Position numbers and translations under genes: made by a program
Notes under the pieces: model-generated
Told to the model about the DNA's origin: nothing
The model's database searches: none
The model's input: only the letters and a program-made list of their open reading frames with translations
IMG/VR virus record: IMGVR_UViG_3300020183_005383
Span: 1-53,365 of that record
From: a virus
Lineage: Duplodnaviria > Caudoviricetes
Strand: one strand, 5' to 3'
Length of the DNA stretch: 53,365 bases
Part shown: positions 1-53,365 of the stretch, in pieces
Numbering within the stretch: the stretch's first letter is position 1
Layout: each line of letters opens with the position of its first letter

Positions 1-249
1 GATATTATCAGTAAGATAATAATAGTCCTCCCAATTTTCATCTTTCCATTCCAAGTTAATATTTAATTTTTTTGATAAAAAGGGAATTGATAAATAAGTT
101 CTTTTTGGGCAACTTATTTTATTAGAATTTGTATACCTAAGAGCTAATTCAATTCCGTGAGTACAACTATCTACTACAACGGCATAAGGGCTACCAAAAA
201 AATCTGACAATTTTTTTTCAAATTGTTCTAATATTAAAAAATTATTCAT
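1..249 (-). CDS. DegT/DnrJ/EryC1/StrS-family sugar aminotransferase, N-terminal part (runs off window start)
   Basis: Not in the ORF track. Manual translation from ATG at 249: MNNFLILEQFEKKLSDFFGSPYAVVVDSCTHGIELALRY...PKRTYLSIP, matching the FE..la.f.g..yav...S.T.al.laL start of the family. Confidence 0.8.
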   Translation of the reverse strand, partial: MNNFLILEQFEKKLSDFFGSPYAVVVDSCTHGIELALRYTNSNKISCPKRTYLSIPFLSKKLNINLEWKDENWEDYYYLTDNI

Positions 250-252
250 GTT

Positions 253-909
253 TTATTTTTTTAAGTATATAGAAAGGTCACTGTATTTTAAAACATTATC
301 GTTGGATACTAATTCTTTAATTATTCCTTTATTTGTATGATTGGAATCTAAATCATACCTAGAGTCAACCATAATAAGTTTGATATCTCGATTAAGAAAA
401 ATAGGGTTCATTATACCTATTCCTGAACTAGTTAGTACGTCAAATTTATTGGGTACTATATTAGTAACTCTCTCAATTTTTAAACTAAGTCGTATTTCGA
501 CTAACGTATCAAATACTACTTCTCTAATTTGAGAAAAATCATCATAATTAAAACAAACTACACCTAACTTTTTTAGATATACTGACAAAACTCCCATTCC
601 TGCACCATTATCCAAAAAAATTTGATTCCTAAAAAAATCTATGTTTTTACAAACAAAATCTAATATGTAGATATTAGGAGCATACAAAGTACGTTTAAAA
701 TAATCAGAAATTTCCCTCGGAGTCTTTTTCTCATTCCTCTTATCGTAATTACCTGGTTTGTAAAAATATGTTTTATTGTTCATACCCCTATAGGTATCAA
801 CATAAGTTGTTATTATATTATCTAATTCATTTATCCATTCAGTTTGGAAATTACTCTTTAGAAGGTCAAAATCTATTTCAGATTTAAAATTGAAATTATT
901 CAAATTCAT
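253..909 (-). CDS. Putative class I SAM-dependent methyltransferase
   Basis: Motif I-like FLDNGAGMG; the rest is not recognised. Confidence 0.55.
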   Translation of the reverse strand: MNLNNFNFKSEIDFDLLKSNFQTEWINELDNIITTYVDTYRGMNNKTYFYKPGNYDKRNEKKTPREISDYFKRTLYAPNIYILDFVCKNIDFFRNQIFLDNGAGMGVLSVYLKKLGVVCFNYDDFSQIREVVFDTLVEIRLSLKIERVTNIVPNKFDVLTSSGIGIMNPIFLNRDIKLIMVDSRYDLDSNHTNKGIIKELVSNDNVLKYSDLSIYLKK

Positions 910-1448
910 TTTTTATTTTTTTTACATTCAATATTTAAACTTATCAAAGTTCCATTTTCTTTATCCATGTGTGGTATGTAAGCTTGTGAGTGGTCATCAA
1001 ACATACTGTGTTCGGTGTCTCTCCAATTATACTTTTTTATATCATAAAATCCACAATTATTAAGAACTGTAGATAAAGATTTCAAATCATAAGTCGTTTT
1101 GTGATAGATAATTGAGTCTCTCATTTTCATTCTTCCGAATAATGGACCCAAAAATTTTTCTAAAGACTCTCCTTGAGAATATAACTTTGTCATTGATTCA
1201 AAATCAGGTACAGCTAACCTCAACACTGCATTATCTTTTAAAACTCTTCTCCATTCCCTTAATAAGTTTTCAACCTCAATTCTATCAAAATACTCGAGGA
1301 CATGTGAGGCGTAAATTAGTTCAACAGATGAGTCTTCAAATGGTAATTTGGTAATGTCTTTATAGTGTAAGTGTTCGTAATCTCCACCGTCAATATTAAT
1401 CCAACCCTCACCGAAATTCCTCCATCCACATCCAAGATGTAATTTCAT
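906..1448 (-). CDS. SAM-dependent methyltransferase (type 11-like, glycan-cluster type)
   Basis: KLHLGCG, GWINID, LPFEDSSVELIYASHVLEY, RVLK...LAVPD motifs. Confidence 0.85.
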   Translation of the reverse strand: MKLHLGCGWRNFGEGWINIDGGDYEHLHYKDITKLPFEDSSVELIYASHVLEYFDRIEVENLLREWRRVLKDNAVLRLAVPDFESMTKLYSQGESLEKFLGPLFGRMKMRDSIIYHKTTYDLKSLSTVLNNCGFYDIKKYNWRDTEHSMFDDHSQAYIPHMDKENGTLISLNIECKKNKK

Positions 1449-1449
1449 A

Positions 1450-1860
1450 TCAGATAAATGTTTTGTCTAATGCTTGTCCCTCGTAAGGTCCTGTTTTATA
1501 CTCGTAAACTAATGTATCGTCTTCTAAAATCAAGTAATTATGACCACCTTCGAGAGTAAAACTAGCATCACCAACGTTTAGTATCGGTTCTGCCAATACA
1601 GTGTTATCCAAATCATAAAAAATACATTTAACAGACCCTTGAACAACAATCCAACTTTCCTGAGCAATTACGTTTCTTGTTCTTTCTTTCCAAATATGTC
1701 TATGTGGTTTGAATGTTTTATCTTTTTCCATATTCAAGATTGAACACTGAATAAAGTTCTCTTCTGATACAACATCTTTTCTTCCTGTAAGAATGTCCTC
1801 TTTTCTGACAACCATGTGAAGTAATTTACCTTCTTCTACTTTTGAATAAAAATTTTCCAT
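1450..1860 (-). CDS. Cupin-fold protein (WbuC-like / sugar isomerase-like)
   Basis: Cupin metal motifs PHRH...QE.WIV.QG and GGHNY, plus YEYKTGPY. Confidence 0.7.
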   Translation of the reverse strand: MENFYSKVEEGKLLHMVVRKEDILTGRKDVVSEENFIQCSILNMEKDKTFKPHRHIWKERTRNVIAQESWIVVQGSVKCIFYDLDNTVLAEPILNVGDASFTLEGGHNYLILEDDTLVYEYKTGPYEGQALDKTFI

Positions 1861-2693
1861 TATATAAGTTTTCCCTCATTTATAGCTTTATGAATTGTTG
1901 ACCAAATATTGTATTTTTTTAACATCAGTTCTCTAGCCTCTTTCAAATTTTCAATATTTTCTTCTCTGTAATTCGATTTAGAAATTTCGATTATTTGAGT
2001 GGATGCGTATTCAACCCCTTTACTGTCATCGAATAATATAAAACTACCTTTCGGTAAGAATTTCGAAATTTGTTTACATCCAGAGTAAATTGGCATTGTT
2101 AATAATAAAATTGGGTCAACTATTTTCTCACTGAAATAAAAATCTGTTTTACAATTTTCAAGAACTAAATTATATCTGAAGTCCAAGAGACCATCTTTTT
2201 TATCCCTGTAAGGTAAGGTCCTATTATTAATTGGACCAAAAACTTCAATCTCATTCGAGAAATTGTTTCTCAAATGTAGGTTAAGGTCCACTCTGAAATT
2301 ATGATATTGGGTATATCTTTTTCCTGAATCTATTGAGGATAGGTTTTTAGTTTTCTCAGGATTAATTACCGAAAGTTCGTTATAAGGAAGTTTAATCCAC
2401 CAAGTTTGAGCCAACCAACTATTACCTTTTTCGTGGTGATAATTCCCGAAAGAATTTCTTGTCCACTCTTTAGTTCCAACAGCAGCGGGTTCCCTACCCA
2501 AAAAAATCACTTTTTCTTCTACAACGGATTCTGAAGTCTCATCCATTACGATGATGTAGTCTGCTTCATCTTTGTTAAGTGTAAATGTAATGTTATCCCA
2601 AATACCTGAATTGTCGGGTGTTTGATGTCTGAAGTTTTCAACTAAAGTTTTACTTTCAGACCAAGGGGTATTCGCAAAGTAAATTTTTTTCAT
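1860..2693 (-). CDS. GT10 family (alpha-1,3/4-fucosyltransferase-like) glycosyltransferase
   Basis: GT10 signature FRYNLVLENCKTDFYFSEKIVDP followed by PIYSG. Confidence 0.85.
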   Translation of the reverse strand: MKKIYFANTPWSESKTLVENFRHQTPDNSGIWDNITFTLNKDEADYIIVMDETSESVVEEKVIFLGREPAAVGTKEWTRNSFGNYHHEKGNSWLAQTWWIKLPYNELSVINPEKTKNLSSIDSGKRYTQYHNFRVDLNLHLRNNFSNEIEVFGPINNRTLPYRDKKDGLLDFRYNLVLENCKTDFYFSEKIVDPILLLTMPIYSGCKQISKFLPKGSFILFDDSKGVEYASTQIIEISKSNYREENIENLKEARELMLKKYNIWSTIHKAINEGKLI

Positions 2694-3637
2694 TTTAAAT
2701 TATTAATTTCGTAGTCTACCATTTCTTTTATCATATTTTCGAAAGATAAATCGGATATCCAACCTATAGATTTAATTTTAGTGTTATCTCCAATTAAATC
2801 TATAGTTTCACATTCTCGAAATAAGGTTTTATCGATTTCTATGTATTCTCTCCAATCGGGTATTTCTACGTGTTTGAATGCAACATCCAATAAGTTTTCT
2901 ACTGTGTGAATTGAATTTGAGCTAAGTATGTAATCTTCTGGTTTTTCTTGTTGTAGTATTAACCACATTGCTTTTACAAAATCTTTCGCGGACGACCAAT
3001 CACGCCTTGATTGCAGATTACCCAAAACAATTTTTTTACTAAGTCCGTTTTTTATTTTAACGACCTCTTGAACAATCTTTTTTGTCACTACGTTTCTCCT
3101 TCTATATTCACTTTCATGGTTGTAAAGAATTCCAGAGCAACAAAATACATGATAAAGAGTCCTATATTGTTTGATTAACTCTTGTGCTATAAATTTTGAA
3201 TATCCATAAGGGTTTCTTGGATTTTTTGGTGAAAGTTCGTTTTGTGGTGAAACTGTTGGATTACCAAATATTTCGGAGGATGAACCAAAAAACAATTTTG
3301 ATTTCTTACTCTTGTTTTTAACAAACTCCAATATTTTCAAGGTTGAATTTACGTTTGTTTCATAGGTTAAAGTAAAGTCAACCCAACCTGGCTCAATTTC
3401 TGATTGTCCACCTAGAAGATAAAATTCGTCTATTTTTTTGTATTGTAATTTTTCCAAAATTGACTCCATTTGGGTCAGGTCTCCAATGATTAGTTCAATG
3501 TCTTTGTGTTTTTTAATTTCGTGAACTGATTGATTTCTGATTAGCCCGATAATATGATATCCCTTATCCAATAAAAAACTAGATAATAACTTACCGTCCA
3601 TTCCTGACAATCCTGTAATAAATGCTGTTTTAGACAT
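2690..3637 (-). CDS. gmd: GDP-mannose 4,6-dehydratase
   Basis: ITGLSGMDG, SSSEIFG, YGYSK (YxxxK), ILYNHES, LGNLQSRRDW, MWLILQQEKPEDY. Confidence 0.88.
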   Translation of the reverse strand: MSKTAFITGLSGMDGKLLSSFLLDKGYHIIGLIRNQSVHEIKKHKDIELIIGDLTQMESILEKLQYKKIDEFYLLGGQSEIEPGWVDFTLTYETNVNSTLKILEFVKNKSKKSKLFFGSSSEIFGNPTVSPQNELSPKNPRNPYGYSKFIAQELIKQYRTLYHVFCCSGILYNHESEYRRRNVVTKKIVQEVVKIKNGLSKKIVLGNLQSRRDWSSAKDFVKAMWLILQQEKPEDYILSSNSIHTVENLLDVAFKHVEIPDWREYIEIDKTLFRECETIDLIGDNTKIKSIGWISDLSFENMIKEMVDYEINNLK

Positions 3638-4868
3638 CGTCTCCTGAAATTATTTCGAATTTCGGACATGGTACTATGAAAGCGCCTCCCGATTTTAAGT
3701 AATCTCTTTCTCGGTTTTTAAATTCATTAATAAAATGCCAGGGTAAAACCAAAAGATAATCTGGTCTATTATTTCTCATTTGTTCTTCAGAAAAAATAGG
3801 AATATTTGTTCCTACAGTTTTCAATCCGAATTTATACGGACTTCTTTCAGCAATTCCGTCGATTAATGTATTGTCAAGTCCAAACCACTGTAGTAATGTG
3901 TTTCCCTTAGTTGACGCTCCATAACCCCATACAGTTTTACCATCTGATTTTACCCTTTCAATAAATTTTACTGTTTCGTCTTTTAATTGATTAATTTTAT
4001 TCCAAAAAACTAAATAAGGAGCTTCAGTATCCATTTTATTTTTTTCTTCGTATGCTAAAATACTTTCAACTCTATAATTAGCAACATCACGGTATGGAGA
4101 ATTTCTGAATTTAGAAATAGTTGCTACATCCTTTCTTACGTATATTCTGAAACTTCCTCCATTTACATCATTCAACTGACAATCGACAATATTAAAATTT
4201 GCTTTTTCTAGCACATTTTTTATTGATTTCAGTGTATAATAATAAACGTGTTCGTGACAAATATTATCAAATGCAAGTTGATTTATCATCAATGGAGTAT
4301 AACTCATTTGTAGGACGAACAAACCTTCGTCGTCCATAATGTCATAAACGTCTTTTAAAAAATTGACAGGTTCGTCCAAGTCATAAAACATCGCGATAGC
4401 GGTGATTACCTTTGGTTTTATATTTCCGAATTCAGATTCTTGATAGGTATTCTTCGAGAAATAATCTTGAATAATCAGATTAGCAATTTTTCTTGATTCT
4501 TTGGTATATGATTCGTCCACTGGGTCAATACCTACCTTAATTATATCATTAGGTACAGCATTTAGTAATGTACCATCATTACACGCGATATCTAACCAAA
4601 CATCACCTTTTTCAACTTTTATTGATTTTAGACAACTTTGTACAATACCTTTTAATTCCTCAGTCATTGTTTGGTTTATACCTGACCTATACCAATATTT
4701 TCCATACATCAATTCACAATCCGTTGTTTTGGTAAGTCTGACCGCTCCAGTCTCAGATTCAATTGCAAGAGTCAAGGGCATTTTACCTGCTCTAGGATTT
4801 TCATTTTCACAAATAAAATCAGAAACGTATAAATCTCCTAAGGAGAATAATTCTTTAAAATTTTTCAT
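3630..4868 (-). CDS. NDP-sugar C-methyltransferase
   Basis: YWYRSG, LDIACNDGTLL, FDNICHEH..YY, NGGS, GYGASTKGNTLL, PDYLLVLPWHF, FIVPCP. Confidence 0.9.
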   Translation of the reverse strand: MKNFKELFSLGDLYVSDFICENENPRAGKMPLTLAIESETGAVRLTKTTDCELMYGKYWYRSGINQTMTEELKGIVQSCLKSIKVEKGDVWLDIACNDGTLLNAVPNDIIKVGIDPVDESYTKESRKIANLIIQDYFSKNTYQESEFGNIKPKVITAIAMFYDLDEPVNFLKDVYDIMDDEGLFVLQMSYTPLMINQLAFDNICHEHVYYYTLKSIKNVLEKANFNIVDCQLNDVNGGSFRIYVRKDVATISKFRNSPYRDVANYRVESILAYEEKNKMDTEAPYLVFWNKINQLKDETVKFIERVKSDGKTVWGYGASTKGNTLLQWFGLDNTLIDGIAERSPYKFGLKTVGTNIPIFSEEQMRNNRPDYLLVLPWHFINEFKNRERDYLKSGGAFIVPCPKFEIISGDDV

Positions 4869-4870
4869 AA

Positions 4871-5482
4871 TTAGATTGTTGTATAAATTTCGTTATAGTT
4901 TTGTTTAATTTCCAATTTATATCCTATAGAGCTCAGGTAACTTGAGTATTTAGGGTCTTCATTTACATTTTCTAATAATATAACTTTTGGTTTGTAGTTA
5001 TTATGGTCAAAGCCTTTTAACACCTCAATTTCCCATCCTTCCGTATCTACTGACAAAAAATCAATCTTATCGACGTAAATTGATTCCAAAAGTGTATCCA
5101 AGGTAATTATATCCACATCGATTATTTCTACTTTGGCATCAGATGGGTAAGCATATCTTGTATTGATTGCAGACCAACTACATCCATCATTTATATCTTC
5201 GTGAGTGTTAGGGGCTCGAATAATTTTAAATTGTCCTTTTTTATTTTCGTTCGAACAAGCAAATGGATAAATTTCATGACCCAATTTAATATGTTGTTCA
5301 ACAAATTTCGGATTGGGGTCTATTGAAATACATCTCCACCCATTTTCTCTAAAATGTTTTGACATACTGATGTATATAGCTGGACCAGCTCCAACCTCAA
5401 CCATTGTCCCTTTATATTCGAAATCAGGAAAAAAAACTTCTCTTATTTTTTTATCTATTAAACCTTCAGCGTAATAATTCAT
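4871..5482 (-). CDS. FkbM-family methyltransferase
   Basis: VEVGAG, GWRCISIDPNP, IDFLSVDTEGWEIEVLKG. Confidence 0.88.
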   Translation of the reverse strand: MNYYAEGLIDKKIREVFFPDFEYKGTMVEVGAGPAIYISMSKHFRENGWRCISIDPNPKFVEQHIKLGHEIYPFACSNENKKGQFKIIRAPNTHEDINDGCSWSAINTRYAYPSDAKVEIIDVDIITLDTLLESIYVDKIDFLSVDTEGWEIEVLKGFDHNNYKPKVILLENVNEDPKYSSYLSSIGYKLEIKQNYNEIYTTI

Positions 5483-6159
5483 AATTTTATGTAGAATTCG
5501 TTTATTTTGTATCTTTGGTCTTTGATATATCCTTTAGTTGACATGAAAGATTCTATTTCGGAATCTTCATAATTATTTTCAACTACAAAAAGTTTTACTT
5601 CGAATTGTTCAAAATCAAAACCTTTTAGTACGTCTATTTCAGTTCCTTCTGTATCTACTGAAATGAAGTCTATGTTTTTTACTTTGTGTAGAGGTGTGTC
5701 TTCAATTTTATTCATTAAAATTGAGGTTAATGTATGCACCTCTACCACTACAGTATAAGATTCGTTTATGATTTCTTTATGAGACTCCAAAAGTCTTGTA
5801 TCAGGATTCAGAGATGTCAAAGAGGACATTATGTTCTTTTCTCCTACTTTGAAGACATGTAAAGGTAAAAAGCCACTTTTATCTGAACACGCATAATATT
5901 TTACAAACTTTCTGAAATTTTCTAATGATTCTTTGTGTGCGGGATTTGGTTCTATACACAAAGCGTTCCACCCTTGTTTTTCGAAGTATAAAGTATTTGA
6001 ACCTTTTACACCATTTGCTGCACCTACTTCTACACAACTACCCAAGTGTCCTATAGGAAAATAGGTTTCAATTATTCTGTCAGTTTCCCATTGTCCAAAA
6101 TATTTTCCATTATTCCACCCTTTTAATTCTTGAAAAATTTTATTGTTATCGTAGCTCAT
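5479..6159 (-). CDS. FkbM-family methyltransferase
   Basis: VEVGAANG..GSNT, GWNALCIEPNP, IDFISVDTEGTEIDVLKG; visibly paralogous to 4871..5482. Confidence 0.9.
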   Translation of the reverse strand: MSYDNNKIFQELKGWNNGKYFGQWETDRIIETYFPIGHLGSCVEVGAANGVKGSNTLYFEKQGWNALCIEPNPAHKESLENFRKFVKYYACSDKSGFLPLHVFKVGEKNIMSSLTSLNPDTRLLESHKEIINESYTVVVEVHTLTSILMNKIEDTPLHKVKNIDFISVDTEGTEIDVLKGFDFEQFEVKLFVVENNYEDSEIESFMSTKGYIKDQRYKINEFYIKL

Positions 6160-6884
6160 TTTTTAGACCACTTTTGTCTCAAGTCCTCGAAAATTGAAAA
6201 ATCTTCGGACCTCATGTTTATTTCATAATAATCCATATCAATCTTTCCAAAGTTGAAAGTTTGTGGGTTTGGTTTTCCTTGTCTCATCGCATCCAAGTCC
6301 GCATAAAAAATTTCATTGGGTATCAAAACTTTTTCAGTCCATGAAAATATGTTGTTATAAACCTCGAAATCATGTGGATTTTTGATAAAACCTGGATGGT
6401 TAAGCATTTTCAGAAAGAAATCTTTTCTCCAAATTGCAGGACGAAGAGATGTTGGGTAGTATGAATTCTGACCCGTCTTAGCAAAAGAAAATAAATCATC
6501 GTATCTAACTAAACTATCACCAACATATGGAGGGTGAGCCCTTATTTTTGAGATGGAATGGTCCTCCTCCATTATTTTTTTTGCCCTTTCAAAATAATTT
6601 TTTTTTAGATAATCTACTAAAATATGGTCTTCAAAAAAAAGAAAAAAATATTCTTCTTTTAGTTTTTCAAAGTATGGGTTTAAAACGACGTGCCAAGGAG
6701 AAGAATCGGAAAAATTACTTCCAAGACGTATAAATTCAAAATTTTTTTGTATTTCACTTTCTGGTTTACTAAATCCAAGAATTGTGAACTCTGAGTCATC
6801 ATCGCACCAATATTTCGAAATCATCTTTTGAAACCCGTCCAAACAAAAAGAATATTTGTCTGAAGTTAACACAATTTTTTTCAT
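6156..6884 (-). CDS. Putative GT-A fold glycosyltransferase-like protein
   Basis: FFLFFEDH (DxD-like), SLRPAIWRK and PHDFE motifs; located in the glycan cluster. Confidence 0.5.
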   Translation of the reverse strand: MKKIVLTSDKYSFCLDGFQKMISKYWCDDDSEFTILGFSKPESEIQKNFEFIRLGSNFSDSSPWHVVLNPYFEKLKEEYFFLFFEDHILVDYLKKNYFERAKKIMEEDHSISKIRAHPPYVGDSLVRYDDLFSFAKTGQNSYYPTSLRPAIWRKDFFLKMLNHPGFIKNPHDFEVYNNIFSWTEKVLIPNEIFYADLDAMRQGKPNPQTFNFGKIDMDYYEINMRSEDFSIFEDLRQKWSKK

Positions 6885-8137
6885 AATATACTACCAATCA
6901 AATTAATATCATTTACATCCTTAGGTTCGTTTCTTTTCAGTTTCATTCTTCTGATAATATCAAGAGAAGCAAATTTTACCCCCATGGAATAAAAATGAAA
7001 ATGAGGATTTAGAATAATTTCATCATAATTTGGTTCATAAAGTTCTTTGCCGTAATCATTATGACTGTGAATTAAATTTTGTTCATCATGAATCAATGTT
7101 GTATTCAAATGAATATAATCCAAATCCTCCCCTTCTCTAAGACCAAATGCTGTGAGTGGTGAACTGCCAGCAATACAATATTCATCGATATCTAAATTGT
7201 TGTCTTCTAAAAACTTCTTGAATCTTTGAACTGTTTTTTCAAATTTAGAGAAATGAATAGGTTTTGTTTTATTTAAATGTTCGACACTATTGTCATTAAA
7301 TAGTATTCTTGCGAGTCTCATCGTTTGTTCGTGGGTATCGTTCACATGAACAGAGTGATTTCCAACACCATGTATGTTTCTAATATCATTTTTTACACCT
7401 CTTGTATCATCAAGTTTTGGAAATTGAGCTAAGAATACATAAGTTGGAGAGTTTGTAGTATAACAAAGGCTTTCTTTCATTCTAAACCCGTGATAGTTAT
7501 CATGCGGACCACCAGCCCAAGCTTCACCCGCATAAAGTTCTCTCATTAAATTTAATGGACCATAACCAAAAAGATTAATATTCCTATAGTAAATTAAATT
7601 ACCATATCTATTAATTACATCTATAGCTGATTTGAAATCTCCTTTAGCAGACGGAAAAAGGGTGACAACATAAGTGTCTTTCAATAATTTAGAATATTCA
7701 ATTCCGACTTGATTTCCGTATACTTCAGGAAGTCTTATTGCTCTGAAATGGTTATCCCAACTACAGTCTTTTTGACCATCGTGGGGCATATTTGCGGGTC
7801 TAGTATCAAGCTCTTTATCCAAAGCTAAACAAGCGGCCACCCTATGTGCGCCATTTACCATGTATTTTTCATCTAAAATTGGAACTTTAGAAATTTGTGA
7901 GTTGAACCCATCTTCTTTTATAGAGTGTATAATTTTATGAAATTCATTATTAAAAGACTCGAAAGTACATTTATTTGGATTATCGTACTCCACAAATCCA
8001 TTCCAAAGTTCTAAATGTTTTTTATACATTTCTTTGAAAAAATTTGTTTTGTAGTTTTTGACTATAGATTTGGCATAAAGATATTTTAGGACTAAATCAA
8101 ATCTGAAATGTGTTATAAGTTCATTTGCCTTTTTCAT
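6881..8137 (-). CDS. Multidomain protein: ParB/Srx-like N-terminus, NDK-like middle, nucleotidyltransferase-like C-terminus
   Basis: SIKEDGF...MVNGAHRVAA; IRNIHGVGNHSVHVNDTHEQ; IAGSS.L..FGLREGEDLDYI. Confidence 0.55.
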   Translation of the reverse strand: MKKANELITHFRFDLVLKYLYAKSIVKNYKTNFFKEMYKKHLELWNGFVEYDNPNKCTFESFNNEFHKIIHSIKEDGFNSQISKVPILDEKYMVNGAHRVAACLALDKELDTRPANMPHDGQKDCSWDNHFRAIRLPEVYGNQVGIEYSKLLKDTYVVTLFPSAKGDFKSAIDVINRYGNLIYYRNINLFGYGPLNLMRELYAGEAWAGGPHDNYHGFRMKESLCYTTNSPTYVFLAQFPKLDDTRGVKNDIRNIHGVGNHSVHVNDTHEQTMRLARILFNDNSVEHLNKTKPIHFSKFEKTVQRFKKFLEDNNLDIDEYCIAGSSPLTAFGLREGEDLDYIHLNTTLIHDEQNLIHSHNDYGKELYEPNYDEIILNPHFHFYSMGVKFASLDIIRRMKLKRNEPKDVNDINLIGSIL

Positions 8138-8141
8138 TTTT

Positions 8142-8852
8142 CTAAATTTTTGTATATTCTTTTTTGTTTCTAATTTTGTTAACAGTTTTAATCACATTAC
8201 CAATGTTAACTTTGTGGTCATTTATTGGATTAGATTCGTTGTAAATGTATAAAATATCTGATAAAAATCTATAATGTTCCTCACCCGCCATTTCCAACAT
8301 TGGGAACATAAACGATAAATCTCCTGCAACACTCCAATATTCTCCTTTTTCATCTTTTAAATCTTCCAATAAAATTTTTTTCCATAACCAAGCTTTCCAA
8401 GTCCTCAAATGAGACAAGGTAAAGGTCTGTTTCCTTATATCAGTGAATTTTTGTGGTGGGTTGGCAAAACCAGGTCTCCCGTCATGATATTTGAATGAAC
8501 CACTAGTCATCCATACATTTGAGTCTTTGTATACTTCGGCAATTTTTTCCAATACCTTCGGATTTGGCAGCCAATCATCACCGTCAATTTCAACGCATAT
8601 TTCATCGCCTTCAATATTCCTGAATCTAATAACTTGGTCGTAATTTCCAGGTTGATAAAATTTACAATTATTTTCTATGAGAACGAATCTATCATCATTT
8701 GCGATAGCCGACTTAATTTTATTTAAAGTGTTGTCGGTTGACATATCATCTGTAATGTAGCATTTGAATTTTTTAAAACTTTGCGACATAATTGAGAATA
8801 AACATCTTTCAATATACGTTTCACAATTGAAAGTAGTCGTCAGGATAATCAC
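8142..8852 (-). CDS. GT2 family glycosyltransferase
   Basis: TTFNCETYIERCLFSI.SQ, DDMSTD, IDGDDWL, LYIYN. Confidence 0.9.
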   Translation of the reverse strand: MIILTTTFNCETYIERCLFSIMSQSFKKFKCYITDDMSTDNTLNKIKSAIANDDRFVLIENNCKFYQPGNYDQVIRFRNIEGDEICVEIDGDDWLPNPKVLEKIAEVYKDSNVWMTSGSFKYHDGRPGFANPPQKFTDIRKQTFTLSHLRTWKAWLWKKILLEDLKDEKGEYWSVAGDLSFMFPMLEMAGEEHYRFLSDILYIYNESNPINDHKVNIGNVIKTVNKIRNKKEYTKI

Positions 8853-10477
8853 GATATTATTTTTATATATTCTTCTTTTATTTGTTCAGCCACTTTGATA
8901 GAGTGATATTTTTCCAAATCAGATGGAGGGTCAAATTTTTCTTTTTCGGATATAAATCCATTTGAATTTACTTTGAAAATCCAACCAGGCTTTCCACATA
9001 ACCAACCTTCAATGGTACTTCTCCCCAATTGTATACCAGCAGTTTCCTTACAATTTTTAATAAACTTTTCTACATTCCAAGTTGCTGGAAAATGTTTGAT
9101 GTGTTTCTCAAGAAGCAACAATTCCAAATACTTGGATTTGTTTTCTCCTACTATCCATAGTTCTAAATTGTTTTTTTCACAATACTCAGAAAGTTCCATA
9201 AGGGTATCTTTTCTTAGATAGTCAATTGTTCCAACAAATAAAACGTAATTCTCCTCTTTGTTGTTTTTGGAATTAAATTTTTCTTCATCGACTGGATTGT
9301 AAATCACCTCAATGTCTTCTTCCTTGATTTCGAAATTATCTATCAGATGAGTTTTAATTTCAGGTCTAATTGCTATGTATTTTTTCACCGTATCATTTAT
9401 GAAAGGTTCTTCCAAACTAATAACCTCAGAGTGTATGGAATATATTTTTGGAAGTTCAGGGTAAAAATTACAAATTCTTTCAGCAACTGGTTTGTGTTGA
9501 ATGTGAACAATATCAAAGTCTACCTCCGATACTCTATACATCATATTTTCTTTTGATGGCTCAAATCCCTTTTCAGTTTGTATGCCCCATTTTCCGTCTC
9601 CTAATTTGAAACCAGGAGCTTCTTCAAAGGGTAAAACTTTGATTCCAATTTTTCTTGCCATATCGGTAAGAGGTCCGCCAATTTGTGATACAATTGTCAC
9701 ACTACAGTTTAATTTCATCAAACTTTTAGCGAGCTCATAAACATAAAGTTCAGAACCTGTGAAAGTTTTAAACATAAGACAAGATATGAGGACTCTAAGT
9801 TTTTTATTTAAATTGAAAGGTAATTTTGTTGGAAGATAATTTTCATAAATTTTTTCGAACTTTTGTCTATTATTTTCCCACTGTTCATTTGTTTGTCCAA
9901 TTGATTTGTGAGTGATTCTTACATTTGTTATTATACCTATTTTGATTCCTTCTAAGTAATTGTCAAAACAGAAGGGAATGTCATAAAAGTGAAAACCTTT
10001 GAAAGATTCATTAAAGTTTTTTTTAATTCTTTTCTTATGAATAGCAATAAAAACACCATCAACAATTATTGATGGCTCGATGTTATTACCAAACGACTCT
10101 GAATATTTGGACTCCCATTTTTTTCCTCCACTCTCGTGATTTACAATACCAATCATTTTTTTTCTGTCTTCCCACCACATACCTGATTTGGGCATGTATC
10201 TTGTTCCAGCCATCCCCAAAATACCATATTCACTTTTTTCGAAATGTTCTTTAATTTTCGGGTACCACGCATTAGTGTCGAAATAAATGTCATCGTGGCA
10301 TAAAATAACTATATCCGTATCTGACTCTTCTAAAATTTCATTGTAAACTTGAGACAAGGATTTATCACCATTATTAATCTTTTCGATTACTTTAGTTTTC
10401 TTAAAACCTGAACTCTTGATTAAGTAATCTGTAAATTCTGGTTTTGGTGATTTTGTTGAATAACCTATAGTAATCAT
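8849..10477 (-). CDS. Bifunctional glycosyltransferase (N-terminal GT2-like, C-terminal GT4/GT-B-like)
   Basis: YN...LCHDD, VDGVFIA, GFHFYD in the N-terminal half; TGSELYVYELAKSL, VIYNPVD, VLFVG, IEGWLCGKP in the C-terminal half. Confidence 0.85.
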   Translation of the reverse strand: MITIGYSTKSPKPEFTDYLIKSSGFKKTKVIEKINNGDKSLSQVYNEILEESDTDIVILCHDDIYFDTNAWYPKIKEHFEKSEYGILGMAGTRYMPKSGMWWEDRKKMIGIVNHESGGKKWESKYSESFGNNIEPSIIVDGVFIAIHKKRIKKNFNESFKGFHFYDIPFCFDNYLEGIKIGIITNVRITHKSIGQTNEQWENNRQKFEKIYENYLPTKLPFNLNKKLRVLISCLMFKTFTGSELYVYELAKSLMKLNCSVTIVSQIGGPLTDMARKIGIKVLPFEEAPGFKLGDGKWGIQTEKGFEPSKENMMYRVSEVDFDIVHIQHKPVAERICNFYPELPKIYSIHSEVISLEEPFINDTVKKYIAIRPEIKTHLIDNFEIKEEDIEVIYNPVDEEKFNSKNNKEENYVLFVGTIDYLRKDTLMELSEYCEKNNLELWIVGENKSKYLELLLLEKHIKHFPATWNVEKFIKNCKETAGIQLGRSTIEGWLCGKPGWIFKVNSNGFISEKEKFDPPSDLEKYHSIKVAEQIKEEYIKIIS

Positions 10478-10644
10478 TTCAAAAATTTATTTTTAGAATC
10501 TTTAATTATTTCGTGAGATGTTTTGGTTGGTTCCTTTTTTGCTTGCGAGATACAATCTAAAATGAACTCAGCTAATAAATTTTTTTTATCTATTTTTTTT
10601 ATCAAGTCAATCAGAATATCAAGGTTTTCGTAATACTTTCCCAT
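10474..10644 (-). CDS. Small hypothetical protein (56 aa)
   Basis: Below the ORF-track cutoff. MGKYYENLDILIDLIKK...KNKFLK fills the gap, and its TGA overlaps the next start (ATGA). Confidence 0.65.
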   Translation of the reverse strand: MGKYYENLDILIDLIKKIDKKNLLAEFILDCISQAKKEPTKTSHEIIKDSKNKFLK

Positions 10645-10650
10645 TTTATA

Positions 10651-11250
10651 TTATTTTAATCCTGTACTTCCAAATCCCTTATCACCTCTTTCTGAAGTTC
10701 CTAAATTGTCCATTTCTTCGAATTTTACAAACTTTCCACAAACAACAGGGCAAACCACACCTTGAGCCACTTTCATTCCTTTTTCTACAATTATTGAACT
10801 ACTATTAACATTGAATACTGGAACTTTTATCTCGCCCAAATAACCTCTGTCAACTGTACCAGGCGAATTCAGAACTATCAATCCCAAATTTATTGATAAA
10901 CCACTTTTAGTTCTTACTTGAATTTCATATCCCTCTGGTAAATCAAATGAAAGTCCTGTTGGAATAAGAGCTCTACCAAAAGCGGGAATAACAAATTTTT
11001 CAGTGGAATATAAATCAAATCCAGAATCAAGCTCGTATGCGTACGAAGGGGTTTTGGTGTCTTCGTTTAGTTTTTTGAAACGTATTACTTTTGTGTTATG
11101 TTGAAGAATAATATTCTCTTCCAAGTCTTCGAAAGACAAATCTATCAAATCTGAGATTTCATCATTTTCCAAATCTTCTCCTGAGTTTCTAATTTCTTTT
11201 TGAAATCTTTCAAACAAAGATTTCAATTCTTCCTCATAATTTTTATCCAT
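10651..11250 (-). CDS. dut: Trimeric dUTPase with acidic N-terminal extension
   Basis: SGFDL, LIPTGL, RTKSGL, GTVDRGYLGEI, RGDKGFGSTG (motifs I-V). Confidence 0.95.
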   Translation of the reverse strand: MDKNYEEELKSLFERFQKEIRNSGEDLENDEISDLIDLSFEDLEENIILQHNTKVIRFKKLNEDTKTPSYAYELDSGFDLYSTEKFVIPAFGRALIPTGLSFDLPEGYEIQVRTKSGLSINLGLIVLNSPGTVDRGYLGEIKVPVFNVNSSSIIVEKGMKVAQGVVCPVVCGKFVKFEEMDNLGTSERGDKGFGSTGLK

Positions 11251-11251
11251 A

Positions 11252-11953
11252 TTATTTTAAATTATTAATTTTTGTTACGACATCAATTAACGAACGTACA
11301 TCCGCTTCACAATAATCTGAAATACCTTTGAAATCCTTTTTATTCCAAAATGCATCATGAACTTTATTACCTGTAATTTCCATTGTTTTTGGAGACGGAA
11401 CATTGAGACAAACACACATAAGTTCTAAAGATGCTATACTTGTGTAATTTCCAAATTGCCAAAAATCTTTTGTATCAAATGCTTTTATTTCCCAAGGTTT
11501 TGTATCATACCCTGGTAAAATTTTAGGTGGAGTTAATCCGTTAATTATCATTCTTTTGGCTAAAACAGGTATATCGAAACCTTTTACGTTGTGTCCACAT
11601 AGATAAAATCCCAATTCACCTACTTTAATTAAAAGTTTTTGAACATCAAACAATATTTTTTTTTCATCTAAGTCGTTGAAGGATTGAATTTTTGTCACAT
11701 TTGTGTCGGAAACAAAAGCTACACTCACACATGCAATTCTATTAAATTCTGGCACCAAAGCAGCTCTGTTCACAAACATTTCGGAAATAGTTTTGTTAGC
11801 ATCCTCAGGAAACCTTTTTTGAAACCAATCGAAGTAGTTTTTGAATTGAAAAGATAGAGCAGGACGATTAGATTCTAATTGTTCCCAAGAAGATTCGATA
11901 CCCACAGTCTCAATGTCAATAAAAAGAAGTTTATTAAAAGGTATGTTAATCAT
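11252..11953 (-). CDS. Stand-alone DEDDy 3'-5' exonuclease (PolB-exonuclease-like)
   Basis: ExoI FIDIET, ExoII GHNVKGFD, ExoIII YCEADV. Confidence 0.9.
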   Translation of the reverse strand: MINIPFNKLLFIDIETVGIESSWEQLESNRPALSFQFKNYFDWFQKRFPEDANKTISEMFVNRAALVPEFNRIACVSVAFVSDTNVTKIQSFNDLDEKKILFDVQKLLIKVGELGFYLCGHNVKGFDIPVLAKRMIINGLTPPKILPGYDTKPWEIKAFDTKDFWQFGNYTSIASLELMCVCLNVPSPKTMEITGNKVHDAFWNKKDFKGISDYCEADVRSLIDVVTKINNLK

Positions 11954-13161
11954 ATAATTGATTTGTAAAATTCTGCTCTAGATTTTGTAACAGTTGACAA
12001 ATTATATTTGTCTTTAACAGTCTCATATAATCTTTCACCTAAATCCTCAACCATGTTCGGATTCTTAATTAGTTTTTCAATATATTTTGACCAATCAGAA
12101 TGATTTCTATTCTCATCAACTAATAAGGCATTTCCATCAACAAAATTACCATTCTGAAGTGAATGTTTCAAATCTATTGTGTAGGGGCCAAGATTTGTTG
12201 CAATCAGGGCTTTCTTGTAAAATCCCGCCTCTATAACCTTGAGTTGTGATTTTACTCTATTAAAAATTGTATTCTTAATTGGTGCTAATGAAACATCAAA
12301 TTTTGAATAGTTTTTTGCATAGGATGTGACTGGTTGTGTCCATACACGAACATATGCCTCATTAATTGCATTTTCAAAATTTTCTTTCGAGTATTGTAAT
12401 AGATACTTTTTATAATCTGAAGATACAGTTACATATTTCTGTGTAAAAATTTCTTCATATCTCGCCCAAACAGTTTCATGTGGCAGTATGTCTCTTTTCT
12501 TGTGTTCACCTGTTTGTGAGTTTATTTCAGTAACGGAACCTCTTATATCAAACCCACAAAGAACAAATTGTAATTTGTCTTTATACTTAGAAAGTTTACT
12601 AAAAGATTGGTCTAATAATTGTAAATCGTGGAGGTGTGAAGAACCACCCAACCAACCTATTCTTAATCTATCAGAGGGAGGTGTGGATTCTTTGAATTGA
12701 GGTTCATTTGGGTTGATGGCATTTGGAAAAATGACAATGTTGTTATTTACTTTTTTTATCTCGTCAGCAAAAATAGAGGTTGTTGTACTGACATATTTCG
12801 AAACCTTAAGATTTGCAACAATCTTTTCATTTATCTTATTAAATTTTATCACATCGTGAATTGGATGTTCTTTACCTGGCATCCAATAATCATCTATATC
12901 ACAAACAGTAACAATACCAAGTTTATTTAATTGTTGAATTAGTTCATTTGCCTTGTCAAAATCAGGGCCGATACTTCTGTGTAAAGCAACTATTTGATAC
13001 TTTTTGAAAAATTCTAAATCATTTACAGGGGTGTCATAAATTATATCTACATGAAAATCATCCCCATATAAATTCTGAAGAAATATATGAGGGTCGATTG
13101 ACCTAAATTTACCGACACCTGTTCTGTCGGAAGGAATCACTAAAAGATTGATTTTGGACAT
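11950..13161 (-). CDS. GT-B (GT4-like) glycosyltransferase
   Basis: GVGKFR, DIDDYW, FPNAI, IGWLGGSSH..DL, DVSLAPI...FN..KS.LK.IEAG. ATG at 13161 preferred over the track's TTG at 13182. Confidence 0.85.
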   Translation of the reverse strand: MSKINLLVIPSDRTGVGKFRSIDPHIFLQNLYGDDFHVDIIYDTPVNDLEFFKKYQIVALHRSIGPDFDKANELIQQLNKLGIVTVCDIDDYWMPGKEHPIHDVIKFNKINEKIVANLKVSKYVSTTTSIFADEIKKVNNNIVIFPNAINPNEPQFKESTPPSDRLRIGWLGGSSHLHDLQLLDQSFSKLSKYKDKLQFVLCGFDIRGSVTEINSQTGEHKKRDILPHETVWARYEEIFTQKYVTVSSDYKKYLLQYSKENFENAINEAYVRVWTQPVTSYAKNYSKFDVSLAPIKNTIFNRVKSQLKVIEAGFYKKALIATNLGPYTIDLKHSLQNGNFVDGNALLVDENRNHSDWSKYIEKLIKNPNMVEDLGERLYETVKDKYNLSTVTKSRAEFYKSII

Positions 13162-13215
13162 GATTTTTATATATGTCCCCAAAATATAACAATTGAAAAT
13201 TGATAAAGAAAGTCG

Positions 13216-13803
13216 TTAGGGAATCTTTTTGATTTTTGTGACTTTGCCTTCAAAAATGTGTTTCCCTACTTTGAAAGAAAAAAATTCATTTGATTTTTCA
13301 ACAGACTCGGATATGATACCATGTTCTTTAAGTATTTCTTCGACCGATTCTTTGATTATTGTTTTCAAATCTAAAGAAGATGTTGATAAACTTTTTGATT
13401 GAGGACTAGATTTTTGTTTTGCGCTTTCGGGTTGGTAGTTATTGGATTGTTCATTCATTAATCTTGACGCCTTTTCAATAAGCTCATTGGATAAAGTAGC
13501 CGATTGTTGTTGCGGTCTTTCGATAGGATATTCTATCATAAGATTCTTTATGTCTTCAGGAAGTCTCGATTTTTTTATAGATTCTATCGATGGTGTTCCA
13601 TATTGATGTTGAGTTTTAGGTGTTGATAATTGTGGAGCCTCTTGTAAAAATTCGGAGGGAATATTATATTTCGCGTTCGGTATATTAAATGAGCTAATCG
13701 ATGTATTATCAGATAAGGAGGGGGTATGATTACCTCTTGACATGGAGTCATGTTTCTCCATAATTTTTTTTGACATCATTAGTTTTTGCATCAATTGTTC
13801 CAT
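13216..13803 (-). CDS. Hypothetical phage protein
   Basis: Intact 195-aa ORF in a tightly packed - strand run; low-complexity middle, C-terminal FKVGKHIFEG. Confidence 0.7.
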   Translation of the reverse strand: MEQLMQKLMMSKKIMEKHDSMSRGNHTPSLSDNTSISSFNIPNAKYNIPSEFLQEAPQLSTPKTQHQYGTPSIESIKKSRLPEDIKNLMIEYPIERPQQQSATLSNELIEKASRLMNEQSNNYQPESAKQKSSPQSKSLSTSSLDLKTIIKESVEEILKEHGIISESVEKSNEFFSFKVGKHIFEGKVTKIKKIP

Positions 13804-13805
13804 AT

Positions 13806-14189
13806 TCAGAATTTAGCTAAATAAATTATTCGAGACGCTCTTTTGTCCCCTTGTTGGTTATAACCAGGTCTTAATTGAGTGAAATTTTCACCTGTTGGAT
13901 TCCAAGACAAAATTTTATCAAGTCTGAAAAGTCTCCAATAAGGTAAAAAACCATCACCAACAGCAACTTTATGTGAGGCTCCTTCTCTGTCCCAAGCGCA
14001 TAGATTTGTATTCCCACTCCTTTTATCTACAAACAAACATACTGGTTCAATAGTTCTAAGACCTCTACCTCCTGGCTCATCTCCATCATAATATATAGAA
14101 ACAACTTTTTTTCCGTCAATAGCACTACCAATACTTTCTATGGAAGCAATCTCAGTAATTAACCCTTTCAGTATGTTTTTTAATTTCAT
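13806..14189 (-). CDS. Stand-alone WYL-domain protein
   Basis: AID.KKVVSIYY.G, RTIEP, LCAWD, WRLFRLDKI; no HTH seen. Confidence 0.85.
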   Translation of the reverse strand: MKLKNILKGLITEIASIESIGSAIDGKKVVSIYYDGDEPGGRGLRTIEPVCLFVDKRSGNTNLCAWDREGASHKVAVGDGFLPYWRLFRLDKILSWNPTGENFTQLRPGYNQQGDKRASRIIYLAKF

Positions 14190-14485
14190 GTTGCGAAATT
14201 AGGATACGGGTTGGATGAGTTATATTTGTTTATCTTTATTTCATTTTTCCTCTCTACAACATCTGTAATTGTACCAGCGTCTACGTTGTATACATCGAGA
14301 TAAGAGCCTGTTCCTCTTCCCATTGAGTCGCCATCGGCAATAGCGTCTCGATTTACAGATGAGTATTCATTACCCACTTTATTATAATCATTTTTGGGAA
14401 TTAATTTAGCCCTTTCTTGGTCAGCCACAGCTGTCATCGTGTTTTTTTCGGTTTGACTGAAATCAAGATTAATTTGTTCTGCCAT
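14186..14485 (-). CDS. Hypothetical phage protein
   Basis: Intact 99-aa ORF, coupled to the WYL gene by an ATGA overlap. Confidence 0.7.
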   Translation of the reverse strand: MAEQINLDFSQTEKNTMTAVADQERAKLIPKNDYNKVGNEYSSVNRDAIADGDSMGRGTGSYLDVYNVDAGTITDVVERKNEIKINKYNSSNPYPNFAT

Positions 14486-14489
14486 AATA

Positions 14490-14957
14490 TTATATTTTTG
14501 AAATTATTTCGTTTATTCTTTTGAGACTTTCTGTAACTGCGGTGTCATATTTTTCTTTTGTGGATTTATGTTTTTGAGAGGGACGGACATTCATGAAATC
14601 TTTTTTTTCGTGTGATTTTATGAATTGATTCATCATACCTGTGTCCATTTTATTTCTTTTTGTGATTTTTAATCCATCTCTCATTTTTCTTAATTGGTCA
14701 TTAACCCAATTTTTCATAACAACCCCTCCATTCAAAATAAATGAAGTATCTTTTTCATTTCCTTTAAAATTATCAAAGAAATTTTTTATTCTCTTAAGTT
14801 GTTTATATGTAATATAATTTTTGGATTGAAGTTCACTATTCCTTATGAACCCCTCTGAGTTTTTATCTACGTCTTTGACCATACTCATGGATTTTCTCAT
14901 GTGGTCTTGTTTATCCTTAGGAAATTCAATAAAACTATCGTATAATGACTTATTCAT
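14490..14957 (-). CDS. Hypothetical phage protein (possibly head-associated)
   Basis: Intact ORF; LKRIKNFFD...LNGG..MKNW pattern. Confidence 0.65.
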   Translation of the reverse strand: MNKSLYDSFIEFPKDKQDHMRKSMSMVKDVDKNSEGFIRNSELQSKNYITYKQLKRIKNFFDNFKGNEKDTSFILNGGVVMKNWVNDQLRKMRDGLKITKRNKMDTGMMNQFIKSHEKKDFMNVRPSQKHKSTKEKYDTAVTESLKRINEIISKI

Positions 14958-15780
14958 TTTTTAAAAATTTAATTAAATCCTTTTTTGATAAACCTTGTTT
15001 TTCCATCTGTTTTATTAAGGTGTTAATATTTTTTTGTATGATTTTAGGAACTTGTTTTTCTTCTTCATTTTCTTTTTGTTTCTCGACTACGTCGGATTTA
15101 GTAATGTTTTTTTGTTTCATCAAAATATCTTCCAAAACCTTAATTGCTTTTTGTTTTTGAATTTCTGATAGGGTAGCTCTTGTTATAAAATTTTTATCTT
15201 TCTTGTATGCGGAGTTTTTGTCTTTTTTTCCTGATGGGTCTTTTCCTTGTTCTTCTGTTCTATCTCGAGCTTCTTCATCGTTCATTTCCAATTCATCTCT
15301 GAAGTACTTGTATGTTTCTATTCCATCAAGGTCTTTTGTTTCTTCGTAACCAAAAGCACCAGACATATCTTCTTCTTCTATTTCCTCAACTGATTCACCA
15401 TAATAAGTTCTATACCCACGAGAGATTGGGTCATTTGTGATTCTAGCCGCAGAAACAGTTTGGTCCATAGTTTTTTTTGGATGTAATGTAGGGTCTAAAA
15501 TAGGAATCTTAGAGTTAGATAAGGAACCGTCTGCATTCACTAATTCATCAATTTCACCTCCTATATCTTTTGTAGATTTTTTAGTTTTCTTCTTGATTAA
15601 TGAATCTATATAATTTTTAACTTTTCCAACCTTATCTCTGGGAACTTTAATCATCATATCTTTTTTTCTAGCTTCTGACAATGTGTTTTCATATGAAAAA
15701 TATATATGATATTCATCACTTTTTTCTCTTAAAAGAAAATAATATGGAGCAGAGTAAAATTCTTTATCAATTTGAATCAT
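14950..15780 (-). CDS. Hypothetical highly charged phage protein
   Basis: 276-aa Glu/Lys-rich ORF; first gene of the - strand run, preceded by TATTTAT. Confidence 0.7.
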   Translation of the reverse strand: MIQIDKEFYSAPYYFLLREKSDEYHIYFSYENTLSEARKKDMMIKVPRDKVGKVKNYIDSLIKKKTKKSTKDIGGEIDELVNADGSLSNSKIPILDPTLHPKKTMDQTVSAARITNDPISRGYRTYYGESVEEIEEEDMSGAFGYEETKDLDGIETYKYFRDELEMNDEEARDRTEEQGKDPSGKKDKNSAYKKDKNFITRATLSEIQKQKAIKVLEDILMKQKNITKSDVVEKQKENEEEKQVPKIIQKNINTLIKQMEKQGLSKKDLIKFLKNE

Positions 15781-15795
15781 ACGAATTCTTTATAC

Positions 15796-15822
15796 ATAAA
15801 TACTATGTCACAAGGTATTTAT
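15796..15822. promoter_or_regulatory. Back-to-back GTATTTAT motifs (candidate divergent promoters)
   Basis: ATAAATAC (15796-15803) and GTATTTAT (15815-15822) form an inverted pair between divergent starts at 15780 and 15832. Confidence 0.6.
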
Positions 15823-15831
15823 CATTAGTTT

Positions 15832-18800
15832 ATGGCTTATCAAAATATTTTCCAATACAACTTCAGAAAAATAGGTTTGATTCCTTTTCGAGAGGTCACA
15901 GACATATGTTTAGCAAACGACGAAAGAGAATTTAATCAAGATGTTGTATTTTCTCCTCTTTTGATAGGAGATGATGATGGGAACGTTATGCCGTTCAAAT
16001 TCGATTTCAATTCCACAGGAACAACATTATGCCAGACTTCTACATGTAACTTCAATAATGATACAATAGTTTCTGAAAATTATTGGAATCCAAGTGGTAT
16101 AAATCCTAATATCTGTCCGTCTGCATCCACACTTTGTGACGTCGGTTTGACAGGGATTGACAATGGTTTAGTCAAACAAATATCAGGAGAAACTATTGAT
16201 ATCACAACAGGATTATACACAAATATTAATGACAAATTTAGTAGATTCAAGTACGACAGAAGATTCAAAATGCATCCGATTACAGGGTTTACTACAACCG
16301 CTAACAGGCTTTGGAATGACAATTCATATACCTACAATTTAAATTATACAACTTATGGAGATGAGGTGGGTTATTTTGCAAGATTACAAGGAGGTTTTTA
16401 TCAAGGATTTTATAAACTACCAGGGTATAGATATCAAATTTTTCCAGAAAGGGTCAATTTAGGTTGGACCGCCGAGATGATGTTGAGATATAGGTGGACA
16501 GGTAGTACTGATGTTGGATTAAATTACAGATATCCAGAAAATAAAGGGACATTCTTTTTCATGGGGGCAAGAGCAGAAAACAAATTTTATCACTATGCAG
16601 ATGGAAGTCCAAAACAAGACACAGGTTACACAAGAGTGACCTCAGGTCTGACTTGCATGCATACTTGTGAATGTTTGGAAACTGGAATCACCGCTTCCAA
16701 TAGTTGTATTCCTGTTTATCAACCATCGGGTCTTACATCATACACTTGTTCTTGTGAAACATATGTTTCAGTTCCTGAGTTGGACCCTTTGTATGATGGA
16801 GTATCTAACGCCATGTCGATAAGACTTTCAGGAAATACAGGAAATCCAAGACTCTGTGTAAAGGTTTATACTATAACAGGTGCTTGTGAAACCACAGGGA
16901 CTTGTACAACAGGACTTACATTTACTACGGGGACATCTGTAACAGAGTGGTGCTCAACACGGGGTATATTTGAATTTTGTTCAGGAACAACGTATTTTGA
17001 TTCGGAGCATTGGGTTCAAATAGACGCGGTATTCAGGAGGAGAGAATGGTTCGAGCTTTGTGACCTTTATGATATGGGTGGATTAGGTCTTTTAGTTTCA
17101 GAAGAATATACTGCGACCACTGCTAATAATAGTTTGAATCTCATTCGTCCCCCGATAACACACTTAAATATTGACCCGGCGACTACTGAAGTTGTACAAT
17201 TTAAAGATTCTTGGTTCGAAGAAAAAGACTATAGACTAGGTGATTTGATTATATATGTGAACGGTAGACCTTTTCTAGTCATAGAGGATTTTGAAGAAAT
17301 TATACCAAGACTATTAAACACACCAAGAGAAAAACAAATAGGTGTCGGATATAATATATCTTTAGGTGGAGGGACACAAGGATTGCACGATAATCTGACA
17401 TTGTCAGGTGGATGTCCCGAAGCTCTTTCGGGAATGACTTATCAACAGGACCCTGAATGTTTAACAACTCAAGACCTAACTCACACAATTTATTCAGGAC
17501 TAACCACTCATATAAGGTTGGAGGAGATTTTTGGCGGAAGTTTTATAGGTGATGTAAGTGCTTTCAGAATGTATACAATTCCATTGGATGCCTCAGAAAT
17601 TGCTCACAATTTCAGAATTCTTAAAAATAGATATCAACTTCTTGACCCTAACTGTATTCAATGTATTTTAGATTGTCCTAATAATGATTTGACATACGAA
17701 TTTATTCCTTGTCCCTCACCAACACCCACAATAACACCTACGGAGACTCCAACACAGACTCCGACTGAGACTCCAACATTAACGCCCACAAATACACAAA
17801 CAGAAACTCCAACTCAGACACCAACTAACACTGAAACTCCTACAAATACTCCTACGGAGACATCAACTCAAACACCAACTAACACTGAAACTCCAACAGA
17901 AACTCCAACAGAAACTCCAACTAACACGCCGACGCCAAGTATCACTGCAAGTCCAGGACAAACACCGACGGCTACGGAGACTCAGACACCTACACCTACT
18001 ACAACACAAACAAATACTCCAACAAAGGCAAGGATTCCTTTTGTTGTTTGTTCAGGTACAACCTCTATTGACGCTTGTAGTTGTATAGTTAATGGAACAA
18101 TTTGGGGTGATTATGTTGATTTCGATGCTAATACTCAGTTCTATGATTCTCCTGTAGGACCTAATACAATAGATATGACAGGATACTACTCCTACAATGG
18201 TATCTTAGTACAATTAGATTCAGGTGGATTTGAAATAGGTGGTTATTCAATTTGTCCGAGTCAAACGCCAACTCCGACAAATACTTCAACGATAACCGCA
18301 ACACCATCGGAAACTCCAACCCAAACACCAACTAACACTGAAACTCCTACAAATACACCAACGGAAACTCCAACTCAGACACCTACTAATACTGAAACTC
18401 CTACAAATACACCAACAGAAACTCCAACTCAGACACCTACTAATACTGAAACTCCTACAAATACTCCTACGGAGACATCAACTCAAACACCAACTAACAC
18501 TGAAACTCCAACTGAAACTCCAACAGAAACTCCAACTCAGACACCTACTAATACTGAAACACCTACACAAACCCCGACCAATACACAAACACCGACACCT
18601 TCTATAACAGCTAGCCAAACCCAAACACCGACACCTTCTATAACAGCTAGCCAAACCCAAACACCGACACCTTCTATAACAGCTAGCCAAACCCAAACAC
18701 CGACACCAACCTCAACTAATACGCCAACAAAAACTAATACTCCAACCCCATCAATTACTGCATCTCCGTCTACAACAGCTGCGGTCACTCCAACACCTAC

Positions 18801-19506
18801 AACGACAAGAACTCCAACACCGACTTCACTGTCAACTCTCGTTGTTCACTTCGACATAAGTAATTCATCATCTTATCCTGGCTCGGGTTCATTAATTACC
18901 GACTTATCGGGAGCAGGAAATAACGCAACTCTGAGTGGTGACTATTCTTACTCATCATCCAACAGTGGAATAATTGTAATGGGAGGAACAAATAGTTTGG
19001 CAAATATTACACAGAACGCAACCATCAACATTGCAAATACAACAACTCCTGTATCAGTAGTTATTTGGGCAAGAATACCTGCAGGTTATGCTAGTAACGA
19101 TGGTATTTGGAATAAGCAAGCACAAACAGGTGGTTTTGATGGATTCAGACTTAGTGTTGGAGGAACCAACGGTTTAATTTTTGGATTCAATGGACTATCT
19201 CAAAACTTTAATACCGCAAGTGGAAATAACGTATTCACCGCCAACACTTGGGCAATGTTTACCACGATTATTCGAGCAGGGACAAGTGCGGTTTATGTGA
19301 ATGGTAATTCAACGCCAGTGATTACACAAGCAACTTCAGATAGTTTTTTTGGACAACCGAACTTACAAATTGGACAATCAATACAAGGAGATGGTTCATA
19401 CCTTCCTATGAGTTGGGGGCAATTCAGATATTATAAAAATAAATCATTGTCGACGGCAGAAATTGCAGCACTATTCAATGCAGACAAAGCTAAGTACGGA
19501 TTATAA
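15832..19506 (+). CDS. Large Cys-rich putative virion surface protein with LamG/ConA-like domains and Thr/Pro mucin-like linkers
   Basis: Interrupted LamG-like N-terminal region (WTAEMM, IIYVNG, FIGDVSAFRMY..PL..SEI), two long TPT tracts, C-terminal LamG (HFDISNSSSYPGSG..TDLSG.GNNATL, VYVNG, FRYY.NKSLS.AEI). No signal peptide seen. Confidence 0.8.
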   Translation: MAYQNIFQYNFRKIGLIPFREVTDICLANDEREFNQDVVFSPLLIGDDDGNVMPFKFDFNSTGTTLCQTSTCNFNNDTIVSENYWNPSGINPNICPSASTLCDVGLTGIDNGLVKQISGETIDITTGLYTNINDKFSRFKYDRRFKMHPITGFTTTANRLWNDNSYTYNLNYTTYGDEVGYFARLQGGFYQGFYKLPGYRYQIFPERVNLGWTAEMMLRYRWTGSTDVGLNYRYPENKGTFFFMGARAENKFYHYADGSPKQDTGYTRVTSGLTCMHTCECLETGITASNSCIPVYQPSGLTSYTCSCETYVSVPELDPLYDGVSNAMSIRLSGNTGNPRLCVKVYTITGACETTGTCTTGLTFTTGTSVTEWCSTRGIFEFCSGTTYFDSEHWVQIDAVFRRREWFELCDLYDMGGLGLLVSEEYTATTANNSLNLIRPPITHLNIDPATTEVVQFKDSWFEEKDYRLGDLIIYVNGRPFLVIEDFEEIIPRLLNTPREKQIGVGYNISLGGGTQGLHDNLTLSGGCPEALSGMTYQQDPECLTTQDLTHTIYSGLTTHIRLEEIFGGSFIGDVSAFRMYTIPLDASEIAHNFRILKNRYQLLDPNCIQCILDCPNNDLTYEFIPCPSPTPTITPTETPTQTPTETPTLTPTNTQTETPTQTPTNTETPTNTPTETSTQTPTNTETPTETPTETPTNTPTPSITASPGQTPTATETQTPTPTTTQTNTPTKARIPFVVCSGTTSIDACSCIVNGTIWGDYVDFDANTQFYDSPVGPNTIDMTGYYSYNGILVQLDSGGFEIGGYSICPSQTPTPTNTSTITATPSETPTQTPTNTETPTNTPTETPTQTPTNTETPTNTPTETPTQTPTNTETPTNTPTETSTQTPTNTETPTETPTETPTQTPTNTETPTQTPTNTQTPTPSITASQTQTPTPSITASQTQTPTPSITASQTQTPTPTSTNTPTKTNTPTPSITASPSTTAAVTPTPTTTRTPTPTSLSTLVVHFDISNSSSYPGSGSLITDLSGAGNNATLSGDYSYSSSNSGIIVMGGTNSLANITQNATINIANTTTPVSVVIWARIPAGYASNDGIWNKQAQTGGFDGFRLSVGGTNGLIFGFNGLSQNFNTASGNNVFTANTWAMFTTIIRAGTSAVYVNGNSTPVITQATSDSFFGQPNLQIGQSIQGDGSYLPMSWGQFRYYKNKSLSTAEIAALFNADKAKYGL
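17714..18024 (+). repeat. Thr/Pro coding repeat tract 1 ([12 protein letters not shown])
   Basis: Degenerate ACx-CCx-ACx tandem repeats within the 15832 CDS. Confidence 0.95.
18256..18825 (+). repeat. Thr/Pro coding repeat tract 2
   Basis: About 190 codons of TPT repeats; includes a near-copy of 17803-17922 at 18418-18537. Confidence 0.95.
18586..18707 (+). repeat. Perfect 36-bp tandem repeat, about 3.4 copies (QTPTPSITASQT)
   Basis: CAAACACCGACACCTTCTATAACAGCTAGCCAAACC starts at 18586, 18622 and 18658, partial at 18694; no spacers. Confidence 0.95.
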
Positions 19507-19645
19507 TCGCGACTTTAAGACCTTTTATAATTCTCCAACACACACACAATTCCGCAAACACCAACCTAGACACCAATTTAGAAAAAGAAAAAATAAAAAT
19601 TAAAAAATTTTTAAATGTTCCAAGTATTTATATAAAAAAAGTAAA

Positions 19646-20656
19646 ATGGCTTGTAGTAAATATACCTTAACGAATACTGGTTCTACTATAGTAACCTTTA
19701 ATTATAGAAGATGTGATGACTCTATGTGGGAGTATCAAGTTGGATTATCACCAAATGAAACCAAAAATATTTGGTTGATTGATTACACATATTCAACCGC
19801 ACAATCCAATTTTATTAATTTGGTTGACCAAGGGGAATTTCCACCTCCTAATGTACCACCAACACCAACACCAACACCAAGTTCTACAGCAAATGTAACG
19901 CCAACACCTACTACAACACCTACAGCTACTGAAACTCCAACCCAAACACCAACTAACACTCCGTCACCAACACAAACTAGTACACCTACGAATACACAAA
20001 CACCAACTAACACTCCGTCACCAACACAAACTAATACACCTACACCAACAAATACACCAACAAATACATTAACACCAACTACAACAACCACTCAGACTCC
20101 AACACCATCGCAAACTAGATTTAGTTTTAGTGTTGGTTCAGGTTCTACTTTTAACGAAGCATGTGCTTCAGGAATTGTTGGTACAATTTTTGGTGACGAA
20201 CCTTCATTCGATGGCAACATTCAGTTCTATCCTCAAAGCGTAGGTCCTTCTACAATGTTGGCAGGTTTCTATGCATCCTCAGGTATTGTTACCCAAATTG
20301 CATCGAACGGATTACAAGTAGGAGCATTTGCAGCATGTTCTGTAATTGCAACTCCTACACCAACAATTACAACAACTCCTTCACCAACACCAACTTTTGC
20401 TTTCTACACATATAGTTTAGGTTCAGGTGCAACCGCAAACGACGCTTGTATTGATTTTGGAGATTCACCACAAACAGTCTATGGTACAGTTGCGGGTGGT
20501 ATCGGACCAAACATCGGGGAGACACTTTATCAAACACCAGGTAATCCACCAACTAATCCAGTTGCTGATGGATACTACTCAAACGGAACCGCATGGTTTG
20601 AAGTATCGGGTGGTTCGGGCTTAATTACATCGAGTGACCCTAACGGATGCGATTAA
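19646..20656 (+). CDS. Thr/Pro-rich modular putative virion protein with two Cys-bounded modules
   Basis: N-terminal MACSKY..C domain, TPT tract, module, short PT linker, second module ending GCD; preceded by TATTTATA at 19625. Confidence 0.8.
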
Positions 20657-20675
20657 TTAAAAATTAAAATAAATT

Positions 20676-20705
20676 AAAACCCTCTACTTTCGTGGAGGGT
20701 TTTTT
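20676..20705 (+). terminator. Intrinsic terminator
   Basis: AAAACCCTCTAC-TTTC-GTGGAGGGTTTT hairpin (one G-U pair) followed by a T run. Confidence 0.8.
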
Positions 20706-20730
20706 ATTTTTAATACAAAATACATTTTCA

Positions 20731-21993
20731 ATGAAAATATTCGTACAAATTGCTTCTTACAGGGACCCACAACTTGTCCCCACAATTGAGAACATGGTGG
20801 AAAATGCCAAGAAACCTAAAAATTTGGTTATTGGTGTTGCACGACAGTATAGCGAATCAGATGGTTTCGATAATTTAGACAAATATAGGAAAGATAAAAG
20901 ATTTAGAATCTTGGATATTCCTTATCAAGAAGCTAAAGGTGTTTGTTGGGCTAGACATTTGGTGCAACAATTATATGATGGTGAAACATACACACTTCAG
21001 ATAGATTCGCACATGAGATTCGTAAAAGATTGGGATGATATCCTAATCAAAATGATAAAGGGTCTACAGAAAGACGGGTATAAAAAACCTTTACTTACGG
21101 GTTATGTACCCTCTTTTGACCCTGAAAATGACCCTGCGGGTAGAGCACAAGATGCGTGGAGGATGGTATTTGATAGATTTATCCCTGAAGGAGCGGTTTT
21201 CTTCTTACCCGAGACAATACCAGGTTGGAGAGAAATGACAAAACCCGTACCTGCAAGATTTTACTCCGCACACTTTTGTTTTACAGTAGGAACTTTCTCG
21301 AAAGAGGTACAACACAATCCTGAGTATTATTTCCACGGTGAAGAGATTTCAATTGCCGCTAGAGCATATACTTGGGGTTATGATTTGTTCCATCCACACC
21401 TGCCAATAGTTTATCATGAGTATACTCGTAAAGGTAGAACTAAACAATGGGACGATGACAAAACTTGGGGAGACAAAAATAAACATTCTCATTTAACAAA
21501 CAGAAAGCTATTCGGAATGGATGGGGAAAAACAAGAGGGTCATGATGGTCCCTATGGTTTCGGACCAATCCGAAACTTTAGGGAATATGAAAGATATTCT
21601 GGATTATTATTCGAAAAAAGAGCGGTAGACCAACATTGTATTGATAAAAAATACCCACCAAGTCCAAGAATCGAGGACGAAGAAGATTGGAAGAAAAGCT
21701 TCTCTACAATATTCAAACATTGTATTGACGTGGGATACCCAAGTGTTCCTGAAAAAGATTATGATTTTTGGGTTGTCGCATTTCACGGACCTGACGACCA
21801 AACCTTGTTCAGAAAAGATGCGGACAAAAATGAAATTGCAGGATTCATGAGAGACCCTGACAAGTATTGTAAAATTTGGAGAGAGTTTCCAACTACTGTA
21901 TTACCTAATTATTGGGTAGTTTGGCCCCACTCAGAATCTAAAGGATGGTGTGATAGATTGACTGGTCAATTAACTCATAATCACATAAGTTAA
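20731..21993 (+). CDS. GT60-like polypeptide/hydroxyproline alpha-GlcNAc transferase
   Basis: IFVQIASYRD, AKGVCWAR, LQIDSHMRF..DWD, LLTGY, FHGEE, RAYTWGYDLF.P..IVYH.Y, as in the Skp1 GlcNAc-transferase family. ATG at 20731 chosen because the track's GTG lies inside the terminator. Confidence 0.88.
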   Translation: MKIFVQIASYRDPQLVPTIENMVENAKKPKNLVIGVARQYSESDGFDNLDKYRKDKRFRILDIPYQEAKGVCWARHLVQQLYDGETYTLQIDSHMRFVKDWDDILIKMIKGLQKDGYKKPLLTGYVPSFDPENDPAGRAQDAWRMVFDRFIPEGAVFFLPETIPGWREMTKPVPARFYSAHFCFTVGTFSKEVQHNPEYYFHGEEISIAARAYTWGYDLFHPHLPIVYHEYTRKGRTKQWDDDKTWGDKNKHSHLTNRKLFGMDGEKQEGHDGPYGFGPIRNFREYERYSGLLFEKRAVDQHCIDKKYPPSPRIEDEEDWKKSFSTIFKHCIDVGYPSVPEKDYDFWVVAFHGPDDQTLFRKDADKNEIAGFMRDPDKYCKIWREFPTTVLPNYWVVWPHSESKGWCDRLTGQLTHNHIS

Positions 21994-22736
21994 TGAAGTT
22001 TAAAGATATACCTAAGTTTGTTGTCAATTTGGATAGAAGAGTTGATAGACTTGAAAGTATTTCTTTCGAGCTTTCATATTTGGGATGGGAATGGGAGAGA
22101 TTTTCAGGAATTGACACCAATTCATATATGGGAATAACTCGCTCAACCTTAGAGATAATAAAAATTGCTAAAGAGAGAAATTATCCTCAAGTTATGATTA
22201 TTGAGGACGATTGTTCTGCGATGCCCTATGCTAATAGTTTATTGGATAAAATAGAATCCGAATATCCTAATTTGGAATATGCAATTTTCAATTTAGCTCC
22301 TACACAGAACCGCGAGATAAAAATATCTAGCGAATATAAATTATTGCTCGATATGACTAATACACCCCCTGCACCTGAAGATGCCCGTGGTATATACGCA
22401 GCGAACATGATTATTTATGACCAATCCATATATGATGAGATGTTTGATATTGCTCTCACAGGATTTTCAAGTGGTGATTTCTTTCATGCTTTAGATGATT
22501 TTACGTGGAAGTTTATTGTTCAAAAGAAACAAAGTTATTGTCCTATTTTGCCGATAGCACCACAAAAGGCAGGATATTCTAATATTTCAGAAGGTATGTA
22601 TGGTAATTGGTATCTTCAAACATATAATTGGAACAGGTGGACCGAGGTTAAAATACCAAACGAGTTCATGGATGAAGGAAGAGTTATGGAAATGAAAAGA
22701 AAAAAAGAATATAAAGATTTTTATTATGTCAGTTAA
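21993..22736 (+). CDS. GT25 family glycosyltransferase
   Basis: FVVNLDRRVDR, ERFSGID, VMIIEDD, QKAGYSNI. Confidence 0.82.
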   Translation: MKFKDIPKFVVNLDRRVDRLESISFELSYLGWEWERFSGIDTNSYMGITRSTLEIIKIAKERNYPQVMIIEDDCSAMPYANSLLDKIESEYPNLEYAIFNLAPTQNREIKISSEYKLLLDMTNTPPAPEDARGIYAANMIIYDQSIYDEMFDIALTGFSSGDFFHALDDFTWKFIVQKKQSYCPILPIAPQKAGYSNISEGMYGNWYLQTYNWNRWTEVKIPNEFMDEGRVMEMKRKKEYKDFYYVS

Positions 22737-23607
22737 GTTTATTACTTCAATATACAGTGATTTATATGGAACTGAGTTTGGAGGCAGACCAAATAGAGGT
22801 GGTCATTATAGATTTAGTTTATTGTCACTTATAAAAATGACCGACGCTGACTTTCTCTGTTATACCTCGGATAGAGAAATAGATTCTCTCAAAAGATTTT
22901 TTTATGAAGAACATTCTATTGACTCCACAAAATTGAAATTCGAAGTTTTTGATATTTCAAACACAAAGTTTAAAGATTTAATCAACCAATACAAAGTAGT
23001 TGAGGATATCAAAAGAGGGGATAGATGTATAGAAATCCAATATTGTAAGTTTCATTGGTGGTGGAATGAAGATAAATCATATGACTATTATTATTGGATT
23101 GACGCTGGATTATCACATTGCGGGTTGATACCTTTAAAATATCTAAAGAGTGAACATATGATGGCGAGATATTATGAGAGCACTCTTTTCAATAATGACT
23201 TTCTGAAAAATGTAATTGAAGATACAAAAGATAAGTTCTTAATATTAGGAAAAGAAAACGTGAGGAATTATTGGTCGGGAACTGTCAATGCAAAGTGGTA
23301 TAAAGAATATGATAGGTCTATACATATTATAGGTGGACTTTTTGGTGGACATAAATCCAAATGGGATGAGATTGTTAACTTGTTTGAAGACTATACGACT
23401 AAAATAATTTCCGAAGATAAAGGTTTACCACATGAGGAAAACGTTATGACTTTGATGTGGTACAACCACACTGAATTATTTGAAAGAAAACATTTTGATA
23501 TTTGGTGGTGCAAAGATAATGCACCTAGAGGTACATCTGAAGAATTGTTCCAAAATAATAAAAGTTTCTTTAGAATCTTAGAAGAATTCAATAGGATATA
23601 TGAGTAA
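22726..23607 (+). CDS. HtrL/YibB(WlaTC)-like putative glycosyltransferase
   Basis: FITSIY, YYYWIDAGL, IIGGLFGG, HEENVM. Confidence 0.65.
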   Translation: MSVKFITSIYSDLYGTEFGGRPNRGGHYRFSLLSLIKMTDADFLCYTSDREIDSLKRFFYEEHSIDSTKLKFEVFDISNTKFKDLINQYKVVEDIKRGDRCIEIQYCKFHWWWNEDKSYDYYYWIDAGLSHCGLIPLKYLKSEHMMARYYESTLFNNDFLKNVIEDTKDKFLILGKENVRNYWSGTVNAKWYKEYDRSIHIIGGLFGGHKSKWDEIVNLFEDYTTKIISEDKGLPHEENVMTLMWYNHTELFERKHFDIWWCKDNAPRGTSEELFQNNKSFFRILEEFNRIYE

Positions 23608-25270
23608 TATTACTTTAGTGACTGGTATATGGGATATTGGTAGGTCTGAACTTTCTGAGGGATGGTCAAGACCCTACAATCATTATTTAGATAAGTTCGA
23701 ACAATTATTAAAGATAGATTGTAATTTGATTATTTTTGGTAGTAGAGAATTGGAACAATTTGTTTTAGACAGAAGAGATATTTCCAAAACTCAATTTATA
23801 TTTAGGGATTTATCTTGGTTCAGAGAGAATGAGTTTTTCAATAGGATTCAAGAAATTAGAACAAATCAAGATTGGTTTAATTTGTCTGGTTGGTTAAAAG
23901 ATTCAACGCAAGCTAAGTTAGAAAATTATAATCCTTTGGTTATGTCTAAGGTTTATCTTTTACATGATGCGAAGATTATGGATAGATTCGATTCTGAACA
24001 TTTATTTTGGATAGATGGAGGTATAACCAATACTGTTCATCCAGGTTATTTCACACATGACAAAGTAATTGAAAAACTTTCAAAATATATTTCGAAGTTT
24101 TCATTTATATGTTTCCCATATGAAGCAAACAACGAGATACACGGATTTGAATATAATCAACTGAATAGTTTAGCGGGTGCTAAAGTCAACAAAGTTGCAA
24201 GAGGGGGCTTTTTCGGTGGGCCAAAAGAGTCAATTTCAGATATCAACTCAATTTATTATGGTTTGATGAAAGAAACTTTATCCAAGGGATTGATGGGTAC
24301 TGAAGAATCAATCTTTTCAATAATGACTTACAAACACGCCGATTTGATAAACTACTTTGAAATAGAGGGAAATGGTCTGATTGGAAAATTCTTCGAGGAT
24401 TTAAAGAACGATGAGTTGAAACCAAAGAGTGAGTCTGTAGTTAAGAGTGTCAACAAATTAGATATAAATAAAGTCGGCTTGTATGTTATAACTTTCAATA
24501 GTCCCAAACAATTTAAGACATTGATTGATTCAATGTTGGCCTATGATAAGGATTATATAAATAAAACAAAAAAGTTCTTATTAGATAATTCTAGTGATGA
24601 ATCAACTTTTGGTGAATATAAATTATTGTGTGACAAATACGGGTTTGAACATATTAAAAAAGATAATTTGGGAATATGTGGCGGTAGACAATTCATTGCA
24701 GAGCACTTCAATGATACTGATTTAGATTATTATTTATTCTTTGAAGATGATATGTTTTTTTATCCTGACGAAGGAGTTTGCAGAAACGGATTTAACAGAT
24801 ACGTTCAAAACCTTTATACCAAATCTTTAGAAATAGTAAAAAAAGAAAACTTGGATTTCATTAAATTAAATTATTCCGAGTTTTATGGTGACAATGGAAC
24901 TCAGTGGTCTTGGTATAATGTTCCTCAAGATGTAAGAACAAAATTTTGGCCAAACAACCCGAGACTTCCACAGATGGGACTTGACCCGAATGCACCAAAA
25001 ACAGCTTTCGAAAAGATTCTTAGTCATAAAGGTGTACCATATACTTGTGGTGAAGTTTATTATTGTAATTGGCCTCAGATTGTAAGTAGAGACGGTAACA
25101 AAAAAATGTTCTTAGACACAACTTGGGCACATCCATTCGAACAAACGTGGATGAGTCATATGTATCAATTGACAAAGAAAGGTGAGTTATTTAGTGGTTT
25201 ACTATTATTAACACCCACCGAACATAACAGGTTTGAACATTACGAAAGGGAGTTACGTAAAGAGTCATAA
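23600..25270 (+). CDS. HtrL/YibB-like domain fused to a GT2-like GT-A domain
   Basis: TLVTGIWDIGR, Y..LVMSK, FWIDGG, RGGFFGG, GTEESI; C-terminal ITFN, LDNSS, NLGICGGR, FFEDDM. Confidence 0.72.
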   Translation: MSNITLVTGIWDIGRSELSEGWSRPYNHYLDKFEQLLKIDCNLIIFGSRELEQFVLDRRDISKTQFIFRDLSWFRENEFFNRIQEIRTNQDWFNLSGWLKDSTQAKLENYNPLVMSKVYLLHDAKIMDRFDSEHLFWIDGGITNTVHPGYFTHDKVIEKLSKYISKFSFICFPYEANNEIHGFEYNQLNSLAGAKVNKVARGGFFGGPKESISDINSIYYGLMKETLSKGLMGTEESIFSIMTYKHADLINYFEIEGNGLIGKFFEDLKNDELKPKSESVVKSVNKLDINKVGLYVITFNSPKQFKTLIDSMLAYDKDYINKTKKFLLDNSSDESTFGEYKLLCDKYGFEHIKKDNLGICGGRQFIAEHFNDTDLDYYLFFEDDMFFYPDEGVCRNGFNRYVQNLYTKSLEIVKKENLDFIKLNYSEFYGDNGTQWSWYNVPQDVRTKFWPNNPRLPQMGLDPNAPKTAFEKILSHKGVPYTCGEVYYCNWPQIVSRDGNKKMFLDTTWAHPFEQTWMSHMYQLTKKGELFSGLLLLTPTEHNRFEHYERELRKES

Positions 25271-25286
25271 CAATATATTTATTGAT

Positions 25287-25664
25287 ATGGATTTTTTTAT
25301 CAAGAAAAATGCAACCCTTCCCGTCTTAAAAATGCAAGTTGTAAAAGACGGTCGCGCTGGTTATATCCAACTAACGGAAGATATTCCAGTGTCAACAATT
25401 TTTTTTACAATGATTAATGAAGAAACAGGTATACCTAAAATTGTATCTGCACCTTGTGAGTTTGTTAATTTAATTTTAGATTTAGGTGCTCCACCTGAAT
25501 ATTATATTTATTTCAAGTTTACAAAAAAAGATACAAATGAAGTTGGTAGATATGTTGGTCAATTTTTAATTAAAAATGATGAAGGTGATTTGATTCTACC
25601 AATTAGAGAACAACTTTATATTAATGTACAAGAAAGTTTCATTTCGGAAACTGCTTGTTGTTGA
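25287..25664 (+). CDS. Hypothetical phage protein (possible beta-rich structural adaptor, BppU-N-like)
   Basis: MDFFIKKNATLP.L...F.M...Y.F...DT...G.Y.GQF.I pattern; ATG at 25287 follows TATTTAT. Confidence 0.55.
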   Translation: MDFFIKKNATLPVLKMQVVKDGRAGYIQLTEDIPVSTIFFTMINEETGIPKIVSAPCEFVNLILDLGAPPEYYIYFKFTKKDTNEVGRYVGQFLIKNDEGDLILPIREQLYINVQESFISETACC

Positions 25665-25693
25665 TTGACTCTAATCTCACAATTTTTTATATT
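25665..25693 (+). promoter_or_regulatory. Sigma70-like promoter upstream of DNA polymerase
   Basis: TTGACT (25665-25670), 17-nt spacer, TATATT (25688-25693). Confidence 0.55.
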
Positions 25694-25754
25694 TATTGAG
25701 GAAGGTAAATTTCACCAAAGTGTGAAAGCTAATGAACCACCCTACAAAATTGAT

Positions 25755-28544
25755 ATGATATCTACCAAAGAAATTGAATCATTTCTGCAAGGAAATGACT
25801 CCGAAACTTTTATAGTTGCAATTGAGTTCGATTACGCATCTAATTCCATTTTCAAAATCAAAGAAGAACCAGGTAAAGGAAAAGAAATCCGAAATGATAC
25901 TTTTATTCCTTTCGCGTGGGTCGGAGATTTACGTGGTCTTAACTTTTATAATAATTCCAAAATAGCCCAAAAACAGGGTATGTCAAAATACGGAATTGTT
26001 ATTGAAAAACTTGAAACCAAAGGTGATGAAAGACTTGAGAAAGGTTTGACCTTCATGATAAAATCTCTCAAAGGTTATAGAGAATTGATTCAGTTTTTTA
26101 GAGATGGTGGTTGTGACCCTTGGGGTGACCAGGCAAAGGATAAAATTATGATTTTACCGCCAGTAGAACAATATCTTATCTCTAAAGAGAAAAGATTGTT
26201 TAAAGGATATGATGATTATGACCAAGTTACTCGTCTTGTTTTTGACTTAGAGACTAACGCTCTTAACCCAAAAGATGGTCGCATCTTTATGATAGGAATC
26301 AAAACGAACAAAGGATATCATAAGGTGATTGAGTGTCTCGATGAGTCACAAGAAAAAGGTGCTATTATTGAGTTTTTCAATATTGTTAATGAAATCAAAC
26401 CATCAATTATTGGTGGGTACAATTCAGCAAACTTTGACTGGAATTGGTTATTTGAAAGAGGTCAAAGATTGGGTATTGATATGAGAAAATCAATCAAATC
26501 CTTACACCCTCAACATTCATATACAAGAAAAGAAACAATATTAAAGTTAGCAAACGAGGTTGAGGATTTCACTCAAACCTCCATTTGGGGGTATAATGTA
26601 ATTGATATTATTCATGCGGTTCGAAGGGCTCAGGCTATCAATTCAAACATCAAAGCGGTAGGTCTTAAGTATATTACAAAATATATTGGTCAGGAAGCTC
26701 CTGACCGTGTTTATATTGACCACACGGATATAGGAAAAATGTATGCGGCTAAGGAAGAGTATTGGTTGAATACTAAAAACGGAAAATATAAAAAGGCCTC
26801 TGAGTATGCGGATTTGGATAAAAAGTTCCCTGGTGTATATGTCAAGACCACTGGTGATAATTTGGTTGAAAGATATCTTAATGATGACTTAGAAGAAACC
26901 TTAGCGGTTGATAAAGAATTCAATCAAGCGTCCTTTTTACTTGCCTCTATGATTCCAACAACATATGAAAGAGTTGCCACTATGGGTACCGCTACACTTT
27001 GGAAGATGCTTATGTTGGCTTGGTCATACAAACACAACTTGCCCATCCCTGAAAAACAACAGAAGACAGATTTTGTTGGTGGACTTTCTCGTCTTCTGAA
27101 AGTTGGTTACTCAAAGAATGTTCTAAAACTTGACTTTTCCTCTCTTTATCCATCTATACAACTTGTTCATGACGTGTTTCCCAAATGTGATGTTTCAGGA
27201 GCCATGAAAGCAATGCTCAAGTATTTCCGTGACACCCGTATCAGATATAAACAACTTGCCGAAGAGTTTGAAAAAACTGACCCACAAAAATCTATATCAT
27301 ATTCAAACAAACAATTACCAATCAAGATTTTTATAAACTCGATGTTTGGTGCATTATCTGCTCCACAAGTTTTTGCTTGGGGTGACATGTATATGGGAGA
27401 ACAGATTACTTGTACTGGAAGACAGTATCTCCGTCAAATGATTAAGTTTTTCATTAGCAAAGGTTATACCCCGCTCGTAATGGATACCGACGGTGTAAAC
27501 TTTTCGAGCCCCGAAGACGTTGATACACACAGGTATATTGGTCGAGGATTAAATTGGAAGGTCAACGTTGGAAAAGAATACAACGGCCCTGATGCTGATG
27601 TAGCTGAATATAACGACATCTTCATGAGAGGTGAAATGGCTTTAGATACAGATGGTATTTGGCCTTCATGTATAAACCTTTCTAGAAAAAATTATGCGGT
27701 CATGGATGTTAAAGGGAAGATAAAGTTGACTGGTAATTCCATCAAATCAAAAAAACTTCCATTGTATATTGAAACGTTCTTAGATAAGGGGATTAAGATG
27801 TTACTAGAGGGTAAAGGGAAAGATTTCATCGAATACTATTACGAGTATCTCAAAGTAATATTTGACCAAAAGATTCCACTTGCTCAAATTGCTCAAAGAG
27901 CTAAAATCAAATTAACTTTGGATGATTACAGAAAAAGATTGACGCAGAAGACCAAAGCGGGAAATAGTATGTCTCGTATGGCTCATATGGAACTTGCAAT
28001 CCAACAAAATCTAAGTGTCAATTTGGGTGACGTAATAATGTATGTTAATAACGGTAAAAAATCTTCACAGGGTGATGTTCAAAAGATGACGGCTAAACAA
28101 ATCAAGGACCTAAATGAATATAACAAAACTCAGAATCCTCAAGCTAAAATGGTTGAAGATGGTGTTATTGTAAATTGTTACATGTTAGACTCAAGTACTT
28201 TTGACTCAAACCCAAATCTTACGGGAGATTATAATGTACCAAGAGCAATAGTCACTTTCAATAAAAGAATAGAACCTCTATTGGTTGTGTTCAAACAAGA
28301 GGTCAGGGATGGTTTAATTGTAGCAGACCCTGAGAACAGAGGTATTTTCACAAGTGCACAGTGTGAGTTGATAAACGGTATGCCTTTTGAAGATGGCGAC
28401 CAAGATAAGTTAGAAGAAGATGTTCTCAATATGACAGAACAAGAATTGGATTATTGGAAACGTAGAGGTTTGAAACCTACTTACATCTATGAACTCGCTG
28501 ATAAAGATTGGGAAGGAAAATTAGGATTGCTTCAAACCGTCTGA
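25755..28544 (+). CDS. polB: Family B DNA polymerase with proofreading domain
   Basis: FDLET, GYNSANFD, YLNDD; LDFSSLYPS, KIFINSMFG, MDTDG, KNYA. ATG at 25755 preferred over the track's TTG. Confidence 0.96.
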   Translation: MISTKEIESFLQGNDSETFIVAIEFDYASNSIFKIKEEPGKGKEIRNDTFIPFAWVGDLRGLNFYNNSKIAQKQGMSKYGIVIEKLETKGDERLEKGLTFMIKSLKGYRELIQFFRDGGCDPWGDQAKDKIMILPPVEQYLISKEKRLFKGYDDYDQVTRLVFDLETNALNPKDGRIFMIGIKTNKGYHKVIECLDESQEKGAIIEFFNIVNEIKPSIIGGYNSANFDWNWLFERGQRLGIDMRKSIKSLHPQHSYTRKETILKLANEVEDFTQTSIWGYNVIDIIHAVRRAQAINSNIKAVGLKYITKYIGQEAPDRVYIDHTDIGKMYAAKEEYWLNTKNGKYKKASEYADLDKKFPGVYVKTTGDNLVERYLNDDLEETLAVDKEFNQASFLLASMIPTTYERVATMGTATLWKMLMLAWSYKHNLPIPEKQQKTDFVGGLSRLLKVGYSKNVLKLDFSSLYPSIQLVHDVFPKCDVSGAMKAMLKYFRDTRIRYKQLAEEFEKTDPQKSISYSNKQLPIKIFINSMFGALSAPQVFAWGDMYMGEQITCTGRQYLRQMIKFFISKGYTPLVMDTDGVNFSSPEDVDTHRYIGRGLNWKVNVGKEYNGPDADVAEYNDIFMRGEMALDTDGIWPSCINLSRKNYAVMDVKGKIKLTGNSIKSKKLPLYIETFLDKGIKMLLEGKGKDFIEYYYEYLKVIFDQKIPLAQIAQRAKIKLTLDDYRKRLTQKTKAGNSMSRMAHMELAIQQNLSVNLGDVIMYVNNGKKSSQGDVQKMTAKQIKDLNEYNKTQNPQAKMVEDGVIVNCYMLDSSTFDSNPNLTGDYNVPRAIVTFNKRIEPLLVVFKQEVRDGLIVADPENRGIFTSAQCELINGMPFEDGDQDKLEEDVLNMTEQELDYWKRRGLKPTYIYELADKDWEGKLGLLQTV

Positions 28545-28856
28545 TGACAATATATACCAGTGTCCGTTAACAAATAAAAACTCCACACAGGCAAACTTAT
28601 CTAAAATAAGTTCATCATATTCTTCATCAATTTTACCTACATCAGGTAAAATTATTACCTTTGTCATGGCTTTGATAACTATGTGGTCTGTTGTGGAAGA
28701 ATCCAAAATCACATTTGAATGAGCAATTCCCCTCACTATAATTTTAGATTCTCCATGTGTTCGGTAATCTAATTCTGATACTACAGAAATTTCTGAAGTA
28801 TTAACCATGTTACCGTTTATGATTCTTTTTGACGGAATAGTTCTTACAATCGCCAT
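28521..28856 (-). CDS. Hypothetical phage protein
   Basis: 111-aa beta-rich ORF directly downstream of the neck gene; its 3' end overlaps the polB 3' end. Confidence 0.65.
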   Translation of the reverse strand: MAIVRTIPSKRIINGNMVNTSEISVVSELDYRTHGESKIIVRGIAHSNVILDSSTTDHIVIKAMTKVIILPDVGKIDEEYDELILDKFACVEFLFVNGHWYILSSDGLKQS

Positions 28857-28859
28857 AAA

Positions 28860-29987
28860 TTAAATTACATATATTTGACGAGGCATTGCTCTGAACCTCA
28901 TTTGTTTATTTAAGTTTTCTGCAATACTAGCCTCCCTCTCCATTACCTTTTCGGGTCTCAATCTTGATAACCAACCATTCTCACCTATCAATTCCTCGAG
29001 TAACTTTGATTTTTCGTCCTTACCTTCAGTTGCTAAACTAGCGTAATCCATTGTGATTTCACTGTCTGGTGTTTTCAGGTTACCTGAATATTTCCCTCTG
29101 ACTCTTGAAAGAGTTTCTTTACAATAAGCTGTGAACCATCTTCTAACCCATTGCTGACCAGGTACATTCAAATCCTCCCAAGACAACTCTTCAATGGGGA
29201 CATCTGTTGGTAATTTTATAATGTCAGGATTAGCTTTAAGACAAGCTGCCCTGTCTTCTGGTCCTACATCATAATACCAATACCAAACAGCTTTTCCAAC
29301 ATACATGCTATAGTTATTCCAGTTGAATCTTCCACCTGGTGTGTTATATAAAAATATATTTCTTTTTCCATCGGGTAACGCTGTTATTCTATATGTTAAT
29401 GAACCACCTAAGATTCTATTCAATATGTTTGCTTCCTGCATTCTTATTAGATAGTCAAACCCTGACATCATGAAATAGGAACCTTGATATCCCATCTGTG
29501 CGTAACCAGCCTCGTTCGCTCCTAAACCAATTCCTCCAAATCCAAACCCACCAATACCCCCTAATCCGAATGCCGTAAATGGTTGGTTCGAAAACCAAAG
29601 AAGTTCATTGACTTCACGACCAGCCGGTATTTCGTAGTTCTGTGTATTTGCACTGAGAATGAAATAATCCTTTTTTAATACCCAAGGGCCTATCGTCTGT
29701 AATCCAACAATTTTCGAATATGAAAAAGAAAATTGTTGTTCGAAGTCCATTGTACGTGTAATGAGAGCTCTTGCAACTGACCTTTCTGTCATGTTCAAAT
29801 TTACCAAGTTTACCCATTGACTATCAATTAACCATTGAAGAACGTACTCCTCGTAGTCCCCAAGTGATAACTCAACCAAAGAGTCTAACATCTCGTCAGT
29901 AAGTTCAACACTTCTGAGAGGAGCACCTAATAGGTGTTTAATTCTCGTATAAAGTCGTGACCTCTCTGGTTCTGGAATTGCTGCCAT
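28860..29987 (-). CDS. Neck / head-tail adaptor protein (T4 gp13-like)
   Basis: RIKHLLGAPLRSVELTDEMLD and WVRRWFTAYCKE.L..VRGKY; preceded by TATTTATA. Confidence 0.75.
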   Translation of the reverse strand: MAAIPEPERSRLYTRIKHLLGAPLRSVELTDEMLDSLVELSLGDYEEYVLQWLIDSQWVNLVNLNMTERSVARALITRTMDFEQQFSFSYSKIVGLQTIGPWVLKKDYFILSANTQNYEIPAGREVNELLWFSNQPFTAFGLGGIGGFGFGGIGLGANEAGYAQMGYQGSYFMMSGFDYLIRMQEANILNRILGGSLTYRITALPDGKRNIFLYNTPGGRFNWNNYSMYVGKAVWYWYYDVGPEDRAACLKANPDIIKLPTDVPIEELSWEDLNVPGQQWVRRWFTAYCKETLSRVRGKYSGNLKTPDSEITMDYASLATEGKDEKSKLLEELIGENGWLSRLRPEKVMEREASIAENLNKQMRFRAMPRQIYVI

Positions 29988-30005
29988 ATTCTATAAATAT
30001 ATTCT

Positions 30006-31541
30006 TTATTCAATTTCGTGTAATAAAGCATTTTTTGGGAATATGTAACGACCGTTTGATATTTCACAATCGTTTTTGAAAATTAAAACATGATTTGATT
30101 TAGTTTGAAAAAATATCATCCAATCCACATTATATTTTTTCACATCTGCGTCTGTAAAAATTACATAAGTGTCTTTTGTTGTTTTGAGATAATTGTAGGG
30201 TTTGACCTGACATGAGTGAGCTCTATCTTTTATTGTGATAATTAAATCAACACCTTCAATTGCATCCATTTTTTTACCCGCTCCACTAGTTTTTTCGATT
30301 GTAGCATCACCCTCAAAATATAAATCTATTTTTTTGAATACACTGTTTTCAGAATCCATTCCACGTTTCCAAGTTTTCAACAAAACTTTTAAGATATTGA
30401 TGAACTCAGAATTTTCTTTTGAATAAAGTTGGTTAGCAAAATAATCTAAAGCTTTACCAAAACGAATAATTTCTTCAGGTCTCCTTTCCTTTTCATTATA
30501 AAAATTGAACATTTTTTCTGGTCTACCTTTTTCTTTAATTAGGTTGTTGACCGCTTTGACCAATAAACAAAAAGTGTTATGGTTGGTATTAAGATTGTTC
30601 AACACAGACCTGCCTTGAGATTCCAAATTATAGAAACCAGACATGGTATCATTTGTTTGTTCCGCCCAAGAATCACCAAAAACTTTTCTAAGTGAATTAG
30701 TAATCGCTTTGATGTATAGCCTTTTCATAGTCTCATCGAAAAGGATTTCTTTATATACTGAAACATCGTCCTTTGAACAAAAGGTGGCAGTGTCCTTTTC
30801 ATCAATCAATCTTTTGTACTCAATTTGTTCAAGTAATTTCGTTTTAACTTTCATCTCGAAAAGTTCAGATACAAACTCCCAATTTACTACTTTCCAAAAG
30901 TTTGATATGTACTCGTCTCTTTTGTTTTTATATTTTAAATAATAGGCGTGTTCCCATAAATCTAACCCTAAGAGAGGAAACCCACCCCCTTCAATCACGT
31001 TCATCAGAGGGTTGTCTTGGTTCGGAGTAGACATAATTTTAAGTTGATTTTTTGGTGTCAATAGTAGCCACACCCAACCAGACCCAAATCTATCTTTAGC
31101 AATGGTCTCAAACTTTTTTTTGAAGTTTGTAAACGTGCCAAACTCTTTGGTTATCTTTTTGAATAGTTCGCCTTCCAATTTCTTTGGTTCGGGTGTCAAC
31201 ATATTCCAAAAAAGTGCGTGGTTAAAAGCACCCCCAGCGTTATTTCTAATTGTCTTATCGTATCTGTCGATATTTTTGATGATGTTTTCTAAATCGACAT
31301 CTCCTTTCTTTTTCTTCGATAACGCATCGTTGAGTTTATCAACATACCCTTTGTAATGTTTGTTGTAATGGAAGTTCATTGTCTCGGGGTCAATGAATTG
31401 TTTCAGGGCTGTGTAGGAATAAGGTAATTTCTCTATTCCGATTTTTTTCATCTCTGTAATCAACAACGACTTTTCATTTTGTATGTGTCTTTCTTGAATT
31501 TGTTTTTCAATTTGTTGAATCCTCTTCTCTGTGTTCTGCAT
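30006..31541 (-). CDS. Fe/Mn superoxide dismutase (Mn-type signature) with long C-terminal extension
   Basis: LPYSY.AL, HYNKH..Y, NNAGG..NH..FW, FGSGW.WL, NQD, DLWEHAYY; C-terminal D...GVD...QVK. Confidence 0.9.
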   Translation of the reverse strand: MQNTEKRIQQIEKQIQERHIQNEKSLLITEMKKIGIEKLPYSYTALKQFIDPETMNFHYNKHYKGYVDKLNDALSKKKKGDVDLENIIKNIDRYDKTIRNNAGGAFNHALFWNMLTPEPKKLEGELFKKITKEFGTFTNFKKKFETIAKDRFGSGWVWLLLTPKNQLKIMSTPNQDNPLMNVIEGGGFPLLGLDLWEHAYYLKYKNKRDEYISNFWKVVNWEFVSELFEMKVKTKLLEQIEYKRLIDEKDTATFCSKDDVSVYKEILFDETMKRLYIKAITNSLRKVFGDSWAEQTNDTMSGFYNLESQGRSVLNNLNTNHNTFCLLVKAVNNLIKEKGRPEKMFNFYNEKERRPEEIIRFGKALDYFANQLYSKENSEFINILKVLLKTWKRGMDSENSVFKKIDLYFEGDATIEKTSGAGKKMDAIEGVDLIITIKDRAHSCQVKPYNYLKTTKDTYVIFTDADVKKYNVDWMIFFQTKSNHVLIFKNDCEISNGRYIFPKNALLHEIE

Positions 31542-31582
31542 ATTTGTGAGTTATTCGTTTATATAAATAACTCGATATTTTG

Positions 31583-33340
31583 TTATTTCCTCATCTCGTT
31601 TATTCTTTTTAATATTTCTTCTGCTGCATCTGAGGAATCTATGTTGTCACCTAACACAGTTGAAATATTTTTTTTCTTATCATTCACAATCGCATAGATG
31701 ATTCCTTCAATTGTGTTTTCAAAAATGGGATAATATACTAAAACGTTATTTTTTTGGCCGTATCTATACGCTCTGTCTTCGGCTTGACTCATGTCACCAG
31801 GAACGAACGATAAATCGTTGATAATCACAGCTTCAGCTGCGGTAAGGGTCAATCCGACACCAGCGGCTTTTATATTACCAACGAAGACTCTTATATTATC
31901 GTTGTCTTGGAATGAATCAACACTCAGTTGTCTTTCCCCTTTGGATAAAGAGCCGTCAACTTTGACTGAGGTCTTACCAAAATGTTCATAGATTTTGTTC
32001 AACGATTCAGTAAAATTACAGAATATGATTACTTTTTTTCCTTGTTCTATGATGTTTTCGGCTAGTTCGATTGTTTGGTCGATTTTCTCATTGGCAATAA
32101 TTTGACGAACCTTTGTGAGTTTTGTAAATTGTACTGTTAATGATTTCGATTCTTCTGGTTTTTTATCTAACCAATTATAATATTCACCCATTACCTCCTC
32201 ATAGTTCTTTGATTTGAGTCTTAGATATATTGGGGTAATTATTTTTTCGGGTAAATCCAAAACGTCTTCTTTCAATCTTCTTAAAGTTAGTCCCGAAGTA
32301 CGGTCTCTAAGTTCTTCAAGATTTGATGCACCCATAACATTCCAAACTTTTCTGGCACCTACCTTGAATTGATATCCACTACAATATCTTATTACATAAG
32401 CCATCCAATTTTTTGCAACAGGCGAATCCACCAAACTCAATAAGTTAAAATAGTCAATAGGTCTTGATGTCATAGGTGTTCCCGTAAGTAACCAAAGTCT
32501 GTCAACTTTTTTTACGATGTCATTTATTAATTTTGTTCTTTGCGCTTGAGCGTTTTTAATATAGTGTGCTTCGTCAATAACCACCAAATCAAAACCGGCT
32601 CTAAGAATCTGTGAATCATCTTTCTTTTTCGAATCATGAAAATTTTTTAATATATCATAGTTTATTATGACAAATTCGTGTTCTGTACTGAAACTTTTAC
32701 CTTCCGAAATATACACTAATTTATCAGTATAGTTTTCGATTTCCCTTTTCCAATTTATTTTTAAAGTTGCGGGACAAATAATCAAAACTTTTTTTGCCCC
32801 TGTCTCCAAAGCGGCTATAATAGTGGAAGTTGTTTTTCCCAACCCCATATCATCGGCCAAAATAAACTTTTTGTTTTCAACTAATTTTTGTATAGATTCT
32901 TTTTGGTGGTTGAGTGGTGGTCTGTTAGAATATTTGTCATAATTAATTACAACATTTTTCACAGTGTTGTCTTTTATCACCGCGGCCTTGGGTAACCAAA
33001 ATTCGTAGAGTTCTTCTGTTTCCCAAACCCTTCCCCAAATATGAAATGCTTTATCTTTCTCGGCTAATATTTTTTCTACCCAAACTTTTTTTGGTATGTC
33101 GGTGTATAATTTATCATCCGCTAATTTTTGTGCGAAATAAGAATCAAGTATTACCCACTTTCTTGCAACTTTTGGGTTTTGATTGTAATTGTTGATTATG
33201 TATTGAGATTGAGCTCTTGTAGGATAAAACTTCTTGTTTGTTTGGAACTTCCTTTTTAATGACAAGATGTAGTTATTGGCACCATCATAGGTTTCCAAAT
33301 GTGTTATTGCTGTTGACTCTAAAGAAAGATTGCTACTCAT
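31583..33340 (-). CDS. SNF2-family (SMARCAL1/HARP-like) helicase
   Basis: LADDMGLGKT, DEAH, LTGTP, RRLK.DVL.LP.K, AAGVGLTL, QAEDRAYRYGQ. Confidence 0.94.
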   Translation of the reverse strand: MSSNLSLESTAITHLETYDGANNYILSLKRKFQTNKKFYPTRAQSQYIINNYNQNPKVARKWVILDSYFAQKLADDKLYTDIPKKVWVEKILAEKDKAFHIWGRVWETEELYEFWLPKAAVIKDNTVKNVVINYDKYSNRPPLNHQKESIQKLVENKKFILADDMGLGKTTSTIIAALETGAKKVLIICPATLKINWKREIENYTDKLVYISEGKSFSTEHEFVIINYDILKNFHDSKKKDDSQILRAGFDLVVIDEAHYIKNAQAQRTKLINDIVKKVDRLWLLTGTPMTSRPIDYFNLLSLVDSPVAKNWMAYVIRYCSGYQFKVGARKVWNVMGASNLEELRDRTSGLTLRRLKEDVLDLPEKIITPIYLRLKSKNYEEVMGEYYNWLDKKPEESKSLTVQFTKLTKVRQIIANEKIDQTIELAENIIEQGKKVIIFCNFTESLNKIYEHFGKTSVKVDGSLSKGERQLSVDSFQDNDNIRVFVGNIKAAGVGLTLTAAEAVIINDLSFVPGDMSQAEDRAYRYGQKNNVLVYYPIFENTIEGIIYAIVNDKKKNISTVLGDNIDSSDAAEEILKRINEMRK

Positions 33341-33735
33341 TAAATTATTTTAGTGTCGAACCTTCCGTCCTTCCAGTATTCGTCACCTCCATACCAAACG
33401 AATATTTCTTCTTCGGGTAAGATTTCTCTCAGAGCATAAAACTCAAATGCATCTAATTTGTAATTAGACCTCCAACATGCGTTTGGCTTATTGTTATGAT
33501 TATAAAAACTTGAAAACCCAAGACCTACGACTTGTTTCTCCCAATTAGAGTTTCCTTGGGGCCAATTAAATCTGTGATTCATCAAAATGGTACTTGGGAC
33601 CCCTTTGGGTATTTCAAGGTCTAAGTAAGGACATGTTTCGAAAACCTCGTCGATAAATATTTTTTCCGAAGCAAATACACCTCTCCCGTGAATCGGGCTT
33701 TTTGCTAAATAAATTTTTGTTGGTGGGCGTATCAT
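33340..33735 (-). CDS. SET-domain protein-lysine methyltransferase
   Basis: SPIHGRGVFA, YNHNNKPN, ALREI...EEIFVWYG; ATG at 33735 preferred. Confidence 0.9.
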   Translation of the reverse strand: MIRPPTKIYLAKSPIHGRGVFASEKIFIDEVFETCPYLDLEIPKGVPSTILMNHRFNWPQGNSNWEKQVVGLGFSSFYNHNNKPNACWRSNYKLDAFEFYALREILPEEEIFVWYGGDEYWKDGRFDTKII

Positions 33736-33751
33736 AAGTTTACAATTAATA

Positions 33752-33780
33752 ATAATAATAAATCTAAAAGTATTTATCAA
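33752..33780 (-). promoter_or_regulatory. Sigma70-like promoter for SET-SNF2, overlapping the + strand TATTTAT motif
   Basis: - strand TTGATA (33780-33775), 17 nt, TATTAT (33757-33752); + strand TATTTAT at 33771-33777. Confidence 0.45.
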
Positions 33781-33783
33781 TAT

Positions 33784-34296
33784 ATGGAAAAATTAGTTCC
33801 TATAACTCGACTTGGTAAATTCTTCGGTGGAGAGGACTATACTCTTGATATTGATATGGGAGAGGAGTGGTTGATTGGTGACATGAACTTCACAGTCATT
33901 CTTTATAGAATTGATAGATATAAAACCAAAACTGATGATGTTTATGGTGAGGTATTAGAAGATGGTATTCAGTTTTTAGCTCCCGTTGAACTGAAAGGAT
34001 ATGTTCAAGTTATGGCACCAACAAACAAATTTTTAGGTAATTCTAAAATTGAACAACAAGAGCCAGGTAATATGAGATTTAGTGTTTATCAAAAAACACT
34101 AGAGGACCTCGGTGTTGAGATTTTCATGGGGGATTATTTGGGATATTATGAAACTGAAGACAGAGTAAGATATTACGTTGTTTCAGATGATGGATTCGTA
34201 AGGTCTGATAATAAACACACTTATGGTGGTTACAAACCTTTTTATAGAACTGTGGTTGCAACTTATGTGAGTGAAAATGAGTTTAGAGGTATATAA
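33784..34296 (+). CDS. Head-closure / neck protein (T4 gp14-like)
   Basis: LYRID...T..DDVYGE....F..PVE, L..LGVEI.MGD; first gene of the tail module. Confidence 0.6.
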   Translation: MEKLVPITRLGKFFGGEDYTLDIDMGEEWLIGDMNFTVILYRIDRYKTKTDDVYGEVLEDGIQFLAPVELKGYVQVMAPTNKFLGNSKIEQQEPGNMRFSVYQKTLEDLGVEIFMGDYLGYYETEDRVRYYVVSDDGFVRSDNKHTYGGYKPFYRTVVATYVSENEFRGI

Positions 34297-34299
34297 CTT

Positions 34300-34980
34300 A
34301 TGAAATACATACTTACAGAACAACAATATAATTTTTTAATCAAAGAAATTGCTTTTGACCCTGAAGTTGCAAAAATACAAAGGGTACTAATAAAAAAATA
34401 TGATTTGGGAAAATACGGTCCAAATAAGGATGGTGTTGATGGTAAATTAGGACCTTTAACCAAAAAGGCGATGGAAAAGGAGTATGGAAAATCAATGGAA
34501 CAGTCAATTCTTAAGAATAGACCAACGGGTTTTTTTGACGCGGTTTTGATTGGCGGTTTAGATTATAGAAATGGGGATTTGTCAATTGACCAGCAAGTTC
34601 AAAAGCTTTCTACTTCTCTTGGTATGCAAAATGTTAAAGGCTTCAGGTACAATGCTCAGACATCTGATATATTGAGTTTCTTGAAAGACAATCCAAATAT
34701 ACCTGTTTATATGTTTAGTGCGGGTTGTGTTAAAGCAAAAGATATCTCAAGTAGCCAATATGTTAATAAGAGTAAAATCTATATAGTTGAGCCGTATGCT
34801 AAAAGTGAAAGAACAAAACAAATTGTTCAATCTGCAGTATCTAATGGTGTCCCATCTAAAAATGTATTTGCTGGACCAAACAAGAGTAGAGGGGATGATG
34901 TTGTTAATGGGGCTTCTTTTTCAAACGCTAGAACCCATTGGGACGCTTTGGGTCGTGTAGGATTAATTACAAAAAGTTAA
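34300..34980 (+). CDS. Peptidoglycan-binding-like domain plus alpha/beta-hydrolase-like domain protein
   Basis: VAKIQRVL...GVDGKLGPLTKKA; LIGGLD, YMFSAG nucleophile-elbow-like, C-terminal His (THWDAL). Confidence 0.55.
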   Translation: MKYILTEQQYNFLIKEIAFDPEVAKIQRVLIKKYDLGKYGPNKDGVDGKLGPLTKKAMEKEYGKSMEQSILKNRPTGFFDAVLIGGLDYRNGDLSIDQQVQKLSTSLGMQNVKGFRYNAQTSDILSFLKDNPNIPVYMFSAGCVKAKDISSSQYVNKSKIYIVEPYAKSERTKQIVQSAVSNGVPSKNVFAGPNKSRGDDVVNGASFSNARTHWDALGRVGLITKS

Positions 34981-34986
34981 ATTATT

Positions 34987-36027
34987 ATGCCATTTCCAAA
35001 ACAAGTCAAACCAACATTACCTTTAGTACCACAAAAAACTTTATCTGCTCGAAGGGAGCAACTTTTGGAGTACATAAAAAAAGATGGAACTTACTTACCT
35101 AAATCGGTTCTTCATGCAGATTTAGATAAAGGTATGTTGGATTTTGTTAAAGAAGAATTACAGGTTGTCACCGCAGGTAAAATTGTTCCGATGGTCGATA
35201 TAATTTTGACAACACAAAATTGGAGTCAATATGTTGAAACTGCACAATTTGTTAATCGGGATTTTAATGCGGAGCCACCATTTATAACGGTTGTAAGACA
35301 ACCCGAGGTGAAGTATGGTACAAACCCTGCAGTAATTTATAACATACCAAATAGGAAACAGTTTTACTATGCTACGGTTCCGACTTGGAATGGTAATGTG
35401 CAGGGTATGGATATATACACTATTCCTCAACCAGTACCTGTTGATATCACATATAATGTCAAAATAGTTTGTAATAGGATGAGAGAGTTGAATCAGTTCA
35501 ACAAAGTTGTGATGCAAAAATTTGCTTCTAAGCAAGCATATACTTTTATCAAGGGCCAATACGTTCCAATAATTTCAACAAATATCTCTGAGGAGAATCA
35601 AATAAATATTGACTCACGAAAATACTATATTCAGAATTATGATTTTCTGATGATGGGATATTTGATAGATGAAGAAGAGTTTGAGGTCAAACCCGCTATT
35701 GCAAGAACAAGTTTGGTTTTTGAGATGGACACTTCGACAAGGATGAGAAAAGCTGAAAAGTGGCCGAAGAATCCTGATGAATTTTTATCTAACTTTTTGT
35801 ATGTCGTTGGCAATAATATTTTGGAGGAGTATATTGATTTTACTGCTAACATGAATTGGGTTAATTCGACAAACGTTCAATCTTATGATGTATTCATCAA
35901 CGGTGATTATTTTGGTACGAATGTTAATAGAATTGAAATTACCACAAACGATTTGTTGAGGATTGTGGTTGTAAAAAATGATAATACTCAAGAAGCTTCG
36001 ATACAGTTTGATAACACTTTAGTTTAA
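34987..36027 (+). CDS. Tail completion / sheath terminator-like protein (T4 gp15-like)
   Basis: DLD...DFV, PFITVVR, P.PVDITY.V.I; immediately upstream of the sheath gene. Confidence 0.6.
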   Translation: MPFPKQVKPTLPLVPQKTLSARREQLLEYIKKDGTYLPKSVLHADLDKGMLDFVKEELQVVTAGKIVPMVDIILTTQNWSQYVETAQFVNRDFNAEPPFITVVRQPEVKYGTNPAVIYNIPNRKQFYYATVPTWNGNVQGMDIYTIPQPVPVDITYNVKIVCNRMRELNQFNKVVMQKFASKQAYTFIKGQYVPIISTNISEENQINIDSRKYYIQNYDFLMMGYLIDEEEFEVKPAIARTSLVFEMDTSTRMRKAEKWPKNPDEFLSNFLYVVGNNILEEYIDFTANMNWVNSTNVQSYDVFINGDYFGTNVNRIEITTNDLLRIVVVKNDNTQEASIQFDNTLV

Positions 36028-36185
36028 TCTTCCCCGTACAAATCCTTCTTTTCTTTACACTTCTCAAGTATAATTTGTTCCAAGAACTTATATATTTTTA
36101 GACCTCTTTTGTCACAATACTTTTTTAAGGTTTCGTGTACTGCAGGGTCAATTTTTATATTCTTTATCTCCTTCTTTATTTTCAT
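36024..36185 (-). CDS. Small ribbon-helix-helix-like DNA-binding protein (53 aa)
   Basis: Below the track cutoff. MKIKKEIKNIKIDPAVHETLKKYCDKRGLKIYKFLEQIILEKC... shows a strand-helix-G-helix pattern. Confidence 0.65.
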   Translation of the reverse strand: MKIKKEIKNIKIDPAVHETLKKYCDKRGLKIYKFLEQIILEKCKEKKDLYGED

Positions 36186-36304
36186 AGTAGAAAAAAGGTA
36201 GAATTAATTCTCACCGTTTACAAATAGATATCCAAAAGTCAAGTTTTTTCATCTTGATATGAATATTTATCAATAAAATAAATCTGCACTAGAATAATTT
36301 TATA

Positions 36305-39300
36305 ATGGCAACAGCACAAGTTAATCAAAAAGTTTTTGTATCACCTGGTGTTTATACTTCTGAGACGGACTTATCGTTCGTGGCACAGAGTGTCGGTGTT
36401 ACAACCTTAGGTTTGGTTGGTGAGACAATTAAAGGTCCAGCCTTCGAACCAATTTTTATAACAAATTATGATGAGTTTCAGGCTTTTTTCGGTGGTTCTG
36501 AACCAACTAAATTTGTGAATACACAAATCCCAAAATATGAGGCGGCTTACATTGCTAAATCTTATTTACAACAATCAAACCAATTATTTGTTACGAGGGT
36601 GCTTGGTTTGTCAGGTTATGATGCGGGTCCTTCGTGGAGTTTAACCGTAAATGCAAATGTAGACCCGACAACTATTGGTTTGTCTACAGGTGTTGGAACG
36701 GCTTTCACAGTCAACTTTGAAGGCAACTCAACAGGAAATACATTCAGTTTCACAACTGGTTCATTACCTCCAGCTGTTAGTGCAGAGCTATTCCAACAAT
36801 ATAGAATGGCTGATGGTAGTACGTCTACTATTTTTGCTGATATATCATCACAAATTGGTACAATTTTAGATACACCATCTTTATCCTCAACCACTTCCGT
36901 TTTTTACGGTGCGATTCTTGAGTCAGATTATTGGGATGTTGTTGACCAATTTTCAGCGGTTACAAATCAATATGGTAGTGACTCTGTAAATTTGGGTCAA
37001 AACGATTTGACAGCGGCAAGTAATGACGCTTGGTATTACGCTAATTTCGGTAATTATTCTGCAGACAATTATTCAGGATATTCATGGTATTATACTGTAT
37101 CAAGTTTATCAGGTAATAGTAGTTCAGCTTTTACTGGCACTATCACAGGTATGTCTTATAATTTCTCAGGAACTGCTTTCGGAGAATATAATGGAATGGT
37201 AGTTGCTACACTACGTTCTAGAGGTATTTCATTATTCGCGAATGATGCAAGTAGTGTTAATCACGGGCCTGTTTATGAGGTGACTGGTTTAACTGATGTT
37301 GAGCTTGTTTGTTCAAATCAGTATTCAGGAATTACAAATGACCCATTTAATGTTGCTGGTTTCTTGATTTCAGGTATCACAAAAGATAATGATACTTTCT
37401 CATTCGAAACTTCATTAGCGGCTTCTTCATCGAAGTATATAACTAAAGTTTTGGGTGTTGATAATTTTGGTAAATCGAGAAATGAGGTTCCTTTGTTTGT
37501 GGAAGAAATATATCCAAGTAGTTTGGCATACGCATATAATCAAGGTTATATCCGTGGTCTAAATTGTAATTTGATTGCACTAGAGGGTGCTAGAAGTGAG
37601 GACCCTTCATCTATCGCTTATAAGGTTACTCAATACAAATCACCAGAAACTCCTTTCTTTGTTTCTGAGTTAAGAGGTAATAAAGTTTATAATTTATTCA
37701 AGTTAATTTCTATATCTGATGGTGATTCAGCTAACACTGAAATCAAAGTTTCAATCACGAATATTTCTTTCAACAATATGTCTTTTGATATACTTGTTAG
37801 AAATTTCTTTGATACAGATGCTAATCCAATTGTGATTGAGAAGTTTACTAACTGTAACTTAGACCCTGAGGATAATAATTTCATAGGTGTTAAAATCGGT
37901 ACTTCAAATGGTGAGTATGCATTACTATCAAAATATATCATGGTTGAAATGGCAGATGAAGCTCCTATTGACGCATTACCTTGTGGATTCTATGGTTATA
38001 GACAAAGAGAATACGGTGATGTGACAGTCAATCCTTCTCCCTATATAAAATATAAAACTAAGTATGATTTTCCTGGTGAGGTTATTTTGAACCCTCCTTT
38101 TGGTACAAGTACTGGTGGAAGTAATACTGTAGAGTCTCCTGGCGATATCGTTAGAAGAACTTACCTTGGTTTCTCTACTCAGATTGGTATTGATGAGTCT
38201 TTCTTGTCTTACAAAGGGACTCAAAATCCTATCGATTGGGTGAACTCAGCATTACCTGTTGAGGGTGCTAGATGGAATATACTTTCTAAAGGTTTCCACA
38301 TGGACTCAGGTGCTACGGTTGTTACAATTGCTAACAGCTTCTTAACAAGTGGTGAAACCGCTTTTGAGTGTGGTACCGCTGATTTCAGAAGCGACCCAGA
38401 AACACAAGAGAATCCATATTACTTCATCTTTTCGAGAAAGTTTACTACCTGTTTTGCAGGTGGATTCGATGGCTGGGACATATACAGAGAGTTCAGAACA
38501 AATCAAGATAGATTCCAACTTGGTTCAAACGGTTATTTGGCGGGTGCTTCACCTTCTCCAAGATATCCAACAGCAACAGGACAAGGTTTATTCAAGAGAA
38601 TTATTGTTCAAAATAATACACAAGATTTCGCAAACACTGACTACTACGCTTATTTGCTTGGTATCCTAACATTTGCAAATCCTGAGTCAACCAACATCAA
38701 TGTGTTTGCAACTTCATCAATTGATTATGTAAACAACTCCAACTTAGTTGAAGCAGCAATTGACATGGTTCAATTCTCAAGAGCTGACTCTGTATATATT
38801 GCAACAACTCCTGACTACTTCATGTATACACCTGATGGAACAAACTCTTTGGATATAATTTATCCTCAAGAAGCTGTTGATAATTTGGACAATACAGGAA
38901 TTGATTCTAACTATACCGCAACATACTATCCTTGGATTTTAACAAGAGATACGGTTAATAATACACAAATATATTTACCACCAACTGGTGAGGTTGTAAG
39001 AAATCTTGCACTTACAGATAATATTTCCTTCCCATGGTTCGCTTCGGCGGGTTACACAAGAGGTCTTGTTGATTCAATTAAAGCAAGAGTGAAGTTGACA
39101 CAAGAAGATAGAGATACATTATATCAAGGAAGAATCAATCCAATAGCAACCTTCTCTGATGTAGGAACTGTAATCTTCGGTAATAAAACATTACAAATTG
39201 CAGACTCTGCATTGAACAGATTGAATGTAAGAAGATTGTTATTACAAGCGAGAAAATTAATTTCAGCAGTTGCTGTTAGATTATTGTTCGAGCAGAATGA

Positions 39301-39526
39301 CCAAATTGTAAGACAACAATTTTTGGATAGTGTCAACCCAATTTTAGACGGTATAAGAAGAGATAGGGGTCTTTATGATTTCCGTGTAACAGTTTCTTCT
39401 TCTCCTGAAGATTTGGATAGAAATACACTTTCAGGTAAAGTTTACCTTAAACCTACGAAGGCACTTGAGTTTATAGAAATTGAATTCTTTATAACTCCAA
39501 CGGGAGCATCCTTCGAAAATATCTAA
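36305..39526 (+). CDS. Contractile tail sheath protein with large insertions
   Basis: SPGVYTSETD, GETIKGPAFEP, YYPW, PWFASAGYTRG, LYQGRINPI, FGNKTL, RLNVRRL, P.KALEFI. Confidence 0.96.
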   Translation: MATAQVNQKVFVSPGVYTSETDLSFVAQSVGVTTLGLVGETIKGPAFEPIFITNYDEFQAFFGGSEPTKFVNTQIPKYEAAYIAKSYLQQSNQLFVTRVLGLSGYDAGPSWSLTVNANVDPTTIGLSTGVGTAFTVNFEGNSTGNTFSFTTGSLPPAVSAELFQQYRMADGSTSTIFADISSQIGTILDTPSLSSTTSVFYGAILESDYWDVVDQFSAVTNQYGSDSVNLGQNDLTAASNDAWYYANFGNYSADNYSGYSWYYTVSSLSGNSSSAFTGTITGMSYNFSGTAFGEYNGMVVATLRSRGISLFANDASSVNHGPVYEVTGLTDVELVCSNQYSGITNDPFNVAGFLISGITKDNDTFSFETSLAASSSKYITKVLGVDNFGKSRNEVPLFVEEIYPSSLAYAYNQGYIRGLNCNLIALEGARSEDPSSIAYKVTQYKSPETPFFVSELRGNKVYNLFKLISISDGDSANTEIKVSITNISFNNMSFDILVRNFFDTDANPIVIEKFTNCNLDPEDNNFIGVKIGTSNGEYALLSKYIMVEMADEAPIDALPCGFYGYRQREYGDVTVNPSPYIKYKTKYDFPGEVILNPPFGTSTGGSNTVESPGDIVRRTYLGFSTQIGIDESFLSYKGTQNPIDWVNSALPVEGARWNILSKGFHMDSGATVVTIANSFLTSGETAFECGTADFRSDPETQENPYYFIFSRKFTTCFAGGFDGWDIYREFRTNQDRFQLGSNGYLAGASPSPRYPTATGQGLFKRIIVQNNTQDFANTDYYAYLLGILTFANPESTNINVFATSSIDYVNNSNLVEAAIDMVQFSRADSVYIATTPDYFMYTPDGTNSLDIIYPQEAVDNLDNTGIDSNYTATYYPWILTRDTVNNTQIYLPPTGEVVRNLALTDNISFPWFASAGYTRGLVDSIKARVKLTQEDRDTLYQGRINPIATFSDVGTVIFGNKTLQIADSALNRLNVRRLLLQARKLISAVAVRLLFEQNDQIVRQQFLDSVNPILDGIRRDRGLYDFRVTVSSSPEDLDRNTLSGKVYLKPTKALEFIEIEFFITPTGASFENI

Positions 39527-39532
39527 TATAAG

Positions 39533-39559
39533 AGGGGGGACTTAATCCCCCCTTTTTTT
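39533..39559 (+). terminator. Intrinsic terminator after sheath
   Basis: AGGGGGGA-CTTAA-TCCCCCCT followed by a T run. Confidence 0.88.
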
Positions 39560-39567
39560 AATTCCCT

Positions 39568-40395
39568 ATGAGAACAATTCTTTTAGAGGCTTTTATTGAT
39601 GAGAAAACCCCAGAGTTAAAGTATTATGCTTTTGATTGGGATGACAATATTGTTCATATGCCAACTAAGATTTTAGTTAAAGATGACGAGGGTAAAGAGG
39701 TAGGTATGAGTACTGAGGACTTCGCTGAATACAGACATCAAATAGGAAAAAGAGATTTCGATTACAATGGTCATACAATTGTTGGTTACTCCGATGACCC
39801 ATTCAGGTTTTTTAGACGTTATGGTGATAAACAATTTTTGATTGATGCGATGTCCGCAAAGCCAGGACCAGCTTGGAAAGATTTTATGGAGTCTATAAAT
39901 AATGGCTCAATTTTTGCAATTATAACGGCTCGTGGTCATAATCCTAATATACTCAAAGAAGCGGTTTATAACTATATTATAAACAATTATGAAGGTATAA
40001 ATAAAGAAGAAGTATTAAAGAATCTGAAAAAGTATAGAAGTTTCACAGACGAGGAAAATCTAACTGATGAAGAATTAATAAGGTCTTATTTGGAATTGAA
40101 CAAATATCATCCAGTGTCTTTTGGAAACGAAGATAGTGCTGCAAGTCCTGAACAATTAAAGGTGATAGCGATGGATGATTTTGTTAGTTATATAAAGAGT
40201 ATGGCTGCTATTCTTAATAAAAAGGCATACCTAAAAAAAGATTTAGGAAATAAGTTTATACCTAGCAAGCCAGCTATAGGTTTTTCAGATGACGACCCTA
40301 AAAATGTAGAATTGATGAAAAAACATTTTGAAAATAAATTAGATGATATTAAAACATTTTCTACAGCTGGTGGAACAAAAAAAGAAGTGAAATAA
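39568..40395 (+). CDS. HAD-superfamily phosphatase-like protein
   Basis: Motif I FDWDDN, motif II ITARG, motif III K, motif IV FSDDD..N. Confidence 0.75.
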   Translation: MRTILLEAFIDEKTPELKYYAFDWDDNIVHMPTKILVKDDEGKEVGMSTEDFAEYRHQIGKRDFDYNGHTIVGYSDDPFRFFRRYGDKQFLIDAMSAKPGPAWKDFMESINNGSIFAIITARGHNPNILKEAVYNYIINNYEGINKEEVLKNLKKYRSFTDEENLTDEELIRSYLELNKYHPVSFGNEDSAASPEQLKVIAMDDFVSYIKSMAAILNKKAYLKKDLGNKFIPSKPAIGFSDDDPKNVELMKKHFENKLDDIKTFSTAGGTKKEVK

Positions 40396-40486
40396 CGATA
40401 TCATTTTTAAAAATTAAAGTAAAGAGAAATATTTTCAATAACCCTATATTTATAGGTAATAAACAAAGAAAAAAATCTAATATATT

Positions 40487-40975
40487 ATGGCTGATTTATT
40501 AATGAAAATGCCAATACCTTACGAGCCGAAACGTCAGAATCGATTTATTCTAAGATTTCCATCGAGCTTGGGTATTAATGAGTGGTTTGTAGAGTCAACT
40601 TCAAGACCGCACATCTCCATTACTGCAACTGAAATCCCTTTCTTGAATACATCTACGTATGTTGCAGGAAGATTTACTTGGCAAACTTTGAACGTAACAT
40701 TCAGAGACCCAATTGGACCATCTGCATCACAAGCTCTTATGGAGTGGGTTCGTTTACATGCTGAATCAGTGACAGGTCGTATGGGTTATGCAGCGGGTTA
40801 TAAAAAAGATATTGACCTCGAGATGTTGGACCCAACGGGAGTTGTTGTAGAAAAGTGGATTTTGTACGGAACGTTCTTGACTGATGTTAACTTTAACAAT
40901 TTAGGATACAACCAAGACCAACTTGCAACAATCACAGCGACACTCAGAATGGACAGATGTGTTCTTGTCTATTAA
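40487..40975 (+). CDS. Tail tube protein (T4 gp19-like)
   Basis: EPKR.NRF, AGR.TW....TF.D, YKKD..L..LDP.G.VVE.W...G; 162 aa, near the sheath gene. Confidence 0.92.
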   Translation: MADLLMKMPIPYEPKRQNRFILRFPSSLGINEWFVESTSRPHISITATEIPFLNTSTYVAGRFTWQTLNVTFRDPIGPSASQALMEWVRLHAESVTGRMGYAAGYKKDIDLEMLDPTGVVVEKWILYGTFLTDVNFNNLGYNQDQLATITATLRMDRCVLVY

Positions 40976-41007
40976 TAGTATTTATAAAAAAAAACAATTG
41001 ATTATAT

Positions 41008-41046
41008 TTAACCGTATAGGACTAAACTATACGGTTAATTTTTTTT
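41008..41046 (+). terminator. Perfect 12-bp hairpin plus T8 abutting the chaperone start codon
   Basis: TTAACCGTATAG (41008-41019), 7-nt loop, CTATACGGTTAA (41027-41038), T run to 41046, ATG at 41047. Confidence 0.7.
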
Positions 41047-41790
41047 ATGCAAGACCAATCAAGAGAATACGGACAAAGAGAAATTACACTTCCACACGAC
41101 GTGGTACCCTTACCTTCAGGTGGATTGTTTTATAAGAATAAAAAGAAATCACTCAAAGTAGGATATTTGACCGCTCAAGATGAAAACATATTGATGGCGG
41201 GAGGCAACGACCTTACTATATCACTACTCAGAAATAAAATCTACGAACCAGACTTAAGAATCGAAGATTTACTACAAGGTGATGTAGAAGCCATTTTGGT
41301 ATTTTTGAGAAACACAGGGTTCGGACCTGAAATGTCATTATCCCTCAAAGACCCAAAAAATGGAAATCCCTTCAACACAACCGTTATGTTAGACCAACTT
41401 TCAACAATCGATGGTCAAAAACCAAACGAAGACGGAACATTTACGATACAACTTCCTAAAACAAACTCAACAGTAAAATTGAAACCCCTCACTTATGGTG
41501 AGATATTGGATATTGAAAAACAAGCAGAAACATACCCACAAGGAAGAGTCGCCCCGAAAATTACATGGACGTTGAATAAACAAATTGTTGAGGTCAACGG
41601 AACTACCGACAAAGGGGAAATTGCAAAGTTCATAGAATCTTTACCGATTATGGATTCTAAACATATCAGAAAGTTCTTGAATGAAAATGAACCGAGATTG
41701 GACATGGTCCGAGTTGTAATAGCCCCATCAGGAGAAAAACTAGCTGTCAATGTTGGTTTTGGGGTTGAATTTTTTCGCCCTTTCTTCTGA
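41047..41790 (+). CDS. Tail/baseplate-hub assembly chaperone (T4 gp26-like)
   Basis: LPSGG.FY, LTA.DENIL, L..GD..AIL.FLR...FG, F...LP, FI..LP..DS; lies between tube and tape measure. Confidence 0.8.
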   Translation: MQDQSREYGQREITLPHDVVPLPSGGLFYKNKKKSLKVGYLTAQDENILMAGGNDLTISLLRNKIYEPDLRIEDLLQGDVEAILVFLRNTGFGPEMSLSLKDPKNGNPFNTTVMLDQLSTIDGQKPNEDGTFTIQLPKTNSTVKLKPLTYGEILDIEKQAETYPQGRVAPKITWTLNKQIVEVNGTTDKGEIAKFIESLPIMDSKHIRKFLNENEPRLDMVRVVIAPSGEKLAVNVGFGVEFFRPFF

Positions 41791-41929
41791 GTATAGGAAA
41801 GGACAAATCAACGAATACTATTATCTTACAACACTGATGAATGTCAGTTACACAGATTTTGAAAAAATGCCAATTTTTATTCGAAAGTACATGTTGGATA
41901 AGTGGATTGAAGAACATAAGAAGGACTGA
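41750..41929 (+). CDS. Short overlapping +1-frame ORF; chaperone extension or T4 gp51-like peptide
   Basis: Open in the +1 frame: (MLVLGLN)FFALSSEYRKGQINEYYYLTTLMNVSYTDFEKMPIFIRKYMLDKWIEEHKKD; 59 aa from ATG 41750. Confidence 0.7.
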   Translation: MLVLGLNFFALSSEYRKGQINEYYYLTTLMNVSYTDFEKMPIFIRKYMLDKWIEEHKKD

Positions 41930-41946
41930 GAAAAATCAGTCCTTTT
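41921..41946 (+). terminator. Intrinsic terminator-like hairpin
   Basis: AAGGACTGA-GAAAAA-TCAGTCCTT-TT, directly followed by TATTTATA at 41948. Confidence 0.7.
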
Positions 41947-41971
41947 GTATTTATATATTAAATAACCTTCT

Positions 41972-43936
41972 ATGTTTCAAATGAGTGGTGAAGACCCAAA
42001 TGTAAAATCTCTTAAGAGTATCACAGACGAGCTGACTGATTTAGGCAAAAACTTTGGTGCTAGATTGGGAGACACGATGACAAACCTCATCGTTAAAGGT
42101 TATGAAATCAATAAGATTTTCGGACAGACTGGGGAAAGGTTAGTTGAGATTCAACAAGCGGCCGCAGACGCAATACCATCCATAACAAGACTTGGTGGTA
42201 ATATTGATACCGTCGGTCAAACCATGTCCGAAGTTGCAAAGGAATCCCTCAGAAACACAATTGCGACCACAGACCAAATGGAGAAACTCTATGCTACCTT
42301 TAGGGTAACGGGAGTAGGTGTGGGAACATTGACCAAGAATTTTTTAGAAGCCGGATACGGATTGAACAAGGTTGGGGATGAGATGGAGAGCGTAGTCAAC
42401 TATGTTAGAAGTATCGGGGGAAATGTTGAACAAGTTACAAAATCTGTTGTGAGCAATCTCGACCATGTTAACAGATTTTCATTCGAAAAAGGTGTAGTTG
42501 GTTTTACCAAAATGGCGGCACAAGCTTCCATTTTGAGATTCGATATGCAAAACACTTTGGATTTTGCAGATAGGGTTATGAACCCCGAAGGTGCAATCGC
42601 CATGGCATCCGCATTTCAAAGACTCGGTGTTGCTGCAGGAAGTATAGGAGACCCATTCTCCATGTTGAACCAATCCATAACAGACCCATCAGGTCTTCAA
42701 GATAGTTTGATTAACATTGGTAAACAATTTGTTGAGTTCAACAAAGAAGCAGGTAAGTTCCAAATTAGTAGAGAGGGTGTCTTAAGATTACGAGAAGTAG
42801 AACAAGAGGCTGGATTGATGAGAGGAAGTTTATCTAAAGCAGGGATTGCTGCTGCAGAACTCGATGCAAGATTATCCCAAATAAGTCCTTCAATAAAGTT
42901 CAAAAATGAAGAAGATAAGATGTTGCTTGCTAACATCGGAAGAATGGGTGATGGTGGTCAATACGAGGTGCAGATTGAACCAGGTGGAGAATATGTGAAA
43001 TTTAATCAATTGGGTCAAAAACAAATAGATGAGCTTATAAAAAAACAAGCCGACGCTCCAAAAACTATGGAGGAAATCGCGAGAGCTCAGATGAGATTCG
43101 ACGAAACAATCTCCGCAGATGTAAAAGTAATTAAAAATACACTTCTTTATGGTGCCGCAAGTCAAACAGGTGTTTTAAGGGAAACGCAAAGGGTGGGTAA
43201 TGTTGCTAGAAATATGGGTGGAGAAATCTCTGGTATGGCTAGCACACAGGGCACCAGAAGAATGTTTGAAAAAGCGGGAGATGTTCTCTTACAACTCGGG
43301 AAAGATATTTTACAAGGTAAAGGTATGACAAACGCCGATAAGTATGCCAAGGCTTACGAAGGACTCGGCACGGAAGTAAAAGACTTTTTGAAGGAAGCAT
43401 TCGGAAAGGCGGTAGAAGCGGGGAAAAAAGAACTCAAGGCTGACGAACTTACCTTTATCAAAAAGTTCTTGGAAGAACAAGGATTTAACTACAACGATTC
43501 TTTAAAAACAATCAACGATAAATTAGAGCAAAACAAAACCCAAACCCAAACCCAACCAACAACAATACCCTACCAAATGCAACCAGCCAACACTCCAAAG
43601 CCTTTGGGGATTGATTTCAAACCAGATGAAAAAGTAAGAACAGATTATCAAAAACAGAATGTGCCTGAAAATTTTGTTCGAGGTGATAGAGAGATGGCAC
43701 AAGCCGTGACAAATGTCAACCAAGAGAACGGGAACATGACAATTACACAAAAAGTCTCAATCGACCCATGGACCATAACGGTGAACGCACCGGCAGGAGT
43801 TGACAAACAATATCTAAGTAATGTATTGAACTCTAACGAGTTTAAAGCAGGGTTCACAGAACAAATCATGAAATACATGAAAGTTGATAAAGCGAATCAG
43901 ACCATGCCTCCTTTCGCATATCAAAAAATGGTTTAA
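41972..43936 (+). CDS. Tape measure protein (probable)
   Basis: Ala/Gly/Gln/Met-rich, helical-looking 654-aa protein directly after tube and chaperone. Confidence 0.7.
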   Translation: MFQMSGEDPNVKSLKSITDELTDLGKNFGARLGDTMTNLIVKGYEINKIFGQTGERLVEIQQAAADAIPSITRLGGNIDTVGQTMSEVAKESLRNTIATTDQMEKLYATFRVTGVGVGTLTKNFLEAGYGLNKVGDEMESVVNYVRSIGGNVEQVTKSVVSNLDHVNRFSFEKGVVGFTKMAAQASILRFDMQNTLDFADRVMNPEGAIAMASAFQRLGVAAGSIGDPFSMLNQSITDPSGLQDSLINIGKQFVEFNKEAGKFQISREGVLRLREVEQEAGLMRGSLSKAGIAAAELDARLSQISPSIKFKNEEDKMLLANIGRMGDGGQYEVQIEPGGEYVKFNQLGQKQIDELIKKQADAPKTMEEIARAQMRFDETISADVKVIKNTLLYGAASQTGVLRETQRVGNVARNMGGEISGMASTQGTRRMFEKAGDVLLQLGKDILQGKGMTNADKYAKAYEGLGTEVKDFLKEAFGKAVEAGKKELKADELTFIKKFLEEQGFNYNDSLKTINDKLEQNKTQTQTQPTTIPYQMQPANTPKPLGIDFKPDEKVRTDYQKQNVPENFVRGDREMAQAVTNVNQENGNMTITQKVSIDPWTITVNAPAGVDKQYLSNVLNSNEFKAGFTEQIMKYMKVDKANQTMPPFAYQKMV

Positions 43937-43975
43937 AAAAAACCATAATTACCTATTTATAAGAAATAATATTGA

Positions 43976-46900
43976 GTGGGAAGTCCTTTAGATTTTGTAA
44001 GTTCAGACGGTTTCAGAAAAAGGCTCATAACCAGAAACCTTACACCGTATGCTAAAGCACCAAGTAGACCGACGCTCCCCATAAATGTAGAATACGTTCA
44101 GTCAGATACCTCCGTACAAGATAGTCCCGACAAGTTAATTGACGAACCATCTTTTGCTAATCAACTTTATCCACTTAACCAGTACGGAAATGAAGGTGGA
44201 TATAAACAAGCACCTGACCCAAATGCACTACTTAACTCTAAATCAAATGAAGGGGAGTACGGAATACAAGATGCAAGGATAATTGACGAAGCTTTACCCG
44301 AATCACAAAAGTGGAAACCACTCAACACTTTTTCAGACGGTAATCAATTACAAATTGACGGAGCTGAGTTCATATCAAGTTTAAATCGACCAGCAGGATA
44401 CTCCAACAGATTCAATAACCAACCATATCCACAGTTCGTTTATTCAAGTTATGGTCCCGTTTCAATTCTATTATCTCCTGACCCACAGGGTAGTAACGGG
44501 CTATTGAGTAGGGACTCATTTATTGCTAAATTGGGTGCAGCGACTCTTAGAGATTTATTCCAAAAAAGAATCGCAACGCAGATTGTGAGAAAAACGGTTG
44601 GAAGAGTTAACGCGTTCAATGTAAGAGGAGGAACAGATGTTTTAAGTATTGTAACAGGAAGAGTTCCAATTATAGAACCAAATTACCAAATCACAATTCC
44701 TGCTAACCCGATAATTGCGGCGACAGATTTTGCTTTGAGACTTGCCGGAAGTACAATCCCTATATCACCAATTCCAGGAAACTACTTTGACCCTAACACA
44801 TCACTTATACAACCTACGACAATCCAACAAATGACTAACGCGTTTAGAAAGTCTGGTGTCGGTAAGTTTTTCAATAGATTGTTGGGTGGTGGGCAGACAG
44901 GTTCACAAATCATGTATAATAACATGGGTGGTGGACAAAAGTCACGTTTATTCAATAATATAAATTATAATAGATACAAACCTAGTCTGGACCGAACTTT
45001 GTTTGACAGAGTTGTAGGTGCATTAGTAGGTTCTACAACAAACAACGCAAACTATTATATAGGTAGTTTGAGCTCCGACCCCTCGAGAGTTTTTTCACCA
45101 GCAGGTGATATACCTGTTAATTCATATGGTATTGAACAACAGTCACCTGTATATGGTCCTTCAGAACTTGCTCAACTGTATGAGGGTCCAAGTAAAGAAG
45201 TAAGACTCGGTGCGAACGGTCCAATTTACTCTGATGGTGGTGGTATTGAAGGTGGTTTTACTTGGGTGTCAAAAAAATACAAAGGTAATGCAGGAAAAAC
45301 AGTCGGTATAAATGGTGAAATCGTTAACCAAGATGAAGATTTTAGACCATCCTCATACAACACCACAGAATCAACGAACCTTGAATATACCCAAGGGTCT
45401 ATATTAGATGACACGCAGAGAATTATTGATAGCCAACCACAGGGAGGTAAAAGACTTCAACATGTGGGTAACGCAATTGACCAAGTTTCAAAAGTATTCA
45501 ACGATGGTTATAAAGAACTTACCAAAGGTTCAAGAGTTTACAAATATGTTGGAGAAATAGGGCAAGAAGTAGGAACTGAATATTGTAGAGTTTTTGCTAA
45601 AGATATACCTTACTTACAGTATAATGATTTACAAAAGACAGATGGTGTAGTCACAGAGGGTAGAAGATTTTCTTATTCTGTTTTAGATAAAACTTATAAC
45701 CTTAACATTGCACCAAACAAGCAAGAGGGAGGACAAGATTCCTCAAATCTTATTAACGGACCTGGAGGTTCTAGCACTAACGCCGCGTATGCAAAGAAAT
45801 ATATGTTCTCACTCGAAAACCTTGCTTGGAGAACATCCTCAACAGCAGGATTTTCTGTAAATGATTTACCAATATGTGAAAGAGGGCCTAACGGTGGTAG
45901 GGTTATGTGGTTCCCTCCTTACGGTTTAAGTTTCAATGAGAGTTCTAGTACAAACTGGAAAACAAACGATTTCTTAGGAAGACCCGAACCAATATATACT
46001 TACAACAATACATCAAGGTCAGGACAGCTTCAGTGGAAGATAGTTGTGGACCACCCTTCGGTTCTGAATGTTATCGTTAATAAGGTATTAGCTAAAGAAA
46101 CAAACAAAAATAGAGTTGATAGTATTTTAGAATCATTTTTTGCTGGTTGTAGAAAATATGATTTATATGAACTAGCAAAAAAATACTACACAATAAATCC
46201 TAACGACCTCTATCAATTACAACAGGCAATCAGTTCAAAAGAGCTTACAAGAAACCAATTACAAGCCGTAATTGCAAATCAACAAACGGGGAATAATTCT
46301 CCAAATGGTGCGACAAATCCAACACAAGGAAACGCAAGTGCAAACCCATTTGAAAAATATTATAACAACGCCCTTTACTTCGAAAACGACTTTCCGAAAA
46401 AGACAGGACCTTTGGATTATAATGCTCTCTATAAACAATATATTTCTGATGCGAACATCACATCATACGAGAAAAAAAGTCCGAGTACCGCAGCGTCAAC
46501 AAAAAACTTTTTTGAAAAAGTAGTTAAACCAAATAAAGACAAGTTTGACGAAATGGCTAAAGAATTGATTAAAGAACTTAATCAGGCCGAGTCGGGCTCA
46601 GTTACCGTAGTGTTGAATGCGAGTGCTTCAGCCCCAGCAACAATTGCTTACAATAAGGAACTTTCTGTGAGAAGAGTTTCTTCGGCAAGAGAATTCTTCA
46701 ATGGATATACAGAATTAAAAAAATATATTAACGGTAGTGACCCAAAGAAACTTATTTTCCAACAAGACGGACAATTAGGTGAACAAGCACAAGTTAAACA
46801 ATATGATGAAAAGGGTAATGAGGTTGCAGGTAAAACGGTATCATGTACAGATTCCGACCCACAAGCGGTTGGAGGTGATGTTTCGGTTAAGGCGAATGAA

Positions 46901-49042
46901 GTATACACTACGAACGCTATGGCTTGTAGGAGGGCATTCATTCTTCGAGTCGAATATAAATTGAATCAACCCACTAATCCCCCACCACCAGGAAATAAAC
47001 AAAATCCGATAGGAAATGTTGTACCGTCAACAACTAGAACCCCACCACCTGAAGACCAATTGGTTCCAAGAGACAATATTACAAAAAGAATATTAAGAGC
47101 CCTTTTATCGGAGTGTGATTACTTTGAGACCATCAAGGAAGAGACTCCAATGGTGTATGACAATTTGAAAGACAAATTGAAGTTTTTTCAACCAGCGTTT
47201 CACTCAATTACACCAGAGGGTTTAAATTCACGATTGACATTCTTACAACAATGTATGAGACCTGGGCAAACGATACCAACCATTAAAGACTCGGGAGAAG
47301 GTTTTACTTCGTTGGAATATAATAATGCAACCAACACAGCCTTCGGTTCTCCACCTGTTTTAGTGTTGAGGGTAGGTGATTTTTATAACACGAAAATTCT
47401 TCCTGATAGTCTACAATTAAGTTATGAAAACTTAGATATAAATCCAGAAGGGATTGGTATTCAACCAATGATTGCGACTGTTACATTAAACTTCAAGTTT
47501 GTTGGAGGAAGCGGACTTAAAACCTCTATCGACAAACTACAAAACGCCTTGACCTTCAATTACTATGCAAATACTGAAATGTATGATGACAGAGCAGATG
47601 TTACTGATTCAAGTTATAAGGTTATAGATGCAGATTTCTTGAAGACGGGATTGGGTACCGCACCTCCATCAAATAATCAAGCAAATATAAACGGTAGAGA
47701 TAATGACAACACAATCGGTACAATTACCGGCATAGTACTTTCGGGAACCACAGGACAAACTGAAGATACGGGCACGATTCAGTATACAGACTTTATGACC
47801 AAAGCCTTGGAGACCACGCAAACGTATTTCCAAAATATTGTTAATAAAAATAAAGAGATTGTCAGACAATACAATAATGGAGTACGTCAACAATGGATGA
47901 CAGAACGAAACTATGTCAAAGGTAATTTGGTAACAAATACCGAAGATATACCTTTATTTGGTAAACCAAACAATGTCCAACAAAGGTTCGATGCGATTTT
48001 TGCTAAGTTTATAGAGGAAATAGATAATAATTCTGATGGGTTTTTACAATATATTAATGCCGGAAATAATAATTTTAGTCCGACATTCTTGTCAATAGTT
48101 AAGACTAATTACAAAAATTATGTTAATAACATCAAAGGTTCCTATCAGAATGCTATAACAGGAATAATTCAAAGCACGGTTCAACAAGAACAAGGTTTGA
48201 TTAATGTTTTTGCAAAAATGAACGTAATCACGTTCAACGCAGAATCACCGAAAAACACAGGTACAGATGGATTCCAATTTAATAAAGGTCCCGTTAAGAT
48301 TTATAATATCAGTGGTACCACAAAGGTGAGTTCCACACCTCTCGGAGCAACAGATACATTCACGGAATTGAAAAATGACATTAAAAAAATGGGAGATGAT
48401 ATGGTTGCTTTTAATACCGCAACTACTACGACCAGTAAGTTTGTATTCACAGGAGATAAAAAAAGTTACGAAGGAACTTTGGTATTTCCAATCTCACCTA
48501 ATGACGGAAAACAAAGTGGTGCGGATAAACTTACCGTAGATAACGTATTCTTTCCATTTTCTACCGATTCGAAGTTCACAAGTAACAATTTTAGAAGAGA
48601 ATATTTTGTCCTTGCTCAGACAATTATAGATGAAACAAAATATCAAGATTTCAAAAACAAACTTATAGGTCCACAATTTTTCCAAACTGCACAAGTCCCG
48701 GTTACAAGTCAAAGGGTATTTGAAAAGTTTTTCGATGAGTATTGGATTAAGACTTGTAGAAAACTATTCAAACAAGAGAACGACATAACTTTACAGTTTA
48801 TCGACAACTTAGAAAAAGGAAGATTGAAAAAATTTGTAATTTATACTCCGTTTACAAAAAAAACAAGAGAGTTAACATTTACCACGGCTAGTTCTGCGAG
48901 TGACTCAAACAAATCCGCACAAAAAACTTTAATTACTCAGTTGGGCTCGACAATCAACATAAACACCAGTACAAATACTTGGAATGATAAACCTAACGGA
49001 GGAGTGCCTCTTCAGTACGTATCCAAGTCTAAATTGAATTAA
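43976..49042 (+). CDS. Very large baseplate hub / tube-initiator-like protein with internal OmpA-like domain
   Basis: RYMFS.ENLAW-like and WFPPY...F.E....W....LGR.EPIYTY..T.R segments, PPVLVLRVGDFYNTKI; internal LYFENDFP..ASAS...YN..LS.RR...RR. GTG start. Confidence 0.7.
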   Translation: MGSPLDFVSSDGFRKRLITRNLTPYAKAPSRPTLPINVEYVQSDTSVQDSPDKLIDEPSFANQLYPLNQYGNEGGYKQAPDPNALLNSKSNEGEYGIQDARIIDEALPESQKWKPLNTFSDGNQLQIDGAEFISSLNRPAGYSNRFNNQPYPQFVYSSYGPVSILLSPDPQGSNGLLSRDSFIAKLGAATLRDLFQKRIATQIVRKTVGRVNAFNVRGGTDVLSIVTGRVPIIEPNYQITIPANPIIAATDFALRLAGSTIPISPIPGNYFDPNTSLIQPTTIQQMTNAFRKSGVGKFFNRLLGGGQTGSQIMYNNMGGGQKSRLFNNINYNRYKPSLDRTLFDRVVGALVGSTTNNANYYIGSLSSDPSRVFSPAGDIPVNSYGIEQQSPVYGPSELAQLYEGPSKEVRLGANGPIYSDGGGIEGGFTWVSKKYKGNAGKTVGINGEIVNQDEDFRPSSYNTTESTNLEYTQGSILDDTQRIIDSQPQGGKRLQHVGNAIDQVSKVFNDGYKELTKGSRVYKYVGEIGQEVGTEYCRVFAKDIPYLQYNDLQKTDGVVTEGRRFSYSVLDKTYNLNIAPNKQEGGQDSSNLINGPGGSSTNAAYAKKYMFSLENLAWRTSSTAGFSVNDLPICERGPNGGRVMWFPPYGLSFNESSSTNWKTNDFLGRPEPIYTYNNTSRSGQLQWKIVVDHPSVLNVIVNKVLAKETNKNRVDSILESFFAGCRKYDLYELAKKYYTINPNDLYQLQQAISSKELTRNQLQAVIANQQTGNNSPNGATNPTQGNASANPFEKYYNNALYFENDFPKKTGPLDYNALYKQYISDANITSYEKKSPSTAASTKNFFEKVVKPNKDKFDEMAKELIKELNQAESGSVTVVLNASASAPATIAYNKELSVRRVSSAREFFNGYTELKKYINGSDPKKLIFQQDGQLGEQAQVKQYDEKGNEVAGKTVSCTDSDPQAVGGDVSVKANEVYTTNAMACRRAFILRVEYKLNQPTNPPPPGNKQNPIGNVVPSTTRTPPPEDQLVPRDNITKRILRALLSECDYFETIKEETPMVYDNLKDKLKFFQPAFHSITPEGLNSRLTFLQQCMRPGQTIPTIKDSGEGFTSLEYNNATNTAFGSPPVLVLRVGDFYNTKILPDSLQLSYENLDINPEGIGIQPMIATVTLNFKFVGGSGLKTSIDKLQNALTFNYYANTEMYDDRADVTDSSYKVIDADFLKTGLGTAPPSNNQANINGRDNDNTIGTITGIVLSGTTGQTEDTGTIQYTDFMTKALETTQTYFQNIVNKNKEIVRQYNNGVRQQWMTERNYVKGNLVTNTEDIPLFGKPNNVQQRFDAIFAKFIEEIDNNSDGFLQYINAGNNNFSPTFLSIVKTNYKNYVNNIKGSYQNAITGIIQSTVQQEQGLINVFAKMNVITFNAESPKNTGTDGFQFNKGPVKIYNISGTTKVSSTPLGATDTFTELKNDIKKMGDDMVAFNTATTTTSKFVFTGDKKSYEGTLVFPISPNDGKQSGADKLTVDNVFFPFSTDSKFTSNNFRREYFVLAQTIIDETKYQDFKNKLIGPQFFQTAQVPVTSQRVFEKFFDEYWIKTCRKLFKQENDITLQFIDNLEKGRLKKFVIYTPFTKKTRELTFTTASSASDSNKSAQKTLITQLGSTININTSTNTWNDKPNGGVPLQYVSKSKLN

Positions 49043-49368
49043 TGCCAAACTTTCCTTATTATAACAGATATAGTGAGTTCCTTATAAATGGAGAACAAAC
49101 AGTTGTGCCTTTTGTAAACATACCGCCAAAAGTCACAGATAAATCTTATATCTATAAAGTTGGGAGAAGTAGATTAGACCGAGTTTCACAAGAGTTCTAT
49201 AGTTCTCCTGTTTACAATTGGCTAATTCTACAAGCAAATCCTCAATTCGGAGGATTAGAGAATAATATCTATGATGGTGCTATCTTGATTATTCCATTCC
49301 CCTTACTACCATCTTTACAAGATTATAAGGCGGCAATAGAGAATTATTTTTATTATTATGGCAGGTAA
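49042..49368 (+). CDS. LysM-like baseplate wedge protein (gp53 / tail X-like)
   Basis: RLDRVSQEFYSSPVYNWLILQANP...G..L.IP. Confidence 0.78.
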   Translation: MPNFPYYNRYSEFLINGEQTVVPFVNIPPKVTDKSYIYKVGRSRLDRVSQEFYSSPVYNWLILQANPQFGGLENNIYDGAILIIPFPLLPSLQDYKAAIENYFYYYGR

Positions 49369-52300
49369 TATTCAAGCCGATAACAGCGGTAACATATTGG
49401 TAGAATTTGATTATAACAATATTATCGTAGTTGACCCAAACAAAACAATTGACGATTTCGGGAACGTTAATGAAAGATTGGTTGACCACGAAAAACTTGT
49501 TATGTATGCTAATTTAGAAGCTGATGTTTTACCTAGAACTAAGATGGCTGTTGGAGCAAGTGCTAATTCCACAGGGATACAGACAATATCTGTTGCAAAA
49601 ATCAATTTTCTAAAACCAACCAAAAACACTTATTTAGATACGGGGTACTACGACACACTCACAGGTCAAGACAGCACAAAAAAGGCAGGTACAAATCAAC
49701 CTCTTCAAATTGCTCAAAAGCAAATGAATGGACAACAACCGTATTTCCAAAACACAGTACAAAACCAAAACGATGTGATTGACCAAGGGTTGCTTGGAAT
49801 TACACAAATTAGTATGACCACAAATACTTCTTTTGTTCCTAATGTAAAAATTGAACTTGAAGATGTACAAGGAAGGGCGCTTTTTCAACTCGGGGAGGAC
49901 TCACCATACTCTGCTTTTTTTAACTTACCTTACCCCCAATTTTATCTTACTCTCAAAGGATACTACGGACAAGCGATAAGATATCAATTGCAATTGAAAG
50001 ACTTTAATTGTAGATTTAATAGTTTCAGTGGTAACTATCAAATCAGTTTACAATTTTTTGGATACAAGTTCAACATAATGGGTGAAATAAGTATGGCTCA
50101 TTTGTTGGCTCTACCTCACATGTATCCTGACACTGTTGAGTTGAAAAACATTCCAGCACAATTACAACAATCTGGTAAACAACAAGACTCTCAAACACAA
50201 GGAACCTTAGCAAAAGAGGCGTCCAATTCACAAACGGGTGTGGCTAAACAAATAGTCACAGAAAGAGGATACCAAAAAATTAGAGAAGTATATGCGGAGT
50301 ATAAATCCAAAGGTCTTATACCTCCCGATTTTCCCGAGTTGACAGTTGCTCAATTGATGGACAAATTAGAAAACTTTGAGAAAAACATATTGAATTCTTT
50401 TCCCCCTGTCAAATTGGAACCTCTAACTAATATCAGAGAGTATAAAAAACAGCTTACAACATATTTTAATGCCGTAAGAGGAGATTTACCATCATCTTGG
50501 TTTATCAAATATTGTGACACAAAGCCGATTGTTTTAAGTAACGACAATAGATATTATGTTTTCAAACGTGGTTTGAAAGAAGAGGAAAAGATAAACGCAA
50601 GAAGTGAATTACAAGCAATTATCACCGAGAATAATGGGATGTTGGCAAGAAACCCAACCCTTGGAACATCGGGTACTAATCCACTACGTAATCCAATCAC
50701 TTATAAAATGATTTCAAAAAGTGTTGACTTGAAAAGTATTGATTGGTATAAGACTACGTCCGCACAAACAGCAATTCCTTTAGAGAAATTAACACCTCAA
50801 CAAGTAGAAAAAATCAGAATTACTTATCCGACATTATTGGCGGGTGAACCAAAAATTGAAGAGGATGAAGAAACAGGTGCCCTACAAATAGAATTGAAAC
50901 CGCCCGATTTTTTCACTTTTGAGTTCAATACACAAGTAGGAACATTCAACGTACAGATACCAATTTTGGGACAAAGATTTGATGATGCAATAAATCTTCT
51001 TAAGGCAAACGCTCAAAACCAATTATCAAGTTATGAGGCACTGATAACGGCCGAGCTTGCTAAAAAAATTGAAGACACCGAAACAGGGATTGGTTTCAGA
51101 CCATCAGTTAGAAATATGGTTGCGGTAATTATGGCCTCTACAGATGCGTTCGTCAGACTCATGGACGATGTACACGTTAATGCTTGGAGCCAAAGAACAA
51201 ACCCAATTAGGAAAGATGTAATATTGAATAACCCCTCATCTGCGAAAAGTTCCGATAGTTACGACTACGTTGCGATAGCCCCGAACAGCTATATCACAAG
51301 AGAACAATTAAAAAATGCCGAGATACCGGTATACCCATGGCCACAATTTTTCGTAGAAACAAACGAAGATAAGAAAGGGCGTTTTCAACTTAAGTATTTG
51401 GGGGACCCTTCACTTGTGCAATATACGAGGGGTAACCTCTATACTGTTTGGCCGGAGGTTGAGTTTGTTGAAGAATATTTGAGAGGCATTAACCAAAAGT
51501 TCAACCCCCCTTTAGCGCCCGAGATACTGAAAAACCAAAACGATACTAATGAAGTTAACATTAACGCTATAGAATTTCCTCAGAGTGATATTGCTTACAT
51601 CACAAAAGAAGAGATAAGATTTTTATATGAGATTTGGGAAAGACAATTTATAACAAGTCATTATTCAGGATACAACAGAGCGATGAACAATCAATTTGAG
51701 GAACTTATAAAATTAAATACAGAAGTCGAAGTAAACAACATTGTCACGCAAATTGCATTGAACGCGGTTTTACTAAGTTTCACTTTGAAAAATTATAAGC
51801 TGACCTCTGCAAATTTTGAAGATAATTTGGAAAACGTTTCGAACGCGGGGAAAGGTAAATCATGGCAAACATTTATAAGAGACATATACGTAACCCCTTA
51901 CTTAAGAGTGGATACAGAAAACCCATTCAGTATATTATCGTTGGAAAATATAGGTAAGAATCCGTTGAACAATCCGAAAGTCGAGGCATTAGAACAATTA
52001 ATTAAAAATGTTCCCAACGCACCAAAAATTGTAGATACATATCCTTTTACAGATTATACGTGGGATTTGGGAAACCTTGCTAATTCAAGTATATCGAAAG
52101 ATGATTTGGTTTTCAAAGCATCAAGTACTTTAAAAGTATTCAAGGAACGAAATATTATTTCTAACTTTTCTGATTTAAATGATTTCATAACCAATAGACC
52201 TGTAACAAACTTCGGTTATCTGCTTTCTCAGAAAAATCCGACACCACAAAGTAGTTTTGTGATAAGTCAATTTTATCAAACAAGGTTGGCAGAACCTAAT

Positions 52301-53365
52301 AAGTTTCTTGCAACCGAAGGGGTGATAACTTCAACACCACCAAGTGGCTCACCCATACCTTTTTCATCAACAACCTCTATGTTGAATACTCCGTTTTTTG
52401 TTAACGCGATTCAAGAAGGTACTAACAACCAAAGGTCAAACGAAAGATACCCGTACGTCGCTGCGGCTTATCTATTCCTCAATTCATTACCTTTAGCTTC
52501 ACTAAGGGAGAGATATAAAACAGCCACAGACAGCAGTTTTAACGAACTCGATTACATTGCATCTTGTTTTAATAAGTTTGGAGCAATTCATAAAGTTCCT
52601 TATGCGTGGATTTTAAAGTTAGGTTCAATTTGGCACAGATATAAAACCTACAAGACTAACGGTAGAGATATTATTGGTAACGTTTGGAAAGGATTTGATT
52701 ATAAGAAAAACTATTACCCACCAACAAGTGATTTATCACACATATACAATTTCAAGTATAACAACCTCAATGTATCAATTACGGGGCAAACAATTGGACA
52801 ACAAACTTTGACTCAACAAGTTGGATTCTATCCACAATTGATTTCCGATTATTGTTATTTTGTTAATGGAGTAGATTTATATTCAGGGTACACTAACGAG
52901 GAGATACAAACAAGTATCAATGCTGGTGTCAGAATACACAATTATTCAACTTCAAACATTAATGGTGCAATTACGGACGGCAAATTTTATACCGAAAAAA
53001 CTTGGTCAGTAATTATACCCGAAGCAAACCTTTTCTTGGAACCAAATGTTTGTGACCCGAACAATAATTCATCGGCACCTGTATATTATATTTGTCCTTC
53101 ATTCGGTAGTAATGTGAATCAAGTGGTTGAGGAGTGTTTATCATTCCCCCCCTCTGGTTTGATAACGATACCAACCACACGCACACAGATGGCTGACAAC
53201 CAAAATATTTTCAATGGTAGTGTGAGATGTTTGTGGGGGGCTCCGAACTACGGATACTTTGATGTATCTCAGGCTGTCATTCCACCAACCGACGCTTACT
53301 TGAACCTCATCAACACAGGAAACACTCAATTCTCATTTTCGATTTTCGAAAAAGATTATTATTCA
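49358..53365 (+). CDS. Very large baseplate/tail protein, truncated by window end (at least 1336 codons)
   Basis: Absent from the track because it has no stop in the window. Starts MAGNIQADNSGNILVEFDYNNIIVVDPNK...LGITQI...VKIELEDVQGRALF...SPYSAFFNLPYPQFYLTLKGYYG; the same frame reads cleanly at the window end. I did not check every codon. Confidence 0.75.
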   Translation, partial: MAGNIQADNSGNILVEFDYNNIIVVDPNKTIDDFGNVNERLVDHEKLVMYANLEADVLPRTKMAVGASANSTGIQTISVAKINFLKPTKNTYLDTGYYDTLTGQDSTKKAGTNQPLQIAQKQMNGQQPYFQNTVQNQNDVIDQGLLGITQISMTTNTSFVPNVKIELEDVQGRALFQLGEDSPYSAFFNLPYPQFYLTLKGYYGQAIRYQLQLKDFNCRFNSFSGNYQISLQFFGYKFNIMGEISMAHLLALPHMYPDTVELKNIPAQLQQSGKQQDSQTQGTLAKEASNSQTGVAKQIVTERGYQKIREVYAEYKSKGLIPPDFPELTVAQLMDKLENFEKNILNSFPPVKLEPLTNIREYKKQLTTYFNAVRGDLPSSWFIKYCDTKPIVLSNDNRYYVFKRGLKEEEKINARSELQAIITENNGMLARNPTLGTSGTNPLRNPITYKMISKSVDLKSIDWYKTTSAQTAIPLEKLTPQQVEKIRITYPTLLAGEPKIEEDEETGALQIELKPPDFFTFEFNTQVGTFNVQIPILGQRFDDAINLLKANAQNQLSSYEALITAELAKKIEDTETGIGFRPSVRNMVAVIMASTDAFVRLMDDVHVNAWSQRTNPIRKDVILNNPSSAKSSDSYDYVAIAPNSYITREQLKNAEIPVYPWPQFFVETNEDKKGRFQLKYLGDPSLVQYTRGNLYTVWPEVEFVEEYLRGINQKFNPPLAPEILKNQNDTNEVNINAIEFPQSDIAYITKEEIRFLYEIWERQFITSHYSGYNRAMNNQFEELIKLNTEVEVNNIVTQIALNAVLLSFTLKNYKLTSANFEDNLENVSNAGKGKSWQTFIRDIYVTPYLRVDTENPFSILSLENIGKNPLNNPKVEALEQLIKNVPNAPKIVDTYPFTDYTWDLGNLANSSISKDDLVFKASSTLKVFKERNIISNFSDLNDFITNRPVTNFGYLLSQKNPTPQSSFVISQFYQTRLAEPNKFLATEGVITSTPPSGSPIPFSSTTSMLNTPFFVNAIQEGTNNQRSNERYPYVAAAYLFLNSLPLASLRERYKTATDSSFNELDYIASCFNKFGAIHKVPYAWILKLGSIWHRYKTYKTNGRDIIGNVWKGFDYKKNYYPPTSDLSHIYNFKYNNLNVSITGQTIGQQTLTQQVGFYPQLISDYCYFVNGVDLYSGYTNEEIQTSINAGVRIHNYSTSNINGAITDGKFYTEKTWSVIIPEANLFLEPNVCDPNNNSSAPVYYICPSFGSNVNQVVEECLSFPPSGLITIPTTRTQMADNQNIFNGSVRCLWGAPNYGYFDVSQAVIPPTDAYLNLINTGNTQFSFSIFEKDYYS

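What the first reader, a model, noticed from the sequence alone, without database searches (positions are those of the whole stretch)
15832..25270. Candidate phage mucin-type O-glycosylation system: Thr/Pro-rich proteins directly followed by a GT60 polypeptide GlcNAc-transferase and extending GTs
Seen: two genes with hundreds of Thr/Pro residues in mucin-like tracts are followed on the same strand by four tightly coupled genes (GT60-like, GT25, HtrL-like, HtrL-like+GT2). None shows an obvious signal peptide or TM helix. Known: characterised GT60 enzymes add alpha-GlcNAc directly to protein, on Skp1 hydroxyproline in Dictyostelium and on Thr of mucin-like proteins in Dictyostelium and Trypanosoma, and are related to animal GT27 mucin initiators; GT25 enzymes extend with Gal/Glc. 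Inference: the phage primes Thr in its own PT linkers in the host cytoplasm and elongates them, giving a stiff glycosylated stalk that presents LamG lectin domains or shields the virion. Caveat: a terminator at 20676-20705 separates the proposed substrates from the enzymes.
Basis: partly seen in the sequence, partly recalled or inferred. Interest (0 to 1): 0.9.

Follow-up and report, generated by a model that had tools for sequence, protein, structure and literature searches.

The report
Phage mucin-like protein glycosylation cassette
A giant bacteriophage carries genes for proteins with long threonine/proline "mucin-like" stretches right beside an enzyme related to those that start mucin-type sugar coating in amoebae, trypanosomes and animals, so phages may sugar-coat their own proteins in a eukaryote-like way, though no sugar transfer has been shown.

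Summary
The window is a fragment of a jumbo myophage (about 18% complete by CheckV). Two Thr/Pro-tract proteins (1224 and 336 aa) are followed by a strong terminator. Next come a PF11397/GT60 enzyme, a marginal GT25-like protein, an HtrL-like protein and an HtrL + GT-A tandem glycosyltransferase.

- The GT60 model (pLDDT 95) is closest to mucin-type ppGalNAc-transferases and has the GT27/GT60-specific DxH motif.
- GT60 co-occurs with PT tracts. All 69 evaluable close relatives have PT ORFs upstream. Of dereplicated lineages (70% identity), 12 of 19 have one within 10 kb.
- 20 of 22 GT60+ long contigs carry PT-coding tracts, against 0 of 19 control contigs.
- Bacterial GT60 genes sit in T6SS clusters beside VgrG spikes with (TP)n tails.
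- The isolated phage XacN1 has the cassette, many PT proteins and published virion glycoproteins.

Evidence against:
- PT tracts also occur elsewhere in these genomes and in phages without GT60.
- Two GT60+ contigs have no PT tracts.
- A Burkholderiaceae genome-level test was neutral.
- HtrL and GT25 families are classically LPS-linked.

No transfer, acceptor or virion location has been shown. Verdict: a plausible, testable new variant of phage protein glycosylation.

The parts
15832..19506 (+). PT1. Modular protein of 1224 aa: a 620-aa Cys-rich N-domain, a PT tract, a 70-aa Cys domain, two PT tracts and a C-terminal LamG/ConA-like domain. Proposed acceptor.
   Evidence: Homologs of the N-domain head the PT block in relatives.
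19646..20656 (+). PT2. Protein of 336 aa: a 61-aa N-module, a 96-aa PT tract, then two small globular domains (the first resembles PT1's 70-aa domain) separated by a short PT tract. Proposed acceptor.
   Evidence: (PT1 734-808 matches PT2 158-231 at 43% identity, E 5e-14).
20676..20703 (+). Intrinsic-terminator-like hairpin between the PT genes and the GT genes.
20731..21993 (+). GT60-like (PF11397) GT-A glycosyltransferase with a DSH (DxH) motif and an extra C-terminal beta domain of about 100 aa. Proposed initiating polypeptide HexNAc-transferase.
21993..22736 (+). Weak GT25-like protein in the variable 'slot'. Proposed extending glycosyltransferase. It is replaced by other GT or methyltransferase genes in some relatives.
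22726..23607 (+). p293, a single-domain HtrL-like protein. Conserved in XacN1 (31% identity).
23600..25270 (+). p556, a tandem GT-A protein: an HtrL_YibB N-domain and a C-domain with invariant E382-D383-D384. It is the conserved partner of GT60 in phages and bacteria.
25233..25664 (+). p143, a small conserved protein. The true start is probably 54 nt downstream, because homologs align from residue 19. In other lineages the same module heads proteins with PT tracts.
1860..13182 (-). Upstream sugar-gene island (context, possible donor supply and extra GTs). It holds GT10, a GDP-sugar 4,6-dehydratase-type enzyme, a C-methyltransferase, two FkbM methyltransferases, GT2, GT2_5+GT4 and a GT1-like protein. 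A dUTPase and an exonuclease are interspersed.

Best explanation
The locus is a phage-encoded, cytoplasmic protein O-glycosylation system of the mucin type.

Shown:
- A soluble PF11397/GT60 enzyme has the DxH metal motif and a fold closest to ppGalNAc-transferases.
- It is encoded with an HtrL-like protein and a tandem two-domain glycosyltransferase.
- This core is conserved from environmental jumbo phages to the XacN1 group and to many bacteria.
- It is statistically and physically associated with genes for proteins that carry long Thr/Pro tracts.

Inferred:
- During infection the GT60 enzyme transfers a HexNAc (by analogy alpha-GlcNAc) from a UDP-sugar to Thr, and possibly Ser, in the PT tracts of the phage's own modular proteins. 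These include PT1, PT2 and further PT proteins elsewhere in the genome.
- p293, p556 and the swappable slot enzyme (GT25-like here; GT10, GT7-like, RXYLT1-like or methyltransferases in relatives) extend and tailor the glycan.
- The upstream sugar island may supply unusual donors.
- The products would be densely glycosylated, extended, protease-resistant linkers in adhesin- or fibre-like virion appendages. Both the PT proteins and the extender set are hypervariable, which suits an arms race at the host surface.
For: 1. Family and fold.
- PF11397 at 229.8 bits.
- D92-S93-H94 and H229 are invariant in 34 sequences.
- DxH is specific to GT27/GT60 (passages of PMC7185993).
- The AF2 model has pLDDT 95.4.
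- The top Foldseek PDB hits are all GalNAc-T1/2/4/7/10/12 at E 5e-11 to 1e-8. TarS, RmlT and GlfT2 rank lower.
- Characterised GT60 enzymes act on Thr of mucin-like domains or on Skp1 Hyp (passages of PMC8724618).

2. Linkage in phages.
- Of the 80 close relatives, 69 were evaluable upstream. All 69 have at least one same-strand PT ORF upstream of GT60, and in 67 it is the immediate neighbour.
- In 80 loci selected by GT60 alone across diverse lineages, 55 have a PT ORF within 10 kb, and in 30 of 76 evaluable it is the immediate upstream ORF.
- After dereplication at 70/80/90% GT60 identity: 12 of 19, 29 of 40 and 45 of 57 lineages.
- Within genomes, 301 of 657 PT-coding matches lie within 10 kb of GT60 against 95.7 expected, and 19 of 20 informative contigs are enriched.
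- 20 of 22 GT60+ long contigs have PT tracts against 0 of 19 PolB-sampled controls (Fisher p 9e-10).
- PF11397 is present in 17 of 48 PT-selected records against 1 of 19 controls (p 0.014), and in 4 of 50,697 isolate phage records.

3. Independent cellular case.
- In Burkholderiaceae the GT60 gene lies in a T6SS cluster.
- 7 of 9 neighbouring VgrG spikes end in Thr/Pro-rich tails, 4 of them near-pure (TP)n.
- In three genomes of 5.7-7.9 Mb, 52 of 53, 31 of 31 and 41 of 41 (TP)6-coding matches are in that tail.
- A further GT60+ genome repeats the arrangement, while 0 of 11 TP regions from 9 GT60- genomes are in a VgrG.

4. XacN1.
- It carries the cassette.
- At least 12 of its proteins have PT-type tracts, three of them beside the tail-sheath genes.
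- Its paper reports at least two virion glycoproteins (passages of PMC5852040).

5. All cassette proteins lack TM segments and signal peptides, which fits soluble cytoplasmic protein glycosylation.

6. The partner p556 is a tandem GT-A like LH3, COLGALT1, K4CP and LARGE1. This parallels Gnt1 followed by the bifunctional PgtA in the Skp1 pathway.
Against: - No biochemical evidence exists for transfer, acceptor or sugar.
- PT tracts are not confined to the GT60 neighbourhood. Complete relatives have other PT clusters.
- The within-genome enrichment is only about 3-fold.
- 6 of 9 near-complete PT-bearing phage records lack PF11397.
- Two GT60+ contigs (122 kb at 88% complete, 114 kb at 66% complete) have no PT-coding match. 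7 of 19 dereplicated lineages have no PT ORF within 10 kb.
- Many GT60+ contigs belong to one broad jumbo-phage group, so the counts are not independent events.
- In Burkholderiaceae, (TP)6-type repeats are no commoner in GT60+ genomes (3 of 6) than in GT60- genomes (43 of 145; p 0.37). The reversed control is noisy there.
- A strong terminator separates the PT genes from the GT genes.
- HtrL and GT25 families are known from LPS/LOS loci (passages of PMC4172580). A GT9 lies near the cassette in XacN1, and a GT9 domain lies beside a PT cluster in a relative.
- No sequence-level match to any solved structure, Skp1 Gnt1 included.
- The identity of the XacN1 glycoproteins is in a supplement I could not see.
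Confidence: 0.55

Rival explanations
1. The cassette remodels a host envelope glycan (LPS/LOS core, O-antigen or capsule) during infection, for example to block superinfection. The PT proteins are unglycosylated modular proteins that merely share a hypervariable accessory region with it.
For: - The HtrL_YibB family is associated with LOS/LPS loci (passages of PMC4172580).
- GT25 is annotated as an LPS biosynthesis family.
- A GT9 heptosyltransferase-type gene lies near the XacN1 cassette, and a GT9 domain lies beside a PT cluster in a relative.
- The jumbo-phage review reads such polymorphic GT clusters as outer-polysaccharide diversification (passages of PMC7824862).
- A terminator uncouples the PT and GT genes.
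Against: - All characterised GT60 enzymes act on polypeptides.
- Fold and the DxH motif point to the ppGalNAc-T type.
- No membrane-bound priming transferase, flippase or polymerase, and no TM segment, was seen in the cassette.
- This reading does not explain the cross-lineage link to PT tracts or the VgrG (TP)n tails.
- XacN1 virions contain glycoproteins.
Confidence: 0.15
2. The cassette glycosylates phage proteins, but not at PT tracts. Targets would be capsid or tail-tube subunits, as in mycobacteriophages. PT tracts would be plain flexible linkers, and their proximity would reflect shared location among late or accessory genes.
For: - Mycobacteriophages glycosylate capsid and tail-tube proteins with their own GTs (passages of PMC12363180).
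- PT tracts occur in phages without GT60, and GT60 occurs without PT tracts.
- The XacN1 glycoproteins are not identified in the text I could read.
Against: - Known GT60/GT27 acceptors are Thr/Ser/Pro-rich repeats.
- The immediately upstream PT ORF arrangement recurs in several GT60 lineages of 34-71% identity.
- In three bacterial genomes, essentially the only (TP)n tract in the genome lies beside GT60.
Confidence: 0.15
3. Variant: the linkage is to hydroxyproline rather than threonine, as in Skp1 or plant extensins. A phage prolyl hydroxylase would first modify Pro in the PT tracts.
For: - One characterised GT60 enzyme (Skp1 Gnt1) acts on Hyp.
- Complete relatives of the window each encode three PF13640 2OG-Fe(II) oxygenase matches.
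- The tracts are about 20-25% Pro.
Against: - The oxygenase genes are far from the cassette.
- None was found in XacN1, Xoo-sp13 or RAS14, which have the cassette and PT tracts.
- No such gene was found in the window.
Confidence: 0.07
4. The enzymes act on a non-protein, non-envelope acceptor such as phage DNA bases or a small molecule.
For: - The cassette lies beside PolB here and near PolB/RNase H in XacN1.
- dUTPase and exonuclease genes are interspersed in the sugar island.
- Phage DNA glycosylation is well known (recalled).
Against: - No hydroxymethylase-type gene was seen in the window.
- Known phage DNA glucosyltransferases are not of this family (recalled).
- The fold points to polypeptide GTs.
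- The presence of the pair in bacterial T6SS clusters does not fit.
Confidence: 0.05

Closest known systems
CAZy GT60 polypeptide alpha-GlcNAc-transferases (Dictyostelium GntB and Skp1 Gnt1; Trypanosoma cruzi pp-alpha-GlcNAcT)
   Same: - Same Pfam family (PF11397).
- The DxH motif in place of DxD.
- A GT-A fold closest to GT27.
- Acceptors in the known cases are Thr in Thr/Pro-rich mucin-like repeats, or Hyp.
- The Skp1 enzymes are soluble and cytoplasmic, and are followed by a bifunctional two-domain GT.
   Different: - The context here is a phage and bacteria, with no Golgi anchor.
- There is an extra conserved C-terminal beta domain of about 100 aa.
- No activity is shown. No bacterial or phage member had an assigned function in the papers I searched.
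- The partner's N-domain is HtrL-like, and its relation to GT74 is untested.
Animal GT27 ppGalNAc-transferases (mucin-type O-glycosylation initiators)
   Same: - They are the best structural matches.
- DxH plus a C-terminal His metal site.
- Dense modification of Ser/Thr/Pro tandem repeats.
   Different: - About 12-17% sequence identity.
- No detectable ricin-type lectin domain by Pfam.
- Cytoplasmic rather than Golgi.
- The donor sugar is unknown.
Mycobacteriophage virion glycosylation (Che8 gp110, Corndog gp38, Myrna; Freeman et al. 2023, seen only through citing papers)
   Same: Phage-encoded glycosyltransferases modify the phage's own structural proteins in the host cytoplasm.
   Different: - Different enzymes. 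tblastn of the GT60 protein found only 4 of 50,697 phage records, none from mycobacteriophages.
- The acceptors there are capsid and tail-tube subunits, not PT-tract modular proteins.
- That case is experimentally shown; this one is inferred.
Giant-virus glycosylation machineries (chlorovirus capsid glycans, mimivirus fibril and collagen-like protein glycosylation)
   Same: Virus-encoded sugar-nucleotide and GT gene clusters decorate virion surface proteins. Gene sets are clade-specific and variable. p556 resembles LH3/COLGALT1-type tandem GTs.
   Different: Those are eukaryotic viruses with different GT families and linkages. GT60 has only been listed, without a function, in one giant algal virus (passage of the PkV RF01 preprint).
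LPS/LOS core loci containing HtrL/YibB and GT25 enzymes
   Same: p556 and p293 carry the HtrL_YibB domain. The slot gene weakly matches GT25.
   Different: p556 scores far below the YibB equivalog cut-offs (73.1 against 264.9 bits). It is fused to a second GT-A domain and paired with a polypeptide-type GT60, and there are no lipid-A/core genes around.

Membership tests
GT60 / Pfam PF11397 (polypeptide alpha-GlcNAc-transferase family) | Match to the family HMM above the curated cut-off | tested here: met
   229.8 bits against a cut-off of 21, E 8.6e-68, two stretches covering profile positions 2-44 and 94-304. phrog_24687, E 2e-164.
GT60 / Pfam PF11397 (polypeptide alpha-GlcNAc-transferase family) | DxH motif in place of DxD, plus a C-terminal metal-binding His (shared only with GT27) | tested here: met
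   D92, H94 (DSH) and H229 are invariant in the 34-sequence alignment. The specificity of the motif comes from passages of PMC7185993. Assigning H229 as the C-His is inference, since no residue-level superposition was available.
GT60 / Pfam PF11397 (polypeptide alpha-GlcNAc-transferase family) | GT-A fold nearest to GT27 ppGalNAc-Ts | tested here: met
GT60 / Pfam PF11397 (polypeptide alpha-GlcNAc-transferase family) | Absence of the ricin-type lectin domain of GT27 | tested here: inconclusive
   No ricin Pfam hit. However, the model has an extra beta-rich domain at about residues 320-420, and the alignments to GalNAc-Ts span about 435 columns. The nature of this domain is unresolved.
GT60 / Pfam PF11397 (polypeptide alpha-GlcNAc-transferase family) | Retaining transfer of alpha-GlcNAc from UDP-GlcNAc to Thr or Hyp of a polypeptide | not testable with these tools
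   Needs an enzyme assay.
GT25 (PF01755) | Match to the family HMM over the catalytic domain | tested here: inconclusive
   24.8 bits against a cut-off of 24, and only residues 7-44 against profile positions 3-40 of 199. No NCBIfam or PHROG hit. No homolog in XacN1.
HtrL_YibB (PF09612 / TIGR02192) | Match to the family HMM; equivalog-level identity with E. coli YibB | tested here: inconclusive
   p556 residues 3-255 pass Pfam (69.9 bits against 24.1) but fall far below the NCBIfam equivalog cut-offs (73.1 against 264.9, and 39.9 against 342). It is a family member, not a YibB equivalent. p293 has no Pfam hit but aligns to the p556 N-domain profile (hhalign 95.5%, E 1.6e-8).
GT2-like GT-A domain (C-terminal half of p556) | GT-A fold with an acidic DxD-type motif; match to a GT2 HMM | tested here: inconclusive
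   No Pfam GT2 hit. The model (pLDDT 92.1) matches tandem GT-A enzymes and the single GT-A domains of SpsA, TarP and TarS. E382-D383-D384 are invariant in 33 sequences. The fold is met; CAZy GT2 membership was not shown.
Mycobacteriophage virion-glycosylation system (Che8 gp110 type) | Homology of the glycosyltransferase to the Che8/Corndog enzymes | tested here: not met
   tblastn of the GT60 protein against 50,697 phage records at E 1e-5 found only XacN1, Xoo-sp13, CM1 and RAS14. p293 and p556 were not searched against that collection.
Mucin-type O-glycosylation system (functional class) | An initiating polypeptide HexNAc-transferase together with Ser/Thr/Pro-rich tandem-repeat acceptors | tested here: met
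   Both components are encoded side by side and co-occur across lineages.
Mucin-type O-glycosylation system (functional class) | Glycans demonstrably attached to the repeat Thr/Ser | not testable with these tools
   Needs glycoproteomics. The only experimental hint is the XacN1 report of unnamed virion glycoproteins (the supplement was not seen).

The most novel reading that the evidence does not exclude
The pair of GT60 and the tandem GT (p556) is an ancient, mobile prokaryotic 'mucin-type' O-glycosylation module. Its natural clients are Thr/Pro-repeat appendages of contractile injection machines: fibres and adhesins of jumbo phages, and the (TP)n tails of T6SS VgrG spikes. On this reading it would be the prokaryotic and viral counterpart, and possibly the source, of the eukaryotic GT60/GT27 mucin-type and Skp1 glycosylation pathways. 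The swappable extender genes would give phages strain-specific glycan coats.
Probability: 0.3. Interest if true: 0.85.

Novelty: new variant of a known kind. Interest (0 to 1): 0.72.

Why it matters
If this is true, three things follow.

- **Reach of mucin-type glycosylation.** Initiation by a ppHexNAc-transferase on Thr/Pro repeats is thought of as eukaryotic. It would also operate in bacteriophages and in bacterial secretion machines. That would give a first function to the thousands of prokaryotic PF11397 proteins (4526 representative clusters at E 1e-3 or better).
- **Phage biology.** Virion protein glycosylation is so far shown for mycobacteriophages. It would extend to an abundant group of environmental jumbo phages, with at least 379 close relatives in IMG/VR. 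It would also explain why both their PT proteins and their extender GTs are hypervariable.
- **Practical use.** It would provide a soluble, cytoplasmic, E. coli-compatible toolkit for making mucin-like glycoproteins.

The hypothesis is directly testable, because isolated phages (the Stenotrophomonas phages CM1 and RAS14) and culturable bacteria (Paraburkholderia, Cupriavidus) carry the module.

Tried and rejected
**Tried without result**
- Megablast of 20000-28500 against isolate phages found nothing.
- Sequence searches of GT60, its profile, p556 and its profile against PDB sequences gave nothing useful. The only hits were a 25-residue match at E 0.86 and a DUF89 match at E 0.005.
- NCBIfam gave nothing for GT60, GT25, p293, p143 or the PT proteins.
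- The Atlas search of the PT1 N-domain gave only viral hypothetical clusters, some with LamG_3.
- I found no printed link between HtrL and GT74. The idea that p556 is a PgtA analogue therefore stays an analogy, and I had no PgtA sequence to test it.
- The XacN1 paper text names none of the PT-tract ORFs as virion proteins. Its Fig. 3 and Supplementary Fig. S4 could not be seen.
- Freeman et al. 2023 is not held and is cited only through other papers.

**Considered and rejected**
- That PT tracts are confined to the GT60 neighbourhood. This is false.
- That GT60 is required for PT tracts. This is false.
- That a genome-level association holds in Burkholderiaceae. It does not: 3 of 6 against 43 of 145, p 0.37.

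**Not used**
- I sent no complex-prediction job. An enzyme with a repeat substrate is a poor case for it, and a pass would not have changed my odds.
- I used neither sequencing-run tool.

**Literature searches behind the statement that no phage or bacterial GT60 function is in print**
- 'GT60' + 'bacteriophage', 3 papers, two of them read at the passage.
- phage / virion / O-glycosylation / glycosyltransferase / capsid.
- 'virion glycosylation' + mycobacteriophage.
- XacN1 + glycosyltransferase.
- GT60 / Dictyostelium / T. cruzi.
- VgrG / glycosyltransferase / threonine / proline / repeat.
- phage / glycosyltransferase / threonine / proline-rich / virion / glycoprotein.
- Subscription journals are mostly not covered.

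Full report
**What the window is**

The 53-kb window is an IMG/VR viral record that CheckV rates at 18% complete. That implies a genome of about 300 kb. It encodes:
- a family-B DNA polymerase (25665-28544);
- an SNF2 helicase;
- a 1073-aa tail-sheath-like protein;
- several very large ORFs.

It is therefore a fragment of a jumbo myophage. No isolate phage is close at the DNA level. IMG/VR, however, holds at least 379 contigs with a close GT60 homolog. The 80 best share 83-94% identity, and they include complete genomes of 321-326 kb.

**Checking the observation**

- **PT1 (1224 aa).** It has a 620-aa Cys-rich N-domain and three PT tracts (residues 621-738, 809-935, 941-1006). It also has a 70-aa Cys-containing domain and a C-terminal LamG/ConA-like domain (PF13385, E 9.5e-10).
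- **PT2 (336 aa).** It has a 61-aa N-module, a 96-aa PT tract and two small globular domains. The first of these is homologous to PT1's 70-aa domain.
- **PT tracts.** Together they hold 212 Ser+Thr. At the DNA level they are imperfect tandem repeats of 12-54 bp. No other ORF in the window has such a tract.
- **Terminator.** A 12-bp-stem hairpin with a T-run sits at 20676-20703.
- **Downstream genes.**
  - 20731-21993 is a clear PF11397 ('GlcNAc', the Pfam family of CAZy GT60) protein, at 229.8 bits.
  - 21993-22736 barely passes GT25 (24.8 against 24 bits, 38 residues).
  - 22726-23607 has no Pfam hit.
  - 23600-25270 has an HtrL_YibB N-domain.
- **p293.** Profile comparison shows that it is HtrL-like.
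- **p556.** A confident model (pLDDT 92.1) is a tandem of two GT-A domains. It resembles LH3, COLGALT1, K4 chondroitin polymerase, LARGE1 and heparosan synthase. E382-D383-D384 are invariant in the second domain.
- **Localisation.** None of the proteins has a TM-grade segment or a signal-like N-terminus by hydropathy.

**The GT60 enzyme**

The family is large: 4526 representative clusters match at E 1e-3 or better, and many carry the domain in tandem. In an alignment of 34 sequences, D92-S93-H94 and H229 are invariant. According to passages of PMC7185993, replacement of DxD by DxH is specific to GT27 and GT60. [quoted passage not shown]

The AlphaFold model (pLDDT 95.4) finds mucin-type ppGalNAc-transferases as its best solved relatives (E 5e-11). 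Teichoic-acid and galactan GT-A enzymes rank behind.

Passages of PMC8724618 describe GT60 enzymes as pp-alpha-GlcNAc-transferases. They initiate mucin-type O-glycans in Dictyostelium and T. cruzi. A cytoplasmic member modifies Skp1 hydroxyproline and is followed by a bifunctional two-domain GT.

**Conserved core and variable parts**

- **XacN1 group.** In the isolated jumbo phages XacN1, Xoo-sp13, CM1 and RAS14, the GT60 homolog (44-49% identity) is followed by a carbamoyltransferase and by homologs of p293 (31%) and p556 (41%). The polymerases align only locally, at 30% identity over 122 residues.
- **Gene order in the 80 close relatives.** The order is GT60, slot gene(s), p293, p556, p143, PolB. 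The PT block upstream varies from one to five PT ORFs of very different lengths. In several relatives the GT25 slot is replaced by two to seven other genes.
- **Slot contents in two relatives.** They include a methyltransferase, an RXYLT1-like protein, GT2-like proteins, GT10 fucosyltransferases and a GT7-type domain.
- **p143.** In other lineages this module heads proteins that themselves carry PT tracts.
- **Window context.** Upstream on the minus strand lies a larger sugar island. It holds GT10, a GDP-sugar 4,6-dehydratase type, a C-methyltransferase, two FkbM methyltransferases, GT2, GT2_5+GT4 and a GT1-like protein.

**Is GT60 linked to PT-rich genes?**

a. **Close relatives.**
   - Of the 80 close relatives, 69 were evaluable. 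All 69 have a same-strand PT ORF upstream, and in 67 it is the immediate neighbour.
   - This reflects one shared ancestry.

b. **GT60-selected loci.**
   - Eighty loci were selected through GT60 alone with a distant query (34-71% identity to the window's enzyme, GC 26-49%).
   - 55 have a PT ORF within 10 kb. In 30 of 76 evaluable it is the immediate upstream ORF.
   - The two sets were pooled and dereplicated by single linkage at 70, 80 and 90% GT60 identity, keeping clusters with at least 12 kb of flank.
   - That gives 12 of 19, 29 of 40 and 45 of 57 clusters with a PT ORF in the flank.

c. **Within genomes.**
   - Over 22 long GT60+ contigs, 301 of 657 matches to a codon-neutral TPTxTPT pattern lie in the roughly 21-kb GT60 neighbourhood, against 95.7 expected.
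   - 19 of 20 informative contigs are enriched.
   - Two contigs have no match at all.

d. **Controls.**
   - I submitted 35 viral contigs of 27 kb or more, sampled through a PolB motif. 19 could be searched.
   - None has a PT match in about 1.6 Mb, and one has PF11397.
   - So 20 of 22 against 0 of 19 contigs have PT tracts (Fisher p 9e-10).

e. **Reverse direction.**
   - Of 48 searched contigs selected for a longer PT pattern, 17 encode PF11397, against 1 of 19 controls (p 0.014).
   - Among isolate phages the figure is 4 of 50,697 records.

Against the hypothesis:
- Only 3 of the 9 near-complete PT-selected records have PF11397.
- Complete relatives have further PT clusters far from GT60. 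One of these abuts a 1229-aa FkbM+GT1/4+GT9 protein, and proteins there carry SprB repeats.
- Many contigs belong to one broad phage group, so these are not independent events.

**An independent cellular case**

A scan of one genome per prokaryotic species found at least 559 relatives. By my count, 27 of the best 80 have a p556 homolog next to GT60. They span several phyla, and 17 of 80 have a PT ORF in the flank.

In Burkholderiaceae the GT60 gene lies inside a type VI secretion cluster. The order is TssF, TssG, TssA, a fimbrial-like protein and GT60, then convergently VgrG, TagF and TssM.

- Of nine VgrG homologs in these loci, seven end in Thr/Pro-rich tails. Four of these are near-pure (TP)n of up to about 70 repeats.
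- In the Ralstonia, Achromobacter and Paraburkholderia ferrariae genomes (5.7-7.9 Mb), 52 of 53, 31 of 31 and 41 of 41 matches to a (TP)6 pattern are in that tail.
- A family-wide sample of 151 genomes was neutral. GT60 is present in 6. The pattern occurs in 3 of 6 GT60+ genomes and 43 of 145 GT60- genomes (p 0.37), with a noisy reversed control.
- None of 11 TP regions fetched from 9 GT60- genomes lies in a VgrG. Another GT60+ genome again has a TP-tailed VgrG, about 4 kb from two tandem GT60 genes.

VgrG is a phage-baseplate homolog assembled in the cytoplasm. The arrangement therefore parallels the phage one.

**Experimental hint**

[quoted passage not shown] It suggests that the phage's two annotated GTs make them; one of these, ORF334, is the GT60 homolog. 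The figure naming the glycoproteins is a supplement I could not see.

At least 12 XacN1 proteins have long PT-type tracts:
- ORF325, downstream of the baseplate wedge genes;
- ORF369, 370 and 372, beside the tail-sheath genes;
- six ORFs, 232-237, that each carry such a tract;
- the giant ORF384.

**Interpretation**

A soluble GT60 enzyme primes Thr in PT tracts of the phage's own modular proteins. The HtrL-like protein, the tandem GT and the slot enzymes then extend the glycan.

The following remain inferences: that the PT proteins are virion appendages, that the sugar is GlcNAc, and that the tracts act as stiff stalks.

Rivals are:
- host envelope glycan remodelling (0.15; supported by the LPS associations of HtrL, GT25 and GT9 and by the jumbo-phage review);
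- protein glycosylation at non-PT sites (0.15);
- a Hyp linkage (0.07; P4H-type oxygenases exist in the window's clade but not in the XacN1 group);
- non-protein acceptors (0.05).

**Novelty**

Phage-encoded virion glycosylation is known for mycobacteriophages (seen through citing papers) and for giant viruses. GT60-initiated mucin-type glycosylation is known for protists.

I found no paper assigning a function to a phage or bacterial GT60, or linking it to PT tracts or VgrG tails. GT60 is merely listed in a giant algal virus and in a freshwater virome.

I therefore class this as a new variant of a known kind and give it an interest of 0.72.

Noticed in passing
L473:4878-20556 (Ralstonia sp. 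25C); also L450, L467, L471, L490, L496, L501, L514: A PF11397 glycosyltransferase is embedded in Burkholderiaceae T6SS clusters, next to VgrG spikes whose C-termini are (TP)n or related Pro/Thr/Glu repeats of up to about 150 residues. I found no paper on this.
   Followed up: partly
L423-L428, L429, L431-L434, L437, L438, L440, L460, L465, L469, L479 and others: The pair of GT60 and a p556 homolog is conserved in bacteria of several phyla. The closest cellular hits (67-70% identity) are contigs of Saprospiraceae/Bacteroidia MAGs. These are either mis-binned phage or a hint that the host is in Bacteroidota. SprB repeats in PT-cluster proteins of a relative point the same way.
   Followed up: partly
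window:1860-13182 (- strand): A large sugar island: GT10, a GDP-sugar 4,6-dehydratase type, a C-methyltransferase, two FkbM methyltransferases, GT2, GT2_5+GT4 and a GT1-like protein. dUTPase and exonuclease genes are interspersed. It may make a methylated deoxy-sugar donor.
   Followed up: partly
window:25233-25664 and L217, L218, L220, L264, L269, L287: The small protein after p556 (p143) is conserved. In other lineages the same module is the N-terminus of 250-700-aa proteins with PT tracts, so PT proteins flank the GT cassette on both sides there. Its annotated TTG start is probably 54 nt too far upstream.
   Followed up: partly
L088:2339-16047 (complete relative G002, about 305-319 kb): A second cluster of three PT-tract proteins lies divergently beside a 1229-aa fusion of an FkbM methyltransferase, GT1/GT4 and GT9 domains.
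   Followed up: partly
window:30006-31541 (- strand): A 511-aa protein whose first ~226 residues are a complete Fe/Mn superoxide dismutase. The remaining ~285 residues have no family hit.
   Followed up: no
window:36305-39526 (+ strand): The tail-sheath-like protein is unusually long (1073 aa). Only the last ~100 residues match the sheath C-terminal domain, below the Pfam cut-off (24.8 against 26.9 bits).
   Followed up: no
P0002, P0003, P0005, P0012, P0015: Some PF11397 proteins are giants of 1600-2460 aa with up to four matched stretches, that is, tandem GT60 domains. Their origin is unknown because the library has no annotation.
   Followed up: no
L003:11409-13706 (XacN1 ORF333); L231, L247, L249, L287, L290, L423, L430-L432: A NodU/CmcH-type carbamoyltransferase sits inside the cassette, directly after GT60, in the XacN1 group and in several environmental lineages. 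This suggests carbamoylated glycans there. It is absent from the window.
   Followed up: no
L242, L240, L245, L290: Some GT60-bearing viral lineages have a different gene context and no PT-coding tract in up to 122 kb. These are exceptions to the GT60-PT link, and their acceptor would be informative.
   Followed up: no
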